Of a DNA stretch of 64,000 nucleotides, positions 1 through 64,000 are shown piece by piece (the first letter of the stretch is position 1; each line of letters starts with the position of its first letter). Source of the stretch: Candidatus Latescibacterota bacterium (GTDB lineage Bacteria > Latescibacterota > UBA2968 > UBA8231). The notes beneath the pieces are model-generated. The model was given only the letters and a program-made list of their open reading frames with translations. It did not search any database and had not been told where the DNA came from. A program made the translations under genes and the position numbers. The stretch is taken from contig CBDFJF010000002.1 of assembly GCA_965248265.1 (NCBI GenBank), positions 3,395,052 through 3,459,051 on the forward strand, in the 5' to 3' direction.

Positions 1-1
1 C

Positions 2-184
2 GAACGCATGAAGGAGAAGGTGGAAGAAGAAGAAGCGCTGGCCGAAGCCTACGGCGACATGGCTGACGCCTCCACGTCCGTGGATGACGAGATCGATCGC
101 GCCCTGGCCGGCGGCAGCACGGCCAAGGCGGACGACTCATTGGCCCAGCTAAAGGCCAAAATGGGGTTGGATCAGGGTAGTTGA
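2..184 (+). CDS. PspA/IM30-family protein, C-terminal fragment (5' end outside window)
   Basis: In-frame coding run ending TGA 182-184. The acidic coiled-coil tail ...[27 protein letters not shown]...[10 protein letters not shown] resembles PspA/YjfJ C-termini. Confidence 0.5.
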
Positions 185-302
185 TTCACCAACATCCCCG
201 CGCTATGCCATCGGCTTCTGGCGTCGCCGGACGATCTGACACTCCTAGCACTCCACCTGTTTTCTCGTGCAGACGATTGCTGATTCAGCATTGGCCTGAC
301 AC

Positions 303-1982
303 ATGCCATCACTGAGTCGCCGCCGGTTCCTGCAATTGACCGCGGCCGGCGGCCTGTGGCCACTGGCCTGCGAACGCCCCTCGCATGTAACTCGCCGATC
401 CTTCGACATACCGGGTACCTTTGCCGATGCCAACCTGGCCGAGCGCGGCCATCTGCTGCGCCGGGAGAGCATGAGGCATTGGTTCTCTATTCCGGCGGCA
501 GCGGGCCGGGTCTGGGATGTCGTCGTTGTGGGCGGGGGCATCTCCGGACTCACGGCCTGCTGGAAGTTGCGAAGGATGGGCATCGAGCGTGTCCTGCTGC
601 TAGAGTTGGCTTCTCAACTCGGAGGGACTTCCTCGTCCGGATCGACGGATGGCCATGCCTTCCCCTGGGGAGCGCACTACATAAACATTCCTCCACCCGA
701 AGCGGATTGTATCCATGAGATTCTCACGGATACAGAAGTCATCAGCGGCTACGACGCGGCGGGTCGACCGCTCGTCGATCGGGAGCACATCCTGCGGTGG
801 CCGCGAGAGCGGCTGTACCAGGAAACGTGGACCGAAGGACTGGAGCCCTTTCTCGGAGCGCCGAAGTCGGAGGTCGAGGTCTATCAGCAGTTCGAGGACC
901 AGATGCTGCAGTGGACCCTGTATCGAGGGAGGGATGGACGCAAGGCGTTCGCCATGCCACTGGACTACAGCACCACCGACGCCGCCGTACGAGAACTCGA
1001 TTCGATCTCCATGCTCGAATACCTCCGGGCCCAGGGATGGAGCTCTCAGCGGCTGGACTGGCTAGTGGATTACGCCTGTCGTGACGATTATGGCAGTCGA
1101 ATCACAGAAGTCTCGGCCTGGGCAGCCATCCACTACTATGCTTGCCGGCGCTATGATGCGCGTGTTGCTGATGAGTACCCATCAGATACACTCACCTGGC
1201 CCGAAGGAAACGCCTTTCTGGCCAGACGACTGGCCCGCGACCTCGACCCGGATGGCTGTCGCCTCGACACTGCCGTGGTAGCGATACGCAATGATGCTGG
1301 AGGATGTGAGCTGGCCTGCGTGCGATGGCCAGGTCTTGAAGCTGAGCGCGTTCGAGCGAGGAGCGTCGTCTATGCCGGGAAACTGCACGGCCTTCCCTAC
1401 GTCCTCAGGGACCTCCCGGACGTTCAGCGGCGCTCCCTCACCAACATGGGCTACAGCCCCTGGTTGGTGGCCGCCATTCACGTCACATCCCTGCCGGGGG
1501 AGGAATCGGGAACGACCGTGGCCTGGGACAACATTCTCTACGACAGTGCTTCGCTGGGGTACATCGTAGCAGGCCATCAGCGGGCACCCCGCAATGGAGC
1601 CGGCGAGGTCCTCGTGTACTATCTGCCGATGAGTGAGAGCGAGGGCCGTCAGCTGTTGTTGACGCGCTCCCATGCGGAGTGGGTCAACCTCATCATGAGC
1701 GATCTCTCGCGGGCACATCCCCAGTTGGAAGATTCGGTCGAGCGCATCGATCTGTACCGGTGGGGACACGGCATGGTCCGTCCTGTTCCCGGATCGATAT
1801 TCGGTCCGGATGCCGACCAGCGCCGTACCCCGGTCGGGGCTGTTGCCCTGGCCTCTTGCGACGTGACCGGGCTGCCGCTATTCGAGGAAGCTTGCTACAG
1901 CGGCGTCAGGGCGGCTGAATGGTGCGCCCGCCGTCTGGGTGCTTCATTCGAAACCTCCTTGAAAGGTCTGCAGCGTGCCTGA
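303..1982 (+). CDS. Tat-exported FAD-dependent oxidoreductase (amine oxidase / phytoene-desaturase-like)
   Basis: N-terminal twin-arginine motif SRRRFLQL. Dinucleotide-binding motif VVVVGGGISGLT...LELASQLGG. 559-aa ORF. Confidence 0.8.
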   Translation: MPSLSRRRFLQLTAAGGLWPLACERPSHVTRRSFDIPGTFADANLAERGHLLRRESMRHWFSIPAAAGRVWDVVVVGGGISGLTACWKLRRMGIERVLLLELASQLGGTSSSGSTDGHAFPWGAHYINIPPPEADCIHEILTDTEVISGYDAAGRPLVDREHILRWPRERLYQETWTEGLEPFLGAPKSEVEVYQQFEDQMLQWTLYRGRDGRKAFAMPLDYSTTDAAVRELDSISMLEYLRAQGWSSQRLDWLVDYACRDDYGSRITEVSAWAAIHYYACRRYDARVADEYPSDTLTWPEGNAFLARRLARDLDPDGCRLDTAVVAIRNDAGGCELACVRWPGLEAERVRARSVVYAGKLHGLPYVLRDLPDVQRRSLTNMGYSPWLVAAIHVTSLPGEESGTTVAWDNILYDSASLGYIVAGHQRAPRNGAGEVLVYYLPMSESEGRQLLLTRSHAEWVNLIMSDLSRAHPQLEDSVERIDLYRWGHGMVRPVPGSIFGPDADQRRTPVGAVALASCDVTGLPLFEEACYSGVRAAEWCARRLGASFETSLKGLQRA

Positions 1983-3537
1983 CGCCGAAGGCCAGGAGGT
2001 CCGTGAGCCAGGGGTGGGTGGAGATATTTCTCGCCTGGGCTTGGCGATGTTGTTGGCTGCTATCTTTGCCGCAGCCGCCTGCGCCATTGTCTACGAGCTG
2101 CTGATCGGTGCGGTCTCCTCGTATTTCCTCGGTGACAGCGTCGAGCAGTTTTCGCTGACGATAGGATGTTTTCTGTTTGCCATGGGCCTTGGATCGTGGG
2201 CTTCCAGACTCATCCATGGCAATCTGATCGAGCGTTTTGTCGGTCTCGAAATCGCGCTTGGATTGGTCGGGGGATTGACGGTACCCGCCCTGTATCTGGC
2301 GTATGCCTACACCGACCACTACCGGTTCGTCCAGATTGCCGTCATCCTCATCATCGGTAGTCTGATCGGACTGGAACTACCGCTGTTGACGCGCATCTTG
2401 CGCGGGTGCGGCAGCCTGCGGACGATTCTGGCGAATGTGCTGTCGCTGGATTACTTCGGATCCCTGGTCGCGGCCCTTCTCTTCCCGTACCTGCTGCTGC
2501 CGCTTCTGGGGGCCTTCCACACGTCGCTGGCTACCGGGGCGCTCAACGCCATCATCGGCTTGGTGCTGCTGATCGCCGTTCGCACGCTGGTGCAACCCGT
2601 GGCCGGACTGGTTCTGGGCATCGGTGGGGCCGTCATCATAGCCGTGCTTGGTTTGCTGCTGCTGAACGCGGACGCCCTGCAGGAGCGTTGGGAGGCGTCC
2701 CTGTACACGGAAACCGTCGTCCACAGCGAGCAGACCCGCTACCAGAAAGTCGTGCTCACCCAATGGCAGGACGAATTGCGGTTATACCTGGACGGCCACC
2801 TGCAATTCTCATCTGCTGATGAATACCGCTACCACGAGTCCCTGGTCCAACCGGCCATGGCGTTGACGCGATCGCGCGAGCGTGTGCTGGTAATTGGTGG
2901 TGGGGACGGACTTGCGGTCAGAGAGGTCCTGAAACATTCGGATGTGCTCGCAGTCGAGGTCGTCGATATCGATCCAGCAGTGACTCGCCTGGCGCGCCGC
3001 GATTTGCGCCTGACGGCGATCAACGAAAACGCGCTCAACTATCCCAAAGTACGTATCTTTAACCAAGATGCGTTCGCGTTCCTGCAGCGTTCACATGTGC
3101 CCTACGGCGTGATCATCATGGATCTGCCCGATCCCCGTTTCGAGGCGTTGGCCAAGCTGTATTCGGTGGAGGGCTACCGACTTTGCCGCAGGCATCTGGC
3201 GGTGGGAGGGGTTGTGGTCACTCAGGCGACGAGTCCGTATTATGCCCGCAGGACGTACTGGACCATCGCAGCTACCCTGGAGGCGGCGGGTTTCGAGGTT
3301 TTTCCGTACCATGCTTATGTTCCGTCATTCGGCGAATGGGGTTTTCACCTGGCCGCGCTGCGGAAGATCGATCCGGTCCGGATAAGAGTTCCAGTTGCGG
3401 GTCGTTTTTTCGAGGAGTCCATGTTCAAGCACATGCTTCTCTTTCCAGATGATATGCGGCGGGTCGATGTCGAGGCGAACCGCATCGACAGACCGCACAT
3501 TGCGCGCCATTATCGCGAGGATTGGAGCGCCTGGTAA
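1975..3537 (+). CDS. membrane-anchored spermidine synthase-like (polyamine aminopropyltransferase family) protein
   Basis: Polytopic N-terminus followed by a SpeE-like AdoMet fold with VLVIGGGDGLAVREVLKH...VEVVDIDPAV...IIMDLPDP. GTG start overlaps the upstream stop by 8 nt; ATG 2046 is an alternative start. Confidence 0.8.
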   Translation: MPDAEGQEVREPGVGGDISRLGLAMLLAAIFAAAACAIVYELLIGAVSSYFLGDSVEQFSLTIGCFLFAMGLGSWASRLIHGNLIERFVGLEIALGLVGGLTVPALYLAYAYTDHYRFVQIAVILIIGSLIGLELPLLTRILRGCGSLRTILANVLSLDYFGSLVAALLFPYLLLPLLGAFHTSLATGALNAIIGLVLLIAVRTLVQPVAGLVLGIGGAVIIAVLGLLLLNADALQERWEASLYTETVVHSEQTRYQKVVLTQWQDELRLYLDGHLQFSSADEYRYHESLVQPAMALTRSRERVLVIGGGDGLAVREVLKHSDVLAVEVVDIDPAVTRLARRDLRLTAINENALNYPKVRIFNQDAFAFLQRSHVPYGVIIMDLPDPRFEALAKLYSVEGYRLCRRHLAVGGVVVTQATSPYYARRTYWTIAATLEAAGFEVFPYHAYVPSFGEWGFHLAALRKIDPVRIRVPVAGRFFEESMFKHMLLFPDDMRRVDVEANRIDRPHIARHYREDWSAW

Positions 3538-3550
3538 AGGCACAATTGGT

Positions 3551-4120
3551 ATGGGATTAGGCAAGTGGTTGAAGCGGGGGAGGGGCGATCAGGATGACGA
3601 GGTCGTCGGCGAGTACACTCTGGTTATGATGAAGCCCGGTTTTCTCGTGGACTTCGATCTCAAGACCTGGCAGGTGATCGCAAAGAAGGAGTACGACTAC
3701 GAGGGCGACCGGGCCATGGAATGGGAACTGCGTGCTGAAGGTGAAGTCCGCTTTCTGGAACGCTCGGAGGATGACGGCCGGGTCGAGCTGACTCTCACGC
3801 GTAGTGTATCCATCCGTGACTTCGATGAGGATGTGATGGGCACGATCCTGGATGAGGATGACCCGCCCGAGGTCGTCCATCTGTCCGGGGGTGAGTACAC
3901 GGCGATCGAATCGAGTACGGGCACCCAGAGGGATGGGGAGAAGGAAACCGAGGACGCGGATACCGACAACGGCCGCGACTTCGTCAGTTGGACCTATGAA
4001 TCGGAAGACGGTCATGTAGTGTTCGTTCTGCGTTGGGGCGATCGCGATTTTTCTGCCTACGAGGGTGAGTATGTTGAAGAGTACCAGTTCACGGATATTC
4101 TCCCGGCCACATTGTCTTAG
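3551..4120 (+). CDS. DUF4178-like protein
   Basis: Acidic roughly 190-aa ORF beginning MGLGKWLK. Its position after the SpeE-like gene matches the known DUF4178/DUF350/spermidine-synthase association. Start chosen downstream of the SpeE stop. Confidence 0.55.
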   Translation: MGLGKWLKRGRGDQDDEVVGEYTLVMMKPGFLVDFDLKTWQVIAKKEYDYEGDRAMEWELRAEGEVRFLERSEDDGRVELTLTRSVSIRDFDEDVMGTILDEDDPPEVVHLSGGEYTAIESSTGTQRDGEKETEDADTDNGRDFVSWTYESEDGHVVFVLRWGDRDFSAYEGEYVEEYQFTDILPATLS

Positions 4121-4217
4121 GTGGCCGCAGCCACACTGTCCTAAGTGGCAGCAGCCACGCCGCACTGAGTCGATCTCATCGTGTCGTGCGCGCAGGGCCA
4201 TTCTGCTCGCATCATCG

Positions 4218-4898
4218 ATGCTGCTGCTGATGGGGATCCTGGGGTGCGGTCGTGCGCCGGATCCAGTGCGGGATTTGAGCCGGGACCTCGGTCGATATCC
4301 AGAGTACTCCCTCATCATCGACGATCTGAACGTGGAGGACGGGTTCTTCCCCGATTACTTCATGCGCTTCCGCCTGTTGACGGCCTCGGGGCAGCGCGTG
4401 GCAGGGGTGGACACACTAATTTATGAGACTCGAACGACGGAGTGGCAGGAGGTCAGCGAGGAGGTTTTTGCACGGTATCAACACTACCTGGGCATGGTCG
4501 TTGCAGCCAAGGGCGCTGATGGAAAGCGCACTGGCTTGCAGCAGGCGCATCCGCCCGGATATCAATACGTCGGAAACTCTAACTACGGCTACTGGGGTGG
4601 GGGTGGTTTCTGGGCCTTTTACGGGCAGTACGCCTTCATGAGCAGCATGCTCGGCGGCCATCAGATCGGACGCCAAGATTACGGAAACTACCGTCGTTCC
4701 GGCGACGGGGGACGAGCTTATTTCGGTCCAAACAAGAACGGACGTCCAGCCTTTGGCACTCGTGGCAGCGTTACGCAGAAGACTAAACCACAATTCTATC
4801 AGCGTTACCGGCAGCGGATGAGTTCTTCCGGCAGGGGATTCGGGAGCAGGGGGACGACGAGCACCAGTCGCTCAGGCTCGCGACGGTTTGGAAAATAG
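4218..4898 (+). CDS. putative lipoprotein with Gly/Tyr-rich C-terminal region (start uncertain)
   Basis: Lipobox-like LLMGILGC followed by a GYWGGGGFW...SGRGFGSRGTT tail. In-frame ORF extends upstream to 4065 with no clear start. Confidence 0.4.
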   Translation: MLLLMGILGCGRAPDPVRDLSRDLGRYPEYSLIIDDLNVEDGFFPDYFMRFRLLTASGQRVAGVDTLIYETRTTEWQEVSEEVFARYQHYLGMVVAAKGADGKRTGLQQAHPPGYQYVGNSNYGYWGGGGFWAFYGQYAFMSSMLGGHQIGRQDYGNYRRSGDGGRAYFGPNKNGRPAFGTRGSVTQKTKPQFYQRYRQRMSSSGRGFGSRGTTSTSRSGSRRFGK

Positions 4899-4932
4899 GA
4901 TCGCACGATCGTGAACTGGATAATCGGAGGCG

Positions 4933-5787
4933 ATGTCAATGAATGAAGAGTTGTGGATGGCGATGGCGCGCTCGGCAGTCTACCTGCTGGAGGCCTTCGT
5001 GCTTCTCTGGATTGCCAAGGTTGCCTACACCGGTGTATACCGTAAGGCACAGCTCAAGGTGGAGTTGTTCGACAAAGCGAATGTTGCCCTTGCCATCTCT
5101 ACAGTCGGTTACATGCTGGGCATCGTCATCGCTCTGGGCGGCATACTGAGCAGCCCGTCGACGGGATGGCAAAGCGATCTCACCGGGATTGCCCTGTACG
5201 GCGTTGCCACGATCGTGCTGATGCTGATCGCGAGTTTTCTGTGTGAGAAAATACTGCTGCCCCAATTCAACAACACCAAGGAAGTGGTCGAGGATCACAA
5301 CCTGGGGACGGCCTTTGTGGAGGCCGGCATGCACATCGCCAACGGTCTCATCCTGCTGTCGATCGTGCAGGGCAGCGGTCCGTGGTGGGTCGGCCTCGTG
5401 TTCTGGGCGTTGGCACAGATCGTGTTGTTGATCGTCGGCTTGCTCTACGAGTTCACGACGGCACACAAGATCCACGAGGAACTCGAGCGTGACAACGCGG
5501 CCGTCGGCCTTGCCTTCGGTGGCGTGCTCGTCGGCATGGGCAACATAGTCAGCCTGGCCGTGGCCGGTGATTTTACGAGTTGGTCAGAGAGTTTGACCCT
5601 ATTCGTCGCGGACGCCGTATTCGGCCTTGTCGTCCTCTACATGATCAAGAGGTTGACCGACGCACTGCTTGCCCCGGGAGTCAAGTTGAGCCAGGAGCAG
5701 ACCGCCCAACCGCCCAACACTGGTGCGGGTCTGCTCGAAGCCTTCGGCTACGTGGGCGGCTCGATGCTCGTGGTTTGGGTCTTCTAG
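4933..5787 (+). CDS. DUF350-repeat integral membrane protein (YjfL-like)
   Basis: Three or four repeats of the DUF350 signature, e.g. KANVALAISTVGYMLGIVIAL, DHNLGTAFVEAGMHIANGL and RDNAAVGLAFGGVLVGMG, in a hydrophobic 284-aa protein. Confidence 0.65.
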   Translation: MSMNEELWMAMARSAVYLLEAFVLLWIAKVAYTGVYRKAQLKVELFDKANVALAISTVGYMLGIVIALGGILSSPSTGWQSDLTGIALYGVATIVLMLIASFLCEKILLPQFNNTKEVVEDHNLGTAFVEAGMHIANGLILLSIVQGSGPWWVGLVFWALAQIVLLIVGLLYEFTTAHKIHEELERDNAAVGLAFGGVLVGMGNIVSLAVAGDFTSWSESLTLFVADAVFGLVVLYMIKRLTDALLAPGVKLSQEQTAQPPNTGAGLLEAFGYVGGSMLVVWVF

Positions 5788-5790
5788 GTC

Positions 5791-6807
5791 GTGATCGTTT
5801 GGCTGCCACTGATTCGCGTATGGCGCCGGCTGAAAGGATACTCGCTCCTGTGGATAGCGCTGCTATCCGTGAGCTTGATTCTGATCGGTGGGCTGCTGTT
5901 CAGTCTCGTGGAGGAGGGGCGCTCGATCGGGGACGGCATCTGGTGGGCCGTGGTGACGACGACGACGGTCGGGTACGGCGATATGTACCCGGAAACCGAG
6001 TTTGGCAGAGCCGTCGGCGTCGTGCTCATGGTCCTCGGGATCGGTGTTCTGGGTGGATTCACCGCCGAATTAGCCACCACCATCATAGCGCGCCGCTCGC
6101 GCCGTGACAGGGGCCTCAAAGCCGTGAATGCCAACGATCACATCTTGATCTGTGGTTGGAATGACACCGGCGAAGACCTGGTCAGGAATCTGCTGGCAGA
6201 TCGTCGGGAGCCGTCCCTCGTCCTCCTGGCCAACATGGATCATTCCCCTCTGGACGACGAGCGTCTGATGTTCGTGCAGGGCCCGGTGACTGAGCATTGT
6301 CTGACGATGGCCGGAGCAGATCGAGCCGAGTCGGCGGTGGTTCTGGGAAGTCAGCAGATTGAGGATCTTCAGGGACGTGACGCCAAGTCGCTTATGAATT
6401 CTCTGACGATCAAGCAACACAACCCGGACATCTACGTATGTACCCAGCTGTTCGATTCTTCCAGCCTGACCAATGCCGAGCTCTCCAGAGCTGACGAGAT
6501 CGTCGTCGTCGGTGCCCTCGCCGGTGGCCTGTTGAGCCGGGCTGCTCTGGACCACGGTAGCTCCCGGGCGATTTCCAGTCTGGTGCGGACTGAGGAACAG
6601 TGTGAGATCTACCGGGTGTCTGTGCCCACTTCATGGGTCGGCCGCCGCTTCGGCGCGTTGCTGGAAGAAGCCAAGACCCAGGCGAATATTCTACTGGTGG
6701 GGGTCGAATCCGCCGCTGGTGATCTGGTGCTGAATCCTCCGGGGGATAGTGTGCTGGGAGAGCGGGACATGGTTGCCGTTATCGCCAACCAGCGCCCCCA
6801 CCTGTAG
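5791..6807 (+). CDS. two-TM potassium channel with C-terminal RCK/TrkA-N domain (MthK-like)
   Basis: Selectivity filter TTVGYGD followed by an RCK fold ([18 protein letters not shown]...). GTG start at 5791. Confidence 0.85.
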
Positions 6808-6844
6808 AACCACTCTCAATCAACAACCCAGAGCCCCGGACAGC

Positions 6845-7198
6845 TCAGCCAGTCCCGACCTCTCTGTCGATCCACTGGAGATACGGTTCGCTGCCATGCG
6901 CTACGGGGACGGCGATGATCGCCGGGACCTCGTAGGAGTGCAGCGTCACTATTCTCGCCTCGACCTTCTCATACAGATCATCCCGTGTCTTGAGGACACA
7001 CTGCCATTCGGTGGCCTTCTCTATGCGCCCCTGCCACCAGTAGACGCTGTCCATGGGACCGATTACCTGTGCGCAGGCGGCCAGGCGCTCGCGCACCAAC
7101 GTGTCGGCTATGGTCGTTGCCAATTCGGCGCTGTCCGTCATCGTGGTTATCCGAACGATCTGGATGGAGCCGTCCAAGATGGAGTCCTTTTCATTCAC
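6845..7198 (-). CDS. cutA: divalent-cation tolerance protein CutA
   Basis: IVRITTMTDSAELATTIADTLVRERLAACAQVIGPM...YWWQG...VLKT...HSYEVPAIIAVPV aligns with CutA1. GTG start at 7198; the listed long ORF has a non-coding N-extension. Confidence 0.8.
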   Translation of the reverse strand: MNEKDSILDGSIQIVRITTMTDSAELATTIADTLVRERLAACAQVIGPMDSVYWWQGRIEKATEWQCVLKTRDDLYEKVEARIVTLHSYEVPAIIAVPVAHGSEPYLQWIDREVGTG

Positions 7199-8204
7199 CT
7201 GTGCGGCGCCGGCGAAGCAGCAACAGGGCCGGTACGGAGAGGCCGATGTACAGAAGATTCGCGAGCGCGTGCACGGCGGTGGCGCAGGCCAGGGCGGCGG
7301 CGGCAGGCACGGCGAACAATAGCAACAGGGACTGGCTGAAGAGGAAATGGTATGGTCCCGTACCACCCGGAACCGGCGCCACTATCCCGAGCGAAGAGAT
7401 CGCCATGATGACGAGGGCTTCGGACGCCCCAAGGTTGTAATCGGTGTGAAAACCGAAGGCGATAAAGCCCTCGTATATGATGAGAATGTAGCCGGCGTTG
7501 AGCAGCACCGAACTGAGGAAAATCTCGACATAGGCGGACGGGGTATGGAGTGCTTCCAGGCCGTGCGCGAACTTGCTGAGCGCATCGACGACGGCACTGG
7601 AGATGCGCGGAGTGAGAGGTTGCAGAATCCGCTGAACAACCTTCAGCGCGCGATCCCGGTAGATGGACACCAGTGTAAGTAAAGTCAGGACTGCGACGCA
7701 GGCGGCGAGAGCCACCAAAACCGCAGGTCCCATCCAGGGCCCCATCCAGGGGAATGCCAGCTCCATGCGAGTACGCAACAACAGCATCGAGATGCCGACG
7801 AACAGGATGAGCCAAACCATGTCGATGATGCGCTCGACGACGACGGTGGCGGCGGTAGACCCCATGCTTATCGTGTGGCGCCACCTGAGGCTCAACACGC
7901 GCAGCGCTTCGCCCGATCTCGGTAGAAAGAAGTTGGCGCCATAACACAGGGCCAGTGCCTGCGACGCCTCCAGGACCGTCACGGATGTCGTGAACGGGCG
8001 CATCAGCACAAGCCAGCGCCAAGCTCTGAGGACGATGGTAATCAGGGTGGTGAGGACGATGATACCGAGCCACACCGGCGAAACCTGTTGCATGGCCGCC
8101 CACAAGGTGTCTGCATCGATATCCCGGAAGGCCCAGTACAGGAACAGCGCCATCAGGCCGAAGCTGATGGCGTAGCGCAAGGCCTGTTGGATGCGTGAAT
8201 TCAA
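7191..8204 (-). CDS. UPF0104 family membrane protein (lysyl-PG synthase TM-region / flippase-like)
   Basis: 337-aa polytopic protein with the typical UPF0104 length and topology. Overlaps the cutA start by 8 nt. Confidence 0.55.
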   Translation of the reverse strand: MNSRIQQALRYAISFGLMALFLYWAFRDIDADTLWAAMQQVSPVWLGIIVLTTLITIVLRAWRWLVLMRPFTTSVTVLEASQALALCYGANFFLPRSGEALRVLSLRWRHTISMGSTAATVVVERIIDMVWLILFVGISMLLLRTRMELAFPWMGPWMGPAVLVALAACVAVLTLLTLVSIYRDRALKVVQRILQPLTPRISSAVVDALSKFAHGLEALHTPSAYVEIFLSSVLLNAGYILIIYEGFIAFGFHTDYNLGASEALVIMAISSLGIVAPVPGGTGPYHFLFSQSLLLLFAVPAAAALACATAVHALANLLYIGLSVPALLLLRRRRTGE

Positions 8205-8240
8205 ATGAGGCAGATGCCAGACGGGACGACTAAGGGGTAC

Positions 8241-8627
8241 TCAGGCGTAGACCTCATCCGGGTCGAAGACGCGTTCCTCGGCTTCCGACCATGTCTGGGT
8301 GCTCTCGTCCCAGGTGCGGTAGTAGCAGGAGTAATATCCGGCGTGACAGGCGGCGACTTTTTGCTCCACGCGGATCTCGAGGGAGTTGCCATCGCAATTG
8401 GCGCGAACTTCGGTAACCTTTTGGATGTGCCCGGAAGTCACACCCTTTTGCATGACCTCGCCCTTGGAGCGCCGGTAGACGTAGACGACGCCTTCAGCGA
8501 CCGTGCGCTCCAGGGCTTCGCGATTGAGATAGCAGAGCACCAGTATCCGGGTGCTGTGAGCATCTGTGACCACAGCCGGGATCAAGCCATCGGCGTTAAA
8601 TTGAACTCGATCAGCGATCGACATCAC
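8241..8627 (-). CDS. hisI: phosphoribosyl-AMP cyclohydrolase
   Basis: DGLIPAVVTD...CDGNSLEIRVEQ...CHAGYYSCYY is a monofunctional HisI signature. Confidence 0.85.
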   Translation of the reverse strand: MMSIADRVQFNADGLIPAVVTDAHSTRILVLCYLNREALERTVAEGVVYVYRRSKGEVMQKGVTSGHIQKVTEVRANCDGNSLEIRVEQKVAACHAGYYSCYYRTWDESTQTWSEAEERVFDPDEVYA

Positions 8628-9350
8628 TCACCCTATTTTTTTTCGCTGTTCCAACATTTCGATGATGGTGGCCGCCGCTTCCTCGGGTGTGCAAGATCCC
8701 GTTTGGATCTCGAGTTCGGGATTGAGCGGCTCCTCGTATGGATCCGAGATGCCGGTAAAATTGGGGATCTCTCCGGCACGTGCTTTCTTGTACAGCCCCT
8801 TCGGATCGCGCTCTTCGCACATCTCCAAAGGAGTATTGATGAAAACCTCCAGAAATTCGCCTTCGCTCAGCAAGGCACGGACCTCGTCGCGGTCACCTCG
8901 ATAGGGACTGACGAAGCTCGATAGCGTGATCACGCCGCTGTCGGCGAACAACCTACCAACTTCCCCGATGCGCCGGATGTTCTCGGCGCGATCCTCTTCG
9001 GAAAAGCCCAGATTCTTGTTGAGGCCATGACGGATGTTGTCGCCATCCAGGACATAGGCAAGATGCCCGCGTTCGACCAGAGCGTGCTCGACGGTGAAGG
9101 CGATCGTGCTCTTGCCCGAACTCGGCAATCCGGTCAGCCAGACCAGCACGCCTTTCTGGTTGAGCAGGGCTTCGCGCTGGTCGCGCTGAACGTGACCTTC
9201 ATGCCATACAATGTTGGTGGCCTTAACTTGCGTTGACAACAGGGATCTCCTCTCGATGACACGGTCCCATGCTGCTGCATCGTCATCGGTTTCCGCAGTT
9301 GCGTTTTTGTTCGGAGGTGGCTGATGACGGCATGGACCGGAGTGTGACAA
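8628..9350 (-). CDS. cysC: adenylyl-sulfate (APS) kinase with roughly 45-aa N-terminal extension
   Basis: P-loop VWLTGLPSSGKSTIAF plus the APS-kinase core (DGDNIRHGLN...). Start may be downstream of 9350. Confidence 0.85.
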   Translation of the reverse strand: MSHSGPCRHQPPPNKNATAETDDDAAAWDRVIERRSLLSTQVKATNIVWHEGHVQRDQREALLNQKGVLVWLTGLPSSGKSTIAFTVEHALVERGHLAYVLDGDNIRHGLNKNLGFSEEDRAENIRRIGEVGRLFADSGVITLSSFVSPYRGDRDEVRALLSEGEFLEVFINTPLEMCEERDPKGLYKKARAGEIPNFTGISDPYEEPLNPELEIQTGSCTPEEAAATIIEMLEQRKKIG

Positions 9351-9426
9351 ACCGGGCGGTGGTCCTGAATCGTATTAGAATCAATAAGTTACGCAGGGCA
9401 CGTGAACTGTCAAGGAACAGGGCAGG

Positions 9427-10179
9427 TCACGTCTCCAACTGGTCGTCGAGGTTGGCGACCACGGTGCCCGGATTTTCCCCGCTGCAGATTTTTATGATGG
9501 CGGACGGCTCGGCAAAGTCGAACAAATGGATGGGGATGTCGTGATCCCGAGCCAGAATAACAGACGGATGATCAACCACAGTCAGTTTTTGGCTGATGAT
9601 GGTGTCGTAGTTCATGGTTTTGTACAACCTCGCATCCGCATCCGTGTTCGGATCGGCGGTGAAGATACCCCGCGTGGCGTTCTTGGCGGAGAGGATGGCC
9701 TCAGAGCGTGTTTCGATGGCGCGTTGCGAGGCCGCGTAATCCGTCGTCACATAGGGGTTACCCGTGCCGCCTGCGAATATGACGATGTGACGCTTCTCCA
9801 GATGGTGTATTGCTCGCAAGCGTATGAAGGGTTCTGCGACCCGGTCGACCGGGATCGCGCTCATCACCCGAACCTCGACCGGCGTCGTCGCCTTGGCCGC
9901 GAGGACCCCACGCAACATGAGGCTGTTCACGATGGTTCCCAACATCCCGATGTTGTCGGCCTCGGCTCGTTCGATACCCCACTGTGCGCCCAGATTGCCG
10001 CGAAAAATGTTACCCGCACCGATCACGATGGAGACCTCGACGCCCTCGGCGTGCAGTTTTAACACTTCTTCAGCGATGTGCTCGAGAGCACTCGGATCGA
10101 AGCCGAAATCCTGGTCTCCGGAGACCGCCTGGCCGCTTAGTTTTAGCAGGACTCGTTTATAGCGCATACAGTTCGGCAC
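9427..10179 (-). CDS. pyrH: UMP kinase
   Basis: RVLLKLSG...GAGNIFRG...IVIFAGGTGNPYVTTD are UMP-kinase motifs. Confidence 0.9.
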   Translation of the reverse strand: MPNCMRYKRVLLKLSGQAVSGDQDFGFDPSALEHIAEEVLKLHAEGVEVSIVIGAGNIFRGNLGAQWGIERAEADNIGMLGTIVNSLMLRGVLAAKATTPVEVRVMSAIPVDRVAEPFIRLRAIHHLEKRHIVIFAGGTGNPYVTTDYAASQRAIETRSEAILSAKNATRGIFTADPNTDADARLYKTMNYDTIISQKLTVVDHPSVILARDHDIPIHLFDFAEPSAIIKICSGENPGTVVANLDDQLET

Positions 10180-10181
10180 TC

Positions 10182-11621
10182 CTACAGAAGCCGGCTCTTC
10201 TCGACTTCACGAGCTTCCGGGTGCCGACGCACTATTTCATCGACGCGCTGCACGAAGGCATCCACCTGCTGACGCGCGAGGCCGGTGAATGCCCGTGAGT
10301 CGGCGAGGATAACACCGATCTCTTCCTCCGTGAATGGTACTCTCTCGTCGCCTCCAAGACGCCTGGCGAGATCGTTGTCGATTCGGCCCTGCTCGCGCAT
10401 CTCGAGAGCAACGGCGACGGTGTGCTCCTTGATGGCCTCGTGAATGTTTTCCCGGCCAGCTCCGCGTTGTACCGCCTCCATCATCAATGTGGTAGTGGCG
10501 AGAAAGGGCAGATAACGTTGCACTTCGTTGTCGATGACGGATTCATAAACGCCCATGTCGTCGATGATATGCCATGCCGTCTCAATCAAGCCATCGAAGG
10601 CCATGAAGCTGTCAGGCAAGGCGACGCGCCGCACGACGGAACAGGACACATCCCCCTCGAACCACTGGTCCCCGGCCAGTCCCTGCAGCATGTGCAGGTA
10701 CCCACCAAGGACGACCTGCAAACCATTGATGCGTTCGCAGCTGCGGGTATTCATCTTGTGCGGCATGGCCGATGATCCGACCTGACCTGGGGCGAAGCCC
10801 TCGGTGACCAGCTCGTCGCCGGCCATGAGGCGGAGGGTACGTGCCAGGTTGGCGACGCCACTGCCGAGTTGGAACATACAGCTGACGACCTCGAAATCCA
10901 GACTACGTGGATAAATCTGACCTACGGTGCCCAACTGGTGTTCGAAACCCAGATGGCGCTGGACGCTATTCTGTAACGCTTCAAGGCGGGTCTCATCGCC
11001 CCCGCAAAGAGTCAGCTGATCTACCGCCGTGCCGACGGCGCCCTTGAGTCCGCGCAACGGATAGCTGGATATCAGCGCTTCCAGCCGGCGTAGGGCAACC
11101 AGCATTTCCTCGCCGAACATGGCCAGGCGTCTGCCCATCGTCGTCGGCTGAGCCGCCACGTTGTGGGTGCGTGCGACGACGACGAGATCTCGCCACTGTT
11201 GGGACCGTTGGCTGAGGCGCCACAGTACGGTGACGTACTTCGGCAACAGGAGTCTCAATGAGCGCAGTATCTGAAACTGTTCGACATTGTCCGTCAGATC
11301 GCGACTCGTCATGCCCTTGTGGATTTCCTCGTGGCCAGCGAGGGCACAGAACTCTTCGATGCGGGCTTTGACGTCGTGCCGGGTGAGGGTCTCACGCTGG
11401 TTGATGGAATCCAGGTCAACGTGTTCGATGACCTGTTCGTACGCCGTGATCACCTCGGAGGAAACATCCAATCCCAACTCGCGCTGTGCCTTCAGTACTG
11501 CAACCCACAGCTCTCGCTCCAGCACGATCCGGCCGCGTTCAGACCACAGTGCCTTCAACTGCGGGCTTGCATAGCGCTGCGCCAGCACGTTGGGGATGGT
11601 TTCAGCCTTGTTTTCAGCCAT
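10182..11621 (-). CDS. purB: adenylosuccinate lyase (long form)
   Basis: Fumarate-lyase signature GSSAMPHKMN in a 479-aa ORF. Confidence 0.9.
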   Translation of the reverse strand: MAENKAETIPNVLAQRYASPQLKALWSERGRIVLERELWVAVLKAQRELGLDVSSEVITAYEQVIEHVDLDSINQRETLTRHDVKARIEEFCALAGHEEIHKGMTSRDLTDNVEQFQILRSLRLLLPKYVTVLWRLSQRSQQWRDLVVVARTHNVAAQPTTMGRRLAMFGEEMLVALRRLEALISSYPLRGLKGAVGTAVDQLTLCGGDETRLEALQNSVQRHLGFEHQLGTVGQIYPRSLDFEVVSCMFQLGSGVANLARTLRLMAGDELVTEGFAPGQVGSSAMPHKMNTRSCERINGLQVVLGGYLHMLQGLAGDQWFEGDVSCSVVRRVALPDSFMAFDGLIETAWHIIDDMGVYESVIDNEVQRYLPFLATTTLMMEAVQRGAGRENIHEAIKEHTVAVALEMREQGRIDNDLARRLGGDERVPFTEEEIGVILADSRAFTGLARQQVDAFVQRVDEIVRRHPEAREVEKSRLL

Positions 11622-11814
11622 GATCAGGCAGGACCCTCGTGGACTGGGACAGTTGTATCAAGGGGTATCGTCGGGCGACAGCTAATGAGAGGGGTAAACG
11701 GGGGGAGGAAGATCGAGTAGCGTGCTACTGCCAAGCGCGGAACCCTCTTGTCTTGGACGTGTGGGTGTGTCTGATACCTAAATCATAGGGATTGGCCTGA
11801 ATAGCCGCCAGCGA

Positions 11815-13221
11815 TCAGATGTGCCCGATCCAACGCCAGTAGAGGACGTTGAGGGGAAAAAGGAAGATCAGTGAGAGCGTTGAAATGATCATCATGACCG
11901 CGCACAACTGGCGCATGGTGAATCGCTTGTAGGAGAGTGCGACCATGAAGGGGGCCGCCTGGTATGGCAAGAAAACGAGCGCCGTCGCCATGCCTACGCT
12001 GAGTGCCGCCGGCAACTGCGCCACTCCATGGACTTGCGCGAAATCCAGCATCACCGGTGTGATCACCCCTGCCACAGCGCCGATATCCATCAGGAAATCG
12101 AGAGGTACGACCAGCCAGGTAATGGCCATGTGCTTGAACAACCAGCCGTGCTGACTGAACTCGACGGTGTTGCCCTCGACCCAGCTCATGAACCAATCGC
12201 TGAAGCCTGCTTCCTGCAAGGCCTCTCCCATGGAGAACAGGGCTGCCAAATAGAAGAAGAAGGGGAAGTTCACCTCGCGGAGGTGCTCGATCTGCAGGAC
12301 TCCCCAGCGCGGGACCATGGCCAACAGCACCAGGACGAGTCCGATGTAGGCTGGGGCGAGTCCGTGGAAGACATCCGTCGCCCACAGCGCAACACCAGCG
12401 AGCAGGAGTACCAGAGTACGGCGTTGGCTAGAACTCAACTGGGTATCAGCCGGCGTCGATGTGGCCTCCTGCTTCTCCACTGAACTCAATCGCATTCGCC
12501 GCCCGAATAGAAACCAGATCACGCCGAAGCAGACGATCGTTCGCACCAGGCCGATAACCGGAAACATCCACTGCAGCCATTCGCCCCAGTAGACGATGCG
12601 GCCAGCAGCCTCCAGCTGGCCGGCAACGACCATGTTGGGTACCGAGCCTGTAAGTACTCCGCATCCTCCGTAATAGGTACTGCACAGCAGAGACAGCGTG
12701 ATCGCGACGTCGTTCAAGCGTGAGTCTGTATCTGTATTCGATAAGGGGGACACCCGGTCGGCGATGGCGAGGCCGATCGGCATCAGGAAGAGCACCCGCA
12801 CCACGCCGGAAGGTACCAGGAAAGCGAACGTCAGACCGACCATATGCAGGGCGACGATGATCCGCAGGGGGTCGGGGCCCGTGTGCCGCAGAATGCGAGC
12901 GGCCATGCGCTCACCAAGACCCGATCGGGTCAACGCCACGCTCAAGCTCATACCCGCGAACACGAGCCAGATGGTCTGTCGTGCGAACGGCTTGAAACTC
13001 TCCTGGAAGGTCAGCAGGTCGAGTGCGGGAAACAGAAGGAGGATCGCCAGCGAACTGTACTCGATCGCTACCGGCTGTGTCGTCCACACGACCGCGGCGA
13101 ACACGGCCAGGCAGACGGCGCGCTGGGCCAGCGGGTCGAGCCCCGCTACAGGAGAAAGGACCCCGGCGAGCAAGAGGCTGCCGGTGATCAGAGTGGGAAA
13201 CCAGCGGCTCTGGATACTCAC
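11815..13221 (-). CDS. DASS/SLC13 (ArsB/NhaD superfamily) anion symporter
   Basis: 468-aa polytopic permease with a central hydrophilic loop and duplicated halves typical of CitMHS/DASS transporters. Confidence 0.65.
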   Translation of the reverse strand: MSIQSRWFPTLITGSLLLAGVLSPVAGLDPLAQRAVCLAVFAAVVWTTQPVAIEYSSLAILLLFPALDLLTFQESFKPFARQTIWLVFAGMSLSVALTRSGLGERMAARILRHTGPDPLRIIVALHMVGLTFAFLVPSGVVRVLFLMPIGLAIADRVSPLSNTDTDSRLNDVAITLSLLCSTYYGGCGVLTGSVPNMVVAGQLEAAGRIVYWGEWLQWMFPVIGLVRTIVCFGVIWFLFGRRMRLSSVEKQEATSTPADTQLSSSQRRTLVLLLAGVALWATDVFHGLAPAYIGLVLVLLAMVPRWGVLQIEHLREVNFPFFFYLAALFSMGEALQEAGFSDWFMSWVEGNTVEFSQHGWLFKHMAITWLVVPLDFLMDIGAVAGVITPVMLDFAQVHGVAQLPAALSVGMATALVFLPYQAAPFMVALSYKRFTMRQLCAVMMIISTLSLIFLFPLNVLYWRWIGHI

Positions 13222-14249
13222 TGGGCCAGTCGGTCTGCCAGGTGGCCGACGGCGATCGCGAAGTGATTAGAGCGATTCCAACGCAGCAGCGAATGAAAGT
13301 TGTCGTAGACGACGAAAGCCCGTCCGCCGCTACCGTCGGGCTGCAGTAGCATCGACCACAGGTTTCTCGTCGGCAGGTTGCGTCCGTCCGCTCGACGGAC
13401 TCCCAGTGCCTGCCAGCGATTGAGTCGGAGACGGACTTCGTCTCCGAGCAGCCGGCGATCGAAATCAATCGGCAGGCTCACCTCGCGTCCCCAGGTTTGA
13501 TCGTCATGCCAGTCGAAGAGAGAAGTGAGTTTGGCGATCGATGCCAGCACATCGGCCGGGTTACTCCAAATATCCCGCACCCCATCGTTGTCCTGATCAA
13601 CGGCGTGGCGGAGGAAGTTGGACGGCATGAACTGGCATTGGCCCATGGCCCCTGCCCACGAGCCGTACATGCGTTCCGCACTGGCTTCACCACGATCCAC
13701 CAACTTCAATGCGGCAATCAGTTCACGTCGAAAGTAGTCGCGCCGCCTGCCCGCGTGTGCCAGCGTTGTCAGGCTGCCGATGGTCGGGAAACCACCAGTG
13801 TTGGCTCCGAAATCGCTTTCGAGTCCCCACAAGGCCACGATGAATCGCGGCTGTATGCCGTGAACCTGTGCGATGTCAGCCAACAACTCAGCATGCCGGG
13901 CAAGCAGCCGTTTCCCCTTTTGCACTCGGGCGGGGGAGACGACGTTGGCCAGATAGGTCTCAACGGACATCGTCCGCTCAGGTTGGTGACTCTGTAGTTT
14001 GAGTACTTTCGGCATCAACTGCACGCCGTCCAGAGCCTGTGAGAGCGCTTCCTCGGAGACCCCCTCGGCAGCAGCATCTCGTTTCAGCTCTGCCAGCCAA
14101 CGCATGAATGATGCATCCGGGTCGGCTTCTTTGGCGACCACGTCGAAAGGAGTGGTGATGTAGATGATGAGTGCGACAAAGAAAACCGCCCTGGACAACC
14201 TTCCATGACCAACGCTGCGTCGAATCCTCCCGGCTTGGTAGCTCCCCAC
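13218..14249 (-). CDS. mltB: lytic murein transglycosylase B-like
   Basis: MltB/Slt35 core (WGLESDFG...MGQCQFMPSNF). Signal-peptide-like N-terminus from a GTG at 14249. The listed ORF start at 14540 is a spurious extension. Confidence 0.75.
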   Translation of the reverse strand: MGSYQAGRIRRSVGHGRLSRAVFFVALIIYITTPFDVVAKEADPDASFMRWLAELKRDAAAEGVSEEALSQALDGVQLMPKVLKLQSHQPERTMSVETYLANVVSPARVQKGKRLLARHAELLADIAQVHGIQPRFIVALWGLESDFGANTGGFPTIGSLTTLAHAGRRRDYFRRELIAALKLVDRGEASAERMYGSWAGAMGQCQFMPSNFLRHAVDQDNDGVRDIWSNPADVLASIAKLTSLFDWHDDQTWGREVSLPIDFDRRLLGDEVRLRLNRWQALGVRRADGRNLPTRNLWSMLLQPDGSGGRAFVVYDNFHSLLRWNRSNHFAIAVGHLADRLAQ

Positions 14250-14251
14250 GC

Positions 14252-15643
14252 TCAGTTCACCATGAACAGACTGATTTGAGGTACATACGTAATGACCATA
14301 AGGGCACCCAACAACAGCAACAGGAACGGTACCGAGGCCCGGTACAGAGACAGGATAGGTCGTTCGAACCGCGCACTGGCGATAAACAGGTTGAGGCCCA
14401 CGGGCGGCGTCGAGTAGCCGATTTCCAGATTCGTCAGAAAGATGATTCCCAAGTGAACGGGATGTACGCCGTAGAATTCTGCGATCGGGAGTATCAGGGG
14501 GACGACGAGGATGAGGGCGGAGAACATGTCGATCATGCAACCGACGGCAAGCAGAAACACGTTGAGGAGTATCAGGAAAACAAGACGATCGCTGATATGC
14601 AGTTGAATGTAACCGAGCAGTTGATTGGGAATCTGTGCGTCGATCATGTAGCTGGTGTAGGCCATGGCGGCGGCCAGGATCACGAATATCGAGCCCACCA
14701 GCACCATGGTTCGACGGATGACCCCCGGTAGATCTCGCCAGCTGATCTCCTTGTGTATCGCCATCTCGACGATCAAAACATAGAGAACGCTCAGCGCCGC
14801 TGCTTCACTGACCGCAATCGTTCCGGAATAAATTCCGGCAATGACGACGACGGGCAGAAGCAGCTCCCAAACGCCCTCTCTAATAGCCGCCCATGCAGGC
14901 ACATTGTCCGCAATTCCCTCAGGGGAATCGCCGGCAGGCAAGGCAACGTCCTGTCGCTGGCGCCGCCCGATCACGAAGCAGTAGGCCGACAGGATGGCCA
15001 CCAGCAGCAGCCCGGGGGCGATGCCGGCAACGAACAGCTGATCGATCGGAGTCTCCGAGACAATGCCGTACAGGATCAGCGGGATGGACGGTGGGAACAG
15101 CAGTCCCAGGCTGCCGGAGGTCGTCAGTAGTCCCAGTGAGAACCTCTCGGGATAGCCGGCTCGTTGCAGGGCCACAAACAGCAGTCCGCCGGCGACAACG
15201 ATCGTCATGCCGGAGGCCCCGGTGAAGGCCGTCAGCAGGGCACACACGGCCACAGCGACGATCCCCAGTCCTCCCGGAAGCCATCCCAGCAAGGCGTTCG
15301 ACAGACGCACCAACCGCCGGGCCGCACCGCTTTCCGCCAATAGAAAACCGGCCAGAGCGAATAGGGGAATGGCTGAAAGAGCCGGGTTGTCTGCCAGCCG
15401 GTACATTTCGATGAAGACGACCGTCGGGTCGATGCCTTCACCGACGAAGCTGATGAGAGCAAGAGCCGCAATGATGATGAAGAGCGGGGAGCCGAGTAGA
15501 GCGAGGGCGAGGGCGGCTACCGTGGTCACGGTATCGGCGATATCCGCAACGATGATGAACACCGGAGCGATGACCAGCATCGTCTGAGAAACCGCCAGCT
15601 CATCACTCCAAAAGCCAGAGGAAAAATGACCTGGAAGATCCAA
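14252..15643 (-). CDS. dctM: TRAP transporter large permease
   Basis: DctM-family 12-TM permease. True start may be M at 15580. Overlaps the dctQ end. Confidence 0.85.
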   Translation of the reverse strand: MDLPGHFSSGFWSDELAVSQTMLVIAPVFIIVADIADTVTTVAALALALLGSPLFIIIAALALISFVGEGIDPTVVFIEMYRLADNPALSAIPLFALAGFLLAESGAARRLVRLSNALLGWLPGGLGIVAVAVCALLTAFTGASGMTIVVAGGLLFVALQRAGYPERFSLGLLTTSGSLGLLFPPSIPLILYGIVSETPIDQLFVAGIAPGLLLVAILSAYCFVIGRRQRQDVALPAGDSPEGIADNVPAWAAIREGVWELLLPVVVIAGIYSGTIAVSEAAALSVLYVLIVEMAIHKEISWRDLPGVIRRTMVLVGSIFVILAAAMAYTSYMIDAQIPNQLLGYIQLHISDRLVFLILLNVFLLAVGCMIDMFSALILVVPLILPIAEFYGVHPVHLGIIFLTNLEIGYSTPPVGLNLFIASARFERPILSLYRASVPFLLLLLGALMVITYVPQISLFMVN

Positions 15644-16098
15644 TTGGGCAGGTCTAGGGCGCCCTGCATGCCGTAGGTGTACTCATCGTGGACGAAATCG
15701 ACAGCAATCACCGCCAGTAGTCCACATACTGCCGCATTGAACAGATAGATAGAGGCATCGACGTAGCGCCTCTTACCGCCGGGTAGCAGTCGCAGGATGG
15801 TGTCGATGCGGAGGTGTCGATTCTCGCGAGCTGCGACAAGGGCTCCCATGAAGGCCGTCCACAACACCAGCATGCGCACGACGGGATCCGCCCACAGCAA
15901 GGTGATGGAAAACAGGTTGCGCAGCAAAATTTGGGCGATGGCGACCACCACGAGGATGATGGTGAGTAGAACCAGGAAGGCGTCCTCCGTGCGCTCTACG
16001 CGAGAGCCGTCGAGGACCGGCCCAGGTTGAGGCGTCGTCGGCCGGGGCCTGGCTGACTGAGCAGACTCGTCACTCTCGTCTGTTGAAGTTCCGATCAT
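15526..16098 (-). CDS. dctQ: TRAP transporter small permease
   Basis: Four-TM DctQ-like protein located between dctP and dctM. Confidence 0.7.
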   Translation of the reverse strand: MIGTSTDESDESAQSARPRPTTPQPGPVLDGSRVERTEDAFLVLLTIILVVVAIAQILLRNLFSITLLWADPVVRMLVLWTAFMGALVAARENRHLRIDTILRLLPGGKRRYVDASIYLFNAAVCGLLAVIAVDFVHDEYTYGMQGALDLPNWIFQVIFPLAFGVMSWRFLRRCWSSLRCSSSLRISPIP

Positions 16099-17141
16099 GG
16101 AGTCCGGCGGCCTTCCCGCAACGTGGCAAGATGATCCTGGACCAGGTCGGCAGCTGTTTTGGAGAATGCATGGTCGACCAATTCCGGCATAGATTCATCC
16201 ACGAGCGCCTGGAAACCCCGGATTTCTTTTTCGGGTGGAACGACGCGGACCAGTCCCTGTTGCTCCAGTACCTGCAGCGCTTCCCGGTTCTGAAGACGGC
16301 TGCTGGCCATCTGCGCGCGCATGTGTTTCCAGGATATGGAGCGCAGCAGATCGCCATGCTCCGGAGACAGCCTGTTGAACACGCGCTTGTCCACAAGGAA
16401 GGCACCCAGGGCATAGTTGATTGGCAGATCGGTGAAATGGGTGACCTTGGTGAACCACTGCAGAACGATGGCGGCAGCTGGTGAGGCATAGACGACCTCG
16501 ACCAGGTTCATCTGCAGTCCCAGCAGGACGTCCGGGATAGACAACGGCACTGAAGTCACGCCTGCTTTCTTGAAGAGGACGCCCGTGATCGGCTCTCCCT
16601 GTAGCCGCCAGACCTTCACGTTCTTTATGTCCTCAGCGCCTGTGATCGGTTGCTTCGAGAGTAGATGGATGAATCCGACATCGGCCCAACCCAGCAGGAC
16701 ATAGCCATTGCGGTCGTAACCGTCCACATAGTAGTCGTGCATCTGCTCCAGGACGTAGTCGACCTCGTCATAGTTCGAAAAAAGAAAAGGGGTCTCCAGG
16801 GCCAGTACGTCGGGGAAGAGGTTGCTGACTCCGATGCCGCCGAACCCGGCTCCGTGCAACTGTCCTACCCTCATCTTGCGAATCATTACTTCCTCTTCGC
16901 CTTGGACCCCTCCGGGGTAGATGCGAAGTCCGATCGCGTCCTCCGTCGACGCTCTGACTTCGGCGTCGATGGATCTCAAGGCCTTCACCCAACTGCTCCC
17001 ATCCGGGGCCAGAGTGGCCACCTTGACCAGCTGGGTGGGAAAGACCTCGAATGAAGAGGATACGACAAGCGTGAGAGCCATCGTCAACGAGCGCAGCGCG
17101 CACATGGTTGTTGCGTGCCTAAAAGAATACATCGGTTTCAT
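16095..17141 (-). CDS. dctP: TRAP transporter substrate-binding protein
   Basis: DctP-family periplasmic SBP fold with an N-terminal signal peptide. Confidence 0.85.
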   Translation of the reverse strand: MKPMYSFRHATTMCALRSLTMALTLVVSSSFEVFPTQLVKVATLAPDGSSWVKALRSIDAEVRASTEDAIGLRIYPGGVQGEEEVMIRKMRVGQLHGAGFGGIGVSNLFPDVLALETPFLFSNYDEVDYVLEQMHDYYVDGYDRNGYVLLGWADVGFIHLLSKQPITGAEDIKNVKVWRLQGEPITGVLFKKAGVTSVPLSIPDVLLGLQMNLVEVVYASPAAAIVLQWFTKVTHFTDLPINYALGAFLVDKRVFNRLSPEHGDLLRSISWKHMRAQMASSRLQNREALQVLEQQGLVRVVPPEKEIRGFQALVDESMPELVDHAFSKTAADLVQDHLATLREGRRTP

Positions 17142-18015
17142 CCAACAGCGTCAGTGCCAGGCCGTGGGCGGCAGTATTCTGCAACGTCAACTCGGGAACG
17201 GCGTCAACGGGTACATCCAGTGCTTGGTGTAGTAGTGATTCGTAAAGTTCGCGGTCATAAACTTGCCTGGCGTAGTACCGAGCCATCTGCACGAACACGA
17301 TCGCTGACTTACCATCACTCAGTTCCACCGCTCGTTCGAAGTGCTCGCGGGAGCGTTCGGGTTTACCCCCTAGCATGGGAGGCAGTGCCGCATAATAAAT
17401 ACCGAGAAACAAATGCGGGCTGCCCAACAGGATGGTCTCGTCGCGTTCGAGCACCCACTCCATCAGCAGGATAACCCGTGGCAGGTCGGCAAGTGCGGTC
17501 ATCGACTCCGTATGAACGCTGATCCAGGCTCCCCACCCGCTGGCGGCCCAGAATACGAACTCGACGTCCTCAGAGCGCAGCGCCGACGTGATCTGGGTGA
17601 ACTGACTATACGGAGCGGCCAACAGGGGAGCGACGGCTCGCCTCTTCTGGACCAGCGCTCTCAGGCCGTAGTCCTTGCCGCGTCGGTACATCAGGCGAGC
17701 CCGTTCGGGCGTGTTCGACTCGATCAAGGCTCCGTATGAGGTATAGGCTTGAGAGGCCTCGATCAGCAAATCGGCGTCGTTCGGGTTGCCTTCCAGCAGG
17801 CCGTCCATCAGCAGCAGATACGTGGGGGCAGCCTGGGTTACGAGTTCTGCGTCCTCATGTTTGTTGGTGGCAGATGTCAGATCCTCCATCAATGAGCCCA
17901 TCGCGGCATTGCGCAGCAAACCACATCCCGCAACCGATATGAGTAGGACCGAAACAACCGCTGCGCCAAGGTGTGCACGGCTCGGGTGGCAGGAAATTGG
18001 AGAGGTCATCAGCAC
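17119..18015 (-). CDS. TatT-like TPR lipoprotein (TRAP-associated)
   Basis: Lipobox LISVAGC. Helical-repeat protein sharing an overlapping operon with dctP. Confidence 0.65.
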   Translation of the reverse strand: MLMTSPISCHPSRAHLGAAVVSVLLISVAGCGLLRNAAMGSLMEDLTSATNKHEDAELVTQAAPTYLLLMDGLLEGNPNDADLLIEASQAYTSYGALIESNTPERARLMYRRGKDYGLRALVQKRRAVAPLLAAPYSQFTQITSALRSEDVEFVFWAASGWGAWISVHTESMTALADLPRVILLMEWVLERDETILLGSPHLFLGIYYAALPPMLGGKPERSREHFERAVELSDGKSAIVFVQMARYYARQVYDRELYESLLHQALDVPVDAVPELTLQNTAAHGLALTLLDETDVFF

Positions 18016-18030
18016 AAGTGAATAGGTGTG

Positions 18031-18789
18031 CTACCTGGCGCACCAACCCCCGTCAACGACGAGGATGTGTCCGCTGACATAATCGGAAGCACTCGAAGCC
18101 AGAAAAATGGTCGCTCCTTTGAGATCCTCAGGTTCACCCCATCGTCCGGCAGGGATGCGCTCGAGGATCGCCTGGGAGCGGTCTTCATCCGCACGTAGCG
18201 CCGAGGTGTTGCGGGTAACCATGTAACCGGGGGCGATGGCGTTGACGTTGATGTTGTGGGCCGCCCATTCGTTGGCCATCGCCTTCGTGAGTTGTCCCAC
18301 TGCACCTTTACTGGCAGCGTACCCGGGAACCAGAATGCCGCCGGAGAACGTCAACACTGATGCCGTGGTAATGATCTTGCCTCTGCCTTGGGACAACATG
18401 TGCCTGCCCGCCAGCTGACTCCCGAACCAGACCGCATCGAGGTTGACGTTGAGGACGCGATCCCAGTCCTCGTCTGGGTGCTCGGCGATGGGGGCGCGGT
18501 GAATGATGCCGGCATTGTTGACGAGTATATCCAGTCTACTCTGCCAGGCGTGGGCCTCGTCTACGGCCGTACGCAGTTGCTCGCGATCGCCGACATCGCA
18601 TTCGAGAGCCAGAAACCGACGTCCGGAGGATTCAACCTCGTTGCCGACCTCAGCGAGGTTTTCGCGGTCTCGGCTGATACCGGCGACATCCGCTCCGGCT
18701 TCCGCCAGGCCTGCCGCCATGGCCCTACCCAGGCCAAAACTGGCACCTGTAACCAACGCGATCTGTCCGTCCAGGTTGAAACGCCGCAC
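18031..18789 (-). CDS. SDR-family oxidoreductase (KduD/2-deoxy-D-gluconate 3-dehydrogenase-like)
   Basis: TGASFGLGRA...NNAG...YAASKGAV are classical SDR motifs. Confidence 0.85.
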   Translation of the reverse strand: MRRFNLDGQIALVTGASFGLGRAMAAGLAEAGADVAGISRDRENLAEVGNEVESSGRRFLALECDVGDREQLRTAVDEAHAWQSRLDILVNNAGIIHRAPIAEHPDEDWDRVLNVNLDAVWFGSQLAGRHMLSQGRGKIITTASVLTFSGGILVPGYAASKGAVGQLTKAMANEWAAHNINVNAIAPGYMVTRNTSALRADEDRSQAILERIPAGRWGEPEDLKGATIFLASSASDYVSGHILVVDGGWCAR

Positions 18790-18811
18790 TGTATCGTCCT
18801 CTTGGTCCGGT

Positions 18812-19903
18812 TCAGGGTGGATCTTGGTTTGCTGTCAGTTCGGCAGTGCTATCTCGCAAACATGCTCGAGGTGATTCGGTTTGCGAGCACGACCGGCTGA
18901 TTTCGACCAACCGGCGCAGATCGTTTTCACATGCGCCATACAGGGCATCGAAGTCATCCAGATCGTGGTATCGCCTGTAGGAAAGCAGGCGTGCATTGTT
19001 CACGCTCCAGTCGAGAAATCCGTCATACCGTGAAGGTGACTGGAGAAGCGTCTCGCGAACAGAGCGGTAGTCTGACTTGGCTCTGTTGAACACAGAGACC
19101 CTTTCGCTCAGGATCTGTTCCCGATCGCGACCCGAATTGTATAGACTTTCAAGTTCGGTTACCAGTTCATGCACGAAGTCTCGGAACGCCTGCGCATCCA
19201 GACGGCGTCGGTGCGCGTCGCCGATTTGCTGGCTGGAAGCACCATACTGTTCAGCAAGAAAGCCAAGGCTGCCCATCCTGCCGACGAAGGTTGCCAGACT
19301 CTCGTTGAAATCCGTGTGGCCGGCCGCGAAAACCGTGCCGTGGGTCAACTCATGCAACAGTAGAGATGCGAGCGCGTCGTCTGAGTATTCAAGCATGTTG
19401 CCGAGCACGGGGTCGGAGAAGAATCCAAGAGTGCTGTAGGCTGACACCTGGCCCAACCATACGTCCAATCCCGCAGATTCCAGTGCGGAGCGCTCCGCGT
19501 GTGCCTGATCGAGATTGAAGAATCCCATGTACGGGACAGCGCCGACGATCGGAAAGCTCCACAGATGGGGTTCGAATCGGTCCGGAGGAGAGGCGCTCAG
19601 ATTCCAAGAAACAGGTCGTCCACCCGTATCATAGAAGCTGGTGTACTGATCGCCAACGACAAGCCCGATCTGTTGCCGGCCATAGTCGCGGACGGCAGCT
19701 ACGAAACCAAGTCTGGCCTTGCTGTGAGGATCAAAGTCGGGATCGTGCAGCAATTCTGAAATGGGCCTCGAGTTGACAATCAGCCGCAGTTGCCCGCGAG
19801 CCAGATGCAGATAATAGCCGAGGCTCGGGCCTATGGTCAGGAGAAGGATGGCTCCCAACAGCGCCGCGGGCAGCAGGTATTTGACTGCGGCGCGGGCAAC
19901 CAT
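18812..19903 (-). CDS. predicted aminopeptidase (DUF2265 family, HExxH)
   Basis: N-terminal TM/signal segment and LLLHELTHG zinc motif in a 363-aa ORF. Confidence 0.65.
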   Translation of the reverse strand: MVARAAVKYLLPAALLGAILLLTIGPSLGYYLHLARGQLRLIVNSRPISELLHDPDFDPHSKARLGFVAAVRDYGRQQIGLVVGDQYTSFYDTGGRPVSWNLSASPPDRFEPHLWSFPIVGAVPYMGFFNLDQAHAERSALESAGLDVWLGQVSAYSTLGFFSDPVLGNMLEYSDDALASLLLHELTHGTVFAAGHTDFNESLATFVGRMGSLGFLAEQYGASSQQIGDAHRRRLDAQAFRDFVHELVTELESLYNSGRDREQILSERVSVFNRAKSDYRSVRETLLQSPSRYDGFLDWSVNNARLLSYRRYHDLDDFDALYGACENDLRRLVEISRSCSQTESPRACLRDSTAELTANQDPP

Positions 19904-19917
19904 CTAGCTTGCTCAGC

Positions 19918-20466
19918 TCAACTTCCAGCGGTGGCTTGCACTGCTTTATGGATTTTCGCCATCTCGCCGTTGAGCCCGACGATGACCTCATTGGCCTCTT
20001 GGTATTTATTCTGGGCATCGTCGTAATGATGGCGAAAATCGCCCCCGTCCTGCTCAAGTTCCCAGCCGTCGATGGTGGCCTCGTAGGCCGCAAGGCGCAA
20101 GGAGATGAGTTTCTTGATGTCTCGGTGAAAGGGAGCCAGCAGCGACGGCGGCTCGAGGGCTTCGAGTTCTGCCAGGAGCTGGTTCAACAGTTCCCGAGCG
20201 TCGCTGGCCGCAGGCGCCAGATTCTCCCCGGTACCCTTGCCCGAGGATCCCAGGACCTTGTCAACTGTCGCCTGAATGGTCCCAATCCTGTGGATGAACG
20301 GGTCTATGTTGCTCAGGTATCGGTTGATCTCTTCGGTCGATCCATACGCCGTTTCGGGTTTATGATCAGCCTGTGATTGTGACTCATCTGCGTCATCACT
20401 GCAGGTGGTGAAGATGATTGTTGCCAGCAGGCTTGTCGCGATAAGGATTGCTCTTCGAAGTGCCAT
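19918..20466 (-). CDS. hypothetical lipoprotein
   Basis: Signal peptide with lipobox FTTCS in a 182-aa ORF. Confidence 0.5.
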   Translation of the reverse strand: MALRRAILIATSLLATIIFTTCSDDADESQSQADHKPETAYGSTEEINRYLSNIDPFIHRIGTIQATVDKVLGSSGKGTGENLAPAASDARELLNQLLAELEALEPPSLLAPFHRDIKKLISLRLAAYEATIDGWELEQDGGDFRHHYDDAQNKYQEANEVIVGLNGEMAKIHKAVQATAGS

Positions 20467-20625
20467 CTTGTTCAGTCCCTCACTGGTGTATGGGAAGTGC
20501 TCAAAGACTGCCGTTGAACCGTTGGCAAATCAGAAATGCCGGTGGGGCAATGGGTCCACGAATAGGGAATTGGTCGCTGCAGATGACCGATTTTTCTCGG
20601 ACCGGGATGGTCCGAGGGGATCTGA

Positions 20626-21282
20626 CTACTTACTTGAGGGAGGCGCTACGATGTTTTCCCCATCGTAAACCAGATTGCCTTCGACATCGAGGATCTTGCC
20701 GTCGGAAGTGAACTCGTATTTCATCGATTGCCCCAACGTCAGGTGGCGTTGTACCTCCTCGAGGTCGCCGTACTTCTCTATCAGCTTTTCTATCGGTCCC
20801 TCGAACGAAGTGGCTCGCCATTTGGGCCGGTTCTTATCGCGCTCGGTGCGCTCTTCCGTTGTCATGATCGGAAGACGTTCGGCTGCGGGCGAGAACTTGC
20901 CGCCCATAGCCTGCCGCCGCCGGTACTGTTCGTGCCGCTTTTCAGATTCGGTCAGCATTTCCTCGGGAACACTGCTGAGTCCGTCCCCGTCCTTGGGCCT
21001 CTCATCGGCCTGCATGCGCGCTCGAGCCTCTTCTGCCTCACGTTCCAGCCGACTCTCGCGTTCCTCATCGAGACTGAAGTCCGTGCCAATCTTTCTCAGA
21101 ACCGAGCGGGCCGAGCGATTCATCCGCTTGTCACTCCGTCTAATGGGTCGTGCCAGAACAACTATATCATACGTAATATAGTCTGCAGGACTCATTTGGC
21201 CAAGATTGACAGAGTGCGCACAGGCCCAAGTTACGGAGCTCCATCCTTCCAGCGCGCGCCGCGGTCTCGACGGCCTCGTCAT
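20626..21282 (-). CDS. hypothetical protein (charged, coiled-coil; start uncertain)
   Basis: Long ORF with good codon usage but no recognisable domain. Confidence 0.35.
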   Translation of the reverse strand: MTRPSRPRRALEGWSSVTWACAHSVNLGQMSPADYITYDIVVLARPIRRSDKRMNRSARSVLRKIGTDFSLDEERESRLEREAEEARARMQADERPKDGDGLSSVPEEMLTESEKRHEQYRRRQAMGGKFSPAAERLPIMTTEERTERDKNRPKWRATSFEGPIEKLIEKYGDLEEVQRHLTLGQSMKYEFTSDGKILDVEGNLVYDGENIVAPPSSK

Positions 21283-21538
21283 CGGCGCTGCAGGCGGGCG
21301 CGGTGGCAGAGAGTACCCGGTGTGGTTATCTTGGCTGCAGACACCATCTCCTCAACGACAAGTGAGGCAACCCGATGGATGAAGGTCAAGAAGAGTCCAA
21401 ATCCAGCCGAGAAACCGTCGAGGAACGCGTAGAGCGCATCCGCTTGCTACTCCAGGATCGAGGTGAGGATATGGCAAAATTGGTGCGCACGTGGTTACAC
21501 AAAGAAGACGAGTGATAGCGGTTAATCGGAGCGGGTGA

Positions 21539-22558
21539 ATGGGATTTCTTTCGCGGTTTTTATCCAACGACATAGGGATCGATCTCGGTACGGCCAACAC
21601 GTTGATCTACGTAAAAGGGGAAGGCATCGTCTTGAACGAGCCTTCCATCGTCGCCCGTCATATCATGACGAAAAAGACGATAGCGGTCGGCGCCGAAGCC
21701 AAGGAGATGATGGGCCGTGAGAACTCGGAGATCGAGACCATACGTCCCCTCAAGGATGGTGTAATCGCCGACTTCGAAGTGACTGAGGAGATGATCAGGC
21801 ACTTCATCCGAAAGGTTCAGCGCAACAAGCTATTCGTTCGCCCCCGGATTGTCGTCTCCGTGCCTTCGGGCAGCACGGAGGTCGAAAAGCGGGCGGTCAG
21901 AAACTCCTGCGAACGCGTCGGGGCTCGCGACGTTTTCCTCGTGAGCGAGCCGATGGCAGCTGCCATCGGTATCGGGCTCCCGGTTGAGCAGGCCGTCGGT
22001 TCCATGGTCATCGATGTGGGTGGTGGGACGACGGAGATTGCCGTCATAGCACTGTCGGGCGTTGTGGCTCCCGAATCGATTCGCGTGGCTGGGGACGAAA
22101 TGGACCGGGCCATCACGGAGTGGATGCGCAAGAAGTACAACCTCCTGATCGGTCCTCGCAACGCCGAACAACTGAAGTTTCAGATCGGTTCAGCCATGCC
22201 ACTCGATCCCGAAGAGGAGGCCCCGGTGCGGGGCAGGGATCTCGTCGCTGCGATTCCGAAGACCCTGATGGTCGACTCCCGTGAGATTAGAGAAGCCCTT
22301 AGCGAGCCGGTGGAGCAGATCGTCGCCGGCGTTCGCCGAGCCCTGGAGCGCACGCCGCCTGAGTTGGCCGCTGACATTCTGGATCGCGGCATGGTTCTCA
22401 GCGGTGGTGGTGGCAAACTTCGAGGTCTGCGCGAACGCTTGATAGAGGCTACTAGCCTTCCAACCTTTCTCGATACCGAGGATCCATTGTCCGCGGTTGT
22501 ACGCGGCAACGCCCGGGTCCTGGATGAGTTCGAGCGTTATCAGAAAGTCCTCTACTGA
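21539..22558 (+). CDS. mreB: rod shape-determining protein MreB
   Basis: Actin-fold motifs DLGTANTLIY...VIDVGGGTTE. Confidence 0.95.
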   Translation: MGFLSRFLSNDIGIDLGTANTLIYVKGEGIVLNEPSIVARHIMTKKTIAVGAEAKEMMGRENSEIETIRPLKDGVIADFEVTEEMIRHFIRKVQRNKLFVRPRIVVSVPSGSTEVEKRAVRNSCERVGARDVFLVSEPMAAAIGIGLPVEQAVGSMVIDVGGGTTEIAVIALSGVVAPESIRVAGDEMDRAITEWMRKKYNLLIGPRNAEQLKFQIGSAMPLDPEEEAPVRGRDLVAAIPKTLMVDSREIREALSEPVEQIVAGVRRALERTPPELAADILDRGMVLSGGGGKLRGLRERLIEATSLPTFLDTEDPLSAVVRGNARVLDEFERYQKVLY

Positions 22559-22649
22559 CGGGCACTACGCCTGGTTCCGCGACAGCATGAACTGTCATCA
22601 GACGCTTCTTCGCGTTCCCGATCGGCCGTTCTCGGTGTCATACTGAATC

Positions 22650-23423
22650 GTGTTACAACCCAGCCGACAGTACATCCTCTTCGCCATCGCGCTGGTGGCC
22701 TCGCTCACGCTCATGGGCCTTCCGGGAGCGAAAAAAGAGCTGGTCGCCGAATACTTGCGCTCCGGTCTTTGGTCGTCGGGTCAACTGCTGTTCTCCCGGG
22801 TGATCAGCCATGCCACGAACGCGGAGAAAACCCGCTTTTTACTCACCCAGAACGTCAAGCTCGCCCTCGAAAACATGCAGCTACGGGAGGCAGCGGAGGA
22901 AAACAAGCGACTGCGTGAGTTGTTGGTGTTCAAGCAACGCGAACAGTCCTGGGTGCCCGTACCTGCAGAGGTCATTGCGCGTGATCCCGATCAGCTGTAC
23001 GACACCATAACCATCGATGCCGGGATGGACCGGCAACTGCGCAAGGAGATGCCGGTCGTCACAGCGCAGGGCCTGGTTGGCCATCTGCTGGAGGTGGAGG
23101 AACACAGTTCGGTAGTCCGTCTCATCACCTCAACGGGTTCGGGGGTGAGCGCGGTTGTGCAGAATGGGAGGGCTCTGGGGATCGTGTACTGGGTGCCGGG
23201 TGGTCACTTCTTGTTGCGCTATGTGGATGCCAGCAGTCAAATCGCAGAGGGGGATCGTGTCGTTACCTCAGGCATGGGAGGTCGCTATCCCCGGGATATC
23301 ACGATCGGCTACGTCACAGAGATTAGGGAGCCCGAGAGAGACCCCCTCTTCAAGGAAGTATTCCTTGAATCGAAGGTTGATTTCCGGGACCTCGAAGAGG
23401 TTTTCGTGATCGGCTCCTCGTGA
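22650..23423 (+). CDS. mreC: rod shape-determining protein MreC
   Basis: N-terminal TM helix, coiled coil and beta-barrel domain (VVTSGMGGRYP). Follows mreB directly. No mreD follows. Confidence 0.8.
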   Translation: MLQPSRQYILFAIALVASLTLMGLPGAKKELVAEYLRSGLWSSGQLLFSRVISHATNAEKTRFLLTQNVKLALENMQLREAAEENKRLRELLVFKQREQSWVPVPAEVIARDPDQLYDTITIDAGMDRQLRKEMPVVTAQGLVGHLLEVEEHSSVVRLITSTGSGVSAVVQNGRALGIVYWVPGGHFLLRYVDASSQIAEGDRVVTSGMGGRYPRDITIGYVTEIREPERDPLFKEVFLESKVDFRDLEEVFVIGSS

Positions 23424-23647
23424 ATGACACCCGCCCAAACCCTTCCAGCCGCGTGATTTTTCGCCTGTTTAGCGGCTCCTGGGACGTACCCAGGCATCTT
23501 GACAATCGGAGCCCGGTTGGTTATTATCCGTAATTGATTTTCAGATTAGGGGCCATCCAAAAGTGCCTGGTAGGCAACGAGTTATGCTGCAGGCACTGGC
23601 CGCATGCCAACATTGGACTGCAGTTCTATATCAAGGGAGGACCGGCC

Positions 23648-23986
23648 TTGACAAAGGCTGATATCGTACGGCAGGTCGCACAGACAACCGGCTTGACAAA
23701 AACCGACACATCGGCAGTGGTCGATGGCTTCATCGCCTCTGTTATCGATGCGCTGCAGGATGGTGAGCATATCGAGATTCGCGGATTCGGCACGTTCAAA
23801 GCAGTCAGCCGGGCACCGCGTACAGGCCGCAATCCAAGGACAGGTTCGGAAGTCAAAATTTCGCGACGACGTGCCCCCGTGTTCAAACCTTCGAAAGAGT
23901 TGAGGGCGCGCGTCGAAGACAGCAATGGAGCCCCACCGACTGGAGCGAAAAAAGATGCCTTGTGGGAAGAAGAGAAAGCGGCATAA
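23648..23986 (+). CDS. HU/IHF-family DNA-binding protein with basic C-terminal tail
   Basis: SD AGGGAGG seven nt before TTG 23648. LTKADIVRQVAQ...GFGTFKAVSRAPRTGRNPRTG is the HU fold. Confidence 0.75.
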   Translation: MTKADIVRQVAQTTGLTKTDTSAVVDGFIASVIDALQDGEHIEIRGFGTFKAVSRAPRTGRNPRTGSEVKISRRRAPVFKPSKELRARVEDSNGAPPTGAKKDALWEEEKAA

Positions 23987-24050
23987 GATCAACACGCACA
24001 AACGCAAGAAGCGTTTGCGCAAAAATCGTCACAAGAAGCGTTCCATCTAA
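23955..24050 (+). CDS. possible 31-aa highly basic peptide (bS22-like?) overlapping the HU 3' end
   Basis: ATG 23955 to TAA 24050 encodes MPCGKKRKRHKINTHKRKKRLRKNRHKKRSI. Not supported by any tool. Confidence 0.25.
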   Translation: MPCGKKRKRHKINTHKRKKRLRKNRHKKRSI

Positions 24051-24109
24051 ATGCATGCACACCAACCCCCCCGTACGAGTTCGTGGGTGGGTTGGTGTAT
24101 GGTCGTTTT

Positions 24110-24186
24110 GAGCTATTAGCTCAGCTGGATAGAGCGCTAGCCTCCGGAGCTAGAGGTCACAGGTTCGAATCCTGTATAGCTCGCCA
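24110..24186 (+). tRNA. tRNA-Arg (anticodon CCG)
   Basis: Manual cloverleaf: acceptor GAGCTAT/ATAGCTC, anticodon loop CTCCGGA, T-loop TTCGAAT, 3' CCA. Confidence 0.9.
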
Positions 24187-24199
24187 TCTGTCGACAGGT

Positions 24200-24276
<77 letters not shown>

Positions 24277-24385
24277 TCGTTTAGTGAGATTGGGCTAGGA
24301 TTCGTCGACAAAGAGGATTCCTGGCCCATTCTTCGTTCACGTACACGTTCACGGACATGGTTGGTAGGCTGGAGGGTAGGTACGT

Positions 24386-24463
24386 CGGGGTGTAGCGCAG
24401 TCCGGTTAGCGCACCTGCTTCGGGAGCAGGGGGTCGGCGGTTCGAATCCGCCCACCCCGACCA
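24386..24463 (+). tRNA. tRNA-Pro (anticodon CGG)
   Basis: Acceptor CGGGGTG/CACCCCG, anticodon loop TTCGGGA, T-loop TTCGAAT, 3' CCA. Confidence 0.9.
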
Positions 24464-24553
24464 GCCAGCAATTAGAAGCAATCCAACTAACTCATTTCTC
24501 CTTTAGCTCCTCCGATTCCGCTACTCGCAGTTCCATCGTCTAGCAAGCCCACA

Positions 24554-25477
24554 ATGCGCCCCGTCGTTATCGCTGGACCCACTGCCGTTGGCAAGAGCAA
24601 GGTGGCTGTCAGTCTGGCCAGGGAATTGGGGGCTCAGATCATTTCTGTCGATTCTCGGCAGGTCTACCGATACATGGATATAGGCACTGCAAAGCCCGAT
24701 CGCGAAGATCTGGAGGCCGTCCCTCACCATCTGATCGATTTCATTGCGCCCGATGAACAGTACAGTGCGGGGACTTTTGGTCGCGACGCCGCAAGTATAG
24801 TGGCTCGTCTTGCCGGCAACGGAACTCGGGCTCTGCTCGTCGGTGGCTCAGGGTTGTATCTGTCTGCGTTTGTGGATGGGTTCTTTGACGCGGGTGAAGG
24901 AGATTTTGCCGCCGTCAGGAGGAACCTCCGAGAACGTCTGAAGCACGAGGGGCTGGAGGTCCTGTATCGCGAACTGGGCCAGCTCGATCCACACACTCAG
25001 CTCTCACTCGAAGCGAACGACGAGCAACGCATACTCCGAGCCCTTGAACTCGTGCCAGCGGGAGGGATGCAGCGATTGGCGAGGCACCAGGAACTGCACA
25101 CGACACAGTGTCCACCGCTGATGATCTGTTTGGGGATGGATCGACAGCAGCTCTATGACAGAATCGACGACCGAGTCAACGCCATGGTCGAGGCGGGCTG
25201 GGTTGCAGAAGTAAAGGGCCTTGTCGAGCGAGGGTTCGATGAAGGGGCCGTGGGGATGAATTCTCTTGGATATGGCGAGATTCTGTCGGTTTTGAGAGGA
25301 ACCAGCTCCCTGGATTTGGCGCTCGAGAGGATCAAGCGTCGCTCGAGGCAATACGCCAAGAGGCAGTTGACATGGTTCCGCAGGGATCGGCGCATGCGCT
25401 GGTTGGATATCGCTCAATTGGGCCATGATGGCGTCCTCGACCGGATCATGAGACAAACGACTACGGCGGACGCCTGA
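24554..25477 (+). CDS. miaA: tRNA dimethylallyltransferase
   Basis: P-loop AGPTAVGKS, DSRQVYR, and the typical length. Confidence 0.9.
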   Translation: MRPVVIAGPTAVGKSKVAVSLARELGAQIISVDSRQVYRYMDIGTAKPDREDLEAVPHHLIDFIAPDEQYSAGTFGRDAASIVARLAGNGTRALLVGGSGLYLSAFVDGFFDAGEGDFAAVRRNLRERLKHEGLEVLYRELGQLDPHTQLSLEANDEQRILRALELVPAGGMQRLARHQELHTTQCPPLMICLGMDRQQLYDRIDDRVNAMVEAGWVAEVKGLVERGFDEGAVGMNSLGYGEILSVLRGTSSLDLALERIKRRSRQYAKRQLTWFRRDRRMRWLDIAQLGHDGVLDRIMRQTTTADA

Positions 25478-25557
25478 GGGCGCGTTGTTCGCATTGACTC
25501 AACGGGTTAGCCCATTTATGTTAACGATCTTATTAGCTCTTTCAACGTCTTTTCGGA

Positions 25558-25596
25558 GCGGGAGTAGTTCAGGGGTAGAACGCAAGCTTCCCAAGC
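25558..25596 (+). pseudogene. 5' fragment of tRNA-Gly (anticodon CCC), truncated after the anticodon loop; candidate prophage junction
   Basis: GCGGGAG-TA-GTTC-AGGGGTA-GAAC-G-CAAGC-TTCCCAA matches acceptor, D-arm and anticodon arm. No 3' anticodon stem or T-arm follows. Confidence 0.6.
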
Positions 25597-25738
25597 CGCA
25601 CGTTTTGTCGCGCTAACTCTCTGAACCTCAGTAAGTTAACGCCACCCTGCCGGATCCCGCCTCCCAAATTGCTCCCGGAAATTTAATCTATAAAGGATTG
25701 TCCCACCTGTGGGACAAGTTTAAACAATTTGCGCTGTG

Positions 25739-25801
25739 TGCCCCACAAACGAGAACCAGCCGGTTTTTTCGTTGAAATTCGCCCCTCGCTGACGTATCTT
25801 G
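25739..25801 (+). promoter_or_regulatory. two direct copies of 12-mer TGCCCCACAAAC/TGCCCCACAAG (putative operator), near palindrome GTCCCACCTGTGGGAC (25700-25715)
   Basis: Exact repeat copies at 25739-25750 and 25791-25801. A third copy sits at 28562-28573 with an inverted partial copy at 28538-28550, upstream of the HTH regulator gene. Confidence 0.4.
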
Positions 25802-26153
25802 CCCCACAAGTTAGCTTGCAGCCATAGGTCTCGGGCTACCATAGCCCGTAGTCAATAAGCCCTAAGCCATTGTGTCACATGGGCTTGTCCGGTATCAACT
25901 GTGGGGCGTCCTCCAAATCCCTCCCTGCAGGAGGGGGTGCCGCATCTGGGACGCATGCAATTATGTAAAGATGTATGCGTCCATGTGCGCTAGTCATCTC
26001 CCCCACCAACACCACCAGCAACAACCGACACGCCACCAGGACAACGCCTATGCCGTTTACCCAGCCTCAAGCACTCTCATCGTCCTCGCATTGGTTGCGC
26101 ACCCAGGCATACCCACAACACCCATTGCCACTATTTTCAGATACTTGTTGTCC

Positions 26154-26176
26154 ATGACATATTGTCATCCTATATT
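26154..26176 (+). promoter_or_regulatory. palindromic operator ATGACATATTGTCAT plus -10-like TATATT, candidate rightward early promoter
   Basis: Perfect 6-nt arms in an AT-rich stretch about 70 nt upstream of the first early gene. Confidence 0.35.
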
Positions 26177-26235
26177 AAGTGACAGTCACGGGGCACACTG
26201 CCCCTGGCTACTCACTCACACTCGGAAGGTGAACC

Positions 26236-26400
26236 ATGGTAACCAAGCTCAAGATCAGTAGGCCCAAACAGGGAACCAGGCTCAAGAAGGTGGAATGTGA
26301 ATCATGCGGGTACACGGCACGCGTTACCAAGGTCTGGCTGGAGATGTTGGGACCGCCACTGTGCCCATGCAATCGCAAGGCAATGACGGTAGTCGATTAG
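26236..26400 (+). CDS. small zinc-ribbon protein (54 aa)
   Basis: SD GGAAGGTG then ATG. CESCGY...CPC cysteine pairs. Preceded by a hairpin-(CTCA)n leader. Confidence 0.5.
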   Translation: MVTKLKISRPKQGTRLKKVECESCGYTARVTKVWLEMLGPPLCPCNRKAMTVVD

Positions 26401-26473
26401 CAAGCGTTCGTTAACACCAGGGGCTTGGTGCCCCTGGTGCACTCACTCACTCACCAGAAGGAGCATCACAACC

Positions 26474-26716
26474 ATGACAACGCAAGCAAGGCAGCGACAA
26501 TTCGAGAAAGAATGGGCAGCCCGTCCCTGGCATTCTGTAGCGTGCCACACAGGCAGCGAAGCGGATGCGGCTCGCATTATAGCCCGTCAACGGGGGGTGT
26601 GCTTCCAGGCCGTGAATCTGGCTCACCAGGAGCACACCTTGATACTGGTTGACTGCCCGTCAACGGCACGTGTTGTACGTACCTGGATACGCAAGGAGCG
26701 CAAGCTGAACAGATAG
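26474..26716 (+). CDS. hypothetical phage protein
   Basis: SD AAGGAG then ATG. Same leader architecture. 80 aa. Confidence 0.5.
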   Translation: MTTQARQRQFEKEWAARPWHSVACHTGSEADAARIIARQRGVCFQAVNLAHQEHTLILVDCPSTARVVRTWIRKERKLNR

Positions 26717-26806
26717 GCAACACCAGGGGCGAGGGTGTTGACGTTTGGCACCCCCCCCTAAGTCCCCCCCCTCACTCACTCACTCACTCAAATCTGGAGG
26801 TCAGCA

Positions 26807-27316
26807 ATGAGCGCATACGTAGTAGAACGAGATCACATCCGCTATATGGTCGAGGCCGCTGTATCAGGCACGTACCACAGTGGCGGGTTACGCTGGGTCA
26901 CGGGGTCACGGGTCGAGGGCACGGCACAGTGCCACACTCTTGACCAGGGTGACCTGGAGCACGCTGCGCGGATCGGGCAAATGCTATGGGATGAAAACGT
27001 CAAGAGCGTTTGCTATAGGTACGATGAACCCGCCGACTCAACCGACTTGCCCGGCCCGGTAGGCGAAACCTATACCTACGAGGTGCACCCGCTCACCAGC
27101 AGCACGGTAGACCCGCTGGCCGTGTTCCAGGTGCTCAGTTGCTACGAGTACCAGACGTGCGAGCACCCTGGATGGAACGACAGCGAAGCCTATACAATCG
27201 TCCAGGCGATCAAAGACAAGATGATTCGGCGTATCAGCGATGATGCACCGGGTTGGGGCGACGTGCCCAAGCTGCAGCCGTTCACGGGCATATCGCTATC
27301 CTCACTCATCAGATAA
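26807..27316 (+). CDS. hypothetical phage protein
   Basis: SD GGAGG then ATG after a (CTCA)5 leader. 169 aa. Confidence 0.55.
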   Translation: MSAYVVERDHIRYMVEAAVSGTYHSGGLRWVTGSRVEGTAQCHTLDQGDLEHAARIGQMLWDENVKSVCYRYDEPADSTDLPGPVGETYTYEVHPLTSSTVDPLAVFQVLSCYEYQTCEHPGWNDSEAYTIVQAIKDKMIRRISDDAPGWGDVPKLQPFTGISLSSLIR

Positions 27317-27328
27317 CTGGAGGGAATC

Positions 27329-27565
27329 ATGGGAGTTCGTTCAAGCGCATGGACGGGCGAATCACTCCGTGCGTTTCGGGAATCATTCAAAAGCACGCGC
27401 AAGCCCAAGGGACGGGGGCGCTTTCGTCCTCACCTGTCGCGTGCTGAGTTCGCCAAGCGGCTGGAGATCACAGAGCGCACCCTGGCCCGTTGGGAAAACG
27501 GAGAAACCGCTATACCGGCAGTTGCTCAACAGCTGCTCACCGTGATGCGCTCGCGTCAACGGTAG
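27329..27565 (+). CDS. HTH XRE-like transcriptional regulator
   Basis: LSRAEFAKRLEITERTLARWENGET is a helix-turn-helix. SD GGAGGG. Confidence 0.6.
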   Translation: MGVRSSAWTGESLRAFRESFKSTRKPKGRGRFRPHLSRAEFAKRLEITERTLARWENGETAIPAVAQQLLTVMRSRQR

Positions 27566-28007
27566 CCCGTCGGCGCTTCCTCTTACCCGTGCCCGGTGTC
27601 GTCCGCAAGCTGGCGGCGCTGGGCACGATGGCTTTGCGCATAAACTTGCGTACCTGTCGCATCCGCTTCGGATTGCCCAGCAACTCAGCGAAACGCTCAG
27701 CATCCAGGCCCAACGCGTCATGCCAGACCGTCTGTGTGGTCAAGAAGGTCGCCGGATCTGGCTGAGTCACTATGGGCACCAGGCGATCGAGGCCGTTACC
27801 AGCTCGGCACTTAATCCCTACCCGCTTCCACTCTCCAGACAATACTCGTCCATTGCGCCGCCTCACCTGAGCAGAGGCTATACGTACCCGGTCCGCCGCC
27901 GCTGAGTGCCACACAAACCAATGTGAAATAGCCGTGTTCAGCACCCCGCAGGCCAATCGCCTATACCCTGCCATGTCGTCCAAATCCCTATACCCCCGTG
28001 TTTGCAT
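27537..28007 (-). CDS. hypothetical protein (start uncertain)
   Basis: 156-aa ORF divergent from the regulator at 28653. An inverted copy of the (CTCA)n-hairpin leader lies upstream at 28050-28110. Confidence 0.35.
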   Translation of the reverse strand: MQTRGYRDLDDMAGYRRLACGVLNTAISHWFVWHSAAADRVRIASAQVRRRNGRVLSGEWKRVGIKCRAGNGLDRLVPIVTQPDPATFLTTQTVWHDALGLDAERFAELLGNPKRMRQVRKFMRKAIVPSAASLRTTPGTGKRKRRRATVDASASR

Positions 28008-28652
28008 TTTAGTGTATATTCACCAGTAGGTCGGTGGGAGCACCGACCTACACCACCCTCCAGGTGGTGAGTGAGTGCCCCCGTTGACCCCTGGTTGACG
28101 GGGGTCTACTCATACCTACCACAAAGGGCGGCCCCCATTCAGGGAACCGCCCTCTTCGTTTTAGGAACCGCAGGCGCATGACTATATCGCGGGTGAGCCC
28201 TCCAATCGGCCCACGACACGCGTAGCGGTCAAGCCTGCGCTACAGGGCGCACGAACGCCCGCCCTTTGATATACCACCGGTCGGGTGGTGGCAACGCTCC
28301 CACGCTGCACCCTCTCGGGCTTCAGGACGGACAAAAGCTGCCCCATCCTCCAGGACGCTTACCGGCTGTACGCCACTCCTTTTACCATCGGTCGGGTAAC
28401 GTTTAAACGATACCACATTCCGCAAGAAAAGTCCACAACTTTCTGCGCCCCAGCAGCTTACTCAATTTCTGGTTCATAGCAATGCGCTATGCTATGCCAC
28501 TGTGCGCCATGAGTGGATTGTTGGTTCTGTGGTGGGGCAAAATCCAACTATTTTGCCTGTATGCCCCACAAACTAAAATCCGGTCATTTTTCGCTTGCGG
28601 CGGGGTGTTTAAATGGCTTTCTTGCTATTCACTGGAGGGTGGTTTAAACGGT

Positions 28653-29441
28653 ATGGCTAATGAGATACAGGTGGCTCGCGAGCTGCGCGAGTTGACTCAA
28701 CGGCAGCTTGCGGAGCGCACCCAAGTGTCGAAATCAGGTATTTCGCGACTCGAAGGTGGTGAGGTGGAGCGAGTCGCGGTGAAGGATGTACGGGCGGTGT
28801 GTGTTGAGCTGGATCTGGCGTTAGAGGCGGTCGTCCCCCACAACACGGACCACCAAAACGATGTGCGAGCGCAGCGCTGGATAGGCCTGATAGCCAACCA
28901 GCTACTGCGGCGCACCTCGTGGCGGCAGCTGCCCGAGGCGCTGAGTCAGTGCACGCAGGATATACATTTCTATAGGCCCGAGATATCGGGCATGTCCATG
29001 ATCCTGGTGGACCATAACCGGCCCAACCATACCCTGTTCTATGGCTGCCTGATCGAGGGGGCACAGCATACGATCAACCTGCACCCGAGTGTCGTGCGGG
29101 ATAAGCTGGACAGTCTTCCGCCTGACACCGGGTACGTAGAGCAGATTAGCGGTAGCCCCGAGTGGTGCGCTGCTTCGTGGCGGCCCTTATGGTGCACGCA
29201 CCACCACTCTGAGTATGGAATATTCACGCTGCACAACCGGGCGGACCCGGAACGCGTCGGGGAAGCAGTCGAAACAGCCAGGCGCTGCAAGCGCGTGCTG
29301 GAAAAAGCTATCGCCCTGATCTACGCACTCTCCGATTTGGAGCGAGACGCCAGCATCATCGATCACGAGCATCGGCTGCGGGCGTTGGAGTCGCAGTTGC
29401 GAAGGGCATTAGAGGAAGAGGCGTATGGTTTAAACGAGTAA
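28653..29441 (+). CDS. XRE/CI-like HTH regulator with C-terminal domain (candidate prophage repressor)
   Basis: LTQRQLAERTQVSKSGISRLEGGE is the N-terminal HTH. 262 aa. Operator-like repeats lie upstream. Confidence 0.65.
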   Translation: MANEIQVARELRELTQRQLAERTQVSKSGISRLEGGEVERVAVKDVRAVCVELDLALEAVVPHNTDHQNDVRAQRWIGLIANQLLRRTSWRQLPEALSQCTQDIHFYRPEISGMSMILVDHNRPNHTLFYGCLIEGAQHTINLHPSVVRDKLDSLPPDTGYVEQISGSPEWCAASWRPLWCTHHHSEYGIFTLHNRADPERVGEAVETARRCKRVLEKAIALIYALSDLERDASIIDHEHRLRALESQLRRALEEEAYGLNE

Positions 29442-29628
29442 CGCCCCGCTGGGATTGAGGCCCAGCAGAGCGTTACAATGAGGCCCCAAATTAGCGTCAC
29501 TGATTTCACCCGACCAAAGGTAATAGGAGTTAGCCGTTTTGAGGTTAGCACAAATAAAAACACTCCAAGGGCATAGCGCAAGCAAAAAAGCGCATCCTGG
29601 CACAATCTCACACAAGGCGGGCGTTTAA

Positions 29629-30429
29629 ATGGCCCGCCCCTGCCGCAGCACCAACACCGCCCAGCTGGCGGCTGCCCTGGCCCACGTCCAGGCCAAGCTC
29701 AAGTCCGCTGAGAAGTCCTCAGTAAATCCCCACCTCAAGAACAAGTACGCCGACCTGGAGTCCATCTGGAACGCCCTGCAGCCGCTGCTGGGCCAGCAGG
29801 GCATCGCCGTCACCCAAGGCGGCGCTGTGACCGGCGGGGATGTCGTCCTGGTCACCACGCTCATGCTGGGTGACGAGTGGATAGAGTCGCGCATCCCTGT
29901 GCGGCCCGAGACCCAGAAGGGTTTAAACGCCGCGCAGTCTTTCGGCGTAGCCTGGAGCTACACCCGACGCTATGCCCTGGCTGCCATCTGTGGCGTGCAG
30001 ACGGGCGAGGACACGGACGGGGCTACCGACAAGCCATCCGTTCCACGTGGAGCACCGCCCGATATCCCCGAGGACGAGAACCCACCCGAGAAAAACAAGG
30101 CTCCGTACTACCGCTATCTGGAGCGCTGCCAACAACTGAAGAAGTCCCTCGATGACGACGAGGCGTACTACGAAATCCTGGCTGGCTTCAAGCTCAACAA
30201 ATCCAACCAAACCAAGGATGTCAACGTCATGTCCGATGTGGTCGTCGCCCTGCAGGAGGCGGTCGTCGCCCTGGTGGCTGCCCACATAGTGAACGCCGAG
30301 AAAAGGCGCAGGATGTCCAAGGCCACCATCGAGACCAAGCGCAGGGAGCTGCTTACGGATTGGAAGAGCCTGCACAAAAACAGCGAACTGTCCCTGCGCA
30401 AGTACCTGGCTTCCATAGGGGGGGAGTAA
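29629..30429 (+). CDS. erf: ERF-family single-strand annealing protein
   Basis: NPHLKNKYADLESIW, the ERF signature comparable to P22 Erf. 266 aa. Confidence 0.85.
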   Translation: MARPCRSTNTAQLAAALAHVQAKLKSAEKSSVNPHLKNKYADLESIWNALQPLLGQQGIAVTQGGAVTGGDVVLVTTLMLGDEWIESRIPVRPETQKGLNAAQSFGVAWSYTRRYALAAICGVQTGEDTDGATDKPSVPRGAPPDIPEDENPPEKNKAPYYRYLERCQQLKKSLDDDEAYYEILAGFKLNKSNQTKDVNVMSDVVVALQEAVVALVAAHIVNAEKRRRMSKATIETKRRELLTDWKSLHKNSELSLRKYLASIGGE

Positions 30430-30656
30430 TGGGACTACGCGTTACACACAGCTCTGATGTCAACATGGCGTGCGACCACGTAGGCTGCGCCAGTTCCTTT
30501 CACAAAACCTGGGTCAACGATGTCGGGCACTGTTTAATCCTCGCCCGCAACGAAGGCTGGTATATCGGCACCCCCGAGTCAGACGACCCGGACAGACCCA
30601 CCCTCACGTTTTGCCCTACCCACCATTCGAAGGAGGAAAGCAATGCCGCTGTATGA
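30429..30656 (+). CDS. small Cys/His-rich (zinc-binding) protein
   Basis: TAATG overlap with the erf stop. CDHVGC...HC...CPTHH. Confidence 0.45.
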   Translation: MGLRVTHSSDVNMACDHVGCASSFHKTWVNDVGHCLILARNEGWYIGTPESDDPDRPTLTFCPTHHSKEESNAAV

Positions 30657-30849
30657 AGTTGCCCTCATTAAACGCCCCACCAAGAAGGAAGCCGAGGACG
30701 GAGCCGAGGAAACGCTGGTAATGCCGCCGACCCCCGTGCTCTCACGGGACGACCAGTCCGCCGCCATCCAGGCGGTCATGCTCAAGAAGGACGATATCGA
30801 CCCGGCCGACATGCAGCGAGTGCAGGTGCTGGTACGCCCTTTCGCGTAG
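30643..30849 (+). CDS. hypothetical protein
   Basis: SD AAGGAGG then ATG. 68 aa. Confidence 0.45.
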   Translation: MPLYEVALIKRPTKKEAEDGAEETLVMPPTPVLSRDDQSAAIQAVMLKKDDIDPADMQRVQVLVRPFA

Positions 30850-30851
30850 AG

Positions 30852-31064
30852 GTGACGGAGAAGCGCGAACCCGCCGTCACCCGAGAGCTATTGAGTTCGC
30901 AGAAGAAACCGTTTAAACCGCCGCCCAGCAGGCCCTGGACGGATCAGGAAGCGGTAGCCGACTGGTTCGACGGGCACGACCAGCTAACCAGCAATGTGAC
31001 CTACACCGCTGCCCCGACTCAGGCGAATGTCTACATGGCATCAGCGCTGAGCAGCAACACATGA
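30852..31064 (+). CDS. hypothetical protein
   Basis: GTG start. Stop overlaps the next ATG (ATGA). Confidence 0.3.
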   Translation: MTEKREPAVTRELLSSQKKPFKPPPSRPWTDQEAVADWFDGHDQLTSNVTYTAAPTQANVYMASALSSNT

Positions 31065-31327
31065 GCAAGGACACGCTGCGAGCGTTCTCGCGGGATGGCA
31101 AGGTGGTGCTCCAGTTCGGGCCACATGAATGGGACAAAATCGAGTTGCCCGCTGAGGAGGGGCGCAGGCTACGGGATCAGTTGACCATGATATGCCGCCA
31201 CGTCGCCAAAGGGCGTGGCTATTACTTCTACGATGCTAACAGGAGGAAGGGGAGACATGCAGGTCAAATTAGCGGAGGCACTGCTAAGAAGGAAGGAGCT
31301 GCAGCAGAAGGTAAAGCAGCTGGCTGA
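31061..31327 (+). CDS. hypothetical protein
   Basis: ATGA coupling to the upstream ORF. 88 aa. Overlaps the next gene by about 70 nt. Confidence 0.3.
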   Translation: MSKDTLRAFSRDGKVVLQFGPHEWDKIELPAEEGRRLRDQLTMICRHVAKGRGYYFYDANRRKGRHAGQISGGTAKKEGAAAEGKAAG

Positions 31328-31574
31328 AATCAACGTGCGTGACCTCTACGAGGTGAAGGCGCAGCGCAAAAAAGTCACCGACGACGTAGACGACATCGTG
31401 GTCCAGGTACCGCTGCTGACCATAGACCAGGTGACCCACGCCCACGACTGGCACGCCAAGCGGCTGCGGGAAGTGGACGCGGTGATTCAACAGGCGAACT
31501 GGGCCACAGACGTAGAGGTCGCAGACATGAGCGACTACGAGCCCCCACCCGAACTGCAGAAGAGGTCAAGATGA
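31257..31574 (+). CDS. hypothetical protein
   Basis: Strong SD AGGAGGAAGGGGA then ATG. 105 aa. Stop overlaps the SPFH start. Confidence 0.45.
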   Translation: MQVKLAEALLRRKELQQKVKQLAEINVRDLYEVKAQRKKVTDDVDDIVVQVPLLTIDQVTHAHDWHAKRLREVDAVIQQANWATDVEVADMSDYEPPPELQKRSR

Positions 31575-32431
31575 GTCCGAAAACAACCGTCCGCTTAGGC
31601 ATAGGCCTTGTCGGTGTGATGTTCGTGATGATCGTACTGGCTGCCAGCTTTGAAACCGTGAGTACCAACCACGTCGCTGTGGGCCTGCGCTTCGGCAAGG
31701 TAACCGGCGACGTGCTGGACGAAGGGCTACACCTGGTTAACCCGATTCTCGACTGGGACCACTTCAACTGCTTGGAGCAGGAAGTCACCTTCAAGGGCAT
31801 CACGGTGCCCGCCGAGGATCAGATGAAGGCGACGATGGATGTCACGGTGAAGGGCAGGTTCATGCCCGCCCATGCCGTGGTGCAGCGTCGGGAAACCGGC
31901 ACGCAGCAGCAGGTGATCGCCACGCACTTTCAGCCCATTGCACGCGGTGCCCTGCGCGAGGCGGGACGCTCCACGTCGAAGGTCGAGGAGTTCTACGAGG
32001 ACTCCAAGGTTGAGGAGTACCAATCCAACGCCCTGGCCATCCTGCAGGAAGGGCTGTCTGCCAAGGGCTACGAGATCACCGACGTGATCGTGCGAGACGT
32101 GAGCCTGCCCGAAGTCATCACCGCTGCCATCACCGCCAAGAAACAGCGGGAACAGGAGGTTGAGAAACAGCGGGCTGAGCTGAGCCGCATCGAGCTGGTG
32201 GCCGAACAGAAGGTCAAGCAGGCCATCGCGGACCGTGATGCCGCCGTGGAGATAGCGGTGGCCATCAGGGTGACCGCCGAAGCCGAGGCTTACGCCATCG
32301 AGGTCAAGAAGGCTGAGCTAACCGACCAGTACATCTCGTTTAAACTGGCCGAGGCGTGGGACGGGGGACTGCCGAAGCTGATGGGTAGCGGCGTCGTGCC
32401 GTTTCTCGACCTCACCGCGATGACGCAGTAA
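31571..32431 (+). CDS. SPFH/Band-7 (stomatin/prohibitin/HflK-like) membrane protein
   Basis: N-terminal TM helix, SPFH core, then the charged coiled coil AKKQREQEVEKQRAELSRIELVAEQKVKQA... typical of HflK/C and stomatins. 286 aa. Confidence 0.85.
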   Translation: MSPKTTVRLGIGLVGVMFVMIVLAASFETVSTNHVAVGLRFGKVTGDVLDEGLHLVNPILDWDHFNCLEQEVTFKGITVPAEDQMKATMDVTVKGRFMPAHAVVQRRETGTQQQVIATHFQPIARGALREAGRSTSKVEEFYEDSKVEEYQSNALAILQEGLSAKGYEITDVIVRDVSLPEVITAAITAKKQREQEVEKQRAELSRIELVAEQKVKQAIADRDAAVEIAVAIRVTAEAEAYAIEVKKAELTDQYISFKLAEAWDGGLPKLMGSGVVPFLDLTAMTQ

Positions 32432-32532
32432 TGCACCTGTTGCTGGTGGGGGTCGCCATCGGAATTGTCATCGGCCATCTGGTAACAGTGTACTGGCCCG
32501 ACATAGTGCGCAAGGCCACCAAACGTAAATAG
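32431..32532 (+). CDS. 33-aa single-TM peptide translationally coupled to the SPFH gene
   Basis: TAATG overlap. MHLLLVGVAIGIVIGHLVTVYWPDIVRKATKRK. Confidence 0.35.
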   Translation: MHLLLVGVAIGIVIGHLVTVYWPDIVRKATKRK

Positions 32533-32639
32533 CGCGGGGTGCGCTAAATAGGACGAGAAAGGGCGTAGGAAACGCATGAGGTTGGCCGCGTACCTCACCC
32601 AAACGCGAGAAGCATCCGGTTGCTTCGACTGCAATTATC

Positions 32640-32714
32640 GCAACGGTAGCTCACTGGTAGAGCATCAGCCCTGAGAGCTGAGTGTAGCGGGTTCAATTCC
32701 CGTCCACTGCATCC
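32640..32714 (+). tRNA. tRNA-like element (degenerate; possible phage tRNA pseudogene)
   Basis: Canonical D-arm TAGCTCACTGGTAGAGC, perfect anticodon stem TCAGC/GCTGA, T-arm GCGGGTTCAATTCCCGT. Acceptor has 2 of 7 mismatches and C at position 33. Confidence 0.3.
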
Positions 32715-32890
32715 GCCTGTTAAGCGGGTATAGAGACACCCAGGATAGACTGGGGCGAAGCCCGATTGACCGAATCGCGAACGGTGAGACATCCGAACTG
32801 ACCGAATAGCCGCACATCCGACGCCCGAATGCGAGAAGCCCGACTAACCACGTTTCCGACTTTCTCGTCCGACCATCCAGGAGAACCACG

Positions 32891-33304
32891 ATGATCTACA
32901 CCACCGTCACATGGCCACGTGAACGCTGGCCCAACTTCACCTTCAACGAGATGGCCTGCACCCACTGCGGCGTGTGTGATGTGGACGAGCTGTTCATGGA
33001 CACGCTGCAGCTGATCCGCAACGAGCTGAGCACCGCCATGCAGATCACCAGCGGCTACCGCTGCGCCGATCACCCTATAGAAGTCCTCAAGGCGAAGCCT
33101 GGGAGCCATGAGAAGGGTTGCGCCGTGGATGTGGCCTGTTGGGGGGCTCGCGCCTACCGACTCCTACAGGCCGCGTGCAAGGACGACAGGATGGCGGGTA
33201 TTGGCATCCACCAGAGCCCCAAGGCCCCCAATGCCAAACGATTCCTGCATCTGGATCAGCTGGTAGCCGACTATCGCCCGGCGCTGTGGAGCTACGACAA
33301 ATGA
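32891..33304 (+). CDS. peptidase M15A-family (YcbK/endolysin-like) cell-wall hydrolase
   Basis: NFTFNEMACTHCG...SGYRCADHP...HEKGCAVD matches the Peptidase_M15_3 pattern. 137 aa. Confidence 0.65.
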   Translation: MIYTTVTWPRERWPNFTFNEMACTHCGVCDVDELFMDTLQLIRNELSTAMQITSGYRCADHPIEVLKAKPGSHEKGCAVDVACWGARAYRLLQAACKDDRMAGIGIHQSPKAPNAKRFLHLDQLVADYRPALWSYDK

Positions 33305-33654
33305 CCAAAACCGAGGTGTGCGTGCTCATCGACGGGCTGTGGGTCAGCAAGGCTCACCGCGACGGACTGAAGTACAAAATCAAGACCCGCACCTTTACGC
33401 CATCAGATTTGGATGAATGGGGCGGACGGTTTAAACGGGCTCTCGACAAGCAGCAGGAGCTGGTGATGGCCCACGCCAGCGGGGCGGCCGACGCCCAGGA
33501 AGTGCAGGAGTTGTCCCTGGACTACAGCGGCATCGAGCTAAAAAAGAAGAAACGCATGGCTGCAGGCAGGCTACTGCGTCAGGTAATCAAGGAGCAAGCC
33601 GGGTTGACCATCCCCGCTGACCTATCCCGTTCTGCCGTGGAGCAATACGTATGA
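33301..33654 (+). CDS. hypothetical protein
   Basis: ATGA overlap with the upstream stop. 117 aa. Confidence 0.45.
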   Translation: MTKTEVCVLIDGLWVSKAHRDGLKYKIKTRTFTPSDLDEWGGRFKRALDKQQELVMAHASGAADAQEVQELSLDYSGIELKKKKRMAAGRLLRQVIKEQAGLTIPADLSRSAVEQYV

Positions 33655-33989
33655 ATGAACTATCAGACATCCTGGCCCAGGCGGCAGCTGACGCCGAGCA
33701 AGTGCGAGCGGAAGCCATAGATGTCAAGCAAGAAGAGGCGGAGGGCAAGGCGGCCAGACGCCGCCACGTGCACTCCATACCCAAGATGTTCTTTACGTGG
33801 CGCGAGGCGGCCTGGGTATCGGGCATCGGTATGCGGACGCTACAGCGCTTCGCCAAAGAAGGCCAGCTCAGAATCTGCCGTATCGGCGGCGTCACCCGTA
33901 TCCGCCGTGAGGACTTGGACCAACTCGCAATCGACCACATGGTGACTGATGACGACGATAACGGACCCAACATACAACAATCAGTTTGA
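33651..33989 (+). CDS. excisionase-family HTH (MerR/Xis-like) DNA-binding protein
   Basis: FFTWREAAWVSGIGMRTLQRFAKEGQLRICRIGGVTRIRREDLDQL is an HTH_17-type motif. Confidence 0.6.
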   Translation: MNELSDILAQAAADAEQVRAEAIDVKQEEAEGKAARRRHVHSIPKMFFTWREAAWVSGIGMRTLQRFAKEGQLRICRIGGVTRIRREDLDQLAIDHMVTDDDDNGPNIQQSV

Positions 33990-34461
33990 CCAGTATTTCA
34001 ACGAGGATGGCCCGGAACCGATGGACATACGGGCCGATGAGGACGCCGAGGTGCACGCCCGCTGCCTGCGTTATTGGCAGGAGCAGTATGAGGTAGTATC
34101 CAATCGCTTTGACGAAGAGGTGGCCCGCCTGATCGGACGCGCCGAGAAGGCCCTGAATAGCATCAGACGGCGCGAAGCATGGCACGAGGCGTCCCTGAAG
34201 ATGTTTTACCAGTACAAGGGCGAGAAGCGGCTGGTAATGGCCAACGCCACGCTGTCGAGCCAGAAGGGGCGGGAGCGCATCGAGGTGGCCGATATGGACG
34301 CCCTGGAGTCCTGGGCGGTGACTGAGGGCTACGAGAGTCTTCTAAACCGGAAGGTGGACCCCGACAAGGCGGCCATCATGGCGCACGTCAAGAACACGGG
34401 CGAGGAGCCGCCGGGGGTGAGCCTGGAGCGCGGAGAGGATTCCTTTAAGGTGAAATTTTGA
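33949..34461 (+). CDS. Mu Gam-like host-nuclease inhibitor / DNA-end-binding protein
   Basis: C-terminal pattern KRLVMANATL...IEVADMDALESW...DPDKAAIM...GVSLERGEDSFKV parallels Mu Gam (GMDAV...NKEAIL...GIEDFSI). Confidence 0.5.
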   Translation: MTTITDPTYNNQFDQYFNEDGPEPMDIRADEDAEVHARCLRYWQEQYEVVSNRFDEEVARLIGRAEKALNSIRRREAWHEASLKMFYQYKGEKRLVMANATLSSQKGRERIEVADMDALESWAVTEGYESLLNRKVDPDKAAIMAHVKNTGEEPPGVSLERGEDSFKVKF

Positions 34462-35561
34462 CGCTGAGCTTTGAGGCAGTAGACCAAGCGCGGGCGTACA
34501 CACAAACTCGCGGGGTGCCCCATATTGAAACAGCACGTATCGCCAATGCAATGTTTCATCAGCTGCGGCAAGACTCCTACGTCAAGCGGTATACCAGACA
34601 AAGCATCACAAACGCTGTTGGGGTCATAGCAGAGCAGCGCACAATGGCGTTAACATTAACCTCAACTCTGGCGTCAGATTCGCCAATGGCGGACACTATC
34701 GAGTCAAGGGTGTTAACGTCCTTTGACGATGGCGCTCTAAAATTTAGCAATCGCCTTTCGGGGCAAAAAGAAGCCCTCAAAGTAGGTAATCGAGCCGTGA
34801 GTAAAAAAGAAGCCCTGTTTTGGGTGGCCAGCTCAATGCTGATGGCACAGGGGTATCTATGGCGTGATAATATTCGCATGATTGCCGCGCAGGGAACGGT
34901 CCCTGTGCACGTGTTTGGCAGGGACTCTTTACCCTACCCCATGATGTATTGGTGCTTTGAAAATGCAGCGTGCCTTGACCCATTTGACAGAGGGGTTATT
35001 CCAAGACTGCCGCCCAGCGTAAGAGGGGTCGCCGAGCCCGGCGACGAGTTGTCTGGCGATGGGATTTTGGTGATAGACCAAGAGCAATGTGTCGTGATGG
35101 TGCAGATGGGTTCCTTGGAAAAACAAAATGGTGAGTGCTACTGCGTTTGTGACCACTTCACCCTGCCTTACGGACTGAGGTTCCCTGACGACTTCCCAGC
35201 CCAAACACGGGAACCGATACGAGTGCTCCTTGCCTTGCTATCGTTCCTTAATTCACCATTCATCGAAAAAAAACGAGAACGACCTAACCGTACAAGCAGG
35301 CGCGCAGCTCAACGCGAAAACGGCGAAGAAAACTCGCCCGATGTCTTTGTCGTTAAGCTACGACAGCCCGCCCACGCAACGGCAGCAAAAAAAGGCGGCG
35401 AGGTGGACGTAGACTGGAAGCATCAATGGCTGGTGCGAGGCCACCATCGCGCACAGTGGTATCCGTCAACGCAAACGCACAAGGTGATCTGGATTGCGCC
35501 CTACGTGAAGGGACCAGAAGATGCGCCCATGCTGGAGAAGGTGTACGATGTCGTGCGGTAG
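34458..35561 (+). CDS. hypothetical protein on locally lower-GC DNA (moron candidate)
   Basis: 367-aa ORF at about 50% GC in a 60-65% GC context. Cys cluster ECYCVCDH. C-terminal WLVRGHHRAQWYPSTQTHKVIWIAPYVKGP. No recognised domain. Confidence 0.5.
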   Translation: MTLSFEAVDQARAYTQTRGVPHIETARIANAMFHQLRQDSYVKRYTRQSITNAVGVIAEQRTMALTLTSTLASDSPMADTIESRVLTSFDDGALKFSNRLSGQKEALKVGNRAVSKKEALFWVASSMLMAQGYLWRDNIRMIAAQGTVPVHVFGRDSLPYPMMYWCFENAACLDPFDRGVIPRLPPSVRGVAEPGDELSGDGILVIDQEQCVVMVQMGSLEKQNGECYCVCDHFTLPYGLRFPDDFPAQTREPIRVLLALLSFLNSPFIEKKRERPNRTSRRAAQRENGEENSPDVFVVKLRQPAHATAAKKGGEVDVDWKHQWLVRGHHRAQWYPSTQTHKVIWIAPYVKGPEDAPMLEKVYDVVR

Positions 35562-35582
35562 TCCCGATAACGAGGGTTATCG

Positions 35583-35759
35583 TTAGTCCGTAACAATCCG
35601 CTCGTTGACGTACGCCTCTACATCCTGCCGCTTGATCCGCACACACTTGCCCAGCTTGATGTGCGGCAATTCCTTCCGCTGCAACAGCAAGCGGATGTAG
35701 CGCGGTGTTACCTGCCACATCTCCGCAACCTCATCCACCGTCATCAGCTGTTCCATCGC
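35583..35759 (-). CDS. AlpA/Xis-like HTH DNA-binding protein
   Basis: MTVDEVAEMWQVTPRYIRLLLQRKELPHIKLGKCVRIKRQDV. The ORF extends to 35837; an internal Met is the likely start. Confidence 0.5.
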   Translation of the reverse strand, partial: AMEQLMTVDEVAEMWQVTPRYIRLLLQRKELPHIKLGKCVRIKRQDVEAYVNERIVTD

Positions 35760-35788
35760 AGACCCATCATAAGAGGCCTTATCGTTAG

Positions 35789-36001
35789 TCACGCATCGGC
35801 GCAGCAGCTGGGCACCCAATCCTGCGTGTAGTCGCAATCGAGGCAGTACAACCCACCCCGCCCCACGCGCAGTGGCCGATGGCTGTGCCCTCCGTCACCG
35901 CAAGTTAGCTCATGGAAATTTGGGTTTTCCTGCCACCGTCTAATGGCGTCGATTTCATACTGTGAAAATGGTGCCTTAACTTGCGGCATCTTACTACTCA
36001 T
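35789..36001 (-). CDS. small Cys-rich protein
   Basis: 70-aa ORF with CGDGGHSH...CLDC...CC. Confidence 0.35.
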   Translation of the reverse strand: MSSKMPQVKAPFSQYEIDAIRRWQENPNFHELTCGDGGHSHRPLRVGRGGLYCLDCDYTQDWVPSCCADA

Positions 36002-36019
36002 AATAGGTGTTATCGTTCG

Positions 36020-36220
36020 TCAGTCCCCGTACGACAGGCACAGCTTGCACATGCACGGGCCGTCGTAGCCTTCGGGGTGCTCGTCCAACAGCTTCGTCAT
36101 ATCAAGAAGCGCGTCACGCTCTTGCTTCCAAGGCTGCAGTTCCGTCATCACATCGAGCATGGCGCGAGCAAACAAATCAATCGCACCCTTGAGTTGGTCA
36201 TATTCGCGCTGGCTGTTCAA
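36020..36220 (-). CDS. hypothetical protein
   Basis: 66-aa ORF in the leftward operon. Confidence 0.35.
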   Translation of the reverse strand: MNSQREYDQLKGAIDLFARAMLDVMTELQPWKQERDALLDMTKLLDEHPEGYDGPCMCKLCLSYGD

Positions 36221-36432
36221 GGTTCCCTGCCCAGTTCCGTTAGTGCATTTTCAAACCGGCGAGCCATCGCCTCATTCCAGTTCCTTCCTGACCGCTCCAG
36301 ATGAGACAGGTGCCCTTGGGTTATTTCCATGCAGTGGGCAACTTTGCTCAGCGATAGGCCAGCCGCTTCGCGCATTTTACGCGCTCGCTCGCCTGCCCCG
36401 GTGCCGTCAATCCTACCAAGTTCAAACCGCAT
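36217..36432 (-). CDS. Cro/XRE-like HTH regulator
   Basis: AGLSLSKVAHCMEITQGHLSHLERSG is a helix-turn-helix. Confidence 0.55.
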   Translation of the reverse strand: MRFELGRIDGTGAGERARKMREAAGLSLSKVAHCMEITQGHLSHLERSGRNWNEAMARRFENALTELGREP

Positions 36433-36459
36433 TTTGACTCCCTTTAATCGGAATTATCG

Positions 36460-36705
36460 TTAGTCCGTCGGCACATCAGGGTCATTCTCGATTCTATCCT
36501 GCAGCCATTCGTTTGTCATCCCATAGTGGTCAATCGGCTCCACCAATACTGGCAGCGGGCACCACGACGCCCGGAACTTTCGCACATCAAGCTCGGCGTA
36601 AATTGCCTGCCCATCTTTACCCGGCGCATAACATCGAGGCGGGTCGGGATCGGCCAGCCACTGACCCGAGAAGAACGGGCAGTCCTTGCAGGCTTTAACT
36701 TTCAT
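36460..36705 (-). CDS. hypothetical Cys-containing protein
   Basis: 81-aa ORF with CKDCPFF...C...C. Confidence 0.35.
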   Translation of the reverse strand: MKVKACKDCPFFSGQWLADPDPPRCYAPGKDGQAIYAELDVRKFRASWCPLPVLVEPIDHYGMTNEWLQDRIENDPDVPTD

Positions 36706-36907
36706 CAGGGGGATACCCGTCGTCTGCAGGGTGATAGTCAGGGTCAGCCAGCTGCTGAAATTCTTCCCACGTCATGCGCTCAACCTCAACATCATAGCGG
36801 CGCAGCCTGTCTTCCACGTCCTCCCATCGACCCTGCAGCTCGGGGCGCTGCTCACCATCGTTGCCAATGACGATGACCATCCCATTGGGAAACCTGAACG
36901 CTTTCAT
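36695..36907 (-). CDS. hypothetical protein
   Basis: SD GGAGG then ATG (MKAFRFPNGMVIVIGNDGEQ...). 70 aa. Confidence 0.4.
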   Translation of the reverse strand: MKAFRFPNGMVIVIGNDGEQRPELQGRWEDVEDRLRRYDVEVERMTWEEFQQLADPDYHPADDGYPPDES

Positions 36908-37179
36908 GCTGTGTCCTCCACGAAGGCATCCATCGCCCTTGCCAAAATCCCCAAACACCGCTTGCAGGAGACAAGATGGTACGTCTCTGTGACCAACGGG
37001 AACTGAGGGTTCCCCTGCCAGTTCTTGGGGAGCGTGCCGCACAAAGCCTCACCCCGAAACACGTTGTCAACCGGCGTCGAAATCCTGAGCGTCCCCCGAG
37101 CCATGTGACACTTATTCATGGGGCGACCCATCCGTGCGGGGACTCGGGCATCCCAGCATCGACGTAGCAGGGTGTGCAC
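36904..37179 (-). CDS. hypothetical protein
   Basis: 91-aa ORF with a 4-nt overlap to the downstream gene. Confidence 0.3.
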   Translation of the reverse strand: MHTLLRRCWDARVPARMGRPMNKCHMARGTLRISTPVDNVFRGEALCGTLPKNWQGNPQFPLVTETYHLVSCKRCLGILARAMDAFVEDTA

Positions 37180-37328
37180 AGAAAATGCCCGTTCCGCCGG
37201 TTGTAGGTGCCCTCTTCCCGTTGCACGTACTCAAAAGCAGATATGCCCTCCTCTGCTGCCAGTTCCACGCACTCCTCCAGTTCATGGGGCACCTTCCCGC
37301 ACCCGATGCAGATGGCAACCACCATCAC
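37116..37328 (-). CDS. zinc-ribbon protein
   Basis: CIGCGK...CTPC. Confidence 0.35.
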   Translation of the reverse strand: MMVVAICIGCGKVPHELEECVELAAEEGISAFEYVQREEGTYNRRNGHFLCTPCYVDAGMPESPHGWVAP

Positions 37329-37819
37329 GCAGCCTCAAAGTATCGCACCGCACATGCCGGGTGCAGCGGCACCTCCGTCCTGCGCATGAACTGACCGCAC
37401 TGCCGACAGCGCCCTCGCAGCGGCGGCATCACCACCTCTGGCTCCTCCCCATCCGCTTCGCTGGCATTGATGACGAGCCACTTGACGAACAGCTCCAGCG
37501 GCAACGCCAACACCTCGTGTTGCTTGACCTTCTGCGTTCCCAGCCACCTGATGAACTCCTCCAGAAGATCAGAGGCATTGACGTACTTGTTGAACTCACG
37601 AGGAGCACCCACGGGCGGCTGCTGGTTGGTGATGCTGGCCTGCGGGTTGGTAGTCAGGGTTATGCCGTTGTTGGTACCGATCCGAAAGCTTTGAGTGGGA
37701 GTTGCCGTGCCCGTGGTCCAGTTTGCGGTTACCCAGTTTGCAGTCGTAGTCGTGGCAGCGCTGTTCTGCGTGGCGTTAAACCACGACTGTAATGCGTGCT
37801 GTTGCATTTGAGGATTCAT
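37325..37819 (-). CDS. hypothetical protein with Thr/Asn-rich N-terminus and C-terminal zinc ribbon
   Basis: 164 aa with CRQCGQ...C. Confidence 0.45.
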   Translation of the reverse strand: MNPQMQQHALQSWFNATQNSAATTTTANWVTANWTTGTATPTQSFRIGTNNGITLTTNPQASITNQQPPVGAPREFNKYVNASDLLEEFIRWLGTQKVKQHEVLALPLELFVKWLVINASEADGEEPEVVMPPLRGRCRQCGQFMRRTEVPLHPACAVRYFEAA

Positions 37820-38103
37820 AGGGTAGCGTCCAATCGGCTAAGCCATGAGTCTCTGATAAACGCGGCTGCGGTACTGGTCTGCATGGGCAAGCTGCCCGAC
37901 TTCCACACGCAGCGCTTCTCCACGTCGATGCGCTGCTCACGTGAATCCCACCGGTCGTCAGTAATCTCGCCCTTCTTGATGACGCGGCAGTGCTCGTGCC
38001 CGCAGTGCGGACACTCGACAATGTGGTTGCCATCCAGCTCGTCATCCAACTGCGCGATGAAACTCTTGTGGCAGTTGGTGCAGTTCATGTCGGTGCGGAT
38101 CAT
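37816..38103 (-). CDS. zinc-ribbon protein
   Basis: CTNCHK...CPHCGHEHC. Confidence 0.4.
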   Translation of the reverse strand: MIRTDMNCTNCHKSFIAQLDDELDGNHIVECPHCGHEHCRVIKKGEITDDRWDSREQRIDVEKRCVWKSGSLPMQTSTAAAFIRDSWLSRLDATL

Positions 38104-38552
38104 ATGTCGAGCTGCTTAATCTCATCCACGAGCTGTTTCAGCAGCCCGCCCGCCCTTCGCTGCTGCACCGGGCGCAACTCTTGTGCCTGCAGGTCGAGGC
38201 TCTGCGCTACCCGCTGCGCTGCGCTGAGTGTCTGCGCTGCAGACGGTGCTCGCGTTCCTGATGGGAAGTTTTCCATAACGCGGTCCCACGGGAAGGACGT
38301 TTTGTCATGCCACGTCCATTCGATGTCATCGACGGTAGGCCAGCTGAACTGACTGACAAATCCGTCCCTTGGCATCGCATCGCGATACTCGACAGGCGGG
38401 TCCGTTTGCACGTCGAACATCGAGTAGACGACATCGCCTCCCTCGACGCCCTCAACAAACACGAGACTACCATCCTCGTGCTCTGCCCAGCAGCCCATAG
38501 TCAGCTCGTCTTTATTCTCTGCCTTCGCTCCCGGCACGTCGTGCGTTGACAT
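38100..38552 (-). CDS. hypothetical protein
   Basis: 150-aa acidic ORF. Confidence 0.45.
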   Translation of the reverse strand: MSTHDVPGAKAENKDELTMGCWAEHEDGSLVFVEGVEGGDVVYSMFDVQTDPPVEYRDAMPRDGFVSQFSWPTVDDIEWTWHDKTSFPWDRVMENFPSGTRAPSAAQTLSAAQRVAQSLDLQAQELRPVQQRRAGGLLKQLVDEIKQLDI

Positions 38553-39030
38553 CTCCCAGTTCCTCCTGTCCTCTTTTAAGTGTGTTGGCTATCCTGCCCT
38601 TGACCAGCCTGACGATAGCTGCGTGCCCCTGCTCTGCTTCCTCCCACGTGCAGTAGCGGTTGAACCAATCGCCTTCATCGTCAATGGATTCGGGTCCGTC
38701 AAACACATGCACTTTGTCGCCCAGCTCCAGCGTCCTCGTGCGCTCGCCACCGAACACCATCGTTTCAAACAGCACAGGCAATTTGCCGCGCCCAAAGTTG
38801 GGATCGAGCCCGAGAAAGCAGGTGGACACCTCGTAGATGCCGACCTGTGTCTTGCCAACGATACGGTCGGCCTTCTCCATGAACCTGCCCCACTTGAGCA
38901 GGTGAGGCTCAGGCACGGGCTTGCGGTCAACGAGGACGTAGCGGTCAACGCGTTCATTCTTGAACAGCTCGTTGTTCTTGACCAGCTCGTCCCACCACTT
39001 GTCTTGCTCTTCCTCATTCATTTCAGTCAT
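38512..39030 (-). CDS. hypothetical protein
   Basis: Starts MTEMNEEEQDKWW. The listed ORF start at 39225 is a spurious extension. Confidence 0.45.
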   Translation of the reverse strand: MTEMNEEEQDKWWDELVKNNELFKNERVDRYVLVDRKPVPEPHLLKWGRFMEKADRIVGKTQVGIYEVSTCFLGLDPNFGRGKLPVLFETMVFGGERTRTLELGDKVHVFDGPESIDDEGDWFNRYCTWEEAEQGHAAIVRLVKGRIANTLKRGQEELGDVNARRAGSEGRE

Positions 39031-39625
39031 CGCTAAACCGTGGTCCACCCGGCACGATGTCGAAGGACGTGCACTCTGCGTCGGTGGGCTTCTTTGACCA
39101 CGGGTACGGCCGGTAGGAGACACACCGTTTAAATGCCTCCTTCTGCTCCTTGTTGGCACGCAGCATCTTACCCGGCGATATTTCGTCGTCCCACATGAGA
39201 CGCACGCACGACAGCACTGCATCAAAATAGCGCACCCATAGTGTTGACCCCCAAATCATCCGCGAGCCGAACGCGCAAGCCGTCGCCAGCATCGACATCG
39301 CAACAACATCCAGTAGGCCCACTTCGTCCCAGCCACGGATGTAATCAAGGACAAAGTTAATAGGGAGCCCAATGGCACAGGCCGCGACCGGGATTACGTT
39401 CCCTCTTCTAAGGCCTACCCAACGGTTGCGTGCGGTGTGCATGTAATCCACCATCCGCGCCATAGCTACCTGAGTCTCGGACTCTTGGGGCTGGTGCAAC
39501 TGCGACGGCACCGGAGGGGGTGCCTTGCCCCCGCAGCGCCAGCAGAAGTACTGGTCAGGCGGCGGGTCCATGAACAGCTGCCCCGCGTACATCGGCTCCT
39601 CACAGCTACAGCGCTTGTCTGTCAC
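39023..39625 (-). CDS. membrane protein with N-terminal zinc ribbon
   Basis: CSCEEP...CWRCGG followed by hydrophobic helices. 200 aa. Confidence 0.45.
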   Translation of the reverse strand: MTDKRCSCEEPMYAGQLFMDPPPDQYFCWRCGGKAPPPVPSQLHQPQESETQVAMARMVDYMHTARNRWVGLRRGNVIPVAACAIGLPINFVLDYIRGWDEVGLLDVVAMSMLATACAFGSRMIWGSTLWVRYFDAVLSCVRLMWDDEISPGKMLRANKEQKEAFKRCVSYRPYPWSKKPTDAECTSFDIVPGGPRFSDD

Positions 39626-39843
39626 AGCGTAACTTCGCCGCGCTTGATGGCCAGCAGTGCCAGTGGAACAGCACCCCGCGTGTCGAGCTTAATCATCAAG
39701 GTCGCACGGTGCGTCTCCACAGTGCGGACGCCAATGCCCAGCTCGTCGGCAATCTCCAAGTTTTGGTAACCACAGGCGATGAACTGCCAAACTTCCAGCT
39801 CACGCTCGGTCAGTTCATCGCCTGCCCTTGCTTTTGGTTTCAT
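39622..39843 (-). CDS. LuxR/GerE-type HTH DNA-binding protein (no receiver or ligand domain)
   Basis: LTERELEVWQFIACGYQNLEIADELGIGVRTVETHRATLMIKL. Confidence 0.6.
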   Translation of the reverse strand: MKPKARAGDELTERELEVWQFIACGYQNLEIADELGIGVRTVETHRATLMIKLDTRGAVPLALLAIKRGEVTL

Positions 39844-39879
39844 GGGGAACCCCCTTTATAGGTGAAATTTGGGGGCACC

Positions 39880-40263
39880 TCATTTCGCTTCGTGGTAGAC
39901 CTTGGGGTGCGTCGCCTCACGCAGCATGTGATCGGGATACACGTCAGTCATCCCGGTGCGCACGCCCAAGCGGATGGGCTCCTTCGCTACCATGTTGTGG
40001 GTGATGGCAGCTTTGGTGAGACCAGCGCTGCTGTACAGATTGAGCTTGCGCATCAGGCTGTTCTTAATGGCGGAGACGGTTTGCCATTTGATGGACAGCA
40101 TTTCACCAATCTCCTCCAGATCAAACTCGCAAGCGACCAGCTCCCACACATCGCGCTCGCGTTGAGTCAGGTTGTCGCCGGGACGTGCAAGCCTACGAAA
40201 GACTCTCTTCTCTCCGCGCTTGAGCTTCTTCAAGGGCGTTGGTTTTCTCGTTCGCTTCGCCAT
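39880..40263 (-). CDS. LuxR/GerE-type HTH DNA-binding protein with basic N-terminus
   Basis: LTQRERDVWELVACEFDLEEIGEMLSIKWQTVSAIKNSLMRKL. Confidence 0.55.
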   Translation of the reverse strand: MAKRTRKPTPLKKLKRGEKRVFRRLARPGDNLTQRERDVWELVACEFDLEEIGEMLSIKWQTVSAIKNSLMRKLNLYSSAGLTKAAITHNMVAKEPIRLGVRTGMTDVYPDHMLREATHPKVYHEAK

Positions 40264-40923
40264 TTACATTGTCTCCAGTGCTGCCGTGTAGGCGTCTATG
40301 GATACCTGAATCGCGTCACGCTGTGCCGTGAGGTCATCAATGATTGCCTGCGTCCGACCGGGGAAGTCGTTGGTGCTGATACCTGACGTGGTGACGGCCT
40401 TGCCTGCGCGCTGGCCGGGAGACTCGTAGCCCTGCGCTCTGGCCGCACGCGCTTCAGCCGACTTGACCCGCGCATCTGCCAACGTCGCCCTGCGTTTCTC
40501 TGTCGTTACCTCAACCTCAGCGCCGAACGTCCTGACCCACGCGGTCAGGCTGTTGGATGACACGCCGACATCTCTGGCAACGTCACTGTTCGTTTCGCCT
40601 GCGAGGATGCGAGCCACAGCCTTGCGCTTGAAGCCGTCCGTGTAGCGCTTCTGCGCCTTCCCCTTCTGTGGGCCTTTGCCCGCTCGTGCGACTGCCGCCT
40701 GCCCTTGCATCCGTGTGGTCTCGGATTTTACGGGGGAGATGAGTTTCTCATCATTACACCAGCGACTGACGCTCTTCTGGTTGAGTCCCATAGCGTCGGC
40801 AATTGCCGACTGCGACTCTTTGCCTTTGAGAAACCGCCTGACCGCCTGCTTCTTGATTCGGATGCCGATGCGAGGCCCCTTCGCGTTCTCTGCTGTCGGC
40901 GCTGCTGCTTCCGTCGTTTCCAT
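40264..40923 (-). CDS. DNA-binding protein with two transposase-type HTH (IS3 OrfA-like) repeats
   Basis: RRFLKGKESQSAIADAMGLNQKSVSRW and FKRKAVARILAGETNSDVARDVGVSSNSLTAWVR. SD AGGAGG before ATG 40923. No DDE partner. Confidence 0.5.
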   Translation of the reverse strand: METTEAAAPTAENAKGPRIGIRIKKQAVRRFLKGKESQSAIADAMGLNQKSVSRWCNDEKLISPVKSETTRMQGQAAVARAGKGPQKGKAQKRYTDGFKRKAVARILAGETNSDVARDVGVSSNSLTAWVRTFGAEVEVTTEKRRATLADARVKSAEARAARAQGYESPGQRAGKAVTTSGISTNDFPGRTQAIIDDLTAQRDAIQVSIDAYTAALETM

Positions 40924-40963
40924 TACGTCCTCCTGAGTTGTATGGATTTTGAACAAGCCAGTG

Positions 40964-40984
40964 CACGGGCTATGGTAGCCCGTG
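40964..40984 (+). promoter_or_regulatory. perfect palindrome CACGGGCTA-TGG-TAGCCCGTG in divergent control region
   Basis: 9-nt arms between the leftward operon start and the rightward late-side genes. Confidence 0.35.
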
Positions 40985-41138
40985 CCCGGATGCGTGCTCG
41001 CTGCCTGTATAGCTGTAAGTGACTGGGCTGCAGGGGCTTGCAGGGTTAGGGCGATGGCGAAGGTGAAGCCGCCACCTACCCCCCGGAGCCGGGCCGGTCA
41101 GCACGGCCAAAACTGAGTTCCAAAGGGAGGTTTTTGTG

Positions 41139-41285
41139 ATGCTGATCCACCTACACACCGACCCGCCGGTACCGCTGCGAATCTGGCTTGGCTGCATCGG
41201 CATGGGTGACTGGAAGCGACGAGCTATCTGCCTGACCTGGGGCAAGCACTACTGGTGTCTCGGCCTGCCGTGGGGGTGTTCCTGA
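41139..41285 (+). CDS. 48-aa Trp/Cys-rich peptide
   Basis: SD AAGGGAGG 8 nt before ATG. TGATG coupling to the next ORF. Confidence 0.3.
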   Translation: MLIHLHTDPPVPLRIWLGCIGMGDWKRRAICLTWGKHYWCLGLPWGCS

Positions 41286-41623
41286 TGCCAGCTCAATGGC
41301 GTTACATCCAGTGGACCACTCCAGCTGAGCCGCTGACGCCGGACGACCTGAACGCCCAGCTGGCAGGCATCTTGTACAGTTGTCCGGCGACCCTAATGCG
41401 GCCCATGTCCCCCCTGACCAGGCAGCAATCGCCAACCATTGAGCGTCTATTGAGGCCGCCCCTGCCGATGCGCAGTAAGGAGCGGTTTTGTGAGTGGAAG
41501 GATCTTGCCACGCGCAGCATTTCGTGGGATGAAGCGCGTGCCGAGTTCGCCAAGCGATATCCTGACCCGTTGCAGGTGATTGAGGGTGAGGGCGTACAGA
41601 AATGGGCCAGTCGGGGTGGGTAG
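41285..41623 (+). CDS. hypothetical protein
   Basis: 112-aa ORF translationally coupled to the upstream peptide. Confidence 0.35.
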   Translation: MPAQWRYIQWTTPAEPLTPDDLNAQLAGILYSCPATLMRPMSPLTRQQSPTIERLLRPPLPMRSKERFCEWKDLATRSISWDEARAEFAKRYPDPLQVIEGEGVQKWASRGG

Positions 41624-41727
41624 CGAGCGGCTGACCAGAGGGTAGGGCGGGAATCCCGTAAATGTTCCCTCACAGCGGACGAGGCTTTGGCCTGACTGGC
41701 TCTATTTCAACTTATAAAGGAGTTCTC

Positions 41728-42015
41728 ATGACGCAGTATCCACTCTTCCCTGGCTACAAGGCCACGGACACCTCCCAAGAAGCAGCTGGCTACATGAGCC
41801 TCAAGCAACGCCCTCTGCAGAAGAAGGTGTTGCGGATGCTGGATGCATGGGGTGCTTCGACGGCCGATGAACTGGCCGATCGCTGTATGGCTTCGATTTT
41901 GGCGGTGCGCCCTCGTCTTTCGGAGTTGCGAAGGTTGGGGTTGGTGCGAGACTCAGGCAATCGACGTAAAAATGTTAGCGGTCGCAGGGCGATTGTGTGG
42001 GAATTGCCAACATGA
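41728..42015 (+). CDS. winged-helix DNA-binding protein
   Basis: SD AAAGGAG then ATG. LADRCMASILAVRPRLSELRRLGLV. Confidence 0.5.
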   Translation: MTQYPLFPGYKATDTSQEAAGYMSLKQRPLQKKVLRMLDAWGASTADELADRCMASILAVRPRLSELRRLGLVRDSGNRRKNVSGRRAIVWELPT

Positions 42016-42209
42016 AGGGCGGCAGCTGTATCTACTACAACGGCATCGACCACGGCTGCAGCAAAGGCGTGGAGATCATCACCTCCTTCGGTGCTGATGA
42101 GGCCCTGATTCCCTGTATCAGCGGGGGTGATGATGGCAAGCGGGCTCGTTGTTCGCTGCATCGCTTGCCGACCACGCGGGAGATGTATGAAGCCAATCAA
42201 AAGGGGTGA
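42012..42209 (+). CDS. small Cys-rich protein
   Basis: ATGA coupling. 65 aa. Confidence 0.3.
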   Translation: MKGGSCIYYNGIDHGCSKGVEIITSFGADEALIPCISGGDDGKRARCSLHRLPTTREMYEANQKG

Positions 42210-42318
42210 GCGGTGAACGGGGCCGTCTTGGAAGCGGGGGAGCACTCACGCAGTTCTCCTTCCCAGCGCCGTTCACCCTGTTAAACTAAAGCCCGCTAAA
42301 CTTTAATTGGAGGTAATC

Positions 42319-42537
42319 ATGTTAACGCGTCGAGGGTACGCGCACGGGGGACTGATGCGCTGCTGTATCGCTACCCTGGATGAAGCGCATGAAATCGGCA
42401 TTTTCCATGATGCGGTGTCGATGAAGTGCATGTATTGCCGTACTAACATGGTATTGGACGAGGAACGGGAGATGTTCCGCTGGGAAGGGGCGTTTAACGA
42501 GCAGGATTGTCCTCCCGACGATTGGGGGCAGCCCTGA
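42319..42537 (+). CDS. small zinc-finger-like protein
   Basis: SD GGAGG then ATG. CC...C..C...C. Confidence 0.4.
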   Translation: MLTRRGYAHGGLMRCCIATLDEAHEIGIFHDAVSMKCMYCRTNMVLDEEREMFRWEGAFNEQDCPPDDWGQP

Positions 42538-42569
42538 TAGTCGATAACTGGCAGGATATCGCCCGAGCG

Positions 42570-43067
42570 TTGCTCATAAAGCAAAAGCGCGGGGCGTTTT
42601 GCGAGCACGATGAGTTTGAGCGGCTGCACGATCAGTCGGCCTATCGCTGCAGGGGTTGCAACGAGCAGGTATCCCACCTTGACATCTATGAGGATAGAAA
42701 TATGGGAACGCTCAATTATAGACCGGGATTCAGTAAATACGATGTGCTCGACGCCGATTGGACCGATGACGATGGCGGCATCACCGAAAGCCTGTGGGAC
42801 AGGGTGTGGAGCAAGCAAATCCAGAAGATGGCACCGACGCTGGTGGACAACGTGATGGGCAAGGAAATCATGGAACCGGTCTATTTTCGGCCCTTCGAGG
42901 CCGGGGAAACGCTTACGGCATCCCGTTTAAACAGCGCGTTTGAGTCGGTGATGGACTACAACCGGCTGCAGAGCACGAAGCCGATGCGCATGGGCAGATT
43001 GACGGGAATTTCGCTCTCTCAACGGCCTTCTTTTGCTGAATTTTCATCCTTCCCTGCTTTTTCGTAG
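42570..43067 (+). CDS. hypothetical protein with N-terminal C-H-C-C motif (start uncertain)
   Basis: CEHDEFERLHDQSAYRCRGC. TTG start or ATG 42702 possible. Confidence 0.35.
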   Translation: MLIKQKRGAFCEHDEFERLHDQSAYRCRGCNEQVSHLDIYEDRNMGTLNYRPGFSKYDVLDADWTDDDGGITESLWDRVWSKQIQKMAPTLVDNVMGKEIMEPVYFRPFEAGETLTASRLNSAFESVMDYNRLQSTKPMRMGRLTGISLSQRPSFAEFSSFPAFS

Positions 43068-43122
43068 TATTGGGGCAGGAGGATGGGAGATGAACCAAAA
43101 CCTCCACCGAAGGAGGAGAGCG

Positions 43123-43215
43123 ATGTTTGAAACCATCGTTGGGACGGTAATCGGAGGGCTGGTGTTCTTTTGGATACTGGGTAAAATCAGTGACAAGGGA
43201 AAGAAGGATGAGTGA
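43123..43215 (+). CDS. 30-aa single-TM peptide
   Basis: SD AGGAGGAG then ATG. MFETIVGTVIGGLVFFWILGKISDKGKKDE. Confidence 0.3.
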   Translation: MFETIVGTVIGGLVFFWILGKISDKGKKDE

Positions 43216-43600
43216 GCCATTGGAACTACACTGCCCGATATGCAACGGCGGTAAGTATGTGGCCGAGCTGGAAGCGTGGAAGGCACGCTCTCTCGACCGT
43301 CACTGGAAGGCATCAGAACATTTGGCTAAAACGGTGAAGCGCATGGGAACGGCAAACATGGACCTGATAGTGGAAAACGACGAATGGAAATCCCGCGCCA
43401 TGACGGCGATGGAGTTGGTCGAAGCGCAGATGCTGGAGATTGATGCGTGGCAAGCGTTGTATGAAGCGATGGAAGCCTATGACCCGCTCAATGCCCAGCG
43501 AGATAAAGTGCGGGTGATGAAAGCGCGATTGAAGGAAGCGCAGGAGCTGTGTGCCCAGCTGGTGAAAGATGTGGACGCCCCCGAGCTGGAGAAAGAGTGA
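43208..43600 (+). CDS. coiled-coil protein with N-terminal zinc ribbon
   Basis: CPICNGGKY. 130 aa. Confidence 0.4.
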   Translation: MSEPLELHCPICNGGKYVAELEAWKARSLDRHWKASEHLAKTVKRMGTANMDLIVENDEWKSRAMTAMELVEAQMLEIDAWQALYEAMEAYDPLNAQRDKVRVMKARLKEAQELCAQLVKDVDAPELEKE

Positions 43601-43976
43601 TGAGAGGGGTTGAGCAAAGTGGAAAGGGGGCAGGTACGCGAACCCATCGTGGCTACGCTCGGTTTTCGACGTACCATCGCTACCTCAAGAAGGCCAAGCT
43701 GCGCCAGGAGCGGCGACGGGCTAAGGTGGACGTGGAGTGCGTGCCCTGCTATCGCAAGTACAGAGGGTATGAAACGTGAACGACAGGGTGTTTTGCAAAA
43801 CACCATTTCGCACGGTCACCAACGGTACAGCAATGGTCGCTCGCTGCGAAATCACCATAGACCTGACGAAGCTGACAATGCCCGAGCGGATTCAAGAGTT
43901 ACTTGATGCGGGCTGGAAAATTGAGTTCGGGGATTGGGATTTTGAAAAGGAGGAAGGGGAGTAGAAAGCATGATAC

Positions 43977-44369
43977 ATGGCAAGGGGAGTCAACAGCTGC
44001 ACGTTTATCGGGAACCTGGGTAACGACGTAGAGCTAAAATACACCCCCAGCGGCAAAGCGGTTGTCAACGCTTCGCTGGCGGTGAATGAAGAGTGGGGCA
44101 CCGGCGACGACCGCCAACAAAAGGTCGAGTGGGTGTCCCTTGTTGTATGGGATACCCTGGCTGAAGTGATGGGCAAGTACTGCCGCAAGGGGTCCAAGCT
44201 CTACGTCACCGGGCGACTGCAGACACGTACCTGGGAGAACAACGACGGAGGGAAACAGTACAAGACGGAAATCGTCGTGCGCGAGCTACTGTTTCTCGAT
44301 CACAACCCGTCGGAGGCCGCCCAGGCGCAGCAACAAACCAGAGAGGAGGACGACGACCTACCGTTTTAA
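43977..44369 (+). CDS. ssb: single-stranded DNA-binding protein
   Basis: MARGVNSCTFIGNLGND... OB fold with acidic tail EEDDDLPF. Confidence 0.85.
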   Translation: MARGVNSCTFIGNLGNDVELKYTPSGKAVVNASLAVNEEWGTGDDRQQKVEWVSLVVWDTLAEVMGKYCRKGSKLYVTGRLQTRTWENNDGGKQYKTEIVVRELLFLDHNPSEAAQAQQQTREEDDDLPF

Positions 44370-44423
44370 GTTGACAGACTAAGGGCACACCTGTATTGTG
44401 CCAGAGACAGGAGCAAAACGTTT

Positions 44424-44472
44424 AAACGCCGGGATCTCGCTCATTTCGGAGCGCGGGTTCCGGCGTTTTTTG
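44424..44472 (+). terminator. rho-independent terminator between ssb and the packaging genes
   Basis: AACGCCGGGA...TTCCGGCGTT stem followed by TTTTTTGTG. Confidence 0.5.
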
Positions 44473-44607
44473 TGTTCTCTGGCGCAACTCCACACGAGAG
44501 CGAGTCGTGCGGTGGCACGTCAGGGGCATATCCGGGGTGGGTGACGCTAACAACTCCCAATCCTCCAGTTGTCCACCCCGGAACTTGCGCCGTGAGGGGG
44601 GTTCGAT

Positions 44608-45015
44608 ATGCCAGCAGGAGCAGTAAAGAAATATTCTGACGACCAGATCATTGCCGCCCTGCACGCTACGGGCGGCCTTGTGACGCACGCGGCCAAGGCG
44701 ATGGGTACGGTACCCAAGACGCTCTACGACCGCATGGCCCGCACCCCGGCGCTCAAGCTCGCCCTGGACGAGATACGCAACGGCAAGCTGGATTTCGCCG
44801 AATCGAAGCTGATGGAACTGATCGCCAAGGGGCAACCCTCTGCGATCATTTTTTTTCTCAAGTGCCTGGGCAAGGAGCGCGGCTACGTCGAGCGCGTCGA
44901 GAATACCGGCAAGGATGGCAAGGATTTAAACATCCTACCGGTGATCGCTCCGCCACGCGCTGCTAATATGGAAGAGTGGTTAGAGCAGAACCGCAAAGAG
45001 GCCAACGCCGCATGA
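44608..45015 (+). CDS. terminase small subunit
   Basis: N-terminal HTH. Positioned directly upstream of, and overlapping, the large terminase gene. Confidence 0.65.
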   Translation: MPAGAVKKYSDDQIIAALHATGGLVTHAAKAMGTVPKTLYDRMARTPALKLALDEIRNGKLDFAESKLMELIAKGQPSAIIFFLKCLGKERGYVERVENTGKDGKDLNILPVIAPPRAANMEEWLEQNRKEANAA

Positions 45016-46478
45016 GCACGGCCCTCGACAGACTGCAGGCACCCATTGTCAAAGCGGCACATGGTCCGGGGGAGATCCCTCCTCCCGCCAAGGACGGGGA
45101 GGTAGCCTGGAAGCCGCAGGAGGGACCGCAGTCAGCGGCCATCCGTGCCGCTTTTGTCGATGAGCTGTTCTACGGCGGTGCCGCTGGTGGTGGTAAGTCG
45201 GATTTCCTGTTGGGTGACTTCCTGCAGGACGTGTTCCAGGGTGCCGCATGGCAGGGCGTGCTGTTTAGACGCTCCTATCCCGCCCTGGACGAGCTGGTCC
45301 ACCGTTCTCATCAAATCTTCCCGTTTACCGGTGCCAAGTGGAAAGCGGGGGCCTACCAGTGGGTGTGGCCCAACGGCGCGATGCTGCGTTTCCGCCACAT
45401 GGAAAACGTCTTCGACTTCACCAAGTACCTGGGTCACTCCTGGTCGTGGATTGGGTTTGACGAACTACCCGAGTGGGAGGATTTGGCCTGCTACAATCGT
45501 ACCAAGTCCCGTTTGCGTGGGGTGGCCAAACACAAGCGGATGCGCTCGACCGGCAACCCTGGCGGTCCTGGCCATCACGCGGTGCAAGCCTACTTCGGTA
45601 TTCCCGATGAACCGCTGGGGTTGGGCAACATCGAAGTCATCCGGGACGAGGACACCGCCATGTCGCGGATGTTCATTCCGGCCCGCGTCCAGGACAACAA
45701 AATCCTGCTGGATTCGGATCCCTCCTACGTCTCGCGCCTCAAGGGCGTCGGTGACCCGGAGCTGGTCAAGGCGTGGCTGGAGGGAGATTGGCGAGCCCTG
45801 GTCGGTGGCTTCTTTGTGTGGGCTGAGCCCGAGGTCGCTTGCGACCCGTTCATGGTGGGCGAGGATTGGCCGCTGTTCGGGTGCATCGATTACGGGGAAT
45901 ACGCGCCCTGCTGCTGCCTGCTCTTGAGCGTGGACTACGATGATCGCGTCTACGTCGTCGGTGAATACTACCAGGCCGAACGCTCAGCGCACGAAAACGC
46001 CGCAGGCATAATGGAAATGATCCAAGGGTGTCCGTTCACGAAGGGGCGGATGCCCGATCACATTTATGCCCCGCACGACATGTGGATACGGCGTCGGTTG
46101 GGTGAGGATTCAGCCAATGCGGCCGAGGACGTTTTTCGGCAAGCCGGGCTCTATCTCACCAAGGCTGCCGTGGGCCGCGAGGCCAAAATCAATGGCTGGC
46201 GCATCATCAACACGGCCCTGCATCGCGGCTTCTTGAAGGTGTTTCGCAAGAGCGCTCCCAACCTGATGCGCACGGCTCCCACCATCACTCGCGACGACCG
46301 CAACCGCGAGGACATTTCCCCGCGCTCTGAAGATCACGCCTTGGACGCGTTGCGTTACGGGATGCTCCACATCTACACGCCCGCTGAGCCAGTGAAACCC
46401 GCGCAGAAAAACCCATTTCTGGGCGACAACGTGATAAAGACGCAACAGAAGCTGGCCAAGATGGGAGCGTTGCGGTGA
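45012..46478 (+). CDS. terminase large subunit
   Basis: Walker A GGAAGGGKS, ATPase and nuclease halves. ATGA overlap with terS. Confidence 0.85.
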   Translation: MSTALDRLQAPIVKAAHGPGEIPPPAKDGEVAWKPQEGPQSAAIRAAFVDELFYGGAAGGGKSDFLLGDFLQDVFQGAAWQGVLFRRSYPALDELVHRSHQIFPFTGAKWKAGAYQWVWPNGAMLRFRHMENVFDFTKYLGHSWSWIGFDELPEWEDLACYNRTKSRLRGVAKHKRMRSTGNPGGPGHHAVQAYFGIPDEPLGLGNIEVIRDEDTAMSRMFIPARVQDNKILLDSDPSYVSRLKGVGDPELVKAWLEGDWRALVGGFFVWAEPEVACDPFMVGEDWPLFGCIDYGEYAPCCCLLLSVDYDDRVYVVGEYYQAERSAHENAAGIMEMIQGCPFTKGRMPDHIYAPHDMWIRRRLGEDSANAAEDVFRQAGLYLTKAAVGREAKINGWRIINTALHRGFLKVFRKSAPNLMRTAPTITRDDRNREDISPRSEDHALDALRYGMLHIYTPAEPVKPAQKNPFLGDNVIKTQQKLAKMGALR

Positions 46479-48547
46479 AACAAAAAGACATTGATTTCTG
46501 GAAAAAGCAGATCGATGCCACCAACCGCTTCATGGCTCCCAAGCACAAGGTGTGGAAACGTCTGCTGCAGCAGTACCGGCTGGAATTTGCCGACATGCCG
46601 GTCGAGGAGGCCAAGCAGCGCAAGATTTCGCGCTTCTATCCGATCACCCGCCAGATTATCGCCAGCATTGCCTTCTTCAATCCCCGCGTCTTGCTGCGGG
46701 TCGAGGACAACAACCGCGAGTTCCAGGCCGAGCTGCTGGAGCGTGTGGCCAACGACGCTCTGCGTTTGCAGAACGCCAAGCGGGAGATTCAGCAGCAGAT
46801 TTTCGACACGCTCTACTGCAACGTCGGCTGGGTCAAGATGGGCGTGAACCCACCCGGCGATAAAGAGCTGATCCCGCCTTATGTGGCCAACGACTCGCTG
46901 GCCAACGGCATGGTGTTTTTACAGCGGCGCTCGCCCTTCGACATCTACCCGGACCCGCTGACCCCGCCGCACGATTTCGGCCAAGCCCGCTTTATGCGCG
47001 AGGACATGCTGGCCCCCCATGAGTTTGTCATGGAGGACGAGCGCTTCAAGAAGTTTAAACACCGCGACCAGATTAAGCCGCTGTCTGACGCCGACGCCGA
47101 GGAGAAAATCCTGGAGAATATCCAGGAAGCCAATCCGGCATCGGAGGAGGAGGAGCGCCAAGCCATGATGGATTCGCGCATCGAGGGCAAGTACGTCCTC
47201 CTGCATGAAATCCATCATCGCACCAAGAAGAGGATGTACACCTTTGCCGAGGGCGTGGAGCAGCCGCTGGAGGACATCGAGCATCCCTTCCTGGCAGGCA
47301 CCACACTGACGGAAGCAGACCCGTTCACGGGCGAGGACCACATCGTTGGCTTCCAGGCCACCGAAGGGTTTTTAGTGGCCAACGGCTTCCCCTACATCCC
47401 GATGAAATTCGATAAGTCGTTCGACTCCTTCTACGGCTTGCCGATGATGGGCTACGATGAGGACATCCAGGAGGGCATCATCGAGTCGATGTCCCGGCGC
47501 ATGGACAACCTCAAGCGCGGCGCTCGCATGGTGGTGGGCAACCAGAAGGAAAAAGCGCTCAACCCCAACATCGAGGAAGAGTTCGCCAAGGGCGATGACG
47601 GCCACATTCTTTGGTCGAACGACCCGAACAACAGTTTCCGCGAAGTGCTTACCGGTAACATTCTGCCCGACCAGTTGGGCACCGAATCCGACCTGCGTAA
47701 CTACGAAGAGCAGATACTGCAGGTGGGAGCCACGTCGGTGGGCGGCTCGCGGACGACGGCCACACAGGCGTCTCTAACCGCGTCGTTCGGCCAGCTCAAT
47801 CGGGAGTGGATGCAAGATGAAGTAGCGCGGGTGTTTGAGGACGTGTCCTACAACAACCTGCGCATCATGGGCGACAAGCGCTACACCCCCAACAACTTCA
47901 TCGTCAACGTCGAGCAGTCGGACAATGACCCGGTGTACGAGGCCGTGACCTCCGACATGCTGCGGGCGCGGTTCAAGGTGCAAATCGAGGCGGGTTCGAT
48001 GAAGCCGCTGTTCGATCAGCTGGAACGCGACGACGCCTTGGCCTTGTTCAACTACCTCATCCAGGTGCCCGAGGTACCACGCCAGGAGTCGTTGAAGCTG
48101 CTGCTGCGTGCCTTCCGGGTTCCCAACATCGAAAAGTTCTTGGGCGACGAAGCCCACACCGATGCGGTGCGAGCTGCACAGCTGGAAAACATGCTGATGC
48201 TACAAGGCCAGCCTCTGCAGGTTACGCCGCTTGAAAATCACATGGTGCACATGCGCCACCATCAGCAGCTGTTTGCCGCTCCGCACTACACGCAAATGCT
48301 ACCGCAACAGCAGCAAATCGTGCAACAGCTGGTGGTGCAGCACATGCAACTCCACGAGCAGGCGTTGGCACAGCGGGCGCAGGGTCTTCGACCTGGACCC
48401 TCCAATGTGTCCGACGCTGGAGGAGGTGGCGGCGGTGGTGGTCCTATGGAAACCGTGCAGGCGGCTACCGGTAAGGTGGACTCAGCCGTTCGCTCCTCCG
48501 CTCAAACGATTGGCCAGAAGGTCAACATAGACGCGAATCAAAATTGA
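46475..48547 (+). CDS. portal protein
   Basis: 690 aa following the terminase. Q-rich and Gly-rich C-terminus. Confidence 0.7.
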   Translation: MKQKDIDFWKKQIDATNRFMAPKHKVWKRLLQQYRLEFADMPVEEAKQRKISRFYPITRQIIASIAFFNPRVLLRVEDNNREFQAELLERVANDALRLQNAKREIQQQIFDTLYCNVGWVKMGVNPPGDKELIPPYVANDSLANGMVFLQRRSPFDIYPDPLTPPHDFGQARFMREDMLAPHEFVMEDERFKKFKHRDQIKPLSDADAEEKILENIQEANPASEEEERQAMMDSRIEGKYVLLHEIHHRTKKRMYTFAEGVEQPLEDIEHPFLAGTTLTEADPFTGEDHIVGFQATEGFLVANGFPYIPMKFDKSFDSFYGLPMMGYDEDIQEGIIESMSRRMDNLKRGARMVVGNQKEKALNPNIEEEFAKGDDGHILWSNDPNNSFREVLTGNILPDQLGTESDLRNYEEQILQVGATSVGGSRTTATQASLTASFGQLNREWMQDEVARVFEDVSYNNLRIMGDKRYTPNNFIVNVEQSDNDPVYEAVTSDMLRARFKVQIEAGSMKPLFDQLERDDALALFNYLIQVPEVPRQESLKLLLRAFRVPNIEKFLGDEAHTDAVRAAQLENMLMLQGQPLQVTPLENHMVHMRHHQQLFAAPHYTQMLPQQQQIVQQLVVQHMQLHEQALAQRAQGLRPGPSNVSDAGGGGGGGGPMETVQAATGKVDSAVRSSAQTIGQKVNIDANQN

Positions 48548-48548
48548 T

Positions 48549-48950
48549 ATGGCCTACAAGGTAATAATGAAGGGCGGCGCTCATCCACGACTGGTGGACT
48601 ACGCCTGTGGTAAGTGCGGCGAGCTGACGATGGATGTGTTTTTCCACACCTACGCATCGGTGACGGCTACCCATCCGTGCCAGTGTGGGGCCGAGGCTGA
48701 GAAAATCATCAGCCCCAAACAGAACCACATCCACCCTGACCATAGCGGCATGTATGGCAAGTACCACGCGGGGCTCGATTGCGTGGTCAAAGACTACGCC
48801 CACAAGCAGCGCTTGATGCGCGAGCAGGGCGTGATGGAAGGCGCGGACCCGGTGAAGGGTTCGCGTAATCACTGGAAACCGGAACCGGAACGCCCGGAGC
48901 CGGTTGAAGGCTCGCACTGGACGGATCATCCAGGCGAGGTAGAGCTGTAA
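48549..48950 (+). CDS. hypothetical zinc-ribbon protein
   Basis: CGKCGE...CQCG. Confidence 0.4.
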   Translation: MAYKVIMKGGAHPRLVDYACGKCGELTMDVFFHTYASVTATHPCQCGAEAEKIISPKQNHIHPDHSGMYGKYHAGLDCVVKDYAHKQRLMREQGVMEGADPVKGSRNHWKPEPERPEPVEGSHWTDHPGEVEL

Positions 48951-48967
48951 CAACGAACAGAGGAACG

Positions 48968-49831
48968 ATGGCAGAAGCGGATTCCACCGGAACCACTGTA
49001 GTGGACTCTATCGAAGAAGGCTTGGACCTGGGCGCTGACCTGGATTCAAGCATGACGGCAGAATCACCGACTGCGGACTCCACCACTGCGCAAGACGCAG
49101 GAACCCCCGACTTCGACCCGAGCAGTGTCGATATCGGCAAGGCAGACCCTGAATCACTGCCCGAGCCGTACCGGAAAGCCCAGGAGTGGGCAAAGAATCG
49201 TGAACGCGAGCTACAGGGTGTGATGACCCGCAGCACCCAGGAGACGGCGGATTTGCGTCGTCAGCTGGACCATCTGCAGGCCACCGTCAACACTCAGGCC
49301 GCTCCCCCCGCCGCCGCCCCGGCAGCAGACCCCTTGGAAGCCCTACGGGCTCGCCTTGGGGAGGATGCCCCGGCGGTCGATGTGGTATCAGACATCATCA
49401 AGGCGGTGACCGGGGATCAGGCGGCAGCATCGCAATCGCAGGCGCAAGAGTTGGCCACGCTCAAGGAAGCAGTGACCGCTCTGGCTCAGTCGATGGTGAG
49501 TACGCAGACAGCGGGCATGTCCCAGCAAGTAGCCGAGGCGCGAGCCGCCTACGGAGAAACGCTGGATCAATATGGACCGCAGATCGCGGCGCTCATCAAG
49601 GTTGAGAACCCTGCAACAAGGCAAGCGTACACGGTGATGGAAGCAGCCGACTTGGTTTCCGGTAAGGCCATGGCAAAGTCTCAGGAACTGCAACATGTCG
49701 AACGGCAGGTTCGGTCTGACGCCTCTAATGCAACAGCGCTTCCGGGTGCTGTTGGAGCAGCGAACTCAGACAACGGAGAACTGACGCCTTCACAGCTGAC
49801 AGCGGGATTGCAGAAGCTGGGCTTCGAGTAA
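48968..49831 (+). CDS. scaffolding protein (putative)
   Basis: Acidic, Ala/Gln-rich coiled coil sitting between the portal and capsid genes. Confidence 0.55.
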   Translation: MAEADSTGTTVVDSIEEGLDLGADLDSSMTAESPTADSTTAQDAGTPDFDPSSVDIGKADPESLPEPYRKAQEWAKNRERELQGVMTRSTQETADLRRQLDHLQATVNTQAAPPAAAPAADPLEALRARLGEDAPAVDVVSDIIKAVTGDQAAASQSQAQELATLKEAVTALAQSMVSTQTAGMSQQVAEARAAYGETLDQYGPQIAALIKVENPATRQAYTVMEAADLVSGKAMAKSQELQHVERQVRSDASNATALPGAVGAANSDNGELTPSQLTAGLQKLGFE

Positions 49832-49867
49832 CGGCGGCGGTGTCTCCGTAGGACGGAGACTTTAAAC

Positions 49868-50863
49868 ATGGTTGCTGTATCCACCACTGAAACGTGGGAT
49901 GCAGCGTGGACGCTAACCATGCGGGCCAAGCGTAAGCGTCTCACGGACAACATCAGCGACAACTATCCGCTTTTGGGTAGGCTGCGTAAGTCTGGTGTGC
50001 TGGAGACGGAAACCGGGGGTAAAGAGTACCAAGAGGATTTGATGTACGCCCTCGGTACCTCCGAGTGGTTCGATGGATACGACGTGCTGAACACCGACGC
50101 GATGGATGGCATCACGGCGGCGTTCTACACACCGCGCTACAATGCCACACCTATCGTCATTTCGATGACGGAGGAAATGGAATCGCGCAAGGCTGCCGGT
50201 TCCGAGAAGTTGCTAACGGCCAAAACCACCCAGGCCATGACGGGCTCGTTCGACACCATCAACGCTGCGGCGTTGGGGGCACAGTCGGGCAAATCCATGC
50301 TGGGGTTGCAGGACATTGCCGCCCAGGCATCCGGTACCACGTTGGGCGGTATCTCTGGTGCCACCAACACCTGGTGGGAAAATGCCCGCACGGACTTTAA
50401 CGCCACCTACACCTCGTTTGTAACCAAAGTCGGTGATCGCTACGAGGGGATCATCGGTATGGGTGTGGTGTGGAACAACTGTTCTGAGGGCAACGACCAT
50501 CCCAACCTGATCGTCACAAGCTACACCAACTACGGGTTTTACGAGGACATCTTCGAGTCCACGGGCTACACCCGTATGGTGACTTCGGGCGCGAGAACTG
50601 GTCCCAACTTCGGGATTGGTGCCGAGGGAGACATCACCTACCGTGGCGCACCGGTCATTCCTGACCGCGACTGCGCGACGGATGACATGTACCTGCTCAA
50701 CACGAAGTACCTCAAGCTCAAAGTGCAGGCGGGCTTGAATTTCGCGAAAACGCCGTTCAAGGAGCCGTCGAACCAGATGGCCAAGGTCGCTTTCGTGGTC
50801 GTAGGATTACAGCTCGTGACGAACCATCGTGCTCGTCAGGGCGTGCTCTACGACATCGCATAA
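49868..50863 (+). CDS. major capsid protein (putative)
   Basis: 331-aa ORF in the canonical position after the scaffold gene. Confidence 0.55.
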   Translation: MVAVSTTETWDAAWTLTMRAKRKRLTDNISDNYPLLGRLRKSGVLETETGGKEYQEDLMYALGTSEWFDGYDVLNTDAMDGITAAFYTPRYNATPIVISMTEEMESRKAAGSEKLLTAKTTQAMTGSFDTINAAALGAQSGKSMLGLQDIAAQASGTTLGGISGATNTWWENARTDFNATYTSFVTKVGDRYEGIIGMGVVWNNCSEGNDHPNLIVTSYTNYGFYEDIFESTGYTRMVTSGARTGPNFGIGAEGDITYRGAPVIPDRDCATDDMYLLNTKYLKLKVQAGLNFAKTPFKEPSNQMAKVAFVVVGLQLVTNHRARQGVLYDIA

Positions 50864-50949
50864 AGGGTTCGGGGGGCAAGCCAATGCCCCCCGCCAACAA
50901 CTCTGCCCATAGAGGTAGAACCCGGAGGTGGGAGTAGAAGAGTAACATC

Positions 50950-51807
50950 ATGCCTTGGAATCTGGGCGATGGCGGCGACATCGGAAACGGGTCGCACGGC
51001 GATGCTCACATCACAGGTGGAGTACGGGCGAAGCAGGGGCTGTATGCTGTTTCGACTACACAGAATTACCCGCTGGGGTATCCCAAGCGGTTCGGTGACG
51101 GACGGGCCTATCGGTATACCCACTTTTCCGGTGCGGTTGGACCGGGCAAGCTGGCTGCGATAGACGCAACGTCACAGGACATCACGCAGACGGCAGCCAC
51201 GGCAGTGCGCGACTCAGCTGGCGCGGCTGCGGATGTCGCCACGGGCCAGGAAACGCTCTACTTCCTGGACACGGACAAGTTCACGACGGCCCACTCCGAC
51301 GACACGCTTGCCGGTGGCACTCTGCACATCATCAACAACTCCGGTGGCGCGGTTGCATCGGAGGGACACCAGTACGCCATCAAGTCGAACACGTACACGG
51401 CTTCCACCAGCGTGATGCAAATCGACTTGTACGACGCCACGGCCACGGCCCTCAACTCTGAGGACTTGGTTGGCGTCACCGGCAATCCGTACAAGCAGAA
51501 TGTCATCTACAACGCTGCGGCCGATGATGTGATTTCGGGCGTGACGCTCGTGGACATGGCGGCAGCCGAGTACGGGTGGGTGCAGACGTGGGGTGTGGCC
51601 ACGTGCCTGATGGACGGCACGCCCACGCGGGGCGCTATCCTGACCGGCGCGGATGCGGTCGATGGTGCTGTGCAGGTGATTGGTGGTGGCACGGTGGCTT
51701 CAGAGGAGAACCTGCTTGACCTGACCACGGAGCCCGTTGTCGGTTACGCACTGCAGGTGGTCACCACGGCGGGGTATATCCCGCTGTACTTGCAGATTGC
51801 TCCATGA
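50950..51807 (+). CDS. virion structural protein (decoration-like, Ala/Thr/Gly-rich)
   Basis: 285-aa ORF between the capsid gene and the glycosyltransferase island. Confidence 0.4.
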   Translation: MPWNLGDGGDIGNGSHGDAHITGGVRAKQGLYAVSTTQNYPLGYPKRFGDGRAYRYTHFSGAVGPGKLAAIDATSQDITQTAATAVRDSAGAAADVATGQETLYFLDTDKFTTAHSDDTLAGGTLHIINNSGGAVASEGHQYAIKSNTYTASTSVMQIDLYDATATALNSEDLVGVTGNPYKQNVIYNAAADDVISGVTLVDMAAAEYGWVQTWGVATCLMDGTPTRGAILTGADAVDGAVQVIGGGTVASEENLLDLTTEPVVGYALQVVTTAGYIPLYLQIAP

Positions 51808-52577
51808 GTTGTCGCGCCTTCACGAAGGTCAGGAACGAGGAGGCGATGATTGCCGACACCCTCGATACCTGGGCCGACGTGTGCTGCGATGGGATTCACG
51901 TGTATCTCGATAACTGTACGGATGGGACCGGTGAAATCTGCCGGGACCATCCTGCAGTTGTTGAAGTGATAGAGTCCAACCTGTACGACCCTGATCGACC
52001 ACGGTCAGACTGCTACGGACGGCAAACGCTGTGGCGTTCGGTGTCCCGGTTCGTGGGGGCCGAGGATTGGGTGTGCTACTTCGATGCGGACGAGCACTTG
52101 CACGACTTCCCGCTCGATGTGCTCGACGTGAGCGAAGTGAGGGTGATCGCACCGCATTGGTGTGATGCCTACATCACGGAAGAGGATGAGCGCATTGATG
52201 ACTATCGCAAGCGTGAGTGGATCAGTACGGAAAGGCGGATCATCCCAATGTTTTTTAGAGCTGGCGGGTGCAGGGGTTACACGCGCCCCGACCAGCGCAT
52301 CATGGACACGGTGGTGACACCCAGGCTGGACCAGTTTGGCTTGATAAAGCACTACGGATTGGGCCACTCGGTGGAGCAGTGGGAGCGCAAGGTAGCCTAC
52401 TACCGCGATGAGTGGCCGCAGTATTCAGCCAAGTGGGCCGCGAGAGCGGGGAAGGCCGTGCGTAGGCAGCCTTACTTCTCAGTCAACTGTAGAAGGCTGG
52501 GAAAGTTCAGCGATTACAGCAGGGAGGTAAGGGCCAGCAATGATCGTCGTTTGCGTGCCTTTTCTCAAGCCGCATAA
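51804..52577 (+). CDS. glycosyltransferase family 2-like (GT-A fold)
   Basis: KVRNEEAMI...VYLDNCTDGTGEI and YFDADEH (DxD) are GT2 hallmarks. Confidence 0.6.
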   Translation: MSCRAFTKVRNEEAMIADTLDTWADVCCDGIHVYLDNCTDGTGEICRDHPAVVEVIESNLYDPDRPRSDCYGRQTLWRSVSRFVGAEDWVCYFDADEHLHDFPLDVLDVSEVRVIAPHWCDAYITEEDERIDDYRKREWISTERRIIPMFFRAGGCRGYTRPDQRIMDTVVTPRLDQFGLIKHYGLGHSVEQWERKVAYYRDEWPQYSAKWAARAGKAVRRQPYFSVNCRRLGKFSDYSREVRASNDRRLRAFSQAA

Positions 52578-53325
52578 AAAGTTCCTGCCCCACTTCATTG
52601 AGTGGTACGCCGGGAACAAACTCAAGCACGAGCTGGAGCTGGTGTGGCAGATGTATCGCCCGTTGCACAAGGCCCAACGCGAAGGAGTGAAAGCGGCACA
52701 GCGACTGGGCGCATCCCACATCTTGTTCACGGAAGACGACCAATGGGGGTTCCCGCTGGACGGGCTGGACGTGTTACTAAAAGAGGACAAGGATGTCATC
52801 GGGTTCAGTACCTACATGCGCTCGTATCCCCACCTGCCCATGCACATGCGTAAGGTGGATGAGTCCATACCGCTGGTTGATGAGCAGATGCGCAAAAACC
52901 TCAAGCCGGTGGCAGTGGGGGATGGGCCTGACGTACAAGCGGTCGATTTAATTACCTGGGCGTTTACCCTGGTAAAGGTGGACGTGTTTAAACGATTGGA
53001 AAATGACCCCTTTGCCCAGTGGGGAGAGTCACCGACCGACAGTTATTTCAGCCAGTACTGTGATGACGTAGGCATTAAGCGGCACACGCATTTCGGCTAC
53101 ACCATCGGCCACGGCGACGTGGCCCCCGAGCACGTGCCGTTCAGTCGCAGGATGTGGGAATCTATTCATTCGGCGGCGGGCGTATTCGCGGAGGATGCTG
53201 TTACCGCTGACGCCCGACCGGAAATCAACGACGCCAAGCTGCACGAGAGGGAGATGGAAGCTATGGAGGCAGATGCACTGGCAAATCGACCCACGGACTT
53301 GCCGTGGATGGTGGAGGCAGCATGA
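52540..53325 (+). CDS. GT-A-like glycosyltransferase (putative)
   Basis: VCVPF...FTEDDQW has a DxD-like core. 261 aa. Coupled to the flanking GT genes. Confidence 0.45.
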   Translation: MIVVCVPFLKPHKKFLPHFIEWYAGNKLKHELELVWQMYRPLHKAQREGVKAAQRLGASHILFTEDDQWGFPLDGLDVLLKEDKDVIGFSTYMRSYPHLPMHMRKVDESIPLVDEQMRKNLKPVAVGDGPDVQAVDLITWAFTLVKVDVFKRLENDPFAQWGESPTDSYFSQYCDDVGIKRHTHFGYTIGHGDVAPEHVPFSRRMWESIHSAAGVFAEDAVTADARPEINDAKLHEREMEAMEADALANRPTDLPWMVEAA

Positions 53326-54209
53326 AAATCCTGCTCACCAATCACAGCCTGAAGGATGTCGGCGGTACCGAGAAGTGGACGTACACGATGGCGCAGGAGT
53401 TGCAACGGCGCTTGCATGAGGTGGAGGTGTTCACCTTCATGCGGGGCACAACCTCTGAAAAAATAGAGGACTTCTTCCCGGTGGTGGATGACCCAAGCCT
53501 GGACGGGTATGACCTCATCATGTCGAACCACAACACCTGCCTGTCACAGGTGCAGCACATCCCTGGCTACAAGGTGCATACCTGCCACGGGCCGAAGCAC
53601 CAGCTGGAGCAGCCAGTCGGAGGAGCGGACGCCTACGTGGCCGTCTCTCCAGAGGTGCGCAAGCACGGGGCCGAGCTGGGGTTCAAGATGAAGGTTATCG
53701 GCAACGCGCTGGACCTCGACATGTTCGCCCCTCCGCCGCAGACAACCGAAGTCAACGTGCGCCCTCGCGTGTTGTCCATGTGTAAGGCGGTTGGGGCCAG
53801 CAATATGATAGAGGACTGCTGCAAGGCGGCGGGATTCGACTACGATACGGTGCACTACCTGGAGCGGCCTGTATGGGACACCGCCGACCTCATCAAGCAG
53901 GCTGACATTGTGGTTGGCGTGGGGCGCACGGCACTGGAAGGGCTGGCTTGCGGCAAGGCGGTATTCAACTTCGACGGGCGCACGAAAGAACCAAGAGGCG
54001 ATGGGTGGATTACGAATCGAAACGTCGATGAGTTGTCGCGGTTCAACTTTTCCAGCCGCGCCACTTTCAAATACTGGACGGTACCTGAGCTGACGGACGC
54101 GCTGTTAGCGTTCAGGCCACAGTCATGGTCGCCGCAGTGGGTACGGACTAACGCCAACATCACCGACGCGGCGTTGCGCTACTTATCCCTCGTGCCGGTG
54201 GCCGCGTAA
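53322..54209 (+). CDS. glycosyltransferase family 1/4 (GT-B fold)
   Basis: MKILLTNHSLKDVGGTEKW...EGLACGKAV is a GT4 architecture. ATGA overlap with the upstream gene. Confidence 0.65.
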   Translation: MKILLTNHSLKDVGGTEKWTYTMAQELQRRLHEVEVFTFMRGTTSEKIEDFFPVVDDPSLDGYDLIMSNHNTCLSQVQHIPGYKVHTCHGPKHQLEQPVGGADAYVAVSPEVRKHGAELGFKMKVIGNALDLDMFAPPPQTTEVNVRPRVLSMCKAVGASNMIEDCCKAAGFDYDTVHYLERPVWDTADLIKQADIVVGVGRTALEGLACGKAVFNFDGRTKEPRGDGWITNRNVDELSRFNFSSRATFKYWTVPELTDALLAFRPQSWSPQWVRTNANITDAALRYLSLVPVAA

Positions 54210-54256
54210 TAGTAGAGAAGTTCCACAGGAGGAACGGGAGAGAAACAAGATGGACA

Positions 54257-54625
54257 ATGGCAAAGCAAGAAGGTTCCACTGTATCCGCGACCGCCCCTGC
54301 CGCCGCACCTGCCAGCGATGGCTTGCAAAGTCTGGTGGCCATGATTCACAAGGCGGGTCCAGAAGCTAAAGAGGCTATGCGCTCGGCGCTGGGAGTAGGC
54401 AAGGCGATTCAGCCTCCCAAGAATCAACAGAGCAACGCGGACGCCAAGCGTATCGCCTACTCGGTGGGCGAAATCGTGCACCCGGAAGGGTTTCTACCCA
54501 AGCCGTCCGAGCACCTTGTCGAGCAGGGACCAGAAGCGGTGGCGGAGTGGCAGGCATCCTGGCTGGCCCGCAATCGCAATCCGTCCAGCAAGGCGGAAGA
54601 GTACGCGGCCGTGGCCGTTGAGTGA
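54257..54625 (+). CDS. hypothetical virion-module protein
   Basis: 122-aa ORF. Confidence 0.4.
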   Translation: MAKQEGSTVSATAPAAAPASDGLQSLVAMIHKAGPEAKEAMRSALGVGKAIQPPKNQQSNADAKRIAYSVGEIVHPEGFLPKPSEHLVEQGPEAVAEWQASWLARNRNPSSKAEEYAAVAVE

Positions 54626-54845
54626 CAAGAAGCGACAGGTCAACGCGGCTTCCTTTTTCGGGGAGCAGTTGATAATTGGCGATGCGCAAATCGACACCAT
54701 TGACGTGGGATCCGTGCTCAAGCTGTCGAACTTGACGACAGCCGAGCGGGATGCGCTGACAGCCGCCAATGGCATGGTGATCTACAACACGACGGACAAC
54801 AAGTTTCAAGGATACGAGAACGGCGCATGGGCCAATCTGATTTAG
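54618..54845 (+). CDS. hypothetical small protein
   Basis: TTG start overlapping the upstream stop. 75 aa. Confidence 0.25.
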   Translation: MSDKKRQVNAASFFGEQLIIGDAQIDTIDVGSVLKLSNLTTAERDALTAANGMVIYNTTDNKFQGYENGAWANLI

Positions 54846-54874
54846 GGGGAGCGGGAGTAGGTCATATGGGATAA

Positions 54875-55795
54875 GTGACACTTGCAACAGCAATGGAGAT
54901 GCTGCTCAAGCGTGTCGGCCTGGACGAGACGAACACCACGTTCAAAAATCAGGCCCGGCTGTATCTCAATATTGCAGCCAAAGAGCTGGGTGGGCTGGCC
55001 GATTGGTGGTGGCAGTACAAGCAGAGTTCTATCGTTACCACCAGCACGCTCACCGTATCGTCTGTTTCGGGCACGTTCGTGGCCGCCGAGACGATCACGG
55101 GCGGCACCTCTTCCCGCACTGCAACGATAGGGGCGCTCTACGACGCCACCAATGCCCCTACCGCGCTGTTTTATCGGTCGCCTTCCAATACCACTGACTT
55201 CACCAGCGGCGAAACCATCACGGGCGGTACTTCTGGAGCTACCGCTACGGCTGGGGCTGATGTCATTACCCGCCAGTACCAGCTCGCCTCTGATGTGCTC
55301 ATGCCCTACAGCTGGCGCGATGAGACGAATAACCGTCGCCTCCTCATTGCCTCGTGGGACGAGATGGACCGGGCCGACCCCGACCAGGATCAAGAGGGGG
55401 ACGCTCGCTGGATAGTACCCGAAGGCATCGACAGCGCCACGGGCTACCAGATTGTGGCCGTCTTTCCGCTGCACTCCACCAGCAACGAAACCTTCCGCTA
55501 CCGCTACTACAGCTACATCCCCGATTGGACCTCCGGTAACGACGCCACCTCGCTGGATGGCTGGATCCCCCAGCTGCTGCAGCCAGCGCTGATCTACGCC
55601 GGGGCGGCGCTCTATAAGCAAGAGAAGGGCGACGACGAGGGCGCAGAACAAGAGCGCATCGAGTACGACCGGCAGGTAGACCGTGGACTCAAGGTTAACT
55701 CGCAGATGTTCGGGAACCGCAGGCGGGCGCGTTCAGACGGCGCTGTTGCACCGGGCTTTCGGTTCTACGTCCAGGAAGGGTCGTTGAGCGCGTAA
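54875..55795 (+). CDS. head-tail connector/adaptor-like protein with internal Thr/Gly-rich tandem repeat
   Basis: N-terminus MEMLLKRVGLDETNT resembles gp6-like connectors. Insertion AETITGGTSSRTAT.../GETITGGTSGATAT... Confidence 0.45.
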   Translation: MTLATAMEMLLKRVGLDETNTTFKNQARLYLNIAAKELGGLADWWWQYKQSSIVTTSTLTVSSVSGTFVAAETITGGTSSRTATIGALYDATNAPTALFYRSPSNTTDFTSGETITGGTSGATATAGADVITRQYQLASDVLMPYSWRDETNNRRLLIASWDEMDRADPDQDQEGDARWIVPEGIDSATGYQIVAVFPLHSTSNETFRYRYYSYIPDWTSGNDATSLDGWIPQLLQPALIYAGAALYKQEKGDDEGAEQERIEYDRQVDRGLKVNSQMFGNRRRARSDGAVAPGFRFYVQEGSLSA

Positions 55796-57324
55796 TGCCT
55801 ATCGACGGCGACTCAATCATTCATGGTCCGTGGACGGGTGGTGCCATCTACAACCTGCCCCCAGAAAACCTGGAGGAGGACCAGTGCACGGACACCATCA
55901 ACGTGCGCATCGGGCAGGCAGGTGAGGCCGAGAAGCGACGCGGCTCGCTCAATTACAAGTCGGTGCGCCAGAACATCGCCGCCGACCCCAACGTGATGGC
56001 GTGCGGGCAGTACCGGGAATCAGCGACATCCACCCCAGTGTTCAAGTCGGTAGCCGCCGTGTTTTACGAGTACACGGGTGGCTCCTGGGTTGACCGCACC
56101 GGGGGCCAGACGATTACAGCGGACAAGACGTTTGAGTGGGCGGGGGCTAACGGCACGCTGGCGCTGACCAACGGCACGGACGCTCCGCTGAAGTGGACGG
56201 GCGCGGGCAATAATCTCGCATTGCTCGATGTGGACTCTCAGTTCACGACGGCATTGCACGTCGCCTATTGGGACAACCGGTTGTGGATGGCCAATACCAA
56301 CGCCAACACCGACCGGCTGTGGCACTCCGATTTGGGCGCTATCGAAACCTGGGCGGCGACCAGTTTCTACAACCTGGGCTCTGAAGTTATCGGGCTCATG
56401 CCGGTGTCGGACTCGTTGGCCATTCACACGGTGGACGGGATTCACACGCTGACACCCACGGGCAATAGCACCATCCCGTACCAGCGCCAGCAGCAGACCC
56501 AGCAGGCCAGCGTATCGGGGCGGGCCATCCTCACGGTTCCAGGGAACCGTCAGTTCTTTGTGCAGGACGAGGGGATTTACGAATGGGATGGCGACAAGGA
56601 GGTGACCAAGGCGTCGGTCGCGTTGGATGATGGCTACTGGGACAGTTTAAACGAGGCGCAGCTGGATAGCACGTTCGCGGTGTACTACCGCATTAACAAC
56701 GAGCTGTGGTTCTGGCTGCCCTACGGCACGTCGCAGACCAACATGAACGACATCATGGTCTACAACCTGGAGAAAGAGCGATGGCATGGGCCGTTTCGGG
56801 GCAACGCGTCAACGACCTACTACGAGCGAGCCTGCGCCGCCTTGATCGACAGCAAACCACACGCTGGAGACTTCCTTGGCGAGGTGGTCGATCACGACCC
56901 GGTGGACACCTACACCGATGTGAACGACGCCACCACCAACGCCATTCACGCGCAATTCACGACCAGCGCCAAGGCACCTGAAGGCGAGGCGAAGCGGCTC
57001 AAGTGGTTGTTCTCTCGTAGCTACTTCGACTCGGTGGGTGACTTCGATGTGACTCTGACGCAGCTGTCGTCGGGGCTGTCGGGTACCAGCGAAACGGTGG
57101 ACATGGGGGCGTCGGGTTTCACGCTGGACAACGACAAACTGGACCTCACGTCACTGGGCTCCATTCGCGTGCAAGCCAAGGACGCGGAGCTAAGTGGCTA
57201 CGACCCTCACTCATCGGTCACGGTCACGCAGAACGTGTCTGCTGAGTTCTTCCGCTACCGGAAGATAGTCCAGGTGTACAAGGAAATCGGAATCAAACGT
57301 AAACGAGCAGCAGGAGTCAGTTGA
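55795..57324 (+). CDS. virion protein (tail accessory/beta-rich)
   Basis: 509-aa ORF in the tail-side module. Confidence 0.45.
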   Translation: MPIDGDSIIHGPWTGGAIYNLPPENLEEDQCTDTINVRIGQAGEAEKRRGSLNYKSVRQNIAADPNVMACGQYRESATSTPVFKSVAAVFYEYTGGSWVDRTGGQTITADKTFEWAGANGTLALTNGTDAPLKWTGAGNNLALLDVDSQFTTALHVAYWDNRLWMANTNANTDRLWHSDLGAIETWAATSFYNLGSEVIGLMPVSDSLAIHTVDGIHTLTPTGNSTIPYQRQQQTQQASVSGRAILTVPGNRQFFVQDEGIYEWDGDKEVTKASVALDDGYWDSLNEAQLDSTFAVYYRINNELWFWLPYGTSQTNMNDIMVYNLEKERWHGPFRGNASTTYYERACAALIDSKPHAGDFLGEVVDHDPVDTYTDVNDATTNAIHAQFTTSAKAPEGEAKRLKWLFSRSYFDSVGDFDVTLTQLSSGLSGTSETVDMGASGFTLDNDKLDLTSLGSIRVQAKDAELSGYDPHSSVTVTQNVSAEFFRYRKIVQVYKEIGIKRKRAAGVS

Positions 57325-57327
57325 GCT

Positions 57328-59910
57328 ATGAGTGAATACTACTTTCCAACAGATAGAGAGCGCCCCCGTCCTCCCCCGCGACTGAGGGAGGACCAGAAAA
57401 TAGATATGCCGGTGTGGGAGTTTTTGAAGCCAAGTCAATTCCAAAGCTTCGAGGACTTGCTGAAAAGAGCAGAGTCGTTCAGGCCCAGCGCTGGTTTGAC
57501 GAGTGCGCTACAGGGTGCCCCAGCGGCAGGCAAGGCACTGCAGGGGTTCAGCAACTTCCGCTCGCCCTCTGGTTTTAACCAGTTCGTTGGACAGGTGGGT
57601 ACTGCTGAAACTCAGATAGGCGGGTTTCCGCAAGGGCTCCAGACTGCCCTTGGAGACGCCAAGAGTTTGACGGGCGAGCTGAGAACAGCGAACGACCTGT
57701 TGGGTGGTGGTTCGTTCGGCGGCGAGCCCTTCGGTGGCATCATCGCTGAAGCGCAGGATCAGGTTAAGGGGGTGCAAGACGAGGTAAATAAGCTGAGAGT
57801 TGATCCCAATCAGCTGCTGGGACCGAACCTCGAAGCCGACCTACTGGCAGCCCTGCAGGGTCGCAACATGCCGACCATCGACCCCAACCGTTTTATTGAC
57901 GAGCCGGGGTTGGATACGGCTATTCGGCAGCTGCGTCCTGAAACCATTGACCCAAATCTGTTGCTCGATGAGACGGGACTTAACACTGCCGTGCGTGATC
58001 TTCGACCCGAAACGATTGACCCGAGCCGGTTGCTTGATGAGGGCGGGATCAATACCGCGATTGGCAACCTCCTTCCTCAACAGATTGATCCCAGCCTGCT
58101 GCTTAATGAGGGTGGAATTGACGACGCTATCGCGGGCCTTCGTCCTCAGACAATAAAATCAGACCTACTGCTGAACGAAGGTGGCATCAACGACGCTATC
58201 GCAGGGCTGCGCCCAACACAGCAAATCGACCCTGGCCTGCTACTTAATGAGGGCGACATCAACGCTGCCATTGGAAACCTGCTGCCTCAACAGATTAACC
58301 CCGACCTACTGCTTAATGAGGGTGGAATTGACGACGCTATTGGAAACCTGCGTCCTCGACGAATTGACGCTGGCCGCTTAATGCCGGGTGGTTTTGATCT
58401 GGCCAACGCGGTACGTGATCTCGACGTGCCTCAGGTAGAAGCCGGTCGCCTGCTCCCAGGCACAGGTGCGCTGGAGGATGAGCTGGCACGGACACCGATT
58501 GACCGGCTGTCGCCAAGCAGGATATTGCCTGAGTTGCCTGGGTTGAACGAAGCCATCCAGGCACTGGAAGTTGATCGCATAGGAGCTGGACGGCTACTTC
58601 CAGGTGAGGGTGAGCTGAGCGCAGAGCTGAGACGCACGCCCATCGAAAGGCTGGCGGCCAGTCGGGTGCTGCCTGAAAGGCTGAATGAGGCGTTGCGCAC
58701 GGCTGTCTCACGGCTGAGTACGGACGAGGTGCTGCCCAGGGGTGATCTGAACGATGCACTCCAGGACCGCGTAGGGCGTCTCACGGAGGATCAAATCTTC
58801 CCCACTGGTGACTTGAATGCAGCTCTCGGCGGGCGTGTAGATAGGCTCACGGCGGGTGACGTGCTACCTACGGGCGATTTAAACGCTGCACTGCGTGACC
58901 GGGTGGACCGACTCGGGGCAGGCGATGTGCTGCCCGAGGGGGATTTGGGTGGGGCTCTGCGTGATCGGGTAGGACGCCTTACCGAGGATGACATCTTTCC
59001 TGGCGGTGATTTAAACGCCTCGCTGCGCGACCGGGTGGGTGGTCTGACGGAGAGCGACATATTCCCAGATGACTTGCAGTCCATTCTGGAGGGCCGGGTC
59101 AACCCGCTGCAGGCAGATGACCTCATCCCACGGACTGGGGCGCTGGCCGATGTGTTGCGTGACCGCCGTCCTGGCCTGCTCGACCTACTGGAGTTCCCTG
59201 AGTTTACCAACCTACTGGACGAGCGCTTGCCCGAGGGCAGTATCCCAGGTATTGAGGCGCAGCTGGCTGGGCTCGCAGAGCAGGGTGGAACGGGAGGTGG
59301 GGGAACTGGGACTGGAGGGACAGGCACGGGCACTACTGTGCCAGCCCCTGCGACGGGACTCGACGCCTTTCTTGAACAGTTGCAGGGAGTCGTTGGGAAC
59401 CTGACCACTGGACCGGAGACATCCGACGAGCTGCGCCAAGACCCGCTCACGGCGTCCCTGTTGGCTGATTTTGAGGATCAGAGCGGGCGTGATCGTTCAC
59501 AGGCGATGGAGGACTTGCAGCGTCTGGGCGTGCTGGGCGACGGCGATACCGCTGACGTGCTGGGTGAGCTGACAAGCGGCCAGCGTCGAGGTGAGTTCGA
59601 CATCCTGGGCGATGCGGCTGAGCGCTTCCGCACCGACCGTAGCCAGGGCTTGGGTGCTGGCGTGGACTTGTTCGGCGCAGCTGGCCAGCGCGAGCTGGGC
59701 CTGGGTCAGCTGGGCCTGCAGGGACAGGAGATGGATATGGCCATCCTGTCGCAGGTGGCATCACTGCTCGACCCGAACCTCCACCTGGATGCCAAGGGAG
59801 GGAAGAACCTGGAACTGGCAAGTATCCTGCTTTCACTCTCAGGGCTGCCGCCTGACAAGCAAGCGCAGCTGCGCAAAGCATTGGGATTACCCCCCCAGTC
59901 AGGGAGCTAA
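57328..59910 (+). CDS. 860-aa virion protein built of three families of 22-24-aa tandem repeats (about 25 copies)
   Basis: Repeats like IDPxLLLNEGGIxxAIxxLRP, RLLPGxGxLxxELxRTPIxRL and DxLPxGDLNxALRDRVxRLTxx. Gly/Thr-rich linker GGTGGGGTGTGGTGTGTT. Confidence 0.6.
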   Translation: MSEYYFPTDRERPRPPPRLREDQKIDMPVWEFLKPSQFQSFEDLLKRAESFRPSAGLTSALQGAPAAGKALQGFSNFRSPSGFNQFVGQVGTAETQIGGFPQGLQTALGDAKSLTGELRTANDLLGGGSFGGEPFGGIIAEAQDQVKGVQDEVNKLRVDPNQLLGPNLEADLLAALQGRNMPTIDPNRFIDEPGLDTAIRQLRPETIDPNLLLDETGLNTAVRDLRPETIDPSRLLDEGGINTAIGNLLPQQIDPSLLLNEGGIDDAIAGLRPQTIKSDLLLNEGGINDAIAGLRPTQQIDPGLLLNEGDINAAIGNLLPQQINPDLLLNEGGIDDAIGNLRPRRIDAGRLMPGGFDLANAVRDLDVPQVEAGRLLPGTGALEDELARTPIDRLSPSRILPELPGLNEAIQALEVDRIGAGRLLPGEGELSAELRRTPIERLAASRVLPERLNEALRTAVSRLSTDEVLPRGDLNDALQDRVGRLTEDQIFPTGDLNAALGGRVDRLTAGDVLPTGDLNAALRDRVDRLGAGDVLPEGDLGGALRDRVGRLTEDDIFPGGDLNASLRDRVGGLTESDIFPDDLQSILEGRVNPLQADDLIPRTGALADVLRDRRPGLLDLLEFPEFTNLLDERLPEGSIPGIEAQLAGLAEQGGTGGGGTGTGGTGTGTTVPAPATGLDAFLEQLQGVVGNLTTGPETSDELRQDPLTASLLADFEDQSGRDRSQAMEDLQRLGVLGDGDTADVLGELTSGQRRGEFDILGDAAERFRTDRSQGLGAGVDLFGAAGQRELGLGQLGLQGQEMDMAILSQVASLLDPNLHLDAKGGKNLELASILLSLSGLPPDKQAQLRKALGLPPQSGS
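57880..59060 (+). repeat. coding tandem repeats (unit about 66-72 bp)
   Basis: Recurrent DNA units, e.g. CTGCT(A/G)CTTAATGAGGG(T/C)GG(A/C)AT(T/C)(G/A)ACGA(C/T)GCTAT. Confidence 0.6.
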
Positions 59911-59913
59911 GTC

Positions 59914-60255
59914 ATGCCTGAACCTGTCACGACAATGATTGCCACGCAGATGGCGCTCAAGGCATTGGGTTCCATCCTGGGTGGCCGTGATGCCAAGAAG
60001 GCCCGCAAGCGGGCAGCTGAAGCCCAGGCGCACGCCAACCTCGTGCCCAATGGCGGACAGCGGATAGTACCGGAGCTACCGCAGCCAAACTTTGCCCAGG
60101 TGCTGGGCAGCGGACTGGACCCGCTGATGGCTCTGCTGTTGCAGCGCAGCGGGGGGAACGCCCTGCCTGCGGATAAAGCGAAGGCCCCCGTTACGGCACC
60201 CAGCACAGCAGGAAGCAACCCCTTGCAGGACTTGATGAGGATACTGCGACGATGA
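59914..60255 (+). CDS. hypothetical virion protein
   Basis: 113-aa ORF. Confidence 0.4.
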   Translation: MPEPVTTMIATQMALKALGSILGGRDAKKARKRAAEAQAHANLVPNGGQRIVPELPQPNFAQVLGSGLDPLMALLLQRSGGNALPADKAKAPVTAPSTAGSNPLQDLMRILRR

Positions 60256-61643
60256 CACTGGCAGCGACACAGGTAGACCCGGCAGTCCGGGCACAGCTGG
60301 AGCAGCAAGCTGGCCGTCCGCTGTCGGACGAGGAGATACAGCAGCTACTCAACGAGCTGACCACGCCACAGATCAGTGCGTCCACCTCGTCGGCAGCCAC
60401 GGCCACGGCACCCGCAGCGCAGGAGGAGAGTGGCGGCCTGATGTCCAAGGTGGGTGGGCTGTTTAAACGGGATGACGGCCTGGGGTTCCGGTTGCTGCAG
60501 TCGCTGGGCAATGTCGGCTCTGGTATCTCGCGGAGCCGTGCCATCAGCAACGCCAACAAAGCCAACGCTGAGTCGGGCGCTCATGCCAACCTCGTCAACG
60601 CCCTGGCTCGACGCCGGGTGGCTTCGGGTACGCGCACCCAACCGACGCTGGGCCTGATGGGGCAGCTCTCAGGGGCCGTGGGCGAAGTGGGACAGGCTGG
60701 GCTGGATATTCAACAGCTGGGCAGAAAGGAGGAGCAGCGGGGGATTGACAACGCGCAGGCCGAGCGTAGAACGCGGGCCACCGAGTTGAGCGCACAAAGC
60801 AGCCTCCTGCGTTCACTCGGGAAGTCCCCGACTGTAAAGACGCTGACGAAAGAGCAGCGCGATTCTATCGTGCGCCTCATCAAAGGGGGCACGGACCTGG
60901 ACTTGAGCGTGTTTACCAAAGCAGACCAGCTGGCCATTCGTGGTCTCGTTGACCACCCGGAGCCGCAGGAGTTTGAGTTTACGGAGGGGAACGAGAAGGA
61001 GCTACACAGCATCGGCTACCGCAATTCCAAGGCGGACGCCAAGGAGTTGATGCCTGACTGGGTGCCCGAAGCCCACAGGCAATCGGCTATTGGGATGATC
61101 GTGGCGGGGCAGGATGATTTCGAGGTAGAGGACGAGGACGAGTTGGACCCGGACCCCGCCGCCGCGCAGTCGGCGTTCCTCCTGGATGAGCTTGAAAAGA
61201 CATGGGACGAAGCGTCGTTCACCGGGCTCGGTAAGAGCGCAGCTGATGCTGTGGGGCTGGACTTCGATGAGGGCGGCTTTACCCGACGACTCGCCCCTGC
61301 TTCGGCAGACCTGAATGACCAGCTGGAGACAATGGGGCTGGCGCTGGCCAAGGAGCTACAGGGTGCACGTGCCTCCGACCTCGACCTCAAGACAGCGAAA
61401 AAGGCACTGCCGAGACAGACCGACAGCGACGAGCTGGCGAAGCGCAAGTTTAAACGGCTGCGCGAGGCAGCGAGGGTCAAGCGGGAGGAGATGGAACAGG
61501 GTATCGACCAGCCTTTAATCATCGGCACTCGGGCGGGCGTTGCTGTTCTGCGCACGGACAAAGACTTGACGGTGGACGATACACGCGAATCCGAAACAGA
61601 GGATACGGGCAGTACTAACTTCGATGCGGTTAAGGTTGAGTGA
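60252..61643 (+). CDS. virion/ejection-like protein
   Basis: 463-aa ORF, ATGA-coupled. Confidence 0.45.
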   Translation: MTLAATQVDPAVRAQLEQQAGRPLSDEEIQQLLNELTTPQISASTSSAATATAPAAQEESGGLMSKVGGLFKRDDGLGFRLLQSLGNVGSGISRSRAISNANKANAESGAHANLVNALARRRVASGTRTQPTLGLMGQLSGAVGEVGQAGLDIQQLGRKEEQRGIDNAQAERRTRATELSAQSSLLRSLGKSPTVKTLTKEQRDSIVRLIKGGTDLDLSVFTKADQLAIRGLVDHPEPQEFEFTEGNEKELHSIGYRNSKADAKELMPDWVPEAHRQSAIGMIVAGQDDFEVEDEDELDPDPAAAQSAFLLDELEKTWDEASFTGLGKSAADAVGLDFDEGGFTRRLAPASADLNDQLETMGLALAKELQGARASDLDLKTAKKALPRQTDSDELAKRKFKRLREAARVKREEMEQGIDQPLIIGTRAGVAVLRTDKDLTVDDTRESETEDTGSTNFDAVKVE

Positions 61644-63712
61644 TGGCTAAGATATACCGCTCACTGGAAGAACTTGGACGCGCCGTGATCGCTGCCCGTC
61701 CTGACCTGGAAGGCAGAAACCCTGAAGAGGTTGGGCGTCAGGTGGAGCCACAGCTAACAGGGGGCGACCGTGTGGTGGATGAGTTCGGTGACATCGACAT
61801 CGGCAATACGGTCGGCAACTTCCCCAGCGATTTTACAGACACCGCAGGGGAAAGCTTCGAGGGGATGAAGGAGGTAGTCGGAAGCCCTATCGAAAAGGGC
61901 GTTAAGCCATTCGCCTCACTCGCTCTTGGTGGCGTGTCGGAGTTGGGCAGGGAGTTTGAAAAGCCGGGGCTGCTTAACACACTCCTGAGCAATCCGAATA
62001 TGCCGGTGGCACCCCTGATAACCATGCTGGGGAAGGGGCTTGATAAAATAGATACCAGTGCCAGTCCGTTCGGTGGCCAACAAACCAGACCCCTGGTGAC
62101 CGACGAGGACCGCACGCTCGCTCGCACGGCAGCGGCGGATTTCAAAGAGTCATTCCACCCCGCCAATCTTGAACAGCGTCCAGCCAACGCTCTGGCCAAC
62201 GCCACGTCGGTGCTGCCGGTCGGGCCAGGGCACATCCAGCGCTTTGGCCTGTTGAATAAACTGGGTCGCACGGGTAGGGCTGCGTCAAAAGTCGCCAGCG
62301 TAGCCTCTCCTGACCTTGCCGTCGAGCAGGCCATCACGCTCTTGCCGCAGCTGGTGAAAGGCGCAGCCAAGCGAACCCCTGCGGCACTGCGCAAGGTCGC
62401 AGGCAACGAGAAGGTGCAGGCCGCACTACGACCGGTCAAGGAGTTCGGCGATAATCTGAAGGTCGGCGGTCGGAGCTTGAAGGGGGAAGCGGTGCAGTCG
62501 GGGCTGGGCATCACGACGGGTCGCTCGCGTGAGTTCATTCACCAGATTTTCGAGCGGGCCAAGAGCCCTCAGTTCCGTGAGTTCTTTCGCACCGCTCGTA
62601 GGATGAGCGAGTCCGACTTGACCCAGAGGTTGCAGGCGCAGGCGTTCAAGGGGATGGAGAAGCTGCAACAAAAAGCGTCTGACATGTACGAAAAGGGCAC
62701 TCTCCAATTTTTTGGCAATAAAGGGCGTAATGCGCTCAGGTTACCCGGTGAGGGGCTACACGACAGCATTATCAACTCGCTGGATAAGGTAGATGTGAAG
62801 ATCAACCCGAGGACGGGTCGGCTGACCTTTGGCAAATCGGCCATCACAGCGCTTGGCCCGGCTCGTGGGGTACTACAGCAGGAGCTACGACCCATCCTGC
62901 GCCTGCTCAAGGTTAAACAGGGCACGCCAGCGCACATGATTCACCGCCGCCGTCAGCTGCTTGATGATGCCATCTCAACGCTGTCGCCCGATTCGCAGAT
63001 CAGCGACACCGCACGCGGGGTGCTCACAGAGATTCGCAAGGGCGTGGCCGACTACCTTGAAAAGGGACTTGGGGACGAATACGTCACTGCGATGAGGGAC
63101 TATCGTACGCTGGCCAATCTGCGTACGGAGCTTAACAACAACCTGCGGCTCGCACCAGGACAGCTGGACAAGCACGGTAACATTGCGGGCAACACACAGG
63201 AGCAAGCGCTGCGTGCAATGGAAGGCGCGATTATGCAGTCAGGCACTGGCTCGAATCGCTTGAAGGCACTGGAACAGCTGGAGCAGGTGAGTGGAGTTAA
63301 GGGGATTGTAGACCTGCAGCTGGCTCGATTGGCGCAAAATATCGCAGGTGGCGGACTCATCGTTCGCAACGAAATTGCGCAAATCGGGCGCTTGGTCTTT
63401 GGCGCAGCGTTCACTGGTGGCACGGGGGGCATCAGCGGTGGCCTACTGGCGTTGCCAGCTGCCACTCTGTTCAGCCCACGATTTGTGTCGGAGTACCTGC
63501 TAATTGCGCAGGGTGGAGTGCGGGAGAGTGTCGCGAGGATGTCAGCCGCGACGAAGGCCAGCCTGCAGCGCAAGGCCAAGCGGGTGTCACGTGCCATGGC
63601 GGCGATGGATAAGGCCACTGGCGGCGAGCTGCGCCAGCGTGCTCTACGGGAGAACTGGAACGTGTCGCAGATGCTGGAACGGTTTGAGATACAGGAGGAG
63701 GACGGGGAGTAG
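61640..63712 (+). CDS. virion/ejection-like protein
   Basis: 690-aa ORF, ATGA-coupled. Confidence 0.5.
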   Translation: MMAKIYRSLEELGRAVIAARPDLEGRNPEEVGRQVEPQLTGGDRVVDEFGDIDIGNTVGNFPSDFTDTAGESFEGMKEVVGSPIEKGVKPFASLALGGVSELGREFEKPGLLNTLLSNPNMPVAPLITMLGKGLDKIDTSASPFGGQQTRPLVTDEDRTLARTAAADFKESFHPANLEQRPANALANATSVLPVGPGHIQRFGLLNKLGRTGRAASKVASVASPDLAVEQAITLLPQLVKGAAKRTPAALRKVAGNEKVQAALRPVKEFGDNLKVGGRSLKGEAVQSGLGITTGRSREFIHQIFERAKSPQFREFFRTARRMSESDLTQRLQAQAFKGMEKLQQKASDMYEKGTLQFFGNKGRNALRLPGEGLHDSIINSLDKVDVKINPRTGRLTFGKSAITALGPARGVLQQELRPILRLLKVKQGTPAHMIHRRRQLLDDAISTLSPDSQISDTARGVLTEIRKGVADYLEKGLGDEYVTAMRDYRTLANLRTELNNNLRLAPGQLDKHGNIAGNTQEQALRAMEGAIMQSGTGSNRLKALEQLEQVSGVKGIVDLQLARLAQNIAGGGLIVRNEIAQIGRLVFGAAFTGGTGGISGGLLALPAATLFSPRFVSEYLLIAQGGVRESVARMSAATKASLQRKAKRVSRAMAAMDKATGGELRQRALRENWNVSQMLERFEIQEEDGE

Positions 63713-63724
63713 GACTACTATGGA

Positions 63725-64000
63725 GTGCCAAATATAAGTAGGACCAAAACGTGGTCGAGTGAGGAAACGCTAACGGCGTCTGATTTAAACGCCGAGTTCG
63801 ATGGCATCCTCGCCGGGACCAACGACAACAGTCTCGATCAGGACAACCTCAGCAAGACCGACGACTACACGATGGCCACGATCATCGTGGGGTCGGGTAT
63901 ATCCTCAGCCGATGGGCAGCTCCATGTCCATCTGGCCAGCGCTGGCACTGTTGCTGCCAATGCTTCCTACAATGATGTCGTCATCGAGAACGACGCCGCC
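63725..64000 (+). CDS. tail fibre/spike protein, N-terminal part (3' end outside window; start uncertain)
   Basis: Open frame ...PNISRTKTWSSEETLTASDLNAEFDGILAGTNDNSLDQDNL... running to the window edge. GTG 63725 is a candidate start. Confidence 0.4.
   Translation, partial: MPNISRTKTWSSEETLTASDLNAEFDGILAGTNDNSLDQDNLSKTDDYTMATIIVGSGISSADGQLHVHLASAGTVAANASYNDVVIENDAA

Follow-up and report, generated by a model that had tools for sequence, protein, structure and literature searches.

An early prophage gene of a Latescibacterota genome whose predicted protein may be a remote structural relative of AcrVA2 and FinQ

What does a comparatively GC-poor gene of a prophage encode when it closes a rightward operon exactly where a leftward operon ends? 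The gene, here called ORF367 (34458..35561, + strand; 367 aa, TTG start, TAG stop), was recovered at the coordinates given by the sequence-only reading, an earlier inspection of this DNA without database searches, and its location at the convergence of two operons was borne out. In the rightward operon the order is ERF (29629), SPFH (31571), M15 peptidase (32891), HTH (33651), a Gam-like gene (33949) and, last, ORF367. The gene directly upstream is a Mu-Gam-like end-protection gene (33949..34461, + strand) that matches phrog_2205 at 2e-10 and PF07352 at 2.4e-4, the latter under the Pfam cut-off. The leftward operon runs from 42245 down to 35583 and its last gene, convergent with ORF367, encodes an HTH_17 (excisionase/MerR-like) protein (35583..35837, - strand; PF12728 at 1.4e-13). 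Only 21 bp separate the two stop codons. This gap is filled by a 7-bp hairpin read from the sequence, CGATAAC-GAGG-GTTATCG (35565..35582), which lacks a T-run and was not reported by the terminator scan; it is a possible weak bidirectional terminator. We found no close relatives of this prophage by querying IMG/VR with its Gam protein, which gave no match, or by comparing its capsid protein to those of cultured phages (at most 30% identity).

The database call for the protein is shorter (305 aa; P0001). The long TTG start is better supported because of four observations: a Shine-Dalgarno site AAGGTGA lies at 34447-34453 with a spacer of about 4-5 nt before the TTG at 34458 (initiation region 34447..34461, + strand, as read from the letters themselves); in a TTGA this start shares bases with the Gam-like gene's stop codon (34459-34461); the N-terminal motif M.LTFE.LD..R is common to homologs; and residues 1-70 have pLDDT values of 86-97 in the AlphaFold2 (AF2) model. 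ORF367 is translationally coupled to the upstream Gam-like gene, and because of the codon overlap its co-expression with ERF and Gam is expected. A sequence scan saw no promoter-like site 5' of it.

The GC content of ORF367 is 53.3%, compared to a mean of 58.8% (SD 2.0%) for same-size windows over the whole 64-kb stretch of DNA analysed (hereafter the window), which places it in the lowest 0.4% of equal-sized windows. Genes neighbouring it have 56-62% GC, its GC3 is 0.57 vs 0.65-0.81 in adjacent genes, and the drop in composition starts abruptly at its 5' boundary. The lower GC noted earlier is therefore real, but the figures attached to it (about 50% in surroundings of 60-65%) overstated the difference. 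Windowed GC is not uniform, and no clear homolog among core replication proteins was seen; uniform GC combined with such homology had been named as counting against an accessory role.

These compositional features and the position at the end of an operon would suit a classical moron or lysogenic-conversion gene that protects the lysogen by superinfection exclusion or abortive infection; FinQ, from a structurally related family discussed below, indeed excludes the transfer of a rival plasmid. We nevertheless regard this as very improbable. With no promoter of its own and a start that overlaps the upstream stop behind a Shine-Dalgarno site, the gene is expected to be expressed with early lytic recombination genes; no family of the PADLOC-DB defence models matched ORF367 at E<=1; the AF2 model is of a soluble protein and contains no membrane-spanning segments; and family members are widespread in phages at large and on plasmids, not at moron sites. 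What had been called a classic moron position is thus not supported, given the translational coupling, the placement of relatives in early regions and, on the 3' side, only the 7-bp hairpin described above. The suggested defence or abortive-infection role fared no better, as ORF367 matches no known protein of either kind in PADLOC.

As the sequence-only reading had stated, nothing recognisable matches: searches of ORF367 against local Pfam-A, NCBIfam, PADLOC and PDB sequences returned no match, and direct family searches with a 40-sequence profile were likewise empty. The local copy of Pfam-A lacks PF26125, the family of AcrVA2 (AcrVA2 itself returns nothing there), and its negatives are not informative on that family. 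ORF367 does, however, have many relatives in phages and plasmids, which form a very large family that has no name, with 9,090 cluster representatives at E<=1e-3 and more than 9,000 clusters at 50% identity. Its members occur in phages (phage contigs and Streptomyces phage Yara among them) and on 94 plasmids of actinobacteria, some of which carry 2-3 copies; genomic copies come from Actinomycetota, Chloroflexota, Acidobacteriota, Gemmatimonadota and Proteobacteria. No member of this phrog_15934 family has been characterised. Yara gp103 (3e-120 against phrog_15934) and 'hypothetical proteins' of actinobacterial plasmids are true sequence relatives (1e-24 to 1e-40 with the A1 HMM) and share with ORF367 the C-terminal block HRW.VRGHWR.QW...IWI..Y.KGP. 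ORF367 differs from them in matching phrog_15934 over its C-terminal third only (residues 252-361), in having HHR where most distant members carry HWR, and in an insertion of its own at residues ~73-118.

In many phages the relatives lie among early genes for replication, recombination and DNA modification. In principle ORF367 could therefore be a protein of the replication and recombination module, either an origin-binding initiator or a partner of a helicase loader or primase, with no part in conflict. One relative (L174) follows a DnaC/IstB-like loader gene so closely that its start codon overlaps the loader's stop, another (L175) adjoins ERF, an AEP primase and an AAA_25 helicase, and that of Streptomyces phage Yara is directly 3' of a DNA primase. 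DnaB-like helicase and DNA ligase are the commonest neighbour families, and ORF367 itself comes after ERF and Gam in a 64-kb window in which no replication initiator is recognisable. We consider this explanation decidedly unlikely. No conserved partner gene was found, as no neighbour family occurs in more than 8 of 134 loci, and the family loci showed no HTH (Aca-like), Gam or ERF gene as a repeated partner. Placement in early regions is equally expected of counter-defence genes; a true AcrVA2 homolog of Shewanella phage Y11 occupies a comparable early region, beside antirestriction genes. Some plasmid copies adjoin toxin-antitoxin genes, which, like the presence of 2-3 copies on one plasmid, would be unusual for an initiator. 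ORF367 and its surroundings contain neither iteron arrays or tandem repeats nor an AT-rich stretch: the short repeats are two-copy only, among them a 13-nt exact direct repeat in the insertion specific to ORF367 (repeat D2; 34765-34777 and 34804-34816), and the minimum GC per 100 nt in the region is 46%. With iterons and an AT-rich region absent, a replication initiator of the lambda O type with an internal origin is not supported. Structural matches, described below, include no Rep, winged-helix or nuclease fold, and the sole significant one is of another kind.

The AF2 model of ORF367 was made without templates from the alignment of its own family only and has a pLDDT of 84.2 and a pTM of 0.84. 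It consists of three domains whose conservation rises toward the C-terminus, with mean top-residue fractions of 0.23 (residues 1-98), 0.34 (99-301) and 0.73 (322-367). The N-terminal domain (residues 1-98; 34458..34751, + strand) is helical, with helices over residues 5-85, and is the most variable part of the family. The insertion specific to ORF367 (34674..34811, + strand) is a gap in all homologs and is modelled with low confidence, pLDDT being below 50 at residues 78-98. The middle alpha/beta domain (residues 99-301; 34752..35360, + strand) contains the PYLW...LP.HV segment, which is conserved across the family, and the LAMLSFLNSPYI helix; its conserved residues are W135, P149, H151, F263 and S266. 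This domain also carries the cysteine cluster ECYCVCDH (residues 226-233; 35133..35156, + strand), to which the sequence-only reading had drawn attention. The cluster is present, on a beta-strand, but is not meaningful: conservation is missing at all three of its Cys columns, several homologs lack cysteine altogether, and a metal site was rejected on this ground. An Arg-rich segment (278-302), comprising a helix with R278, RR and R302, adjoins the C-terminal domain, and a disordered linker occupies residues 302-321.

The C-terminal domain (residues 322-367; 35421..35558, + strand; phrog_15934 at 1.3e-18) has four beta-strands (323-326, 329-335, 340-346 and 349-351) and is the most conserved part of the family. 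Its block WLVRGHHRAQWYPSTQTHKVIWIAPYVKGP is very strongly conserved, and each of V326, H329, R331, Q333, G352 and P357 is the same residue in all of 40 homologs, so the C-terminus that had earlier been described as conserved-looking is conserved in fact. Invariant or near-invariant columns make up the hairpin W324-L-V326-R327-G328-H329-H-R331-A-Q333-W334-Y335 (35427..35462, + strand), in which R-G forms the turn.

Two different programs, comparing the model to between 48,000 and 350,000 chains, each gave a single significant structural match, and in both cases it was AcrVA2, an anti-CRISPR protein from a prophage of Moraxella bovoculi (PDB 7CI1/7CI2, Pfam PF26125, phrog_6160). The AcrVA2 fold is otherwise unique. 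The predicted ORF367 structure shares with it a helical N-terminal domain, an alpha/beta middle and a four-strand C-terminal beta domain. The order of secondary-structure elements is the same from end to end in the AF2 models of the two proteins (pLDDT 88.9 for AcrVA2), and in both the C-terminal pattern is a strand, an RG turn, two 7-residue strands and a 3-residue strand. Global TM-scores are low (0.32 and 0.38), which therefore points to a differing orientation of domains or to a partial match.

Essential C-terminal residues of AcrVA2 are H286, R288 and H291, known as the 'HxR' motif. In a tentative register the AcrVA2 hairpin H286-I-R288-R-G-H291-W-H-G-Y-W296 is the counterpart of the W324-Y335 hairpin. 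R289-G290-H291 would then correspond, at the same hairpin turn, to R327-G328-H329 with the invariant H329, according to a non-significant alignment together with the secondary-structure pattern. H286 would fall on W324 and R288 on V326, so that two of the three essential residues would not be conserved. The ORF367 family has instead an invariant H329-x-R331 on the second (partner) strand, whereas H286-x-R288 of AcrVA2 is on the first. Elsewhere, AcrVA2 has a conserved W79 and D89 where its N-terminal and middle domains meet. W79 lacks a counterpart, as no Trp stands at the end of the ORF367 helix 116-129; for D89, only about half of the family members have an acidic residue at 136 and 137, the positions that follow the GYLW strand; and the disordered linker 302-321 stands in place of a long helix (258-277) of AcrVA2.

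Sequence homology between ORF367 and AcrVA2 was not detectable by HMMER, by hhalign against decoys, or through Pfam or PHROG. HMM cross-searches between the two families, including FinQ and actinobacterial members, were negative (best E 0.28, with the 120-sequence set). The hhalign score was 20.4 for the full families, not above that of decoys (19.5 +/- 1.4), and 15.2 for the C-terminal domain only (decoys 14.3 +/- 3.2). Profile-versus-single-sequence and profile-versus-profile comparisons and larger alignments gave no link above decoys; alignments to AcrVA2 recovered two colinear weak segments and the RGH register, below decoy significance. Precomputed Pfam annotation assigned PF26125 to all 120 listed AcrVA2 homologs and to none of 63 ORF367 homologs, and the PHROGs differ (6160 for AcrVA2 and FinQ, 15934 for the ORF367 family).

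These negative sequence tests, the low global TM-scores and the replacement of two essential residues would be expected if the likeness to AcrVA2 were partial or convergent. The family could then have an unrelated activity, for example binding nucleic acids as a regulator or enzyme by means of the Arg-rich segment 278-302, next to the C-terminal domain, and the His/Arg hairpin. We judge this unlikely, as a fold otherwise unique was nonetheless the sole significant match of two programs, the secondary-structure order agrees throughout and R-G-H occupies the same turn. In addition, both the gradient from a variable N-terminus to a conserved C-terminus and the carriage as a lone gene by varied mobile elements of different bacterial classes are as described for AcrVA2 and FinQ. 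From the predicted model, the likeliest reading of the ORF367 family is as a remote and rewired structural relative of AcrVA2 and FinQ, and we infer common ancestry with AcrVA2.

FinQ is a fertility-inhibition protein of IncI plasmids in E. coli that inhibits the transfer of a rival plasmid and has been reported to lower the mRNA of that plasmid's transfer genes. It is a confirmed AcrVA2 homolog (tblastn 2e-16; A2 HMM 1e-28), lies in phrog_6160 and keeps the H-I-R-R-G-H motif. Its C-terminus, RRGHWHTYW...KPRLIWLPPVPVN, is nearer to that of ORF367, VRGHHRAQW...HKVIWIAPYVKG, than the C-terminus of AcrVA2 is, but the HMM of the ORF367 family does not pick up FinQ (E 5.8). Like the ORF367 family, it is borne on mobile elements. 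AcrVA2, according to one preprint, destroys the mRNA of one chosen gene during translation by recognising the encoded protein, and its authors proposed that relatives direct the same trick at other targets. AcrVA2 is described as binding the (nascent) polypeptide of its target and as lowering the target mRNA in a manner that depends on translation, and its H286A mutant has been used in immunoprecipitation to identify what it binds. AcrVA2 has about 1,800 orthologs.

Our best guess is that ORF367 plays a role in conflict between genetic elements, and by analogy with these two proteins it is probably a counter-defence or competitor-silencing gene. The exclusion or accessory function suggested by the sequence-only reading survives in part: an accessory conflict role is retained and FinQ is close in spirit, but the only positive functional lead, the fold match to AcrVA2 and its relative FinQ, points the other way, to counter-defence or the silencing of a competitor. 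The full reading, a prophage accessory protein that is a remote and rewired structural relative of AcrVA2 and FinQ and silences a specific defence or competitor gene, is tentative, and we hold it with a little under even confidence. According to this proposal, ORF367 would act as a stand-alone protein made together with the early recombination genes ERF and Gam. Because of the analogy with AcrVA2 and FinQ, the N-terminal domain may be the target-recognition region; it would recognise one particular target protein, probably during its translation. The C-terminal beta-hairpin domain, with R-G-H329-x-R331, would then trigger loss of the target mRNA, and a specific gene of host defence or of a competing mobile element would be silenced.

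A wider proposal, possible but on the doubtful side, is that the phrog_15934 family forms a second and much larger branch of AcrVA2/FinQ 'polypeptide-addressed' silencers. The His/Arg pair would have moved from the H286-x-R288 strand to the H329-x-R331 strand, and the phages and plasmids that carry the family in Actinomycetota, Chloroflexota, Gemmatimonadota and other phyla would employ its hypervariable N-terminal domains to shut down many different genes of host defence or of rival elements while these are translated. No prokaryotic protein other than AcrVA2 has so far been reported to recognise a protein and destroy the specific mRNA that encodes it. Should the family prove to be a rewired relative, silencers of this kind would grow several-fold in number and in host range, a natural 'mutant' of the essential hairpin would be available for working out the chemistry, and thousands of 'hypothetical' phage and plasmid genes would gain a testable function. 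If the resemblance is only structural, a very common orphan family has still been given a fold predicted with confidence, boundaries for its domains and residues that are candidates for activity.

Strand switches occur at 46% of family loci, compared to 44% in the background, as obtained with a crude ORF caller, and the figure thus carries no information on enrichment at operon ends. Genes of the phrog_15934 family are slightly AT-rich relative to their surroundings, with a mean GC difference of -1.4% and one of -5.5% for ORF367, which fits mobile cargo.

The 367-codon open reading frame ORF367 was confirmed at window positions 34458-35561 (+). AAGGTGA stands 5 nt upstream of its TTG start, which shares bases with the preceding gene's TGA stop in the sequence TTGA. 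Over its first 15 residues (MTLSFEAVDQARAY) the protein matches several homologs, with N-termini such as MSLTFEALEETR, MVLTFAALDEVR and MTLTFEQLDAVR, and residues 1-70 have pLDDT values of 86-97 in the AlphaFold2 model. The identical database protein P0001, from a 4.14-Mb NCBI contig, is called as 305 aa. Because of the Shine-Dalgarno site, the stop overlap, the homolog-conserved N-terminus and the confident folding of the TTG form, P0001 seems to lack 62 N-terminal residues, its public start lying 62 codons late and missing window positions 34458-34643 (+).

In order to model ORF367, AlphaFold2 was given no templates and the family's own 40-sequence alignment. The model is confident (mean pLDDT 84.2, pTM 0.84) and has an N-terminal helical domain (residues 1-98) that includes a disordered ORF367-specific insertion, a middle alpha/beta domain (99-301), a low-confidence linker (302-321) and a C-terminal four-strand beta domain (322-351). 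The sole Foldseek match at E<=0.001 among 350,542 chains was 7ci1_B, the anti-CRISPR AcrVA2 of a Moraxella bovoculi prophage, with E 1.9e-4, probability 1.00 and a full-length alignment; the runner-up had E 0.064 and probability 0.13. Global TM-scores between ORF367 and 7ci1_B are low (0.32 and 0.38). The structures used to train the AlphaFold2 weights predate 7CI1, which was released in October 2020, and the ORF367 model should therefore not be a recall of it. The ORF367 fold also has matches in a viral model library: 16 phage proteins, all uncharacterised and several from jumbo phages. We consider it probable that ORF367 is structurally related to AcrVA2 and to FinQ, a fertility-inhibition protein of IncI plasmids.

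No sequence test succeeded in linking the ORF367 family to AcrVA2. HMM cross-searches between the two families were negative. The hhalign comparison aligned 101 colinear columns at E 0.068, but with a score of 20.4 that lies within the decoys (19.5 +/- 1.4), and alignment of the C-terminal domain only found the expected register with a score of 15.2 vs 14.3 +/- 3.2 for decoys. In precomputed annotations, PF26125 is present on all AcrVA2 homologs and on no ORF367 homolog. AcrVA2, FinQ and Shewanella ORF43 belong to phrog_6160, and the ORF367 family is phrog_15934, which has no assigned function. The local copy of Pfam-A lacks PF26125, so that AcrVA2 itself returns no family and blank local Pfam scans say nothing on PF26125 membership. 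FinQ was confirmed as an AcrVA2-family member by tblastn (2e-16) and by the HMM (1e-28) of our AcrVA2-family alignment, whose first sequence is from M. bovoculi and carries the published AcrVA2 residue numbering. ORF367 is not in the AcrVA2 sequence family as now defined. Although these negative tests favour a fold resemblance without shared function, we regard that explanation as rather unlikely given that the AcrVA2 match is unique and colinear over the full length.

AcrVA2 inhibits Cas12a by binding its N-terminal polypeptide, leading to translation-dependent loss of Cas12a mRNA; the C-terminal residues H286, R288 and H291 are essential, with contributions to activity from W79 and D89 (bioRxiv 10.1101/2022.11.29.518452; PMC13131331). 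The same work describes about 1,800 orthologs on mobile elements, mostly without Cas12a, with divergent N-termini and conserved C-terminal domains, and FinQ as a homolog reported to reduce F transfer-gene mRNA. AcrVA2 has been described as three-domain (PMC10846135). W79, H286, R288 and H291 are invariant in our AcrVA2-family alignment and D89 is nearly so.

The AlphaFold2 model of AcrVA2 (pLDDT 88.9) has the same order of secondary-structure elements as that of ORF367. Both have helices at the N-terminus, then a strand and a helix (AcrVA2 E84-88/H90-95, GIY..D; ORF367 E131-135/H137-145, GYLW.D), a beta-meander and a long helix (AcrVA2 H196-210, LLWLC; ORF367 H248-265, LLALLSF). The C-terminal domains share one strand pattern (AcrVA2 E286-288, R289-G290, E291-297, E304-310, E313-315; ORF367 E323-326, R327-G328, E329-335, E340-346, E349-351), so in either protein the R-G-H motif occupies the same hairpin turn. 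This register pairs AcrVA2 H291 with ORF367 H329, a His invariant in both families, and likewise W296 with W334 and W309 with W345. However, AcrVA2 H286 and R288 fall on ORF367 W324 and V326, and in the ORF367 family it is instead the second strand that bears an invariant motif, H329-x-R331-x-Q333. If the turn is of two residues, H329, R331 and Q333 would, judging from secondary structure rather than coordinates, lie on the same hairpin face as W324 and V326, and on the same basis this would be the face where AcrVA2 places H286, R288, H291 and H293. The C-terminal tail of FinQ (KPRLIWLPPVPVN) is closer to that of ORF367 (HKVIWIAPYVKG) than AcrVA2's is, and distant ORF367-family members have RGHWR.QW where AcrVA2 has RGHWHGYW. 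The sequence-only reading had pointed to a conserved-looking C-terminus and a Cys cluster (ECYCVCDH). The former is very strongly conserved among homologs; the latter is present in ORF367 but not conserved.

The reading with the best support, though tentative, makes ORF367 a distant and rewired relative of AcrVA2/FinQ in structure; with an AcrVA2-like mode of action included, we give it slightly less than an even chance. ORF367 would then be a single-gene accessory protein, produced with the early recombination genes, that may silence one specific gene of the host or of a rival element; target choice would rest with its variable N-terminal region, and the effect itself would be set off by the conserved C-terminal hairpin domain. 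The AcrVA2 link rests on predicted structures and finds no support in sequence statistics, and the family is best described either as a new AcrVA2-like variant or as orphan, with a fold like that of AcrVA2. The idea of AcrVA2-like proteins acting on other targets across mobile elements is already published; the present analysis adds a sister family that is much larger and differs in its active-hairpin signature. The true AcrVA2 homolog of Shewanella phage vB_SbaS_Y11 (locus L007, 23355-24431 (-)) is encoded in an early region, where its neighbours are an HTH gene and two genes annotated as antirestriction, a placement comparable to that of the ORF367 family in other phages.

A word-indexed search found 63 ORF367 relatives of 280-370 aa, all unannotated and none with a Pfam domain. 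By an exhaustive profile search the family proved very large: among representatives of clusters at 50% identity, 9,090 matched at E<=1e-3 and 1,436 still did so at E<=1e-30. The family occurs in genomes of Actinomycetota, Chloroflexota, Acidobacteriota, Gemmatimonadota and Proteobacteria, on phage contigs of 20-150 kb and on 94 actinobacterial plasmids, some of which have it in two or three copies. On some large Mycobacterium plasmids (hits H2, H3 and H16) the C-terminal domain is present two or three times, as separate copies. Streptomyces phage Yara gp103, a family member, is directly 3' of DNA primase. Across 134 loci the neighbour families seen most often are a DnaB-like helicase (8 loci), a DNA ligase (7) and methyltransferases. 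Such neighbours would suit a role in the replication module, which we nevertheless find improbable: no partner gene is conserved across the 134 loci, no iterons or AT-rich origin were found, some plasmids carry several family copies, and the fold matches AcrVA2. Small HTH, Gam or ERF genes do not recur beside family members.

As the sequence-only reading had it, ORF367 sits at the meeting point of two operons. The rightward one carries the ERF gene (29629 (+)), an SPFH protein (31571 (+)), a tRNA (32640 (+)), an M15 peptidase (32891 (+)), an HTH_17 protein (33651 (+)) and a Mu-Gam-like gene (33949 (+)) directly before ORF367; the leftward one converges from ~42245 down to 35583 (-). The convergent stop codons are separated by 21 bp, and a 7-bp hairpin occupies the gap. 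ORF367 is indeed AT-richer than its surroundings, but by less than that reading stated (53.3% GC vs a window-wide 58.8%, with an SD of 2.0% in 1,104-nt windows). Among windows of that length it ranks in the lowest 0.4%, its GC3 is 0.57 vs 0.65-0.81 in adjacent genes, and the drop starts at its 5' end. Family members average 1.4% GC below their own loci. The composition of ORF367 speaks for the classical moron acting in exclusion or abortive infection that had been proposed; yet ORF367 is translationally coupled to the upstream gene, no promoter was found for it and it matches no defence model, and we judge that role very unlikely. A 13-nt exact direct repeat (AAAAAGAAGCCCT) at 34765-34777 and 34804-34816 (+), spaced by 39 nt, lies within the ORF367-only insertion (residues ~73-118, low pLDDT), encodes ..KEAL.. 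twice and looks like a small internal duplication.

The window is chromosomal from 1 to ~25,500, with miaA (24554-25477) beside a tRNA-Arg/Pro/Pro cluster (24110-24463); the nearest named MiaA relatives (~54% identity) are from Gemmatimonadota, Latescibacterota and KSB1 MAGs. The remainder is prophage. From 43977 on it encodes SSB, large terminase, portal and major head protein; its left boundary lies somewhere past miaA, within 24110-28500, where no integrase was recognised. The phage collections searched held no close relatives of it. The early rightward operon carries an SPFH/Band-7 protein (31571-32431 (+); Pfam 2.7e-25, phrog_200), unusual as cargo and situated between the recombination genes, and, distant from the structural genes, an M15 peptidase or endolysin-like gene (32891-33304 (+); phrog_894 at 2.8e-23). 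ARAGORN called a phage-borne tRNA-Ser(UGA) at 32640-32711 (+), and Rfam (53.8 bits) confirmed that it is a tRNA. At only 72 nt it lacks the long variable arm that a tRNA-Ser usually has; it has C instead of the usual U before the anticodon and apparently two mismatches in the acceptor stem. At 39622-40956 (-) in the leftward operon, tandem small LuxR/GerE-type regulators of 73 and 127 aa adjoin a protein of 230 aa that has HTH_Tnp_1 and HTH_28 domains. Other low-GC patches are at ~25100-25500 and ~42150-43050.

Follow-up and report, generated by a model that had tools for sequence, protein, structure and literature searches.

A capsid decoration gene coupled to three glycosyltransferase genes in a Latescibacterota prophage, and a predicted glycan coat on its virion

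To our knowledge, a phage coating its own virion with sugars has been demonstrated to date for mycobacteriophages only. Virion glycosylation is described there for phages of the Che8, Corndog and Myrna type (Freeman et al. 2023, to the extent covered by PMC12619734 and PMC13313380). The phage-encoded glycosyltransferases, sometimes accompanied by a methyltransferase, are thought to glycosylate the phage's own virion proteins in the cytoplasm to give a surface glycan shield, the acceptors being the C-terminal tails of capsid and tail tube subunits in actinobacterial siphoviruses and myoviruses. In serotype conversion of the GtrABC type, a membrane flippase is combined with a membrane-anchored bactoprenol glucosyltransferase and a polytopic serotype-specific transferase, and the genes usually form a moron near the attachment site that is expressed in the lysogen. 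Finally, giant viruses use virus-encoded cytoplasmic glycosyltransferases and methyltransferases, independently of host secretory glycosylation, for the capsid glycans of chlorovirus PBCV-1 and the fibrils of mimivirus.

The locus described here lies in a podovirus-type prophage within 64,000 nucleotides of Candidatus Latescibacterota DNA (the window). Between the genes for the major capsid protein and the adaptor it contains three glycosyltransferase genes, directly behind a gene for a capsid decoration protein, X285. With the mycobacteriophages it shares phage-encoded glycosyltransferases. Here, however, the capsid protein has no C-terminal tail of that kind and the podovirus no tail tube; the predicted acceptor is a distinct decoration protein whose loops are internal. 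The cassette is placed between decoration and adaptor genes, the GT-A family of its middle enzyme is undescribed, and sulfotransferases are added in relatives. In place of an actinobacterium, the host looked in this analysis like an uncultured member of Gemmatimonadota, presumed to be Gram-negative. Prophage-borne glycosyltransferases are also common to the Gtr systems, but here all three are soluble enzymes that lack a membrane partner, and their genes are coupled to late structural ones. The likeness to giant viruses lies in virus-specific glycans on capsid-surface proteins, which are predicted here, and in the presence of mimivirus R699 among the fold matches of the middle enzyme; giant viruses, in contrast, have eukaryotic hosts and large multi-gene pathways including sugar-nucleotide synthesis, whereas this is a minimal cassette of two to three enzymes in a phage of roughly 40 kb in which no sugar-nucleotide genes were seen. 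The prophage extends past the window edge, and no integrase was found among the window ORFs scanned.

Nearby genes encode terminase, portal, major capsid protein, virion structural and internal virion proteins. A sequence-only reading of this DNA had placed three translationally coupled glycosyltransferase genes in such a capsid and tail context; the context, the ORF coordinates and plus strand, and the coupling all hold, and profile matches and a predicted fold confirm that 51804-54209 on the plus strand encodes three genuine glycosyltransferases. ATGA stop-start overlaps join X285 to the GT2-like gene and Y261 to the GT4-like gene, while the GT2-like and Y261 genes overlap by 38 nt. A scan of the plus strand from 50863 to 54300 revealed no promoter-like or terminator-like sites. 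None of the three enzymes contains a membrane-spanning hydrophobic segment (maximum 19-residue Kyte-Doolittle hydropathy <=1.35).

The first gene (51804..52577, plus strand), whose start overlaps the X285 stop codon, encodes a GT2-like GT-A glycosyltransferase of 257 aa. It matches PF13704 (Glyco_tranf_2_4) at 38.6 bits against a cut-off of 27.5 (E 1.6e-9), and its profile matches PDB 7msk, a Glyco_trans_2-like protein (E 0.008). Residues F93, D94, D96 and E97 of its DxD-like motif, FDADEH, are invariant across nine homologues. The third gene (53304..54209, plus strand) encodes a GT4-like, probably GT-B glycosyltransferase of 301 aa if read from a GTG codon, though a likelier start is the ATG at 53322 that overlaps the stop codon of Y261 and gives 295 aa. 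Its match to PF13439 (39.7 bits, cut-off 28.5, E 6.5e-10) covers N-terminal residues 19-54 only. The family profile gives weak matches to GT-B/GT4 enzymes in both halves (PimA, GlgA, BH4 glucosyltransferase), those of residues 193-293 being to GT4 C-terminal halves (E 0.008-0.4), and G20, G21, G207, R208 and E212 are invariant.

The middle gene (52540..53325, plus strand) encodes Y261, a protein of 261 aa with no Pfam, PHROG or PDB sequence match, assigned as a GT-A glycosyltransferase on its predicted fold. Its AlphaFold2 model (pLDDT 89.9) gave 177 PDB matches at E<=1e-3 in Foldseek; those listed at the top are almost all GT-A enzymes, the best at E about 3e-8, with some nucleotidyltransferases lower. 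The matches include the glycosyltransferase domains of LH3 and ColGalT1, Mnn9, STIV A197 and mimivirus R699. LH3 and ColGalT1 are protein O-glycosyltransferases acting on collagen hydroxylysine, and together with Mnn9/Anp1 (GT62) the LH3 domain and ColGalT1/GT25 are the closest structures to Y261. Identity to these is 12-15% and TM about 0.5, so the likeness is a generic GT-A one and membership of GT25 or GT62 is unsupported. Y261 contains an invariant FTEDDQW motif, and E65, D67 and H191 are likewise invariant. Its family comprises 31 clusters at E<=1e-30, the distant members of which match Pfam Anp1 and Glycos_transf_2. Because no described sequence family matches Y261 and only these distant relatives touch Anp1 or Glycos_transf_2, we regard it as representing an undescribed GT-A family.

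X285 (50950..51807, plus strand; 285 aa) had been described as decoration-like, and both fold and position identify it as a capsid decoration (cement) protein, the predicted glycan acceptor. HFTV1 gp18 is the top match to its structure, and the gene lies directly 3' of the capsid gene in nearly all of about 50 loci with a capsid gene on the contig, with or without the cassette. HFTV1 gp18 sits on the capsid exterior as trimers (PMC12494034), and by analogy with its structural relatives X285 is expected to attach in hundreds of copies to the outer face of the capsid lattice. In PMC12494034, neither glycosylation of HFTV1 gp18 nor a link to glycosyltransferase genes was seen. A core fold is shared by X285, HFTV1 gp18 CSP, the phi29 gp8.5 base, the Pam3 cement protein, the FCWL1 and Sf11 decoration proteins and the TW1 capsid stabilizing protein. 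X285 has roughly double the length of these known proteins and therefore additional beta structure outside the common core; two extra loops set the cassette-linked version apart from them.

Comparison with about 45 related metagenomic phages revealed that the cassette always lies directly 3' of the decoration gene, in about 23 divergent cassette-positive phages. In all loci recovered with Y261 in which the upstream region is retained, the genes run capsid gene, X285, [GT2-like], Y261, GT4-like and, further on, adaptor. Relatives often carry SAM methyltransferases, sulfotransferases and a PhyH dioxygenase inside the cassette, and fused enzymes occur (GT2 with Y261; sulfotransferase with methyltransferase and Y261; methyltransferase with Y261 and GT4). 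No flippase, polymerase, acyl or lipid-carrier transferase or transmembrane protein is encoded in the cassette. A search seeded with X285 only recovered 33 cassette-free loci (22 distinct X285 sequences); in these, the stretch from capsid gene through X285 to adaptor stays within about 1.5 kb, and in most under 1.1 kb.

The type of X285 follows the cassette independently of the capsid backbone: cassette-positive and cassette-negative phages are interleaved in the capsid-protein tree and separated in the X285 tree. The cassette-negative L114 and cassette-positive L017 have capsid proteins of 75% identity but X285 proteins of 32%, and the corresponding values for the cassette-negative L127 against the window are 73% and 34%. 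Against a sister prophage, L026, the decoration gene and cassette form a sharp divergence island (44-52% versus 74-89% protein identity): the flanking genes are well conserved (terminase 80%, portal 77%, capsid protein 89%, adaptor 74% identity) whereas X285 (46%), the GT2-like enzyme (44%), Y261 (49%) and the GT4-like enzyme (51%) are not, and at the nucleotide level the drop in identity spans exactly 50867 to about 54300. Taken over all pairs, the identities of X285 and those of Y261 are only weakly correlated (Spearman 0.28). L133, which has Y261, and L134, which lacks it, have X285 proteins 88% identical, so at least Y261 can be gained or lost without a change in X285. Mere physical adjacency could partly explain the co-inheritance of X285 and cassette.

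Two loops distinguish the X285 of cassette-positive phages. Loop A (residues 86-100, VRDSAGAAADVATGQ; 51205..51249, plus strand), present in full-cassette phages, is 15-17 residues long in 20 of 23 cassette-positive homologues, and 19 of those 20 have the motif [FV]x[ND]S[AG]G[TA]A[AK]D, although its Ser is replaced by Ala in four of the 19 sequences. In most cassette-negative homologues the loop has 8 residues (14 in two, 11 in one). Loop B (residues 243-259, VIGGGTVASEENLLDLT; 51676..51726, plus strand) is flexible in the X285 model, with a low pLDDT of 62-77, and spans 16-26 residues with a full cassette against 5-13 without one. It contains Ser251, and a Ser in the context xS[EQN] is kept in all 19 long-loop loci. 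Cassette-negative phages lack both loops (8.7 versus 15.0 and 8.2 versus 17.6 residues; Mann-Whitney p about 1e-7, uncorrected for phylogeny). The association is confounded by phylogeny, the cassette-positive long-loop sequences forming one clade on the X285 tree. Four loci (L014, L027, L133 and L172) have Y261 with no GT2-like or GT4-like gene detected; all four lack the loop A motif, and loop A is short in three of them and 17 residues long in L172.

Related viruses swap decoration protein and enzymes as one unit, and this virus therefore probably sugar-coats its own shell. We propose, with a probability of roughly 0.55, that X285 is O-glycosylated in the cytoplasm to give a variable glycan coat on the capsid. 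X285 and its dedicated set of three soluble glycosyltransferases would form a two-part capsid-surface module, the enzymes being translated from X285's late transcript. Late in infection they would use host nucleotide sugars in the cytoplasm to build a short O-linked glycan, one enzyme attaching the first sugar to the protein and the remaining two lengthening the chain. Attachment would be to Ser/Thr of the two loops exclusive to the cassette-type decoration protein; Ser251 in loop B is the strongest candidate acceptor and loop A the second. The resulting glycan-coated capsid may serve shielding, stability or adhesion. In relatives, the additional methyltransferases, sulfotransferases or dioxygenase would tailor the glycan, and decoration gene and enzymes would pass together from one phage backbone to another and diverge quickly, much as surface-antigen or host-range cassettes do. 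Virion glycosylation, as first suggested from sequence, is thus the best-fitting reading, and is strengthened because the position of the cassette is conserved and the decoration-protein type tracks its presence; the part of that suggestion which made the adaptor an acceptor found no support.

Alternatively, the enzymes might modify an envelope glycan of the host (LPS, exopolysaccharide, capsule or another lipid-linked intermediate), late or in the lysogen, for example for receptor masking against adsorption of progeny or competitors, with the adjacency to the decoration gene incidental. Serotype-conversion glycosyltransferases are common in temperate phages (PMC12619734), and the locus described here belongs to a prophage. 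Enzymes of the GT2 and GT4 types, when soluble, often work on lipid-linked acceptors at the cytoplasmic membrane face, soluble glycosyltransferases can also use other non-protein acceptors, and bacterial surface polysaccharides too are methylated and sulfated. Yet the cassette includes none of the membrane or lipid-carrier functions named above, has no sigma-70-like promoter of its own, is translationally coupled to a late structural gene and holds a constant position behind the decoration gene across about 23 divergent phages. Receptor masking is further disfavoured because nothing would tie a masking gene to variation in a capsid protein. Polysaccharide modification, which the sequence-only reading had offered as its alternative, is weakened by the lack of membrane partners, the coupling and the co-variation with X285; we retain it as a rival but consider it unlikely.

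Glycan binding is frequent among phage decoration proteins, and co-variation of the X285 loops with the cassette would fit binding as well as attachment. The enzymes could accordingly make a free or carrier-bound oligo- or polysaccharide that the extra loops of X285 hold non-covalently, as a lectin would. No polymerase or export genes are present, however, a set of two to three enzymes suits a short glycan more than a polymer, and the conserved Ser, lying in a flexible loop, looks more like an attachment site, making this alternative very improbable. Glycosylation of phage DNA (hypermodified bases) for restriction evasion seems scarcely credible. DNA-modifying phage glycosyltransferases are well known (T4; Pyle et al. 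2024, as far as represented in PMC12619734), but no hydroxymethylase or thymidylate-synthase-like gene was detected among about 20 ORFs scanned of a prophage that exceeds the window, the cassette lies in the capsid module away from replication genes, and this temperate phage relies on host replication. Sulfotransferases and the link to a capsid protein also fit DNA modification poorly.

A glycosylated virion with another acceptor (capsid protein, adaptor, small fibre, nozzle, tail fibre or several of these) is suggested by the capsid and tail tube acceptors of mycobacteriophages (Freeman et al. 2023, as far as reported in PMC12619734) and by Thr/Gly/Ser-rich repeats in the adaptor, and the 860-aa tail protein is a divergence island as well. 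Against it, the cassette-associated features were found in X285 only, and none in the capsid protein, p122, the small fibre-like protein or the adaptor, which leaves it decidedly unlikely. The major capsid protein (49868..50863, plus strand; 331 aa), whose gene bounds the module on the left, matches the major head protein family phrog_9953 over its full length (residues 6-327 of 331, E 1.2e-38). That alignment reveals no C-terminal extension, and capsid proteins of cassette-positive and cassette-negative phages are of equal length with no cassette-linked indel.

The small conserved protein p122 (54257..54625, plus strand) marks the right boundary of the variable module; homologues occur in cassette-positive and cassette-negative loci, and it is 70% identical to that of the sister prophage. 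Next to it, 54516..54845 (plus strand) encodes a small fibre-like protein with about 75 conserved aa and tail-fibre PHROG matches at residues 57-109, probably with a true start later than 54516. The L026 homologue weakly matches PF26696 (PTL_trimer), and cassette-positive and cassette-negative loci contain the gene alike.

The gene at 54875..55795 (plus strand) encodes a head-to-tail adaptor, probably of the SU10-adaptor type, in its long form. It has no direct Pfam match at E<=0.01, PF24175 included, and is 41% identical, over both flanks of its insertion, to an L001 protein with a precomputed assignment to PF24175 (SU10_adaptor). The insertion (residues 59-131; 55049..55267, plus strand), absent from short-form adaptors, consists of two repeats of roughly 41 residues, ETITGGTSSRTAT and ETITGGTSGATAT, with ETITGGTS..TAT occurring twice. 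This Thr/Gly-rich insertion had been put forward as a plausible acceptor, but a homologous insertion occurs in 5 of 17 cassette-positive and 8 of 23 cassette-negative adaptors and, being equally present in cassette-free phages, is unsupported in that role. It looks like a structured repeat domain rather than a low-complexity glycosylation tail.

Just 3' of the capsid gene stop codon, 50870..50893 (plus strand) can form a G+C-rich hairpin (MFE -24.9 kcal/mol, z -2.3). As no T-run follows it, the terminator scan did not call it; it may be an attenuator of transcription into the decoration and glycosyltransferase genes.

The late operon of the prophage, on the + strand, encodes the large terminase (44976-46478), the portal protein (46475-48547), a 133-aa and a 287-aa protein (both listed between the portal and capsid genes), the major capsid protein (MCP; 49868-50863; phrog_9953, E 1e-38), the 285-aa putative decoration (cement) protein X285 (50950-51807), a cassette of three glycosyltransferase genes, a putative SU10-type head-to-tail adaptor (54875-55795) and, 3' of the adaptor, virion structural and internal virion proteins. 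Based on this gene set and the SU10-type adaptor, the prophage is predicted to be a podovirus. Directly 3' of the MCP stop codon is a G+C-rich hairpin (50870-50893; 9-bp stem, -24.9 kcal/mol, z -2.3) with no T-run, which may attenuate or stabilise the transcript and thereby determine how much capsid protein is made relative to the downstream products.

The sequence-only reading had placed three translationally coupled glycosyltransferase genes within this late structural region, and both points are borne out. The GT2-like ORF (51804-52577) passes Pfam PF13704 (Glyco_tranf_2_4) and the GT4-like ORF (53304-54209) passes PF13439 (Glyco_transf_4), while the ORF between them, Y261 (52540-53325), is GT-A by fold. 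ATGA overlaps join X285 to the GT2-like gene and Y261 to the GT4-like gene, the GT2-like gene and Y261 overlap by 38 nt, and no promoter-like or terminator-like site was found on the + strand inside the block formed by X285 and the cassette. The GT2-like family has an invariant FDADEH motif, and its profile weakly matches the Glyco_trans_2-like protein of PDB 7msk, which we take to be a peptide S-glycosyltransferase. The GT4-like family keeps an N-terminal GG motif and a C-terminal G-R-x3-E motif, with weak matches to GT4 enzymes in both halves.

Y261 has no sequence match in Pfam, PHROG or PDB. In its 72 close homologues an FTEDDQW motif and one His are invariant. Its AlphaFold2 model (pLDDT 89.9) yields Foldseek matches to GT-A glycosyltransferases at E values down to 3e-8, including the glycosyltransferase domains of LH3 and ColGalT1, Mnn9, STIV A197, B4GALNT1 and mimivirus R699. 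An HMM search of 1.84 billion representatives recovered 31 clusters (50% identity) at E<=1e-30 and 175 at E<=1e-10, the distant members of which match Pfam Anp1 (GT62) and Glycos_transf_2. Because of these fold matches and distant members, and since Y261 itself matches no Pfam family, it is predicted to be a genuine GT-A enzyme from a family not yet described, comprising about 30 sequence clusters at the stricter threshold. Scanning the Y261 alignment over representative genomes found no relative, and an exact look-up of the window Y261 and of P0001 for genomic context returned no record.

All three glycosyltransferases lack hydrophobic segments of membrane-spanning length. Enzymes of these classes could also modify the host envelope. 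The window system is not a Gtr-type serotype converter, since membrane components are absent, and its genes lie between capsid and adaptor genes; we consider envelope modification unlikely.

The decoration-like protein that had been noticed at 50950 also holds up, in that X285 shares a decoration fold with the FCWL1 and Sf11 decoration proteins and the TW1 capsid stabilizing protein. In HFTV1, gp18, the top-ranked fold match, sits as trimers over the outer face of MCP trimer interfaces (PMC12494034), and by analogy X285 is very probably present in many copies on the capsid exterior. A BFVD fold search with X285 matched only uncharacterised phage proteins of ~160 aa, and direct sequence searches of PDB with X285, Y261 and the adaptor gave only noise. 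The region had no DNA-level match among 50,697 GenBank phages, and tblastn of GenBank phages found nothing for X285 and one weak metagenomic match for Y261; there is therefore no cultured relative for comparison. The post-capsid protein of Bradyrhizobium phage ppBjS10J-1 shows no detectable relationship to X285 (hhalign probability 0.8%).

Related loci were collected from the genomic contexts of Y261 homologues, from IMG/VR with the Y261 alignment (18 loci) and from L026, a sister prophage on a 3.09-Mb contig. All Y261-derived loci that retain the upstream region share the gene order MCP, X285, GT2-like, Y261, GT4-like, one to several genes, adaptor, with the GT2-like gene present in about two thirds of them. 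Between the glycosyltransferases, several loci encode SAM methyltransferases (L003, L007, L010, L019, L020, L023 and L026) or sulfotransferases (L003, L019 and L020). Y261 is fused to a GT2 enzyme in L018 (7740-9101) and L021 (8921-11005), to a sulfotransferase and a methyltransferase in L020 (8582-10972), and to a methyltransferase and GT4 in L023 (9332-12007), these four being our own ORF calls, in which frameshifts are possible. The fusions argue that the cassette enzymes belong to one process, and the gene content is that of a putative small pathway for glycan building and tailoring. In L012, a PhyH-type 2-oxoglutarate/Fe(II) dioxygenase (9194-9973) is encoded between the GT2-like gene and Y261. 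With LH3 and mimivirus L230, a residue is hydroxylated and then glycosylated. Because Y261 most resembles collagen hydroxylysine glycosyltransferases in fold, we speculate that a residue in the L012 phage may likewise be hydroxylated ahead of glycosylation.

A second IMG/VR search, seeded with the X285 alignment alone, returned 193 relatives, 80 of which were kept; loci were mapped by HMMs for eight families (Y261, X285, GT4-like, GT2-like, MCP, adaptor, a 509-aa virion protein and portal). The cassette is present in 29 loci with 23 distinct X285 sequences, including the window, and absent from 33 loci with 22 distinct X285 sequences. In the latter, MCP, X285 and adaptor genes follow one another within ~1.5 kb (under 1.1 kb in 32 of 33), and in nearly all the gap fits just the small conserved protein p122 (54257-54625 in the window) and a small fibre-like protein. 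Retention of X285 in loci lacking the cassette suggests that X285 is a regular part of the capsid across a broader group of podoviruses, into which the cassette has been inserted precisely between X285 and p122. DNA glycosylation by enzymes inserted at this conserved position beside a capsid gene is barely credible, glycosyltransferases though they are.

The small fibre-like ORF (54516-54845) has a conserved C-terminal region of ~70 aa with a 'YNTTDNKFQGYxNGxW' fibre-trimer motif; it has tail-fibre PHROG matches and its L026 homologue carries PTL_trimer. The listed TTG start gives a 110-nt overlap with p122 and has probably been set too far 5'. Some relatives carry duplicated capsid or neck components, namely two tandem X285 paralogues in L184 (7116-8762) and two SU10_adaptor paralogues with a 122-aa gene between them in L109 (1453-3163). 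In L108 (3931-6695), genes for a hexapeptide-repeat acyltransferase and a depolymerase tailspike of the pectate-lyase type come after that for a distant X285 relative, placing another sugar-related enzyme within a structural module.

Alignment of X285 proteins from both locus classes revealed two extra loops in those linked to the cassette. Loop A, which in the window spans residues 86-100 and follows the consensus [FV]x[ND]S[AG]G[TA]A[AK]D, has 15-17 residues in 20 of 23 cassette-positive homologues versus 8 in most of those lacking the cassette. Loop B, at residues 243-259 in the window, has 16-26 residues with the full cassette versus 5-13 without, and carries a Ser in the context xS[EQN] in 19/19 long-loop loci (Ser251 in the window). 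Loop B is the least confident part of the X285 model (pLDDT 62-77) and is thus probably flexible. All four loci in which Y261 alone was detected lack the loop A motif and three of the four have a short loop A, two of the four lying on contigs that end soon after Y261. The association of loops with cassette is phylogenetically non-independent on the X285 tree. Such loops might instead bind a glycan non-covalently, which is very doubtful.

Other virion proteins could serve as acceptor in place of X285, and the adaptor, through its Thr/Gly-rich insertion, had been suggested as a second one. That suggestion fails, the homologous two-repeat insertion occurring in 5/17 cassette-positive and 8/23 cassette-negative adaptors; it appears to be a structured domain insertion unrelated to the cassette. 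The MCP was rejected, having no cassette-linked indel, C-terminal extension or other cassette-associated feature. Both p122 and the small fibre-like protein are found in cassette-positive and cassette-negative classes alike. An acceptor in the virion other than X285 is accordingly rather improbable.

Pairwise identities of portal, MCP and adaptor co-vary across loci (Spearman 0.73-0.85), while those of X285 and the glycosyltransferases do not follow them (0.1-0.3) and X285 and Y261 identities correlate weakly overall. In p-distance neighbour-joining trees (no bootstrap), cassette-positive and cassette-negative phages interleave at at least four places by MCP, whereas the X285 tree gathers the long-loop cassette-positive sequences into a single group that excludes every cassette-negative one. 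The cassette-negative L114 shares 75% MCP but 32% X285 identity with the cassette-positive L017, and the cassette-negative L127 shares 73% and 34%, respectively, with the window. Between the window and L026, protein identity is 80% for terminase, 77% for portal, 89% for MCP and 74% for both the adaptor and the 509-aa protein, versus 46% for X285, 44% for the GT2-like protein, 49% for Y261 and 51% for the GT4-like protein. Nucleotide identity falls from ~80% to 44-62% exactly from 50867 to ~54300, then recovers. The sole other divergence island lies inside an 860-aa tail protein (57300-59300; 25-45% versus 70-80% in the flanks) and is probably the host-recognition part of the tail. Because of the tree discordance, the identity correlations and the L026 divergence island, X285 and its enzymes appear to behave as one exchangeable, fast-diverging unit, although adjacency alone favours their co-transfer. 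L133 and L134 are near-identical (MCP 92%, X285 88%) and differ in a Y261-only insertion between X285 and p122, as if one glycosyltransferase had recently been gained or lost. In its rate of divergence the module matches the host-range region of the tail protein, which suggests selective pressure at the particle surface, be it defence, grazing, adhesion to host polysaccharide or mucus, or particle stability.

We therefore propose, at a probability of roughly 0.55, that X285 is glycosylated by the cassette enzymes, the most economical reading of these loci. Acting in the cytoplasm late in infection, and in an order we can only infer, the enzymes would glycosylate Ser/Thr residues of the loops and thereby coat the capsid with a phage-specific glycan, which the extra enzymes of relatives would methylate, sulfate or hydroxylate. 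The earlier suggestion of virion glycosylation thus stands for the enzymes and, at the level of hypothesis, for the decoration protein as acceptor, and is dropped for the adaptor repeat. A broader claim falls just short of even odds: a widespread, uncultured podovirus lineage would carry an exchangeable cement protein with acceptor loops and its own glycosyl-, methyl-, sulfo- and hydroxy-enzymes, giving a fast-evolving, sometimes sulfated capsid glycan that would be the first outside actinobacteriophages and the first on a decoration protein, with a new family of GT-A protein-glycosyltransferases among the enzymes.

To our knowledge, self-glycosylation of phage particles has been demonstrated solely in some mycobacteriophages, in which it reduces recognition by antibodies. 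There, as Freeman et al. 2023 is summarised in PMC12619734 and PMC13313380, glycans sit on the C-terminal tails of capsid and tail tube subunits and provide immune shielding. The window system, a well-supported hypothesis, resembles this in principle but lacks its defining acceptor feature, and differs in acceptor type, gene position, morphotype, probable host phylum and enzyme families. No glycosylated decoration protein and no glycosyltransferase cassette in a podovirus capsid module came up in the literature searches. The Acinetobacter 'RNA and Sugars' paper was set aside as a precedent, as it concerns carry-over of host lipooligosaccharide and not phage-encoded glycosylation. If the proposal is correct, glycan-coated capsids would be a broader strategy, found in environmental podoviruses of which at least one is integrated in a probable Gemmatimonadota genome, and of a different design in which a separate, swappable decoration protein carries a glycan whose chemistry varies among phages through methylation, sulfation and hydroxylation. 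The cassette would then amount to a small set of soluble cytoplasmic enzymes for protein glycosylation, with a defined loop as acceptor, testable in E. coli, and a long-loop decoration protein together with the cassette would provide a sequence rule for predicting glycosylated phages.

Bases 1 to ~25,500 of the window are bacterial chromosome, with genes for an amine oxidase-like flavoprotein, spermidine synthase, a K+ channel, an adenylosuccinate lyase-like protein, an MltB-like protein, DctP, MreB and MiaA. Proteins identical to those encoded here lie on one 4.14-Mb NCBI/ENA contig. The closest match to the host MreB, at 90% identity, comes from a MAG labelled Gemmatimonadetes, with the next best of 185,579 species representatives at only 62%, so the host is probably an uncultured bacterium of the Gemmatimonadota. 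The prophage spans ~25.5 kb to the window end, adjoined on its left by miaA and a tRNA Arg/Pro/Pro cluster (24110-24463); no integrase was found among the ORFs scanned at that end. Its early genes encode an HTH regulator, an ERF recombinase, an SPFH protein, a Gam-like protein and SSB, and a tRNA-Ser gene (anticodon tga) lies within the early region at 32640-32711. Opposite to the late genes, on the - strand, an ORF with transposase-type HTH domains (40264-40956; HTH_Tnp_1, HTH_28) may be an insertion-sequence remnant or a regulator.

What the first reader, a model, noticed from the sequence alone, without database searches (positions are those of the whole stretch)
57328..59910. 860-aa virion protein composed almost entirely of three families of 22-24-aa tandem repeats
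About 25 units (IDP.LLLNEGGI..AI..LRP; RLLPG.G.L..EL.RTPI.RL; D.LP.GDLN.ALRDRV.RLT) are encoded by roughly 70-bp DNA repeats. A Gly/Thr linker and a C-terminal domain follow. The protein sits between connector/tail-accessory and ejection-like genes. Repeat-built virion proteins can act as length rulers or extensible ejection conduits. The DNA repeats also make the gene prone to copy-number change, which gives a tunable length.
Basis: seen in the sequence. Interest (0 to 1): 0.55.

Follow-up and report, generated by a model that had tools for sequence, protein, structure and literature searches.

The report
Repeat-built podovirus tail/ejection-module protein
A prophage gene next to the tail-nozzle gene encodes an 860-residue protein with 21 tandem ~23-residue units between conserved ends; it belongs to an unnamed phage family in which the repeat block gains, loses and swaps whole units, but its function is still only inferred.

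Summary
The ORF (57328-59910, +, 860 aa) and its repeats are real. I count 21 units, not about 25. They cover residues 157-638, which is 56% of the protein. The three "families" are subfamilies of one unit.

The gene is translationally coupled between a nozzle/hub gene with PDB homologues and a gp14-like gene. The order is adaptor, nozzle, this gene, three ejection-position genes, tail fibre.

It has no Pfam, PHROG or PDB match and no homologue in 50,697 deposited phages. A phmmer scan of 1.84 billion proteins found 73 proteins, and 68 share only its helical C-terminal domain. Most full-length members carry their own, different tandem array. In more than 40 uncultivated viral contigs the homologue always follows the nozzle gene.

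Close relatives differ by clean 23-residue unit indels. One relative has a different array between nearly identical ends. Length change is therefore shown on evolutionary time scales. Each allele recurs unchanged across samples, so the array is not hypervariable.

Best reading (0.4): a head-packaged ejection protein with the array as a modular spacer. Main rival (0.25): a giant tail-needle-type plug. Virion presence, fold and any ruler function are untested.

The parts
57328..59910 (+). Whole ORF of the repeat protein ('REP'): 860 aa, pI 4.4, net charge -57, no Cys
   Evidence: RBS and tight coupling to both neighbours
57328..57795 (+). Non-repetitive N-terminal region (res 1-156). It includes a pre-array helical module (about res 70-156; motifs GFSNF and GGGSFGGEPFGG) shared with part of the family. 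Most family members start with M-x(1-5)-G-[ST]-F; here the start is MSEYYF.
   Evidence: helices 80-97, 100-124, 135-155; pLDDT 63-77
57796..58362 (+). Array subfamily A: 8 units of 23-27 aa (res 157-345), consensus IDPsLLLNEGGIddAIgnLRPqt
   Evidence: z = 25.5; TRF 69-bp repeat at 58074-58357
58363..58713 (+). Array subfamily B: 5 units of 21-24 aa (res 346-462), consensus [IL]gAgRLLPG.G.L..EL.RtpI.R
   Evidence: z = 10.4
58714..59241 (+). Array subfamily C: 8 units of 21-23 aa (res 463-638), consensus LTegDvLPtGDLNaALRDRVdR, degenerating towards the 3' end
   Evidence: z = 18.6
59284..59334 (+). Gly/Thr hinge (res 653-669, GGTGGGGTGTGGTGTGTT). Relatives have Gly/Pro/Asp/Thr-rich linkers here, some with 4-6 G-X-Y triplets.
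59335..59907 (+). Family-defining C-terminal domain (res 670-860), predicted all-helical: helix 706-733, GVLxxGD loop, then a 74-residue helix 740-813. Invariant residues are P706, G734, R754, A764 and R766.
59440..59712 (+). Most conserved core of the C-domain (res 705-795). It keeps 46-60% identity in the distant clade, where the nozzle is only 40-43% identical.
54875..55795 (+). Context: head-to-tail adaptor (306 aa). Its 66%-identical homologue in L005 passes the Pfam SU10_adaptor threshold.
55795..57324 (+). Context: nozzle/tail hub (509 aa)
   Evidence: Profile hits PDB 8ZKK 'nozzle gp16' (E = 2.7e-14) and 9NWI chain Y (Pa223 tail hub gp59, E = 2.7e-11); phrog_3287 at 2.3e-20; Pa223 assignment
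59914..60255 (+). Context: small basic protein (113 aa) in the gp14 position. The weak match to the T7 gp14 N-terminus is below the Pfam threshold.
   Evidence: PF24072, E = 0.013; phrog_805 'internal virion protein', E = 0.0017
60252..61643 (+). Context: gp15-position protein (463 aa; 692-791 aa in relatives), no detectable family
61640..63712 (+). Context: gp16-position protein (690 aa), no detectable family
63725..64000 (+). Context: start of the tail-fibre gene, which runs off the window. The L005 orthologue carries a Peptidase_S74 chaperone domain.

Best explanation
REP is a structural-operon protein of a temperate podovirus prophage. It is the first gene of the fast-evolving DNA-delivery block that lies between the nozzle and the tail fibre.

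Most likely it is packaged in the head as an ejection (pilot) protein. In this reading the strongly conserved helical-hairpin C-domain is the anchoring or oligomerising module, for example docking on the portal or on the other ejection proteins. The N-terminal motif and pre-array module form the other functional end. The 21 helix-plus-loop units form a modular spacer whose length is set by unit number.

On infection the protein would leave through the portal-tail channel with the gp14-, gp15- and gp16-position proteins and add a length-adjustable segment to the trans-envelope apparatus.

Shown: gene position and translational coupling; the family architecture; rapid divergence in step with the ejection-position genes; whole-unit indels and array replacement among relatives.

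Inferred: virion packaging, ejection, oligomeric state, and spacer or ruler function.
For: - Gene order adaptor-nozzle-REP-113 aa-463 aa-690 aa-fibre mirrors T7 gp11-gp12-gp13-gp14-gp15-gp16-gp17, where gp13-16 are internal virion proteins.
- 3-nt spacers and RBSs show operon coupling, and promoter- and terminator-like sites are no more frequent than in shuffled sequence.
- Against the nearest relatives, REP is 33% (N-dom) to 50% (C-dom) identical and the gp15- and gp16-position proteins are 34-38%. Nozzle, adaptor, portal, MCP and TerL are 66-84%. This matches the rapid divergence of ejection proteins relative to portal described in PMC8954989.
- Family sizes of 534-1357 aa resemble the size plasticity of gp15/gp16 homologues.
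- Composition is acidic and Cys-free, with helical predictions and no β-rich or enzymatic domain. Distant-clade members are long, highly charged, apparently all-helical proteins (judged from composition, not predicted) with PAPAPA linkers.
- The C-domain core is conserved at the level of MCP/portal (46-60%), not of the tail proteins (40-47%). In Pa223 and DEV a helical ejection protein binds around the portal.
- A separate tail fibre gene exists.
Against: - There is no proteomic or structural evidence that the protein is in virions.
- No similarity to T7 gp13/14/15/16 or P22 gp20/gp16 was found by Pfam or hhalign. These were weak tests with single-sequence templates.
- In the lineages whose hub is homologous to this nozzle (Pa223) or whose adaptor is homologous (SU10), and in P22, the gene right after the hub is the external tail needle, not an ejection protein.
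- With three ejection-position genes already present, a fourth is not required.
- The array fold is unknown (pLDDT 30-48).
- Array length varies about four-fold across the family (about 7 to 30 units), which is hard to reconcile with a strict ruler.
Confidence: 0.4

Rival explanations
1. REP is a giant tail-needle-type central plug or fibre. In this reading it is a trimer that closes the nozzle/hub channel from outside. The array forms an elongated shaft, the conserved C-domain forms a coiled-coil tip or base, and the protein is released at the start of infection.
For: - In P22 (gp10 then gp26), SU10 (gp17 then gp18) and Pa223 (gp59 then gp58), the gene immediately after the hub/nozzle gene encodes the trimeric needle.
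- The window's nozzle is homologous to the Pa223 hub and the adaptor is SU10-like.
- The C-domain has a 74-residue helix typical of coiled coils.
- Relatives' linkers contain 4-6 G-X-Y triplets, a hint of trimerisation.
- Low monomer pLDDT is what intertwined fibres usually give.
Against: - Known needles are about 200-280 aa (208 aa in Pa223, 233 aa in P22), whereas this family spans 534-1357 aa.
- Needles conserve the N-terminal plug and vary at the C-terminus; here the C-terminal core is the conserved part.
- No similarity to P22 gp26 was found.
- The best structural homologue of the nozzle is labelled as a nozzle with a distinct 'release' state (8ZKK/8ZKM), which may gate without a plug.
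- There is no β-rich knob.
Confidence: 0.25
2. REP is a non-virion assembly factor or molecular ruler. In this reading it acts like a tape measure, a scaffold or the YscP ruler. It would template or time assembly of the tail or ejection-protein complex and would then be discarded.
For: - Conserved ends around a variable-length repeat array recall tape measure proteins and the type III secretion ruler YscP (my own knowledge of those systems, not tested here).
- P22 gp14, in the same gene block, is annotated 'head morphogenesis' in the P22 record; that it is an assembly factor absent from virions is my recollection, not tested here.
Against: - No long tail exists to be measured; this is an adaptor-plus-nozzle podovirus module.
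- Array length differs by whole units between phages whose nozzle and adaptor are nearly the same, so no matching measured structure is evident.
Confidence: 0.1
3. REP is an external adhesin or tail fibre (a receptor-binding or surface-exposed protein). In this reading its repeats diversify under host-range selection.
For: - The array is hypervariable and is exchanged as a cassette.
- In Pelagibacter phage HTVC106P, the only deposited phage with a detectable nozzle homologue, the large ORF two genes downstream of the nozzle gene (a 49-aa ORF lies between) looks fibre-like and repeat-containing by eye; the record annotates it only as a hypothetical protein.
Against: - The conservation pattern is the reverse of fibres: the C-terminal part is conserved and no variable distal domain exists.
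- There is no β-rich, Ig-like or carbohydrate-binding domain.
- A dedicated fibre gene with an S74 chaperone follows the block.
Confidence: 0.07

Closest known systems
T7 internal virion proteins (gp13 by position; gp14-gp16 as the ejectosome)
   Same: - The gene order is the same: adaptor, nozzle, X, small protein, two large proteins, fibre.
- Both diverge rapidly and vary in size, as reviewed for ejection proteins.
- Both are predicted helical.
   Different: - No sequence or profile similarity was found.
- T7 gp13 is 138 aa and has no repeats.
- No T7 ejection protein is built from tandem arrays.
Tail needle/plug of P22 (gp26), SU10 (gp18) and Pa223 (gp58)
   Same: - The gene lies directly after a homologous hub/nozzle gene.
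- Both are likely elongated, with long helices.
   Different: - REP is 3-4 times larger.
- The conserved end is C-terminal rather than N-terminal.
- hhalign found no match to gp26.
- The shaft is a tandem array rather than a continuous coiled coil.
Portal-bound helical ejection proteins (Pa223 gp54, DEV gp72)
   Same: Both have a helical module, and the C-domain core is conserved to a degree comparable with the head and portal proteins.
   Different: - No homology was demonstrated, and binding to the portal is speculation.
- Those proteins lie in the gp15 position and are not described as repetitive (one search found no mention of repeats).
Tape measure proteins of long-tailed phages and the type III secretion ruler YscP
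   Same: - The logic is similar: conserved ends flank a repetitive middle whose length changes by unit duplication and deletion. This comparison rests on my own knowledge of those systems.
- Whole-unit indels are documented here.
   Different: - This is a podovirus module with no tail tube, sheath or chaperone frameshift.
- No measured structure has been identified.
- There is no sequence similarity.

Membership tests
T7-type internal virion/ejection proteins (gp13-gp16) | Gene lies in the block between nozzle (gp12) and tail fibre (gp17) | tested here: met
   Order is adaptor-nozzle-REP-113-463-690-fibre, compared with the T7 record
T7-type internal virion/ejection proteins (gp13-gp16) | Sequence or profile similarity to gp13, gp14, gp15 or gp16 | tested here: not met
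   No Pfam or PHROG hit. hhalign of the C-domain profile against T7 gp13-16 gave probability below 1%. The test is weak because the templates are single sequences.
T7-type internal virion/ejection proteins (gp13-gp16) | Present inside the capsid and ejected into the host | not testable with these tools
   Needs virion proteomics or cryo-EM
P22-type tail needle (gp26 / SU10 gp18 / Pa223 gp58) | Encoded immediately downstream of the hub/nozzle gene | tested here: met
   There are 3 nt between the nozzle stop codon and the REP start codon. The hub is homologous to Pa223 gp59.
P22-type tail needle (gp26 / SU10 gp18 / Pa223 gp58) | About 200-280-aa trimeric coiled coil with a conserved N-terminal plug | tested here: not met
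   REP is 860 aa. The first 33 residues are Pro-rich and low-confidence (pLDDT below 50). The conserved part is C-terminal. hhalign against gp26 found nothing. Oligomeric state could not be tested.
Tape measure protein | Encoded in a long-tail module (tube, chaperones with frameshift, distal tail protein) | tested here: not met
   Neighbours are a podovirus adaptor and nozzle. No tube or sheath family was found in the module genes I scanned.
Tape measure protein | Repetitive, length-variable, mostly helical middle | tested here: met
Known protein repeat classes (LRR, LRV, TPR, pentapeptide, TAL, collagen) | Match to the curated repeat models, or G-X-Y register for collagen | tested here: not met
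   Pfam gave no family at E <= 0.1. The window's Gly/Thr linker is not in G-X-Y register. Relatives have only 4-6 triplets.
Tail fibre / receptor-binding protein | Conserved N-terminal anchor, variable distal receptor-binding domain, β-rich fibre folds | tested here: not met
   The pattern is the reverse, with a conserved C-domain. No fibre domains were found. A separate fibre gene is present.
The unnamed 'REP C-domain' family itself (uncultivated viral contigs) | About 190-aa helical domain with invariant P, G, R, A, R; gene directly after the nozzle gene; repeat array upstream (or downstream in the distant clade) | tested here: met
   68 of 73 phmmer hits share the domain. Synteny holds in every viral contig that extends upstream as far as the nozzle gene. 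Arrays are shown.

The most novel reading that the evidence does not exclude
The family is a previously undescribed class of length-programmable component of the podovirus DNA-delivery machine. A conserved anchoring domain and a conserved N-terminal motif are held apart by a tandem-unit rod. Unit number, and even unit type, would be exchanged like a cassette to match the span the phage must bridge in a given host (envelope or capsule thickness). That would make it a podovirus counterpart of the tape measure.
Probability: 0.15. Interest if true: 0.75.

Novelty: new variant of a known kind. Interest (0 to 1): 0.5.

Why it matters
Ejection and plug proteins are the least understood parts of short-tailed phages. 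They are usually recognised only by size and synteny.

This family is absent from Pfam, PHROGs, the PDB and all 50,697 deposited phage genomes searched. It is present in dozens of uncultivated viral contigs, at least one of them from a Tara Oceans marine sample, and in this prophage.

The family offers a natural series of length variants: 7 to about 30 units, clean unit indels, and swapped arrays between near-identical ends. Such a series could test directly whether the length of a delivery-apparatus component matters for infection. The prophage sits in a sequenced 4.14-Mb bacterial chromosome. If that strain is available and the prophage can be induced, this uncultivated group would become experimentally accessible.

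Tried and rejected
- **Family scans of REP and members:** Pfam and PHROG scans of REP, nine full-length family members, eight distant-clade members and 29 C-domains gave only spurious summed-repeat hits.
- **Deposited phages:** tblastn of REP, its C-domain and two distant C-domains against INPHARED phages found no match.
- **Word-indexed protein search:** three runs were swamped by repeat words and returned only the query itself or 12 fragments.
- **GTDB species-representative genomes:** two scans found nothing, so no host could be named. Exact look-ups of REP and of the host MreB also failed, and cluster look-up gave no names.
- **PDB sequence profiles:** nothing for REP, its C-domain or the gp15- and gp16-position proteins.
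- **AlphaFold2:** the full-length model has mean pLDDT 48 and the array is unusable. The C-domain model (pLDDT 69) gave no Foldseek hit in the PDB better than E = 4. In BFVD it found only two unnamed homologues. The afdb50 library was unavailable.
- **hhalign against T7 gp13-16 and P22 gp26/gp20/gp16/gp10:** nothing.
- **Phage VP1 (PDB 8ZKK):** no paper was found.
- **Rejected ideas:**
  - A tape measure protein proper (podovirus module).
  - LRR or collagen membership (no model match or register).
  - A fast contingency locus (diverged DNA units, stable alleles across samples).
  - An ORF artefact (conserved, syntenic homologues).
Full report
**Observation**

The ORF 57328-59910 (+) encodes 860 aa. 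It has an AGGAG ribosome-binding site. Only 3 nt separate it from the stop of the upstream gene and from the start of the downstream gene. Promoter- and terminator-like sites in the region are no more frequent than in shuffles. It is therefore an internal gene of an operon.

The protein is Leu-, Gly-, Asp-, Ala- and Arg-rich and Cys-free, with pI 4.4 and net charge -57.

Residues 157-638 parse into 21 head-to-tail units of 21-27 aa. The periodicity is far beyond chance: z = 25.5, 10.4 and 18.6 for the three sub-arrays against the best lag of 1000 shuffles. A unit HMM scores exactly 21 units positively.

The array covers 56% of the protein, not nearly all of it.

At DNA level the units are 37-81% identical and the longest exact repeat is 32 bp. 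TRF reports only 4.1 copies of a 69-bp unit. A Gly/Thr hinge (653-669) and a C-terminal domain (670-860) follow.

**Context**

The window is a bacterial chromosome segment. MreB, MreC, MiaA and a tRNA cluster occupy it up to about 25.5 kb. A prophage follows, whose late operon runs from TerL (44976) to the window end. The only database copy of the protein lies on a 4.14-Mb contig.

- Upstream of REP, the 306-aa protein is an adaptor. Its 66%-identical homologue passes the Pfam SU10_adaptor threshold.
- The 509-aa protein is a nozzle/hub. Its profile hits PDB 8ZKK 'nozzle gp16' at E = 2.7e-14 and the Pa223 tail hub chain of 9NWI at E = 2.7e-11.
- Downstream lie a 113-aa basic protein with a sub-threshold match to the T7 gp14 N-terminus, then 463-aa and 690-aa proteins with no detectable family.
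- The tail fibre gene starts at 63725. Its orthologue carries an S74 chaperone domain.

The order adaptor-nozzle-X-small-large-large-fibre equals T7 gp11-gp17. It also equals the hub-needle-ejection-protein order of P22, SU10 and Pa223.

By major capsid protein, the nearest cultured phages are only 26-30% identical: Bradyrhizobium ppBjS10J-1, Stenotrophomonas BUCT555 and Myxococcus Mx8/Mx9. tblastn with three C-domain queries matched no deposited phage, these included; the one I inspected, ppBjS10J-1, has no REP-sized gene after its nozzle-sized gene.

**The family**

REP has no Pfam, PHROG or PDB match and no tblastn match in 50,697 deposited phages.

An exhaustive phmmer scan of 1.84 billion representatives found 73 proteins. 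Of these, 68 share only the C-terminal domain.

Full-length members range from 534 to 1336 aa. Most have their own tandem array, and unit periods cluster at 22-27 aa, with others at 30, 34-35, 55 and 70 aa. Many units are variations on hGxGDhLP...L...L...RP, but the consensus differs from protein to protein. Nearly all full-length members also begin with M-x(1-5)-G-[ST]-F.

C-domain homologues were found in 43 IMG/VR viral contigs and 10 metagenome contigs. None was found in 185,579 species-representative genomes or in deposited phages.

In every viral contig that extends upstream as far as the nozzle gene, the homologue directly follows that gene. The TerL-portal-scaffold-MCP-adaptor-nozzle order is conserved.

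In a more distant clade (nozzle about 41% identical) the protein is 1100-1357 aa. There the conserved core lies in the middle, followed by highly charged repeats of 55-80 aa (apparently helical, judged from composition) and PAPAPA-type linkers.

**Evolution of the array**

Against the closest relatives, the proteins fall into two groups:

| Proteins | Identity to closest relatives |
|---|---|
| Nozzle, adaptor, portal, MCP, TerL | 66-84% |
| REP N-domain | 33% |
| REP C-domain | 50% |
| gp15- and gp16-position proteins | 34-38% |

REP therefore belongs to the fast-evolving delivery block. This is the behaviour reported for ejection proteins (PMC8954989).

Within the relatives:
- L004 and L006 have arrays 97% identical apart from two clean 23-aa unit indels.
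- L004 and L009 have N- and C-domains 93.5% and 89% identical, but their arrays are built from different units (23-aa versus 24-aa, 48% identity).
- L004 and L006 share the array but have N-domains only 80% identical.

Modules are thus shuffled, and arrays expand, contract and are replaced.

L055 carries two very homogeneous arrays, 13 x 27 aa plus about 12 x 24 aa. Yet the 787-, 743- and 819-aa alleles each recur at the same length in contigs from several samples, with identical sequence where compared. The variation is evolutionary, not a rapid switch.

The C-domain core keeps 46-60% identity in the distant clade. There the nozzle and adaptor are 40-47% identical, and the gp16-position protein is 23-26% in the three contigs where it is detectable. 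That level is comparable with MCP and portal and implies a constrained partner.

**Structure**

AlphaFold2 on the full protein gave mean pLDDT 48, and 30-48 over the array. It predicts one short helix per unit. The MSA contained no array homologues and only a monomer could be modelled, so the array fold remains unknown.

The C-domain alone (pLDDT 69) is a helical hairpin: helix 706-733, a GVLxxGD loop, then a 74-residue helix. Foldseek found nothing in the PDB better than E = 4. In BFVD it found two unnamed viral homologues at 34-35% identity.

hhalign of the family profiles against T7 gp13-16 and P22 gp26, gp20 and gp16 was negative. These were weak tests.

**Interpretation**

The shown facts support a structural-operon protein of the DNA-delivery block. 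It has conserved ends and a modular middle whose length evolves.

I rank a head-packaged ejection protein first (0.4). The reasons are co-divergence with the ejection-position genes, helical, acidic and Cys-free composition, size plasticity, core conservation at head/portal level, and a separate fibre gene.

A giant needle-type plug is the main rival (0.25). In the lineages with a homologous hub or adaptor, the post-hub gene is the needle.

Assembly ruler (0.1) and external adhesin (0.07) are less likely.

The roughly four-fold range of unit number argues against a strict ruler and for a tolerant spacer.

**Novelty**

Repeat-built, length-variable virion proteins are a known kind (tape measures, fibres, needles). 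A tandem-array protein in the podovirus nozzle-to-ejection block, with cassette-like array exchange, is not in any library or paper I could search. I rate it a new variant of a known kind, with interest 0.5.

Noticed in passing
window 51804-52577 and 53304-54209 (also 52540-53325): Two glycosyltransferase genes (GT2, PF13704, E = 1.6e-9; GT4, PF13439, E = 6.5e-10) sit inside the virion operon between the capsid-proximal genes and the adaptor. Related viral contigs (L005, L010) go MCP-g285-g122-adaptor without them. They may be an inserted moron or a virion or host-surface glycosylation function.
   Followed up: partly
window 54257-54625 and 54516-54845; L005 8483-8833 and 8607-8951: A conserved pair of overlapping ORFs in different frames lies just upstream of the adaptor. 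They could be two genes or a programmed frameshift. The second ORF ends ...LTTAERDALTAANGMVIYNTTDNKFQGYENGAWANLI.
   Followed up: no
window 60252-61643; L005 14153-16525; L002 7118-9493; L009 6553-8631: The gp15-position protein is also strongly length-variable: 463 aa here against 790, 791 and 692 aa in relatives that share about 34% identity over the common part.
   Followed up: partly
window 24110-24463, 32640-32711, 28482-29441: A tRNA-Arg/Pro/Pro cluster lies beside host mreBC and miaA. A lone tRNA-Ser(tga) at 32.6 kb lies next to phage-like genes, and an HTH repressor-like gene is at 28.5 kb. The left prophage border and att site are probably near the tRNA-Ser but were not mapped.
   Followed up: partly
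window 57328-57345 and family N-termini (P0009-P0049, L038): Nearly all full-length family members start with M-x(1-5)-G-[ST]-F (for example MAGSFGF, MAQGSFLNF, MANGSFDY, MSTGSFLN). This short conserved N-terminal motif could be a docking, processing or packaging signal. The window protein has MSEYYF.
   Followed up: no
L055 833-4273: The closest C-domain relative (57% identity) carries two very homogeneous arrays in one protein, 13 x 27 aa and about 12 x 24 aa. This shows recent, independent amplification of two unit types.
   Followed up: partly
window 50950-51807 (g285) and homologues: The gene after the major capsid protein is also fast-evolving: 32-38% identity where MCP is 84%. It has a weak 'tail assembly protein' PHROG hit in L005. 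It may be a surface-exposed head decoration or fibre.
   Followed up: no
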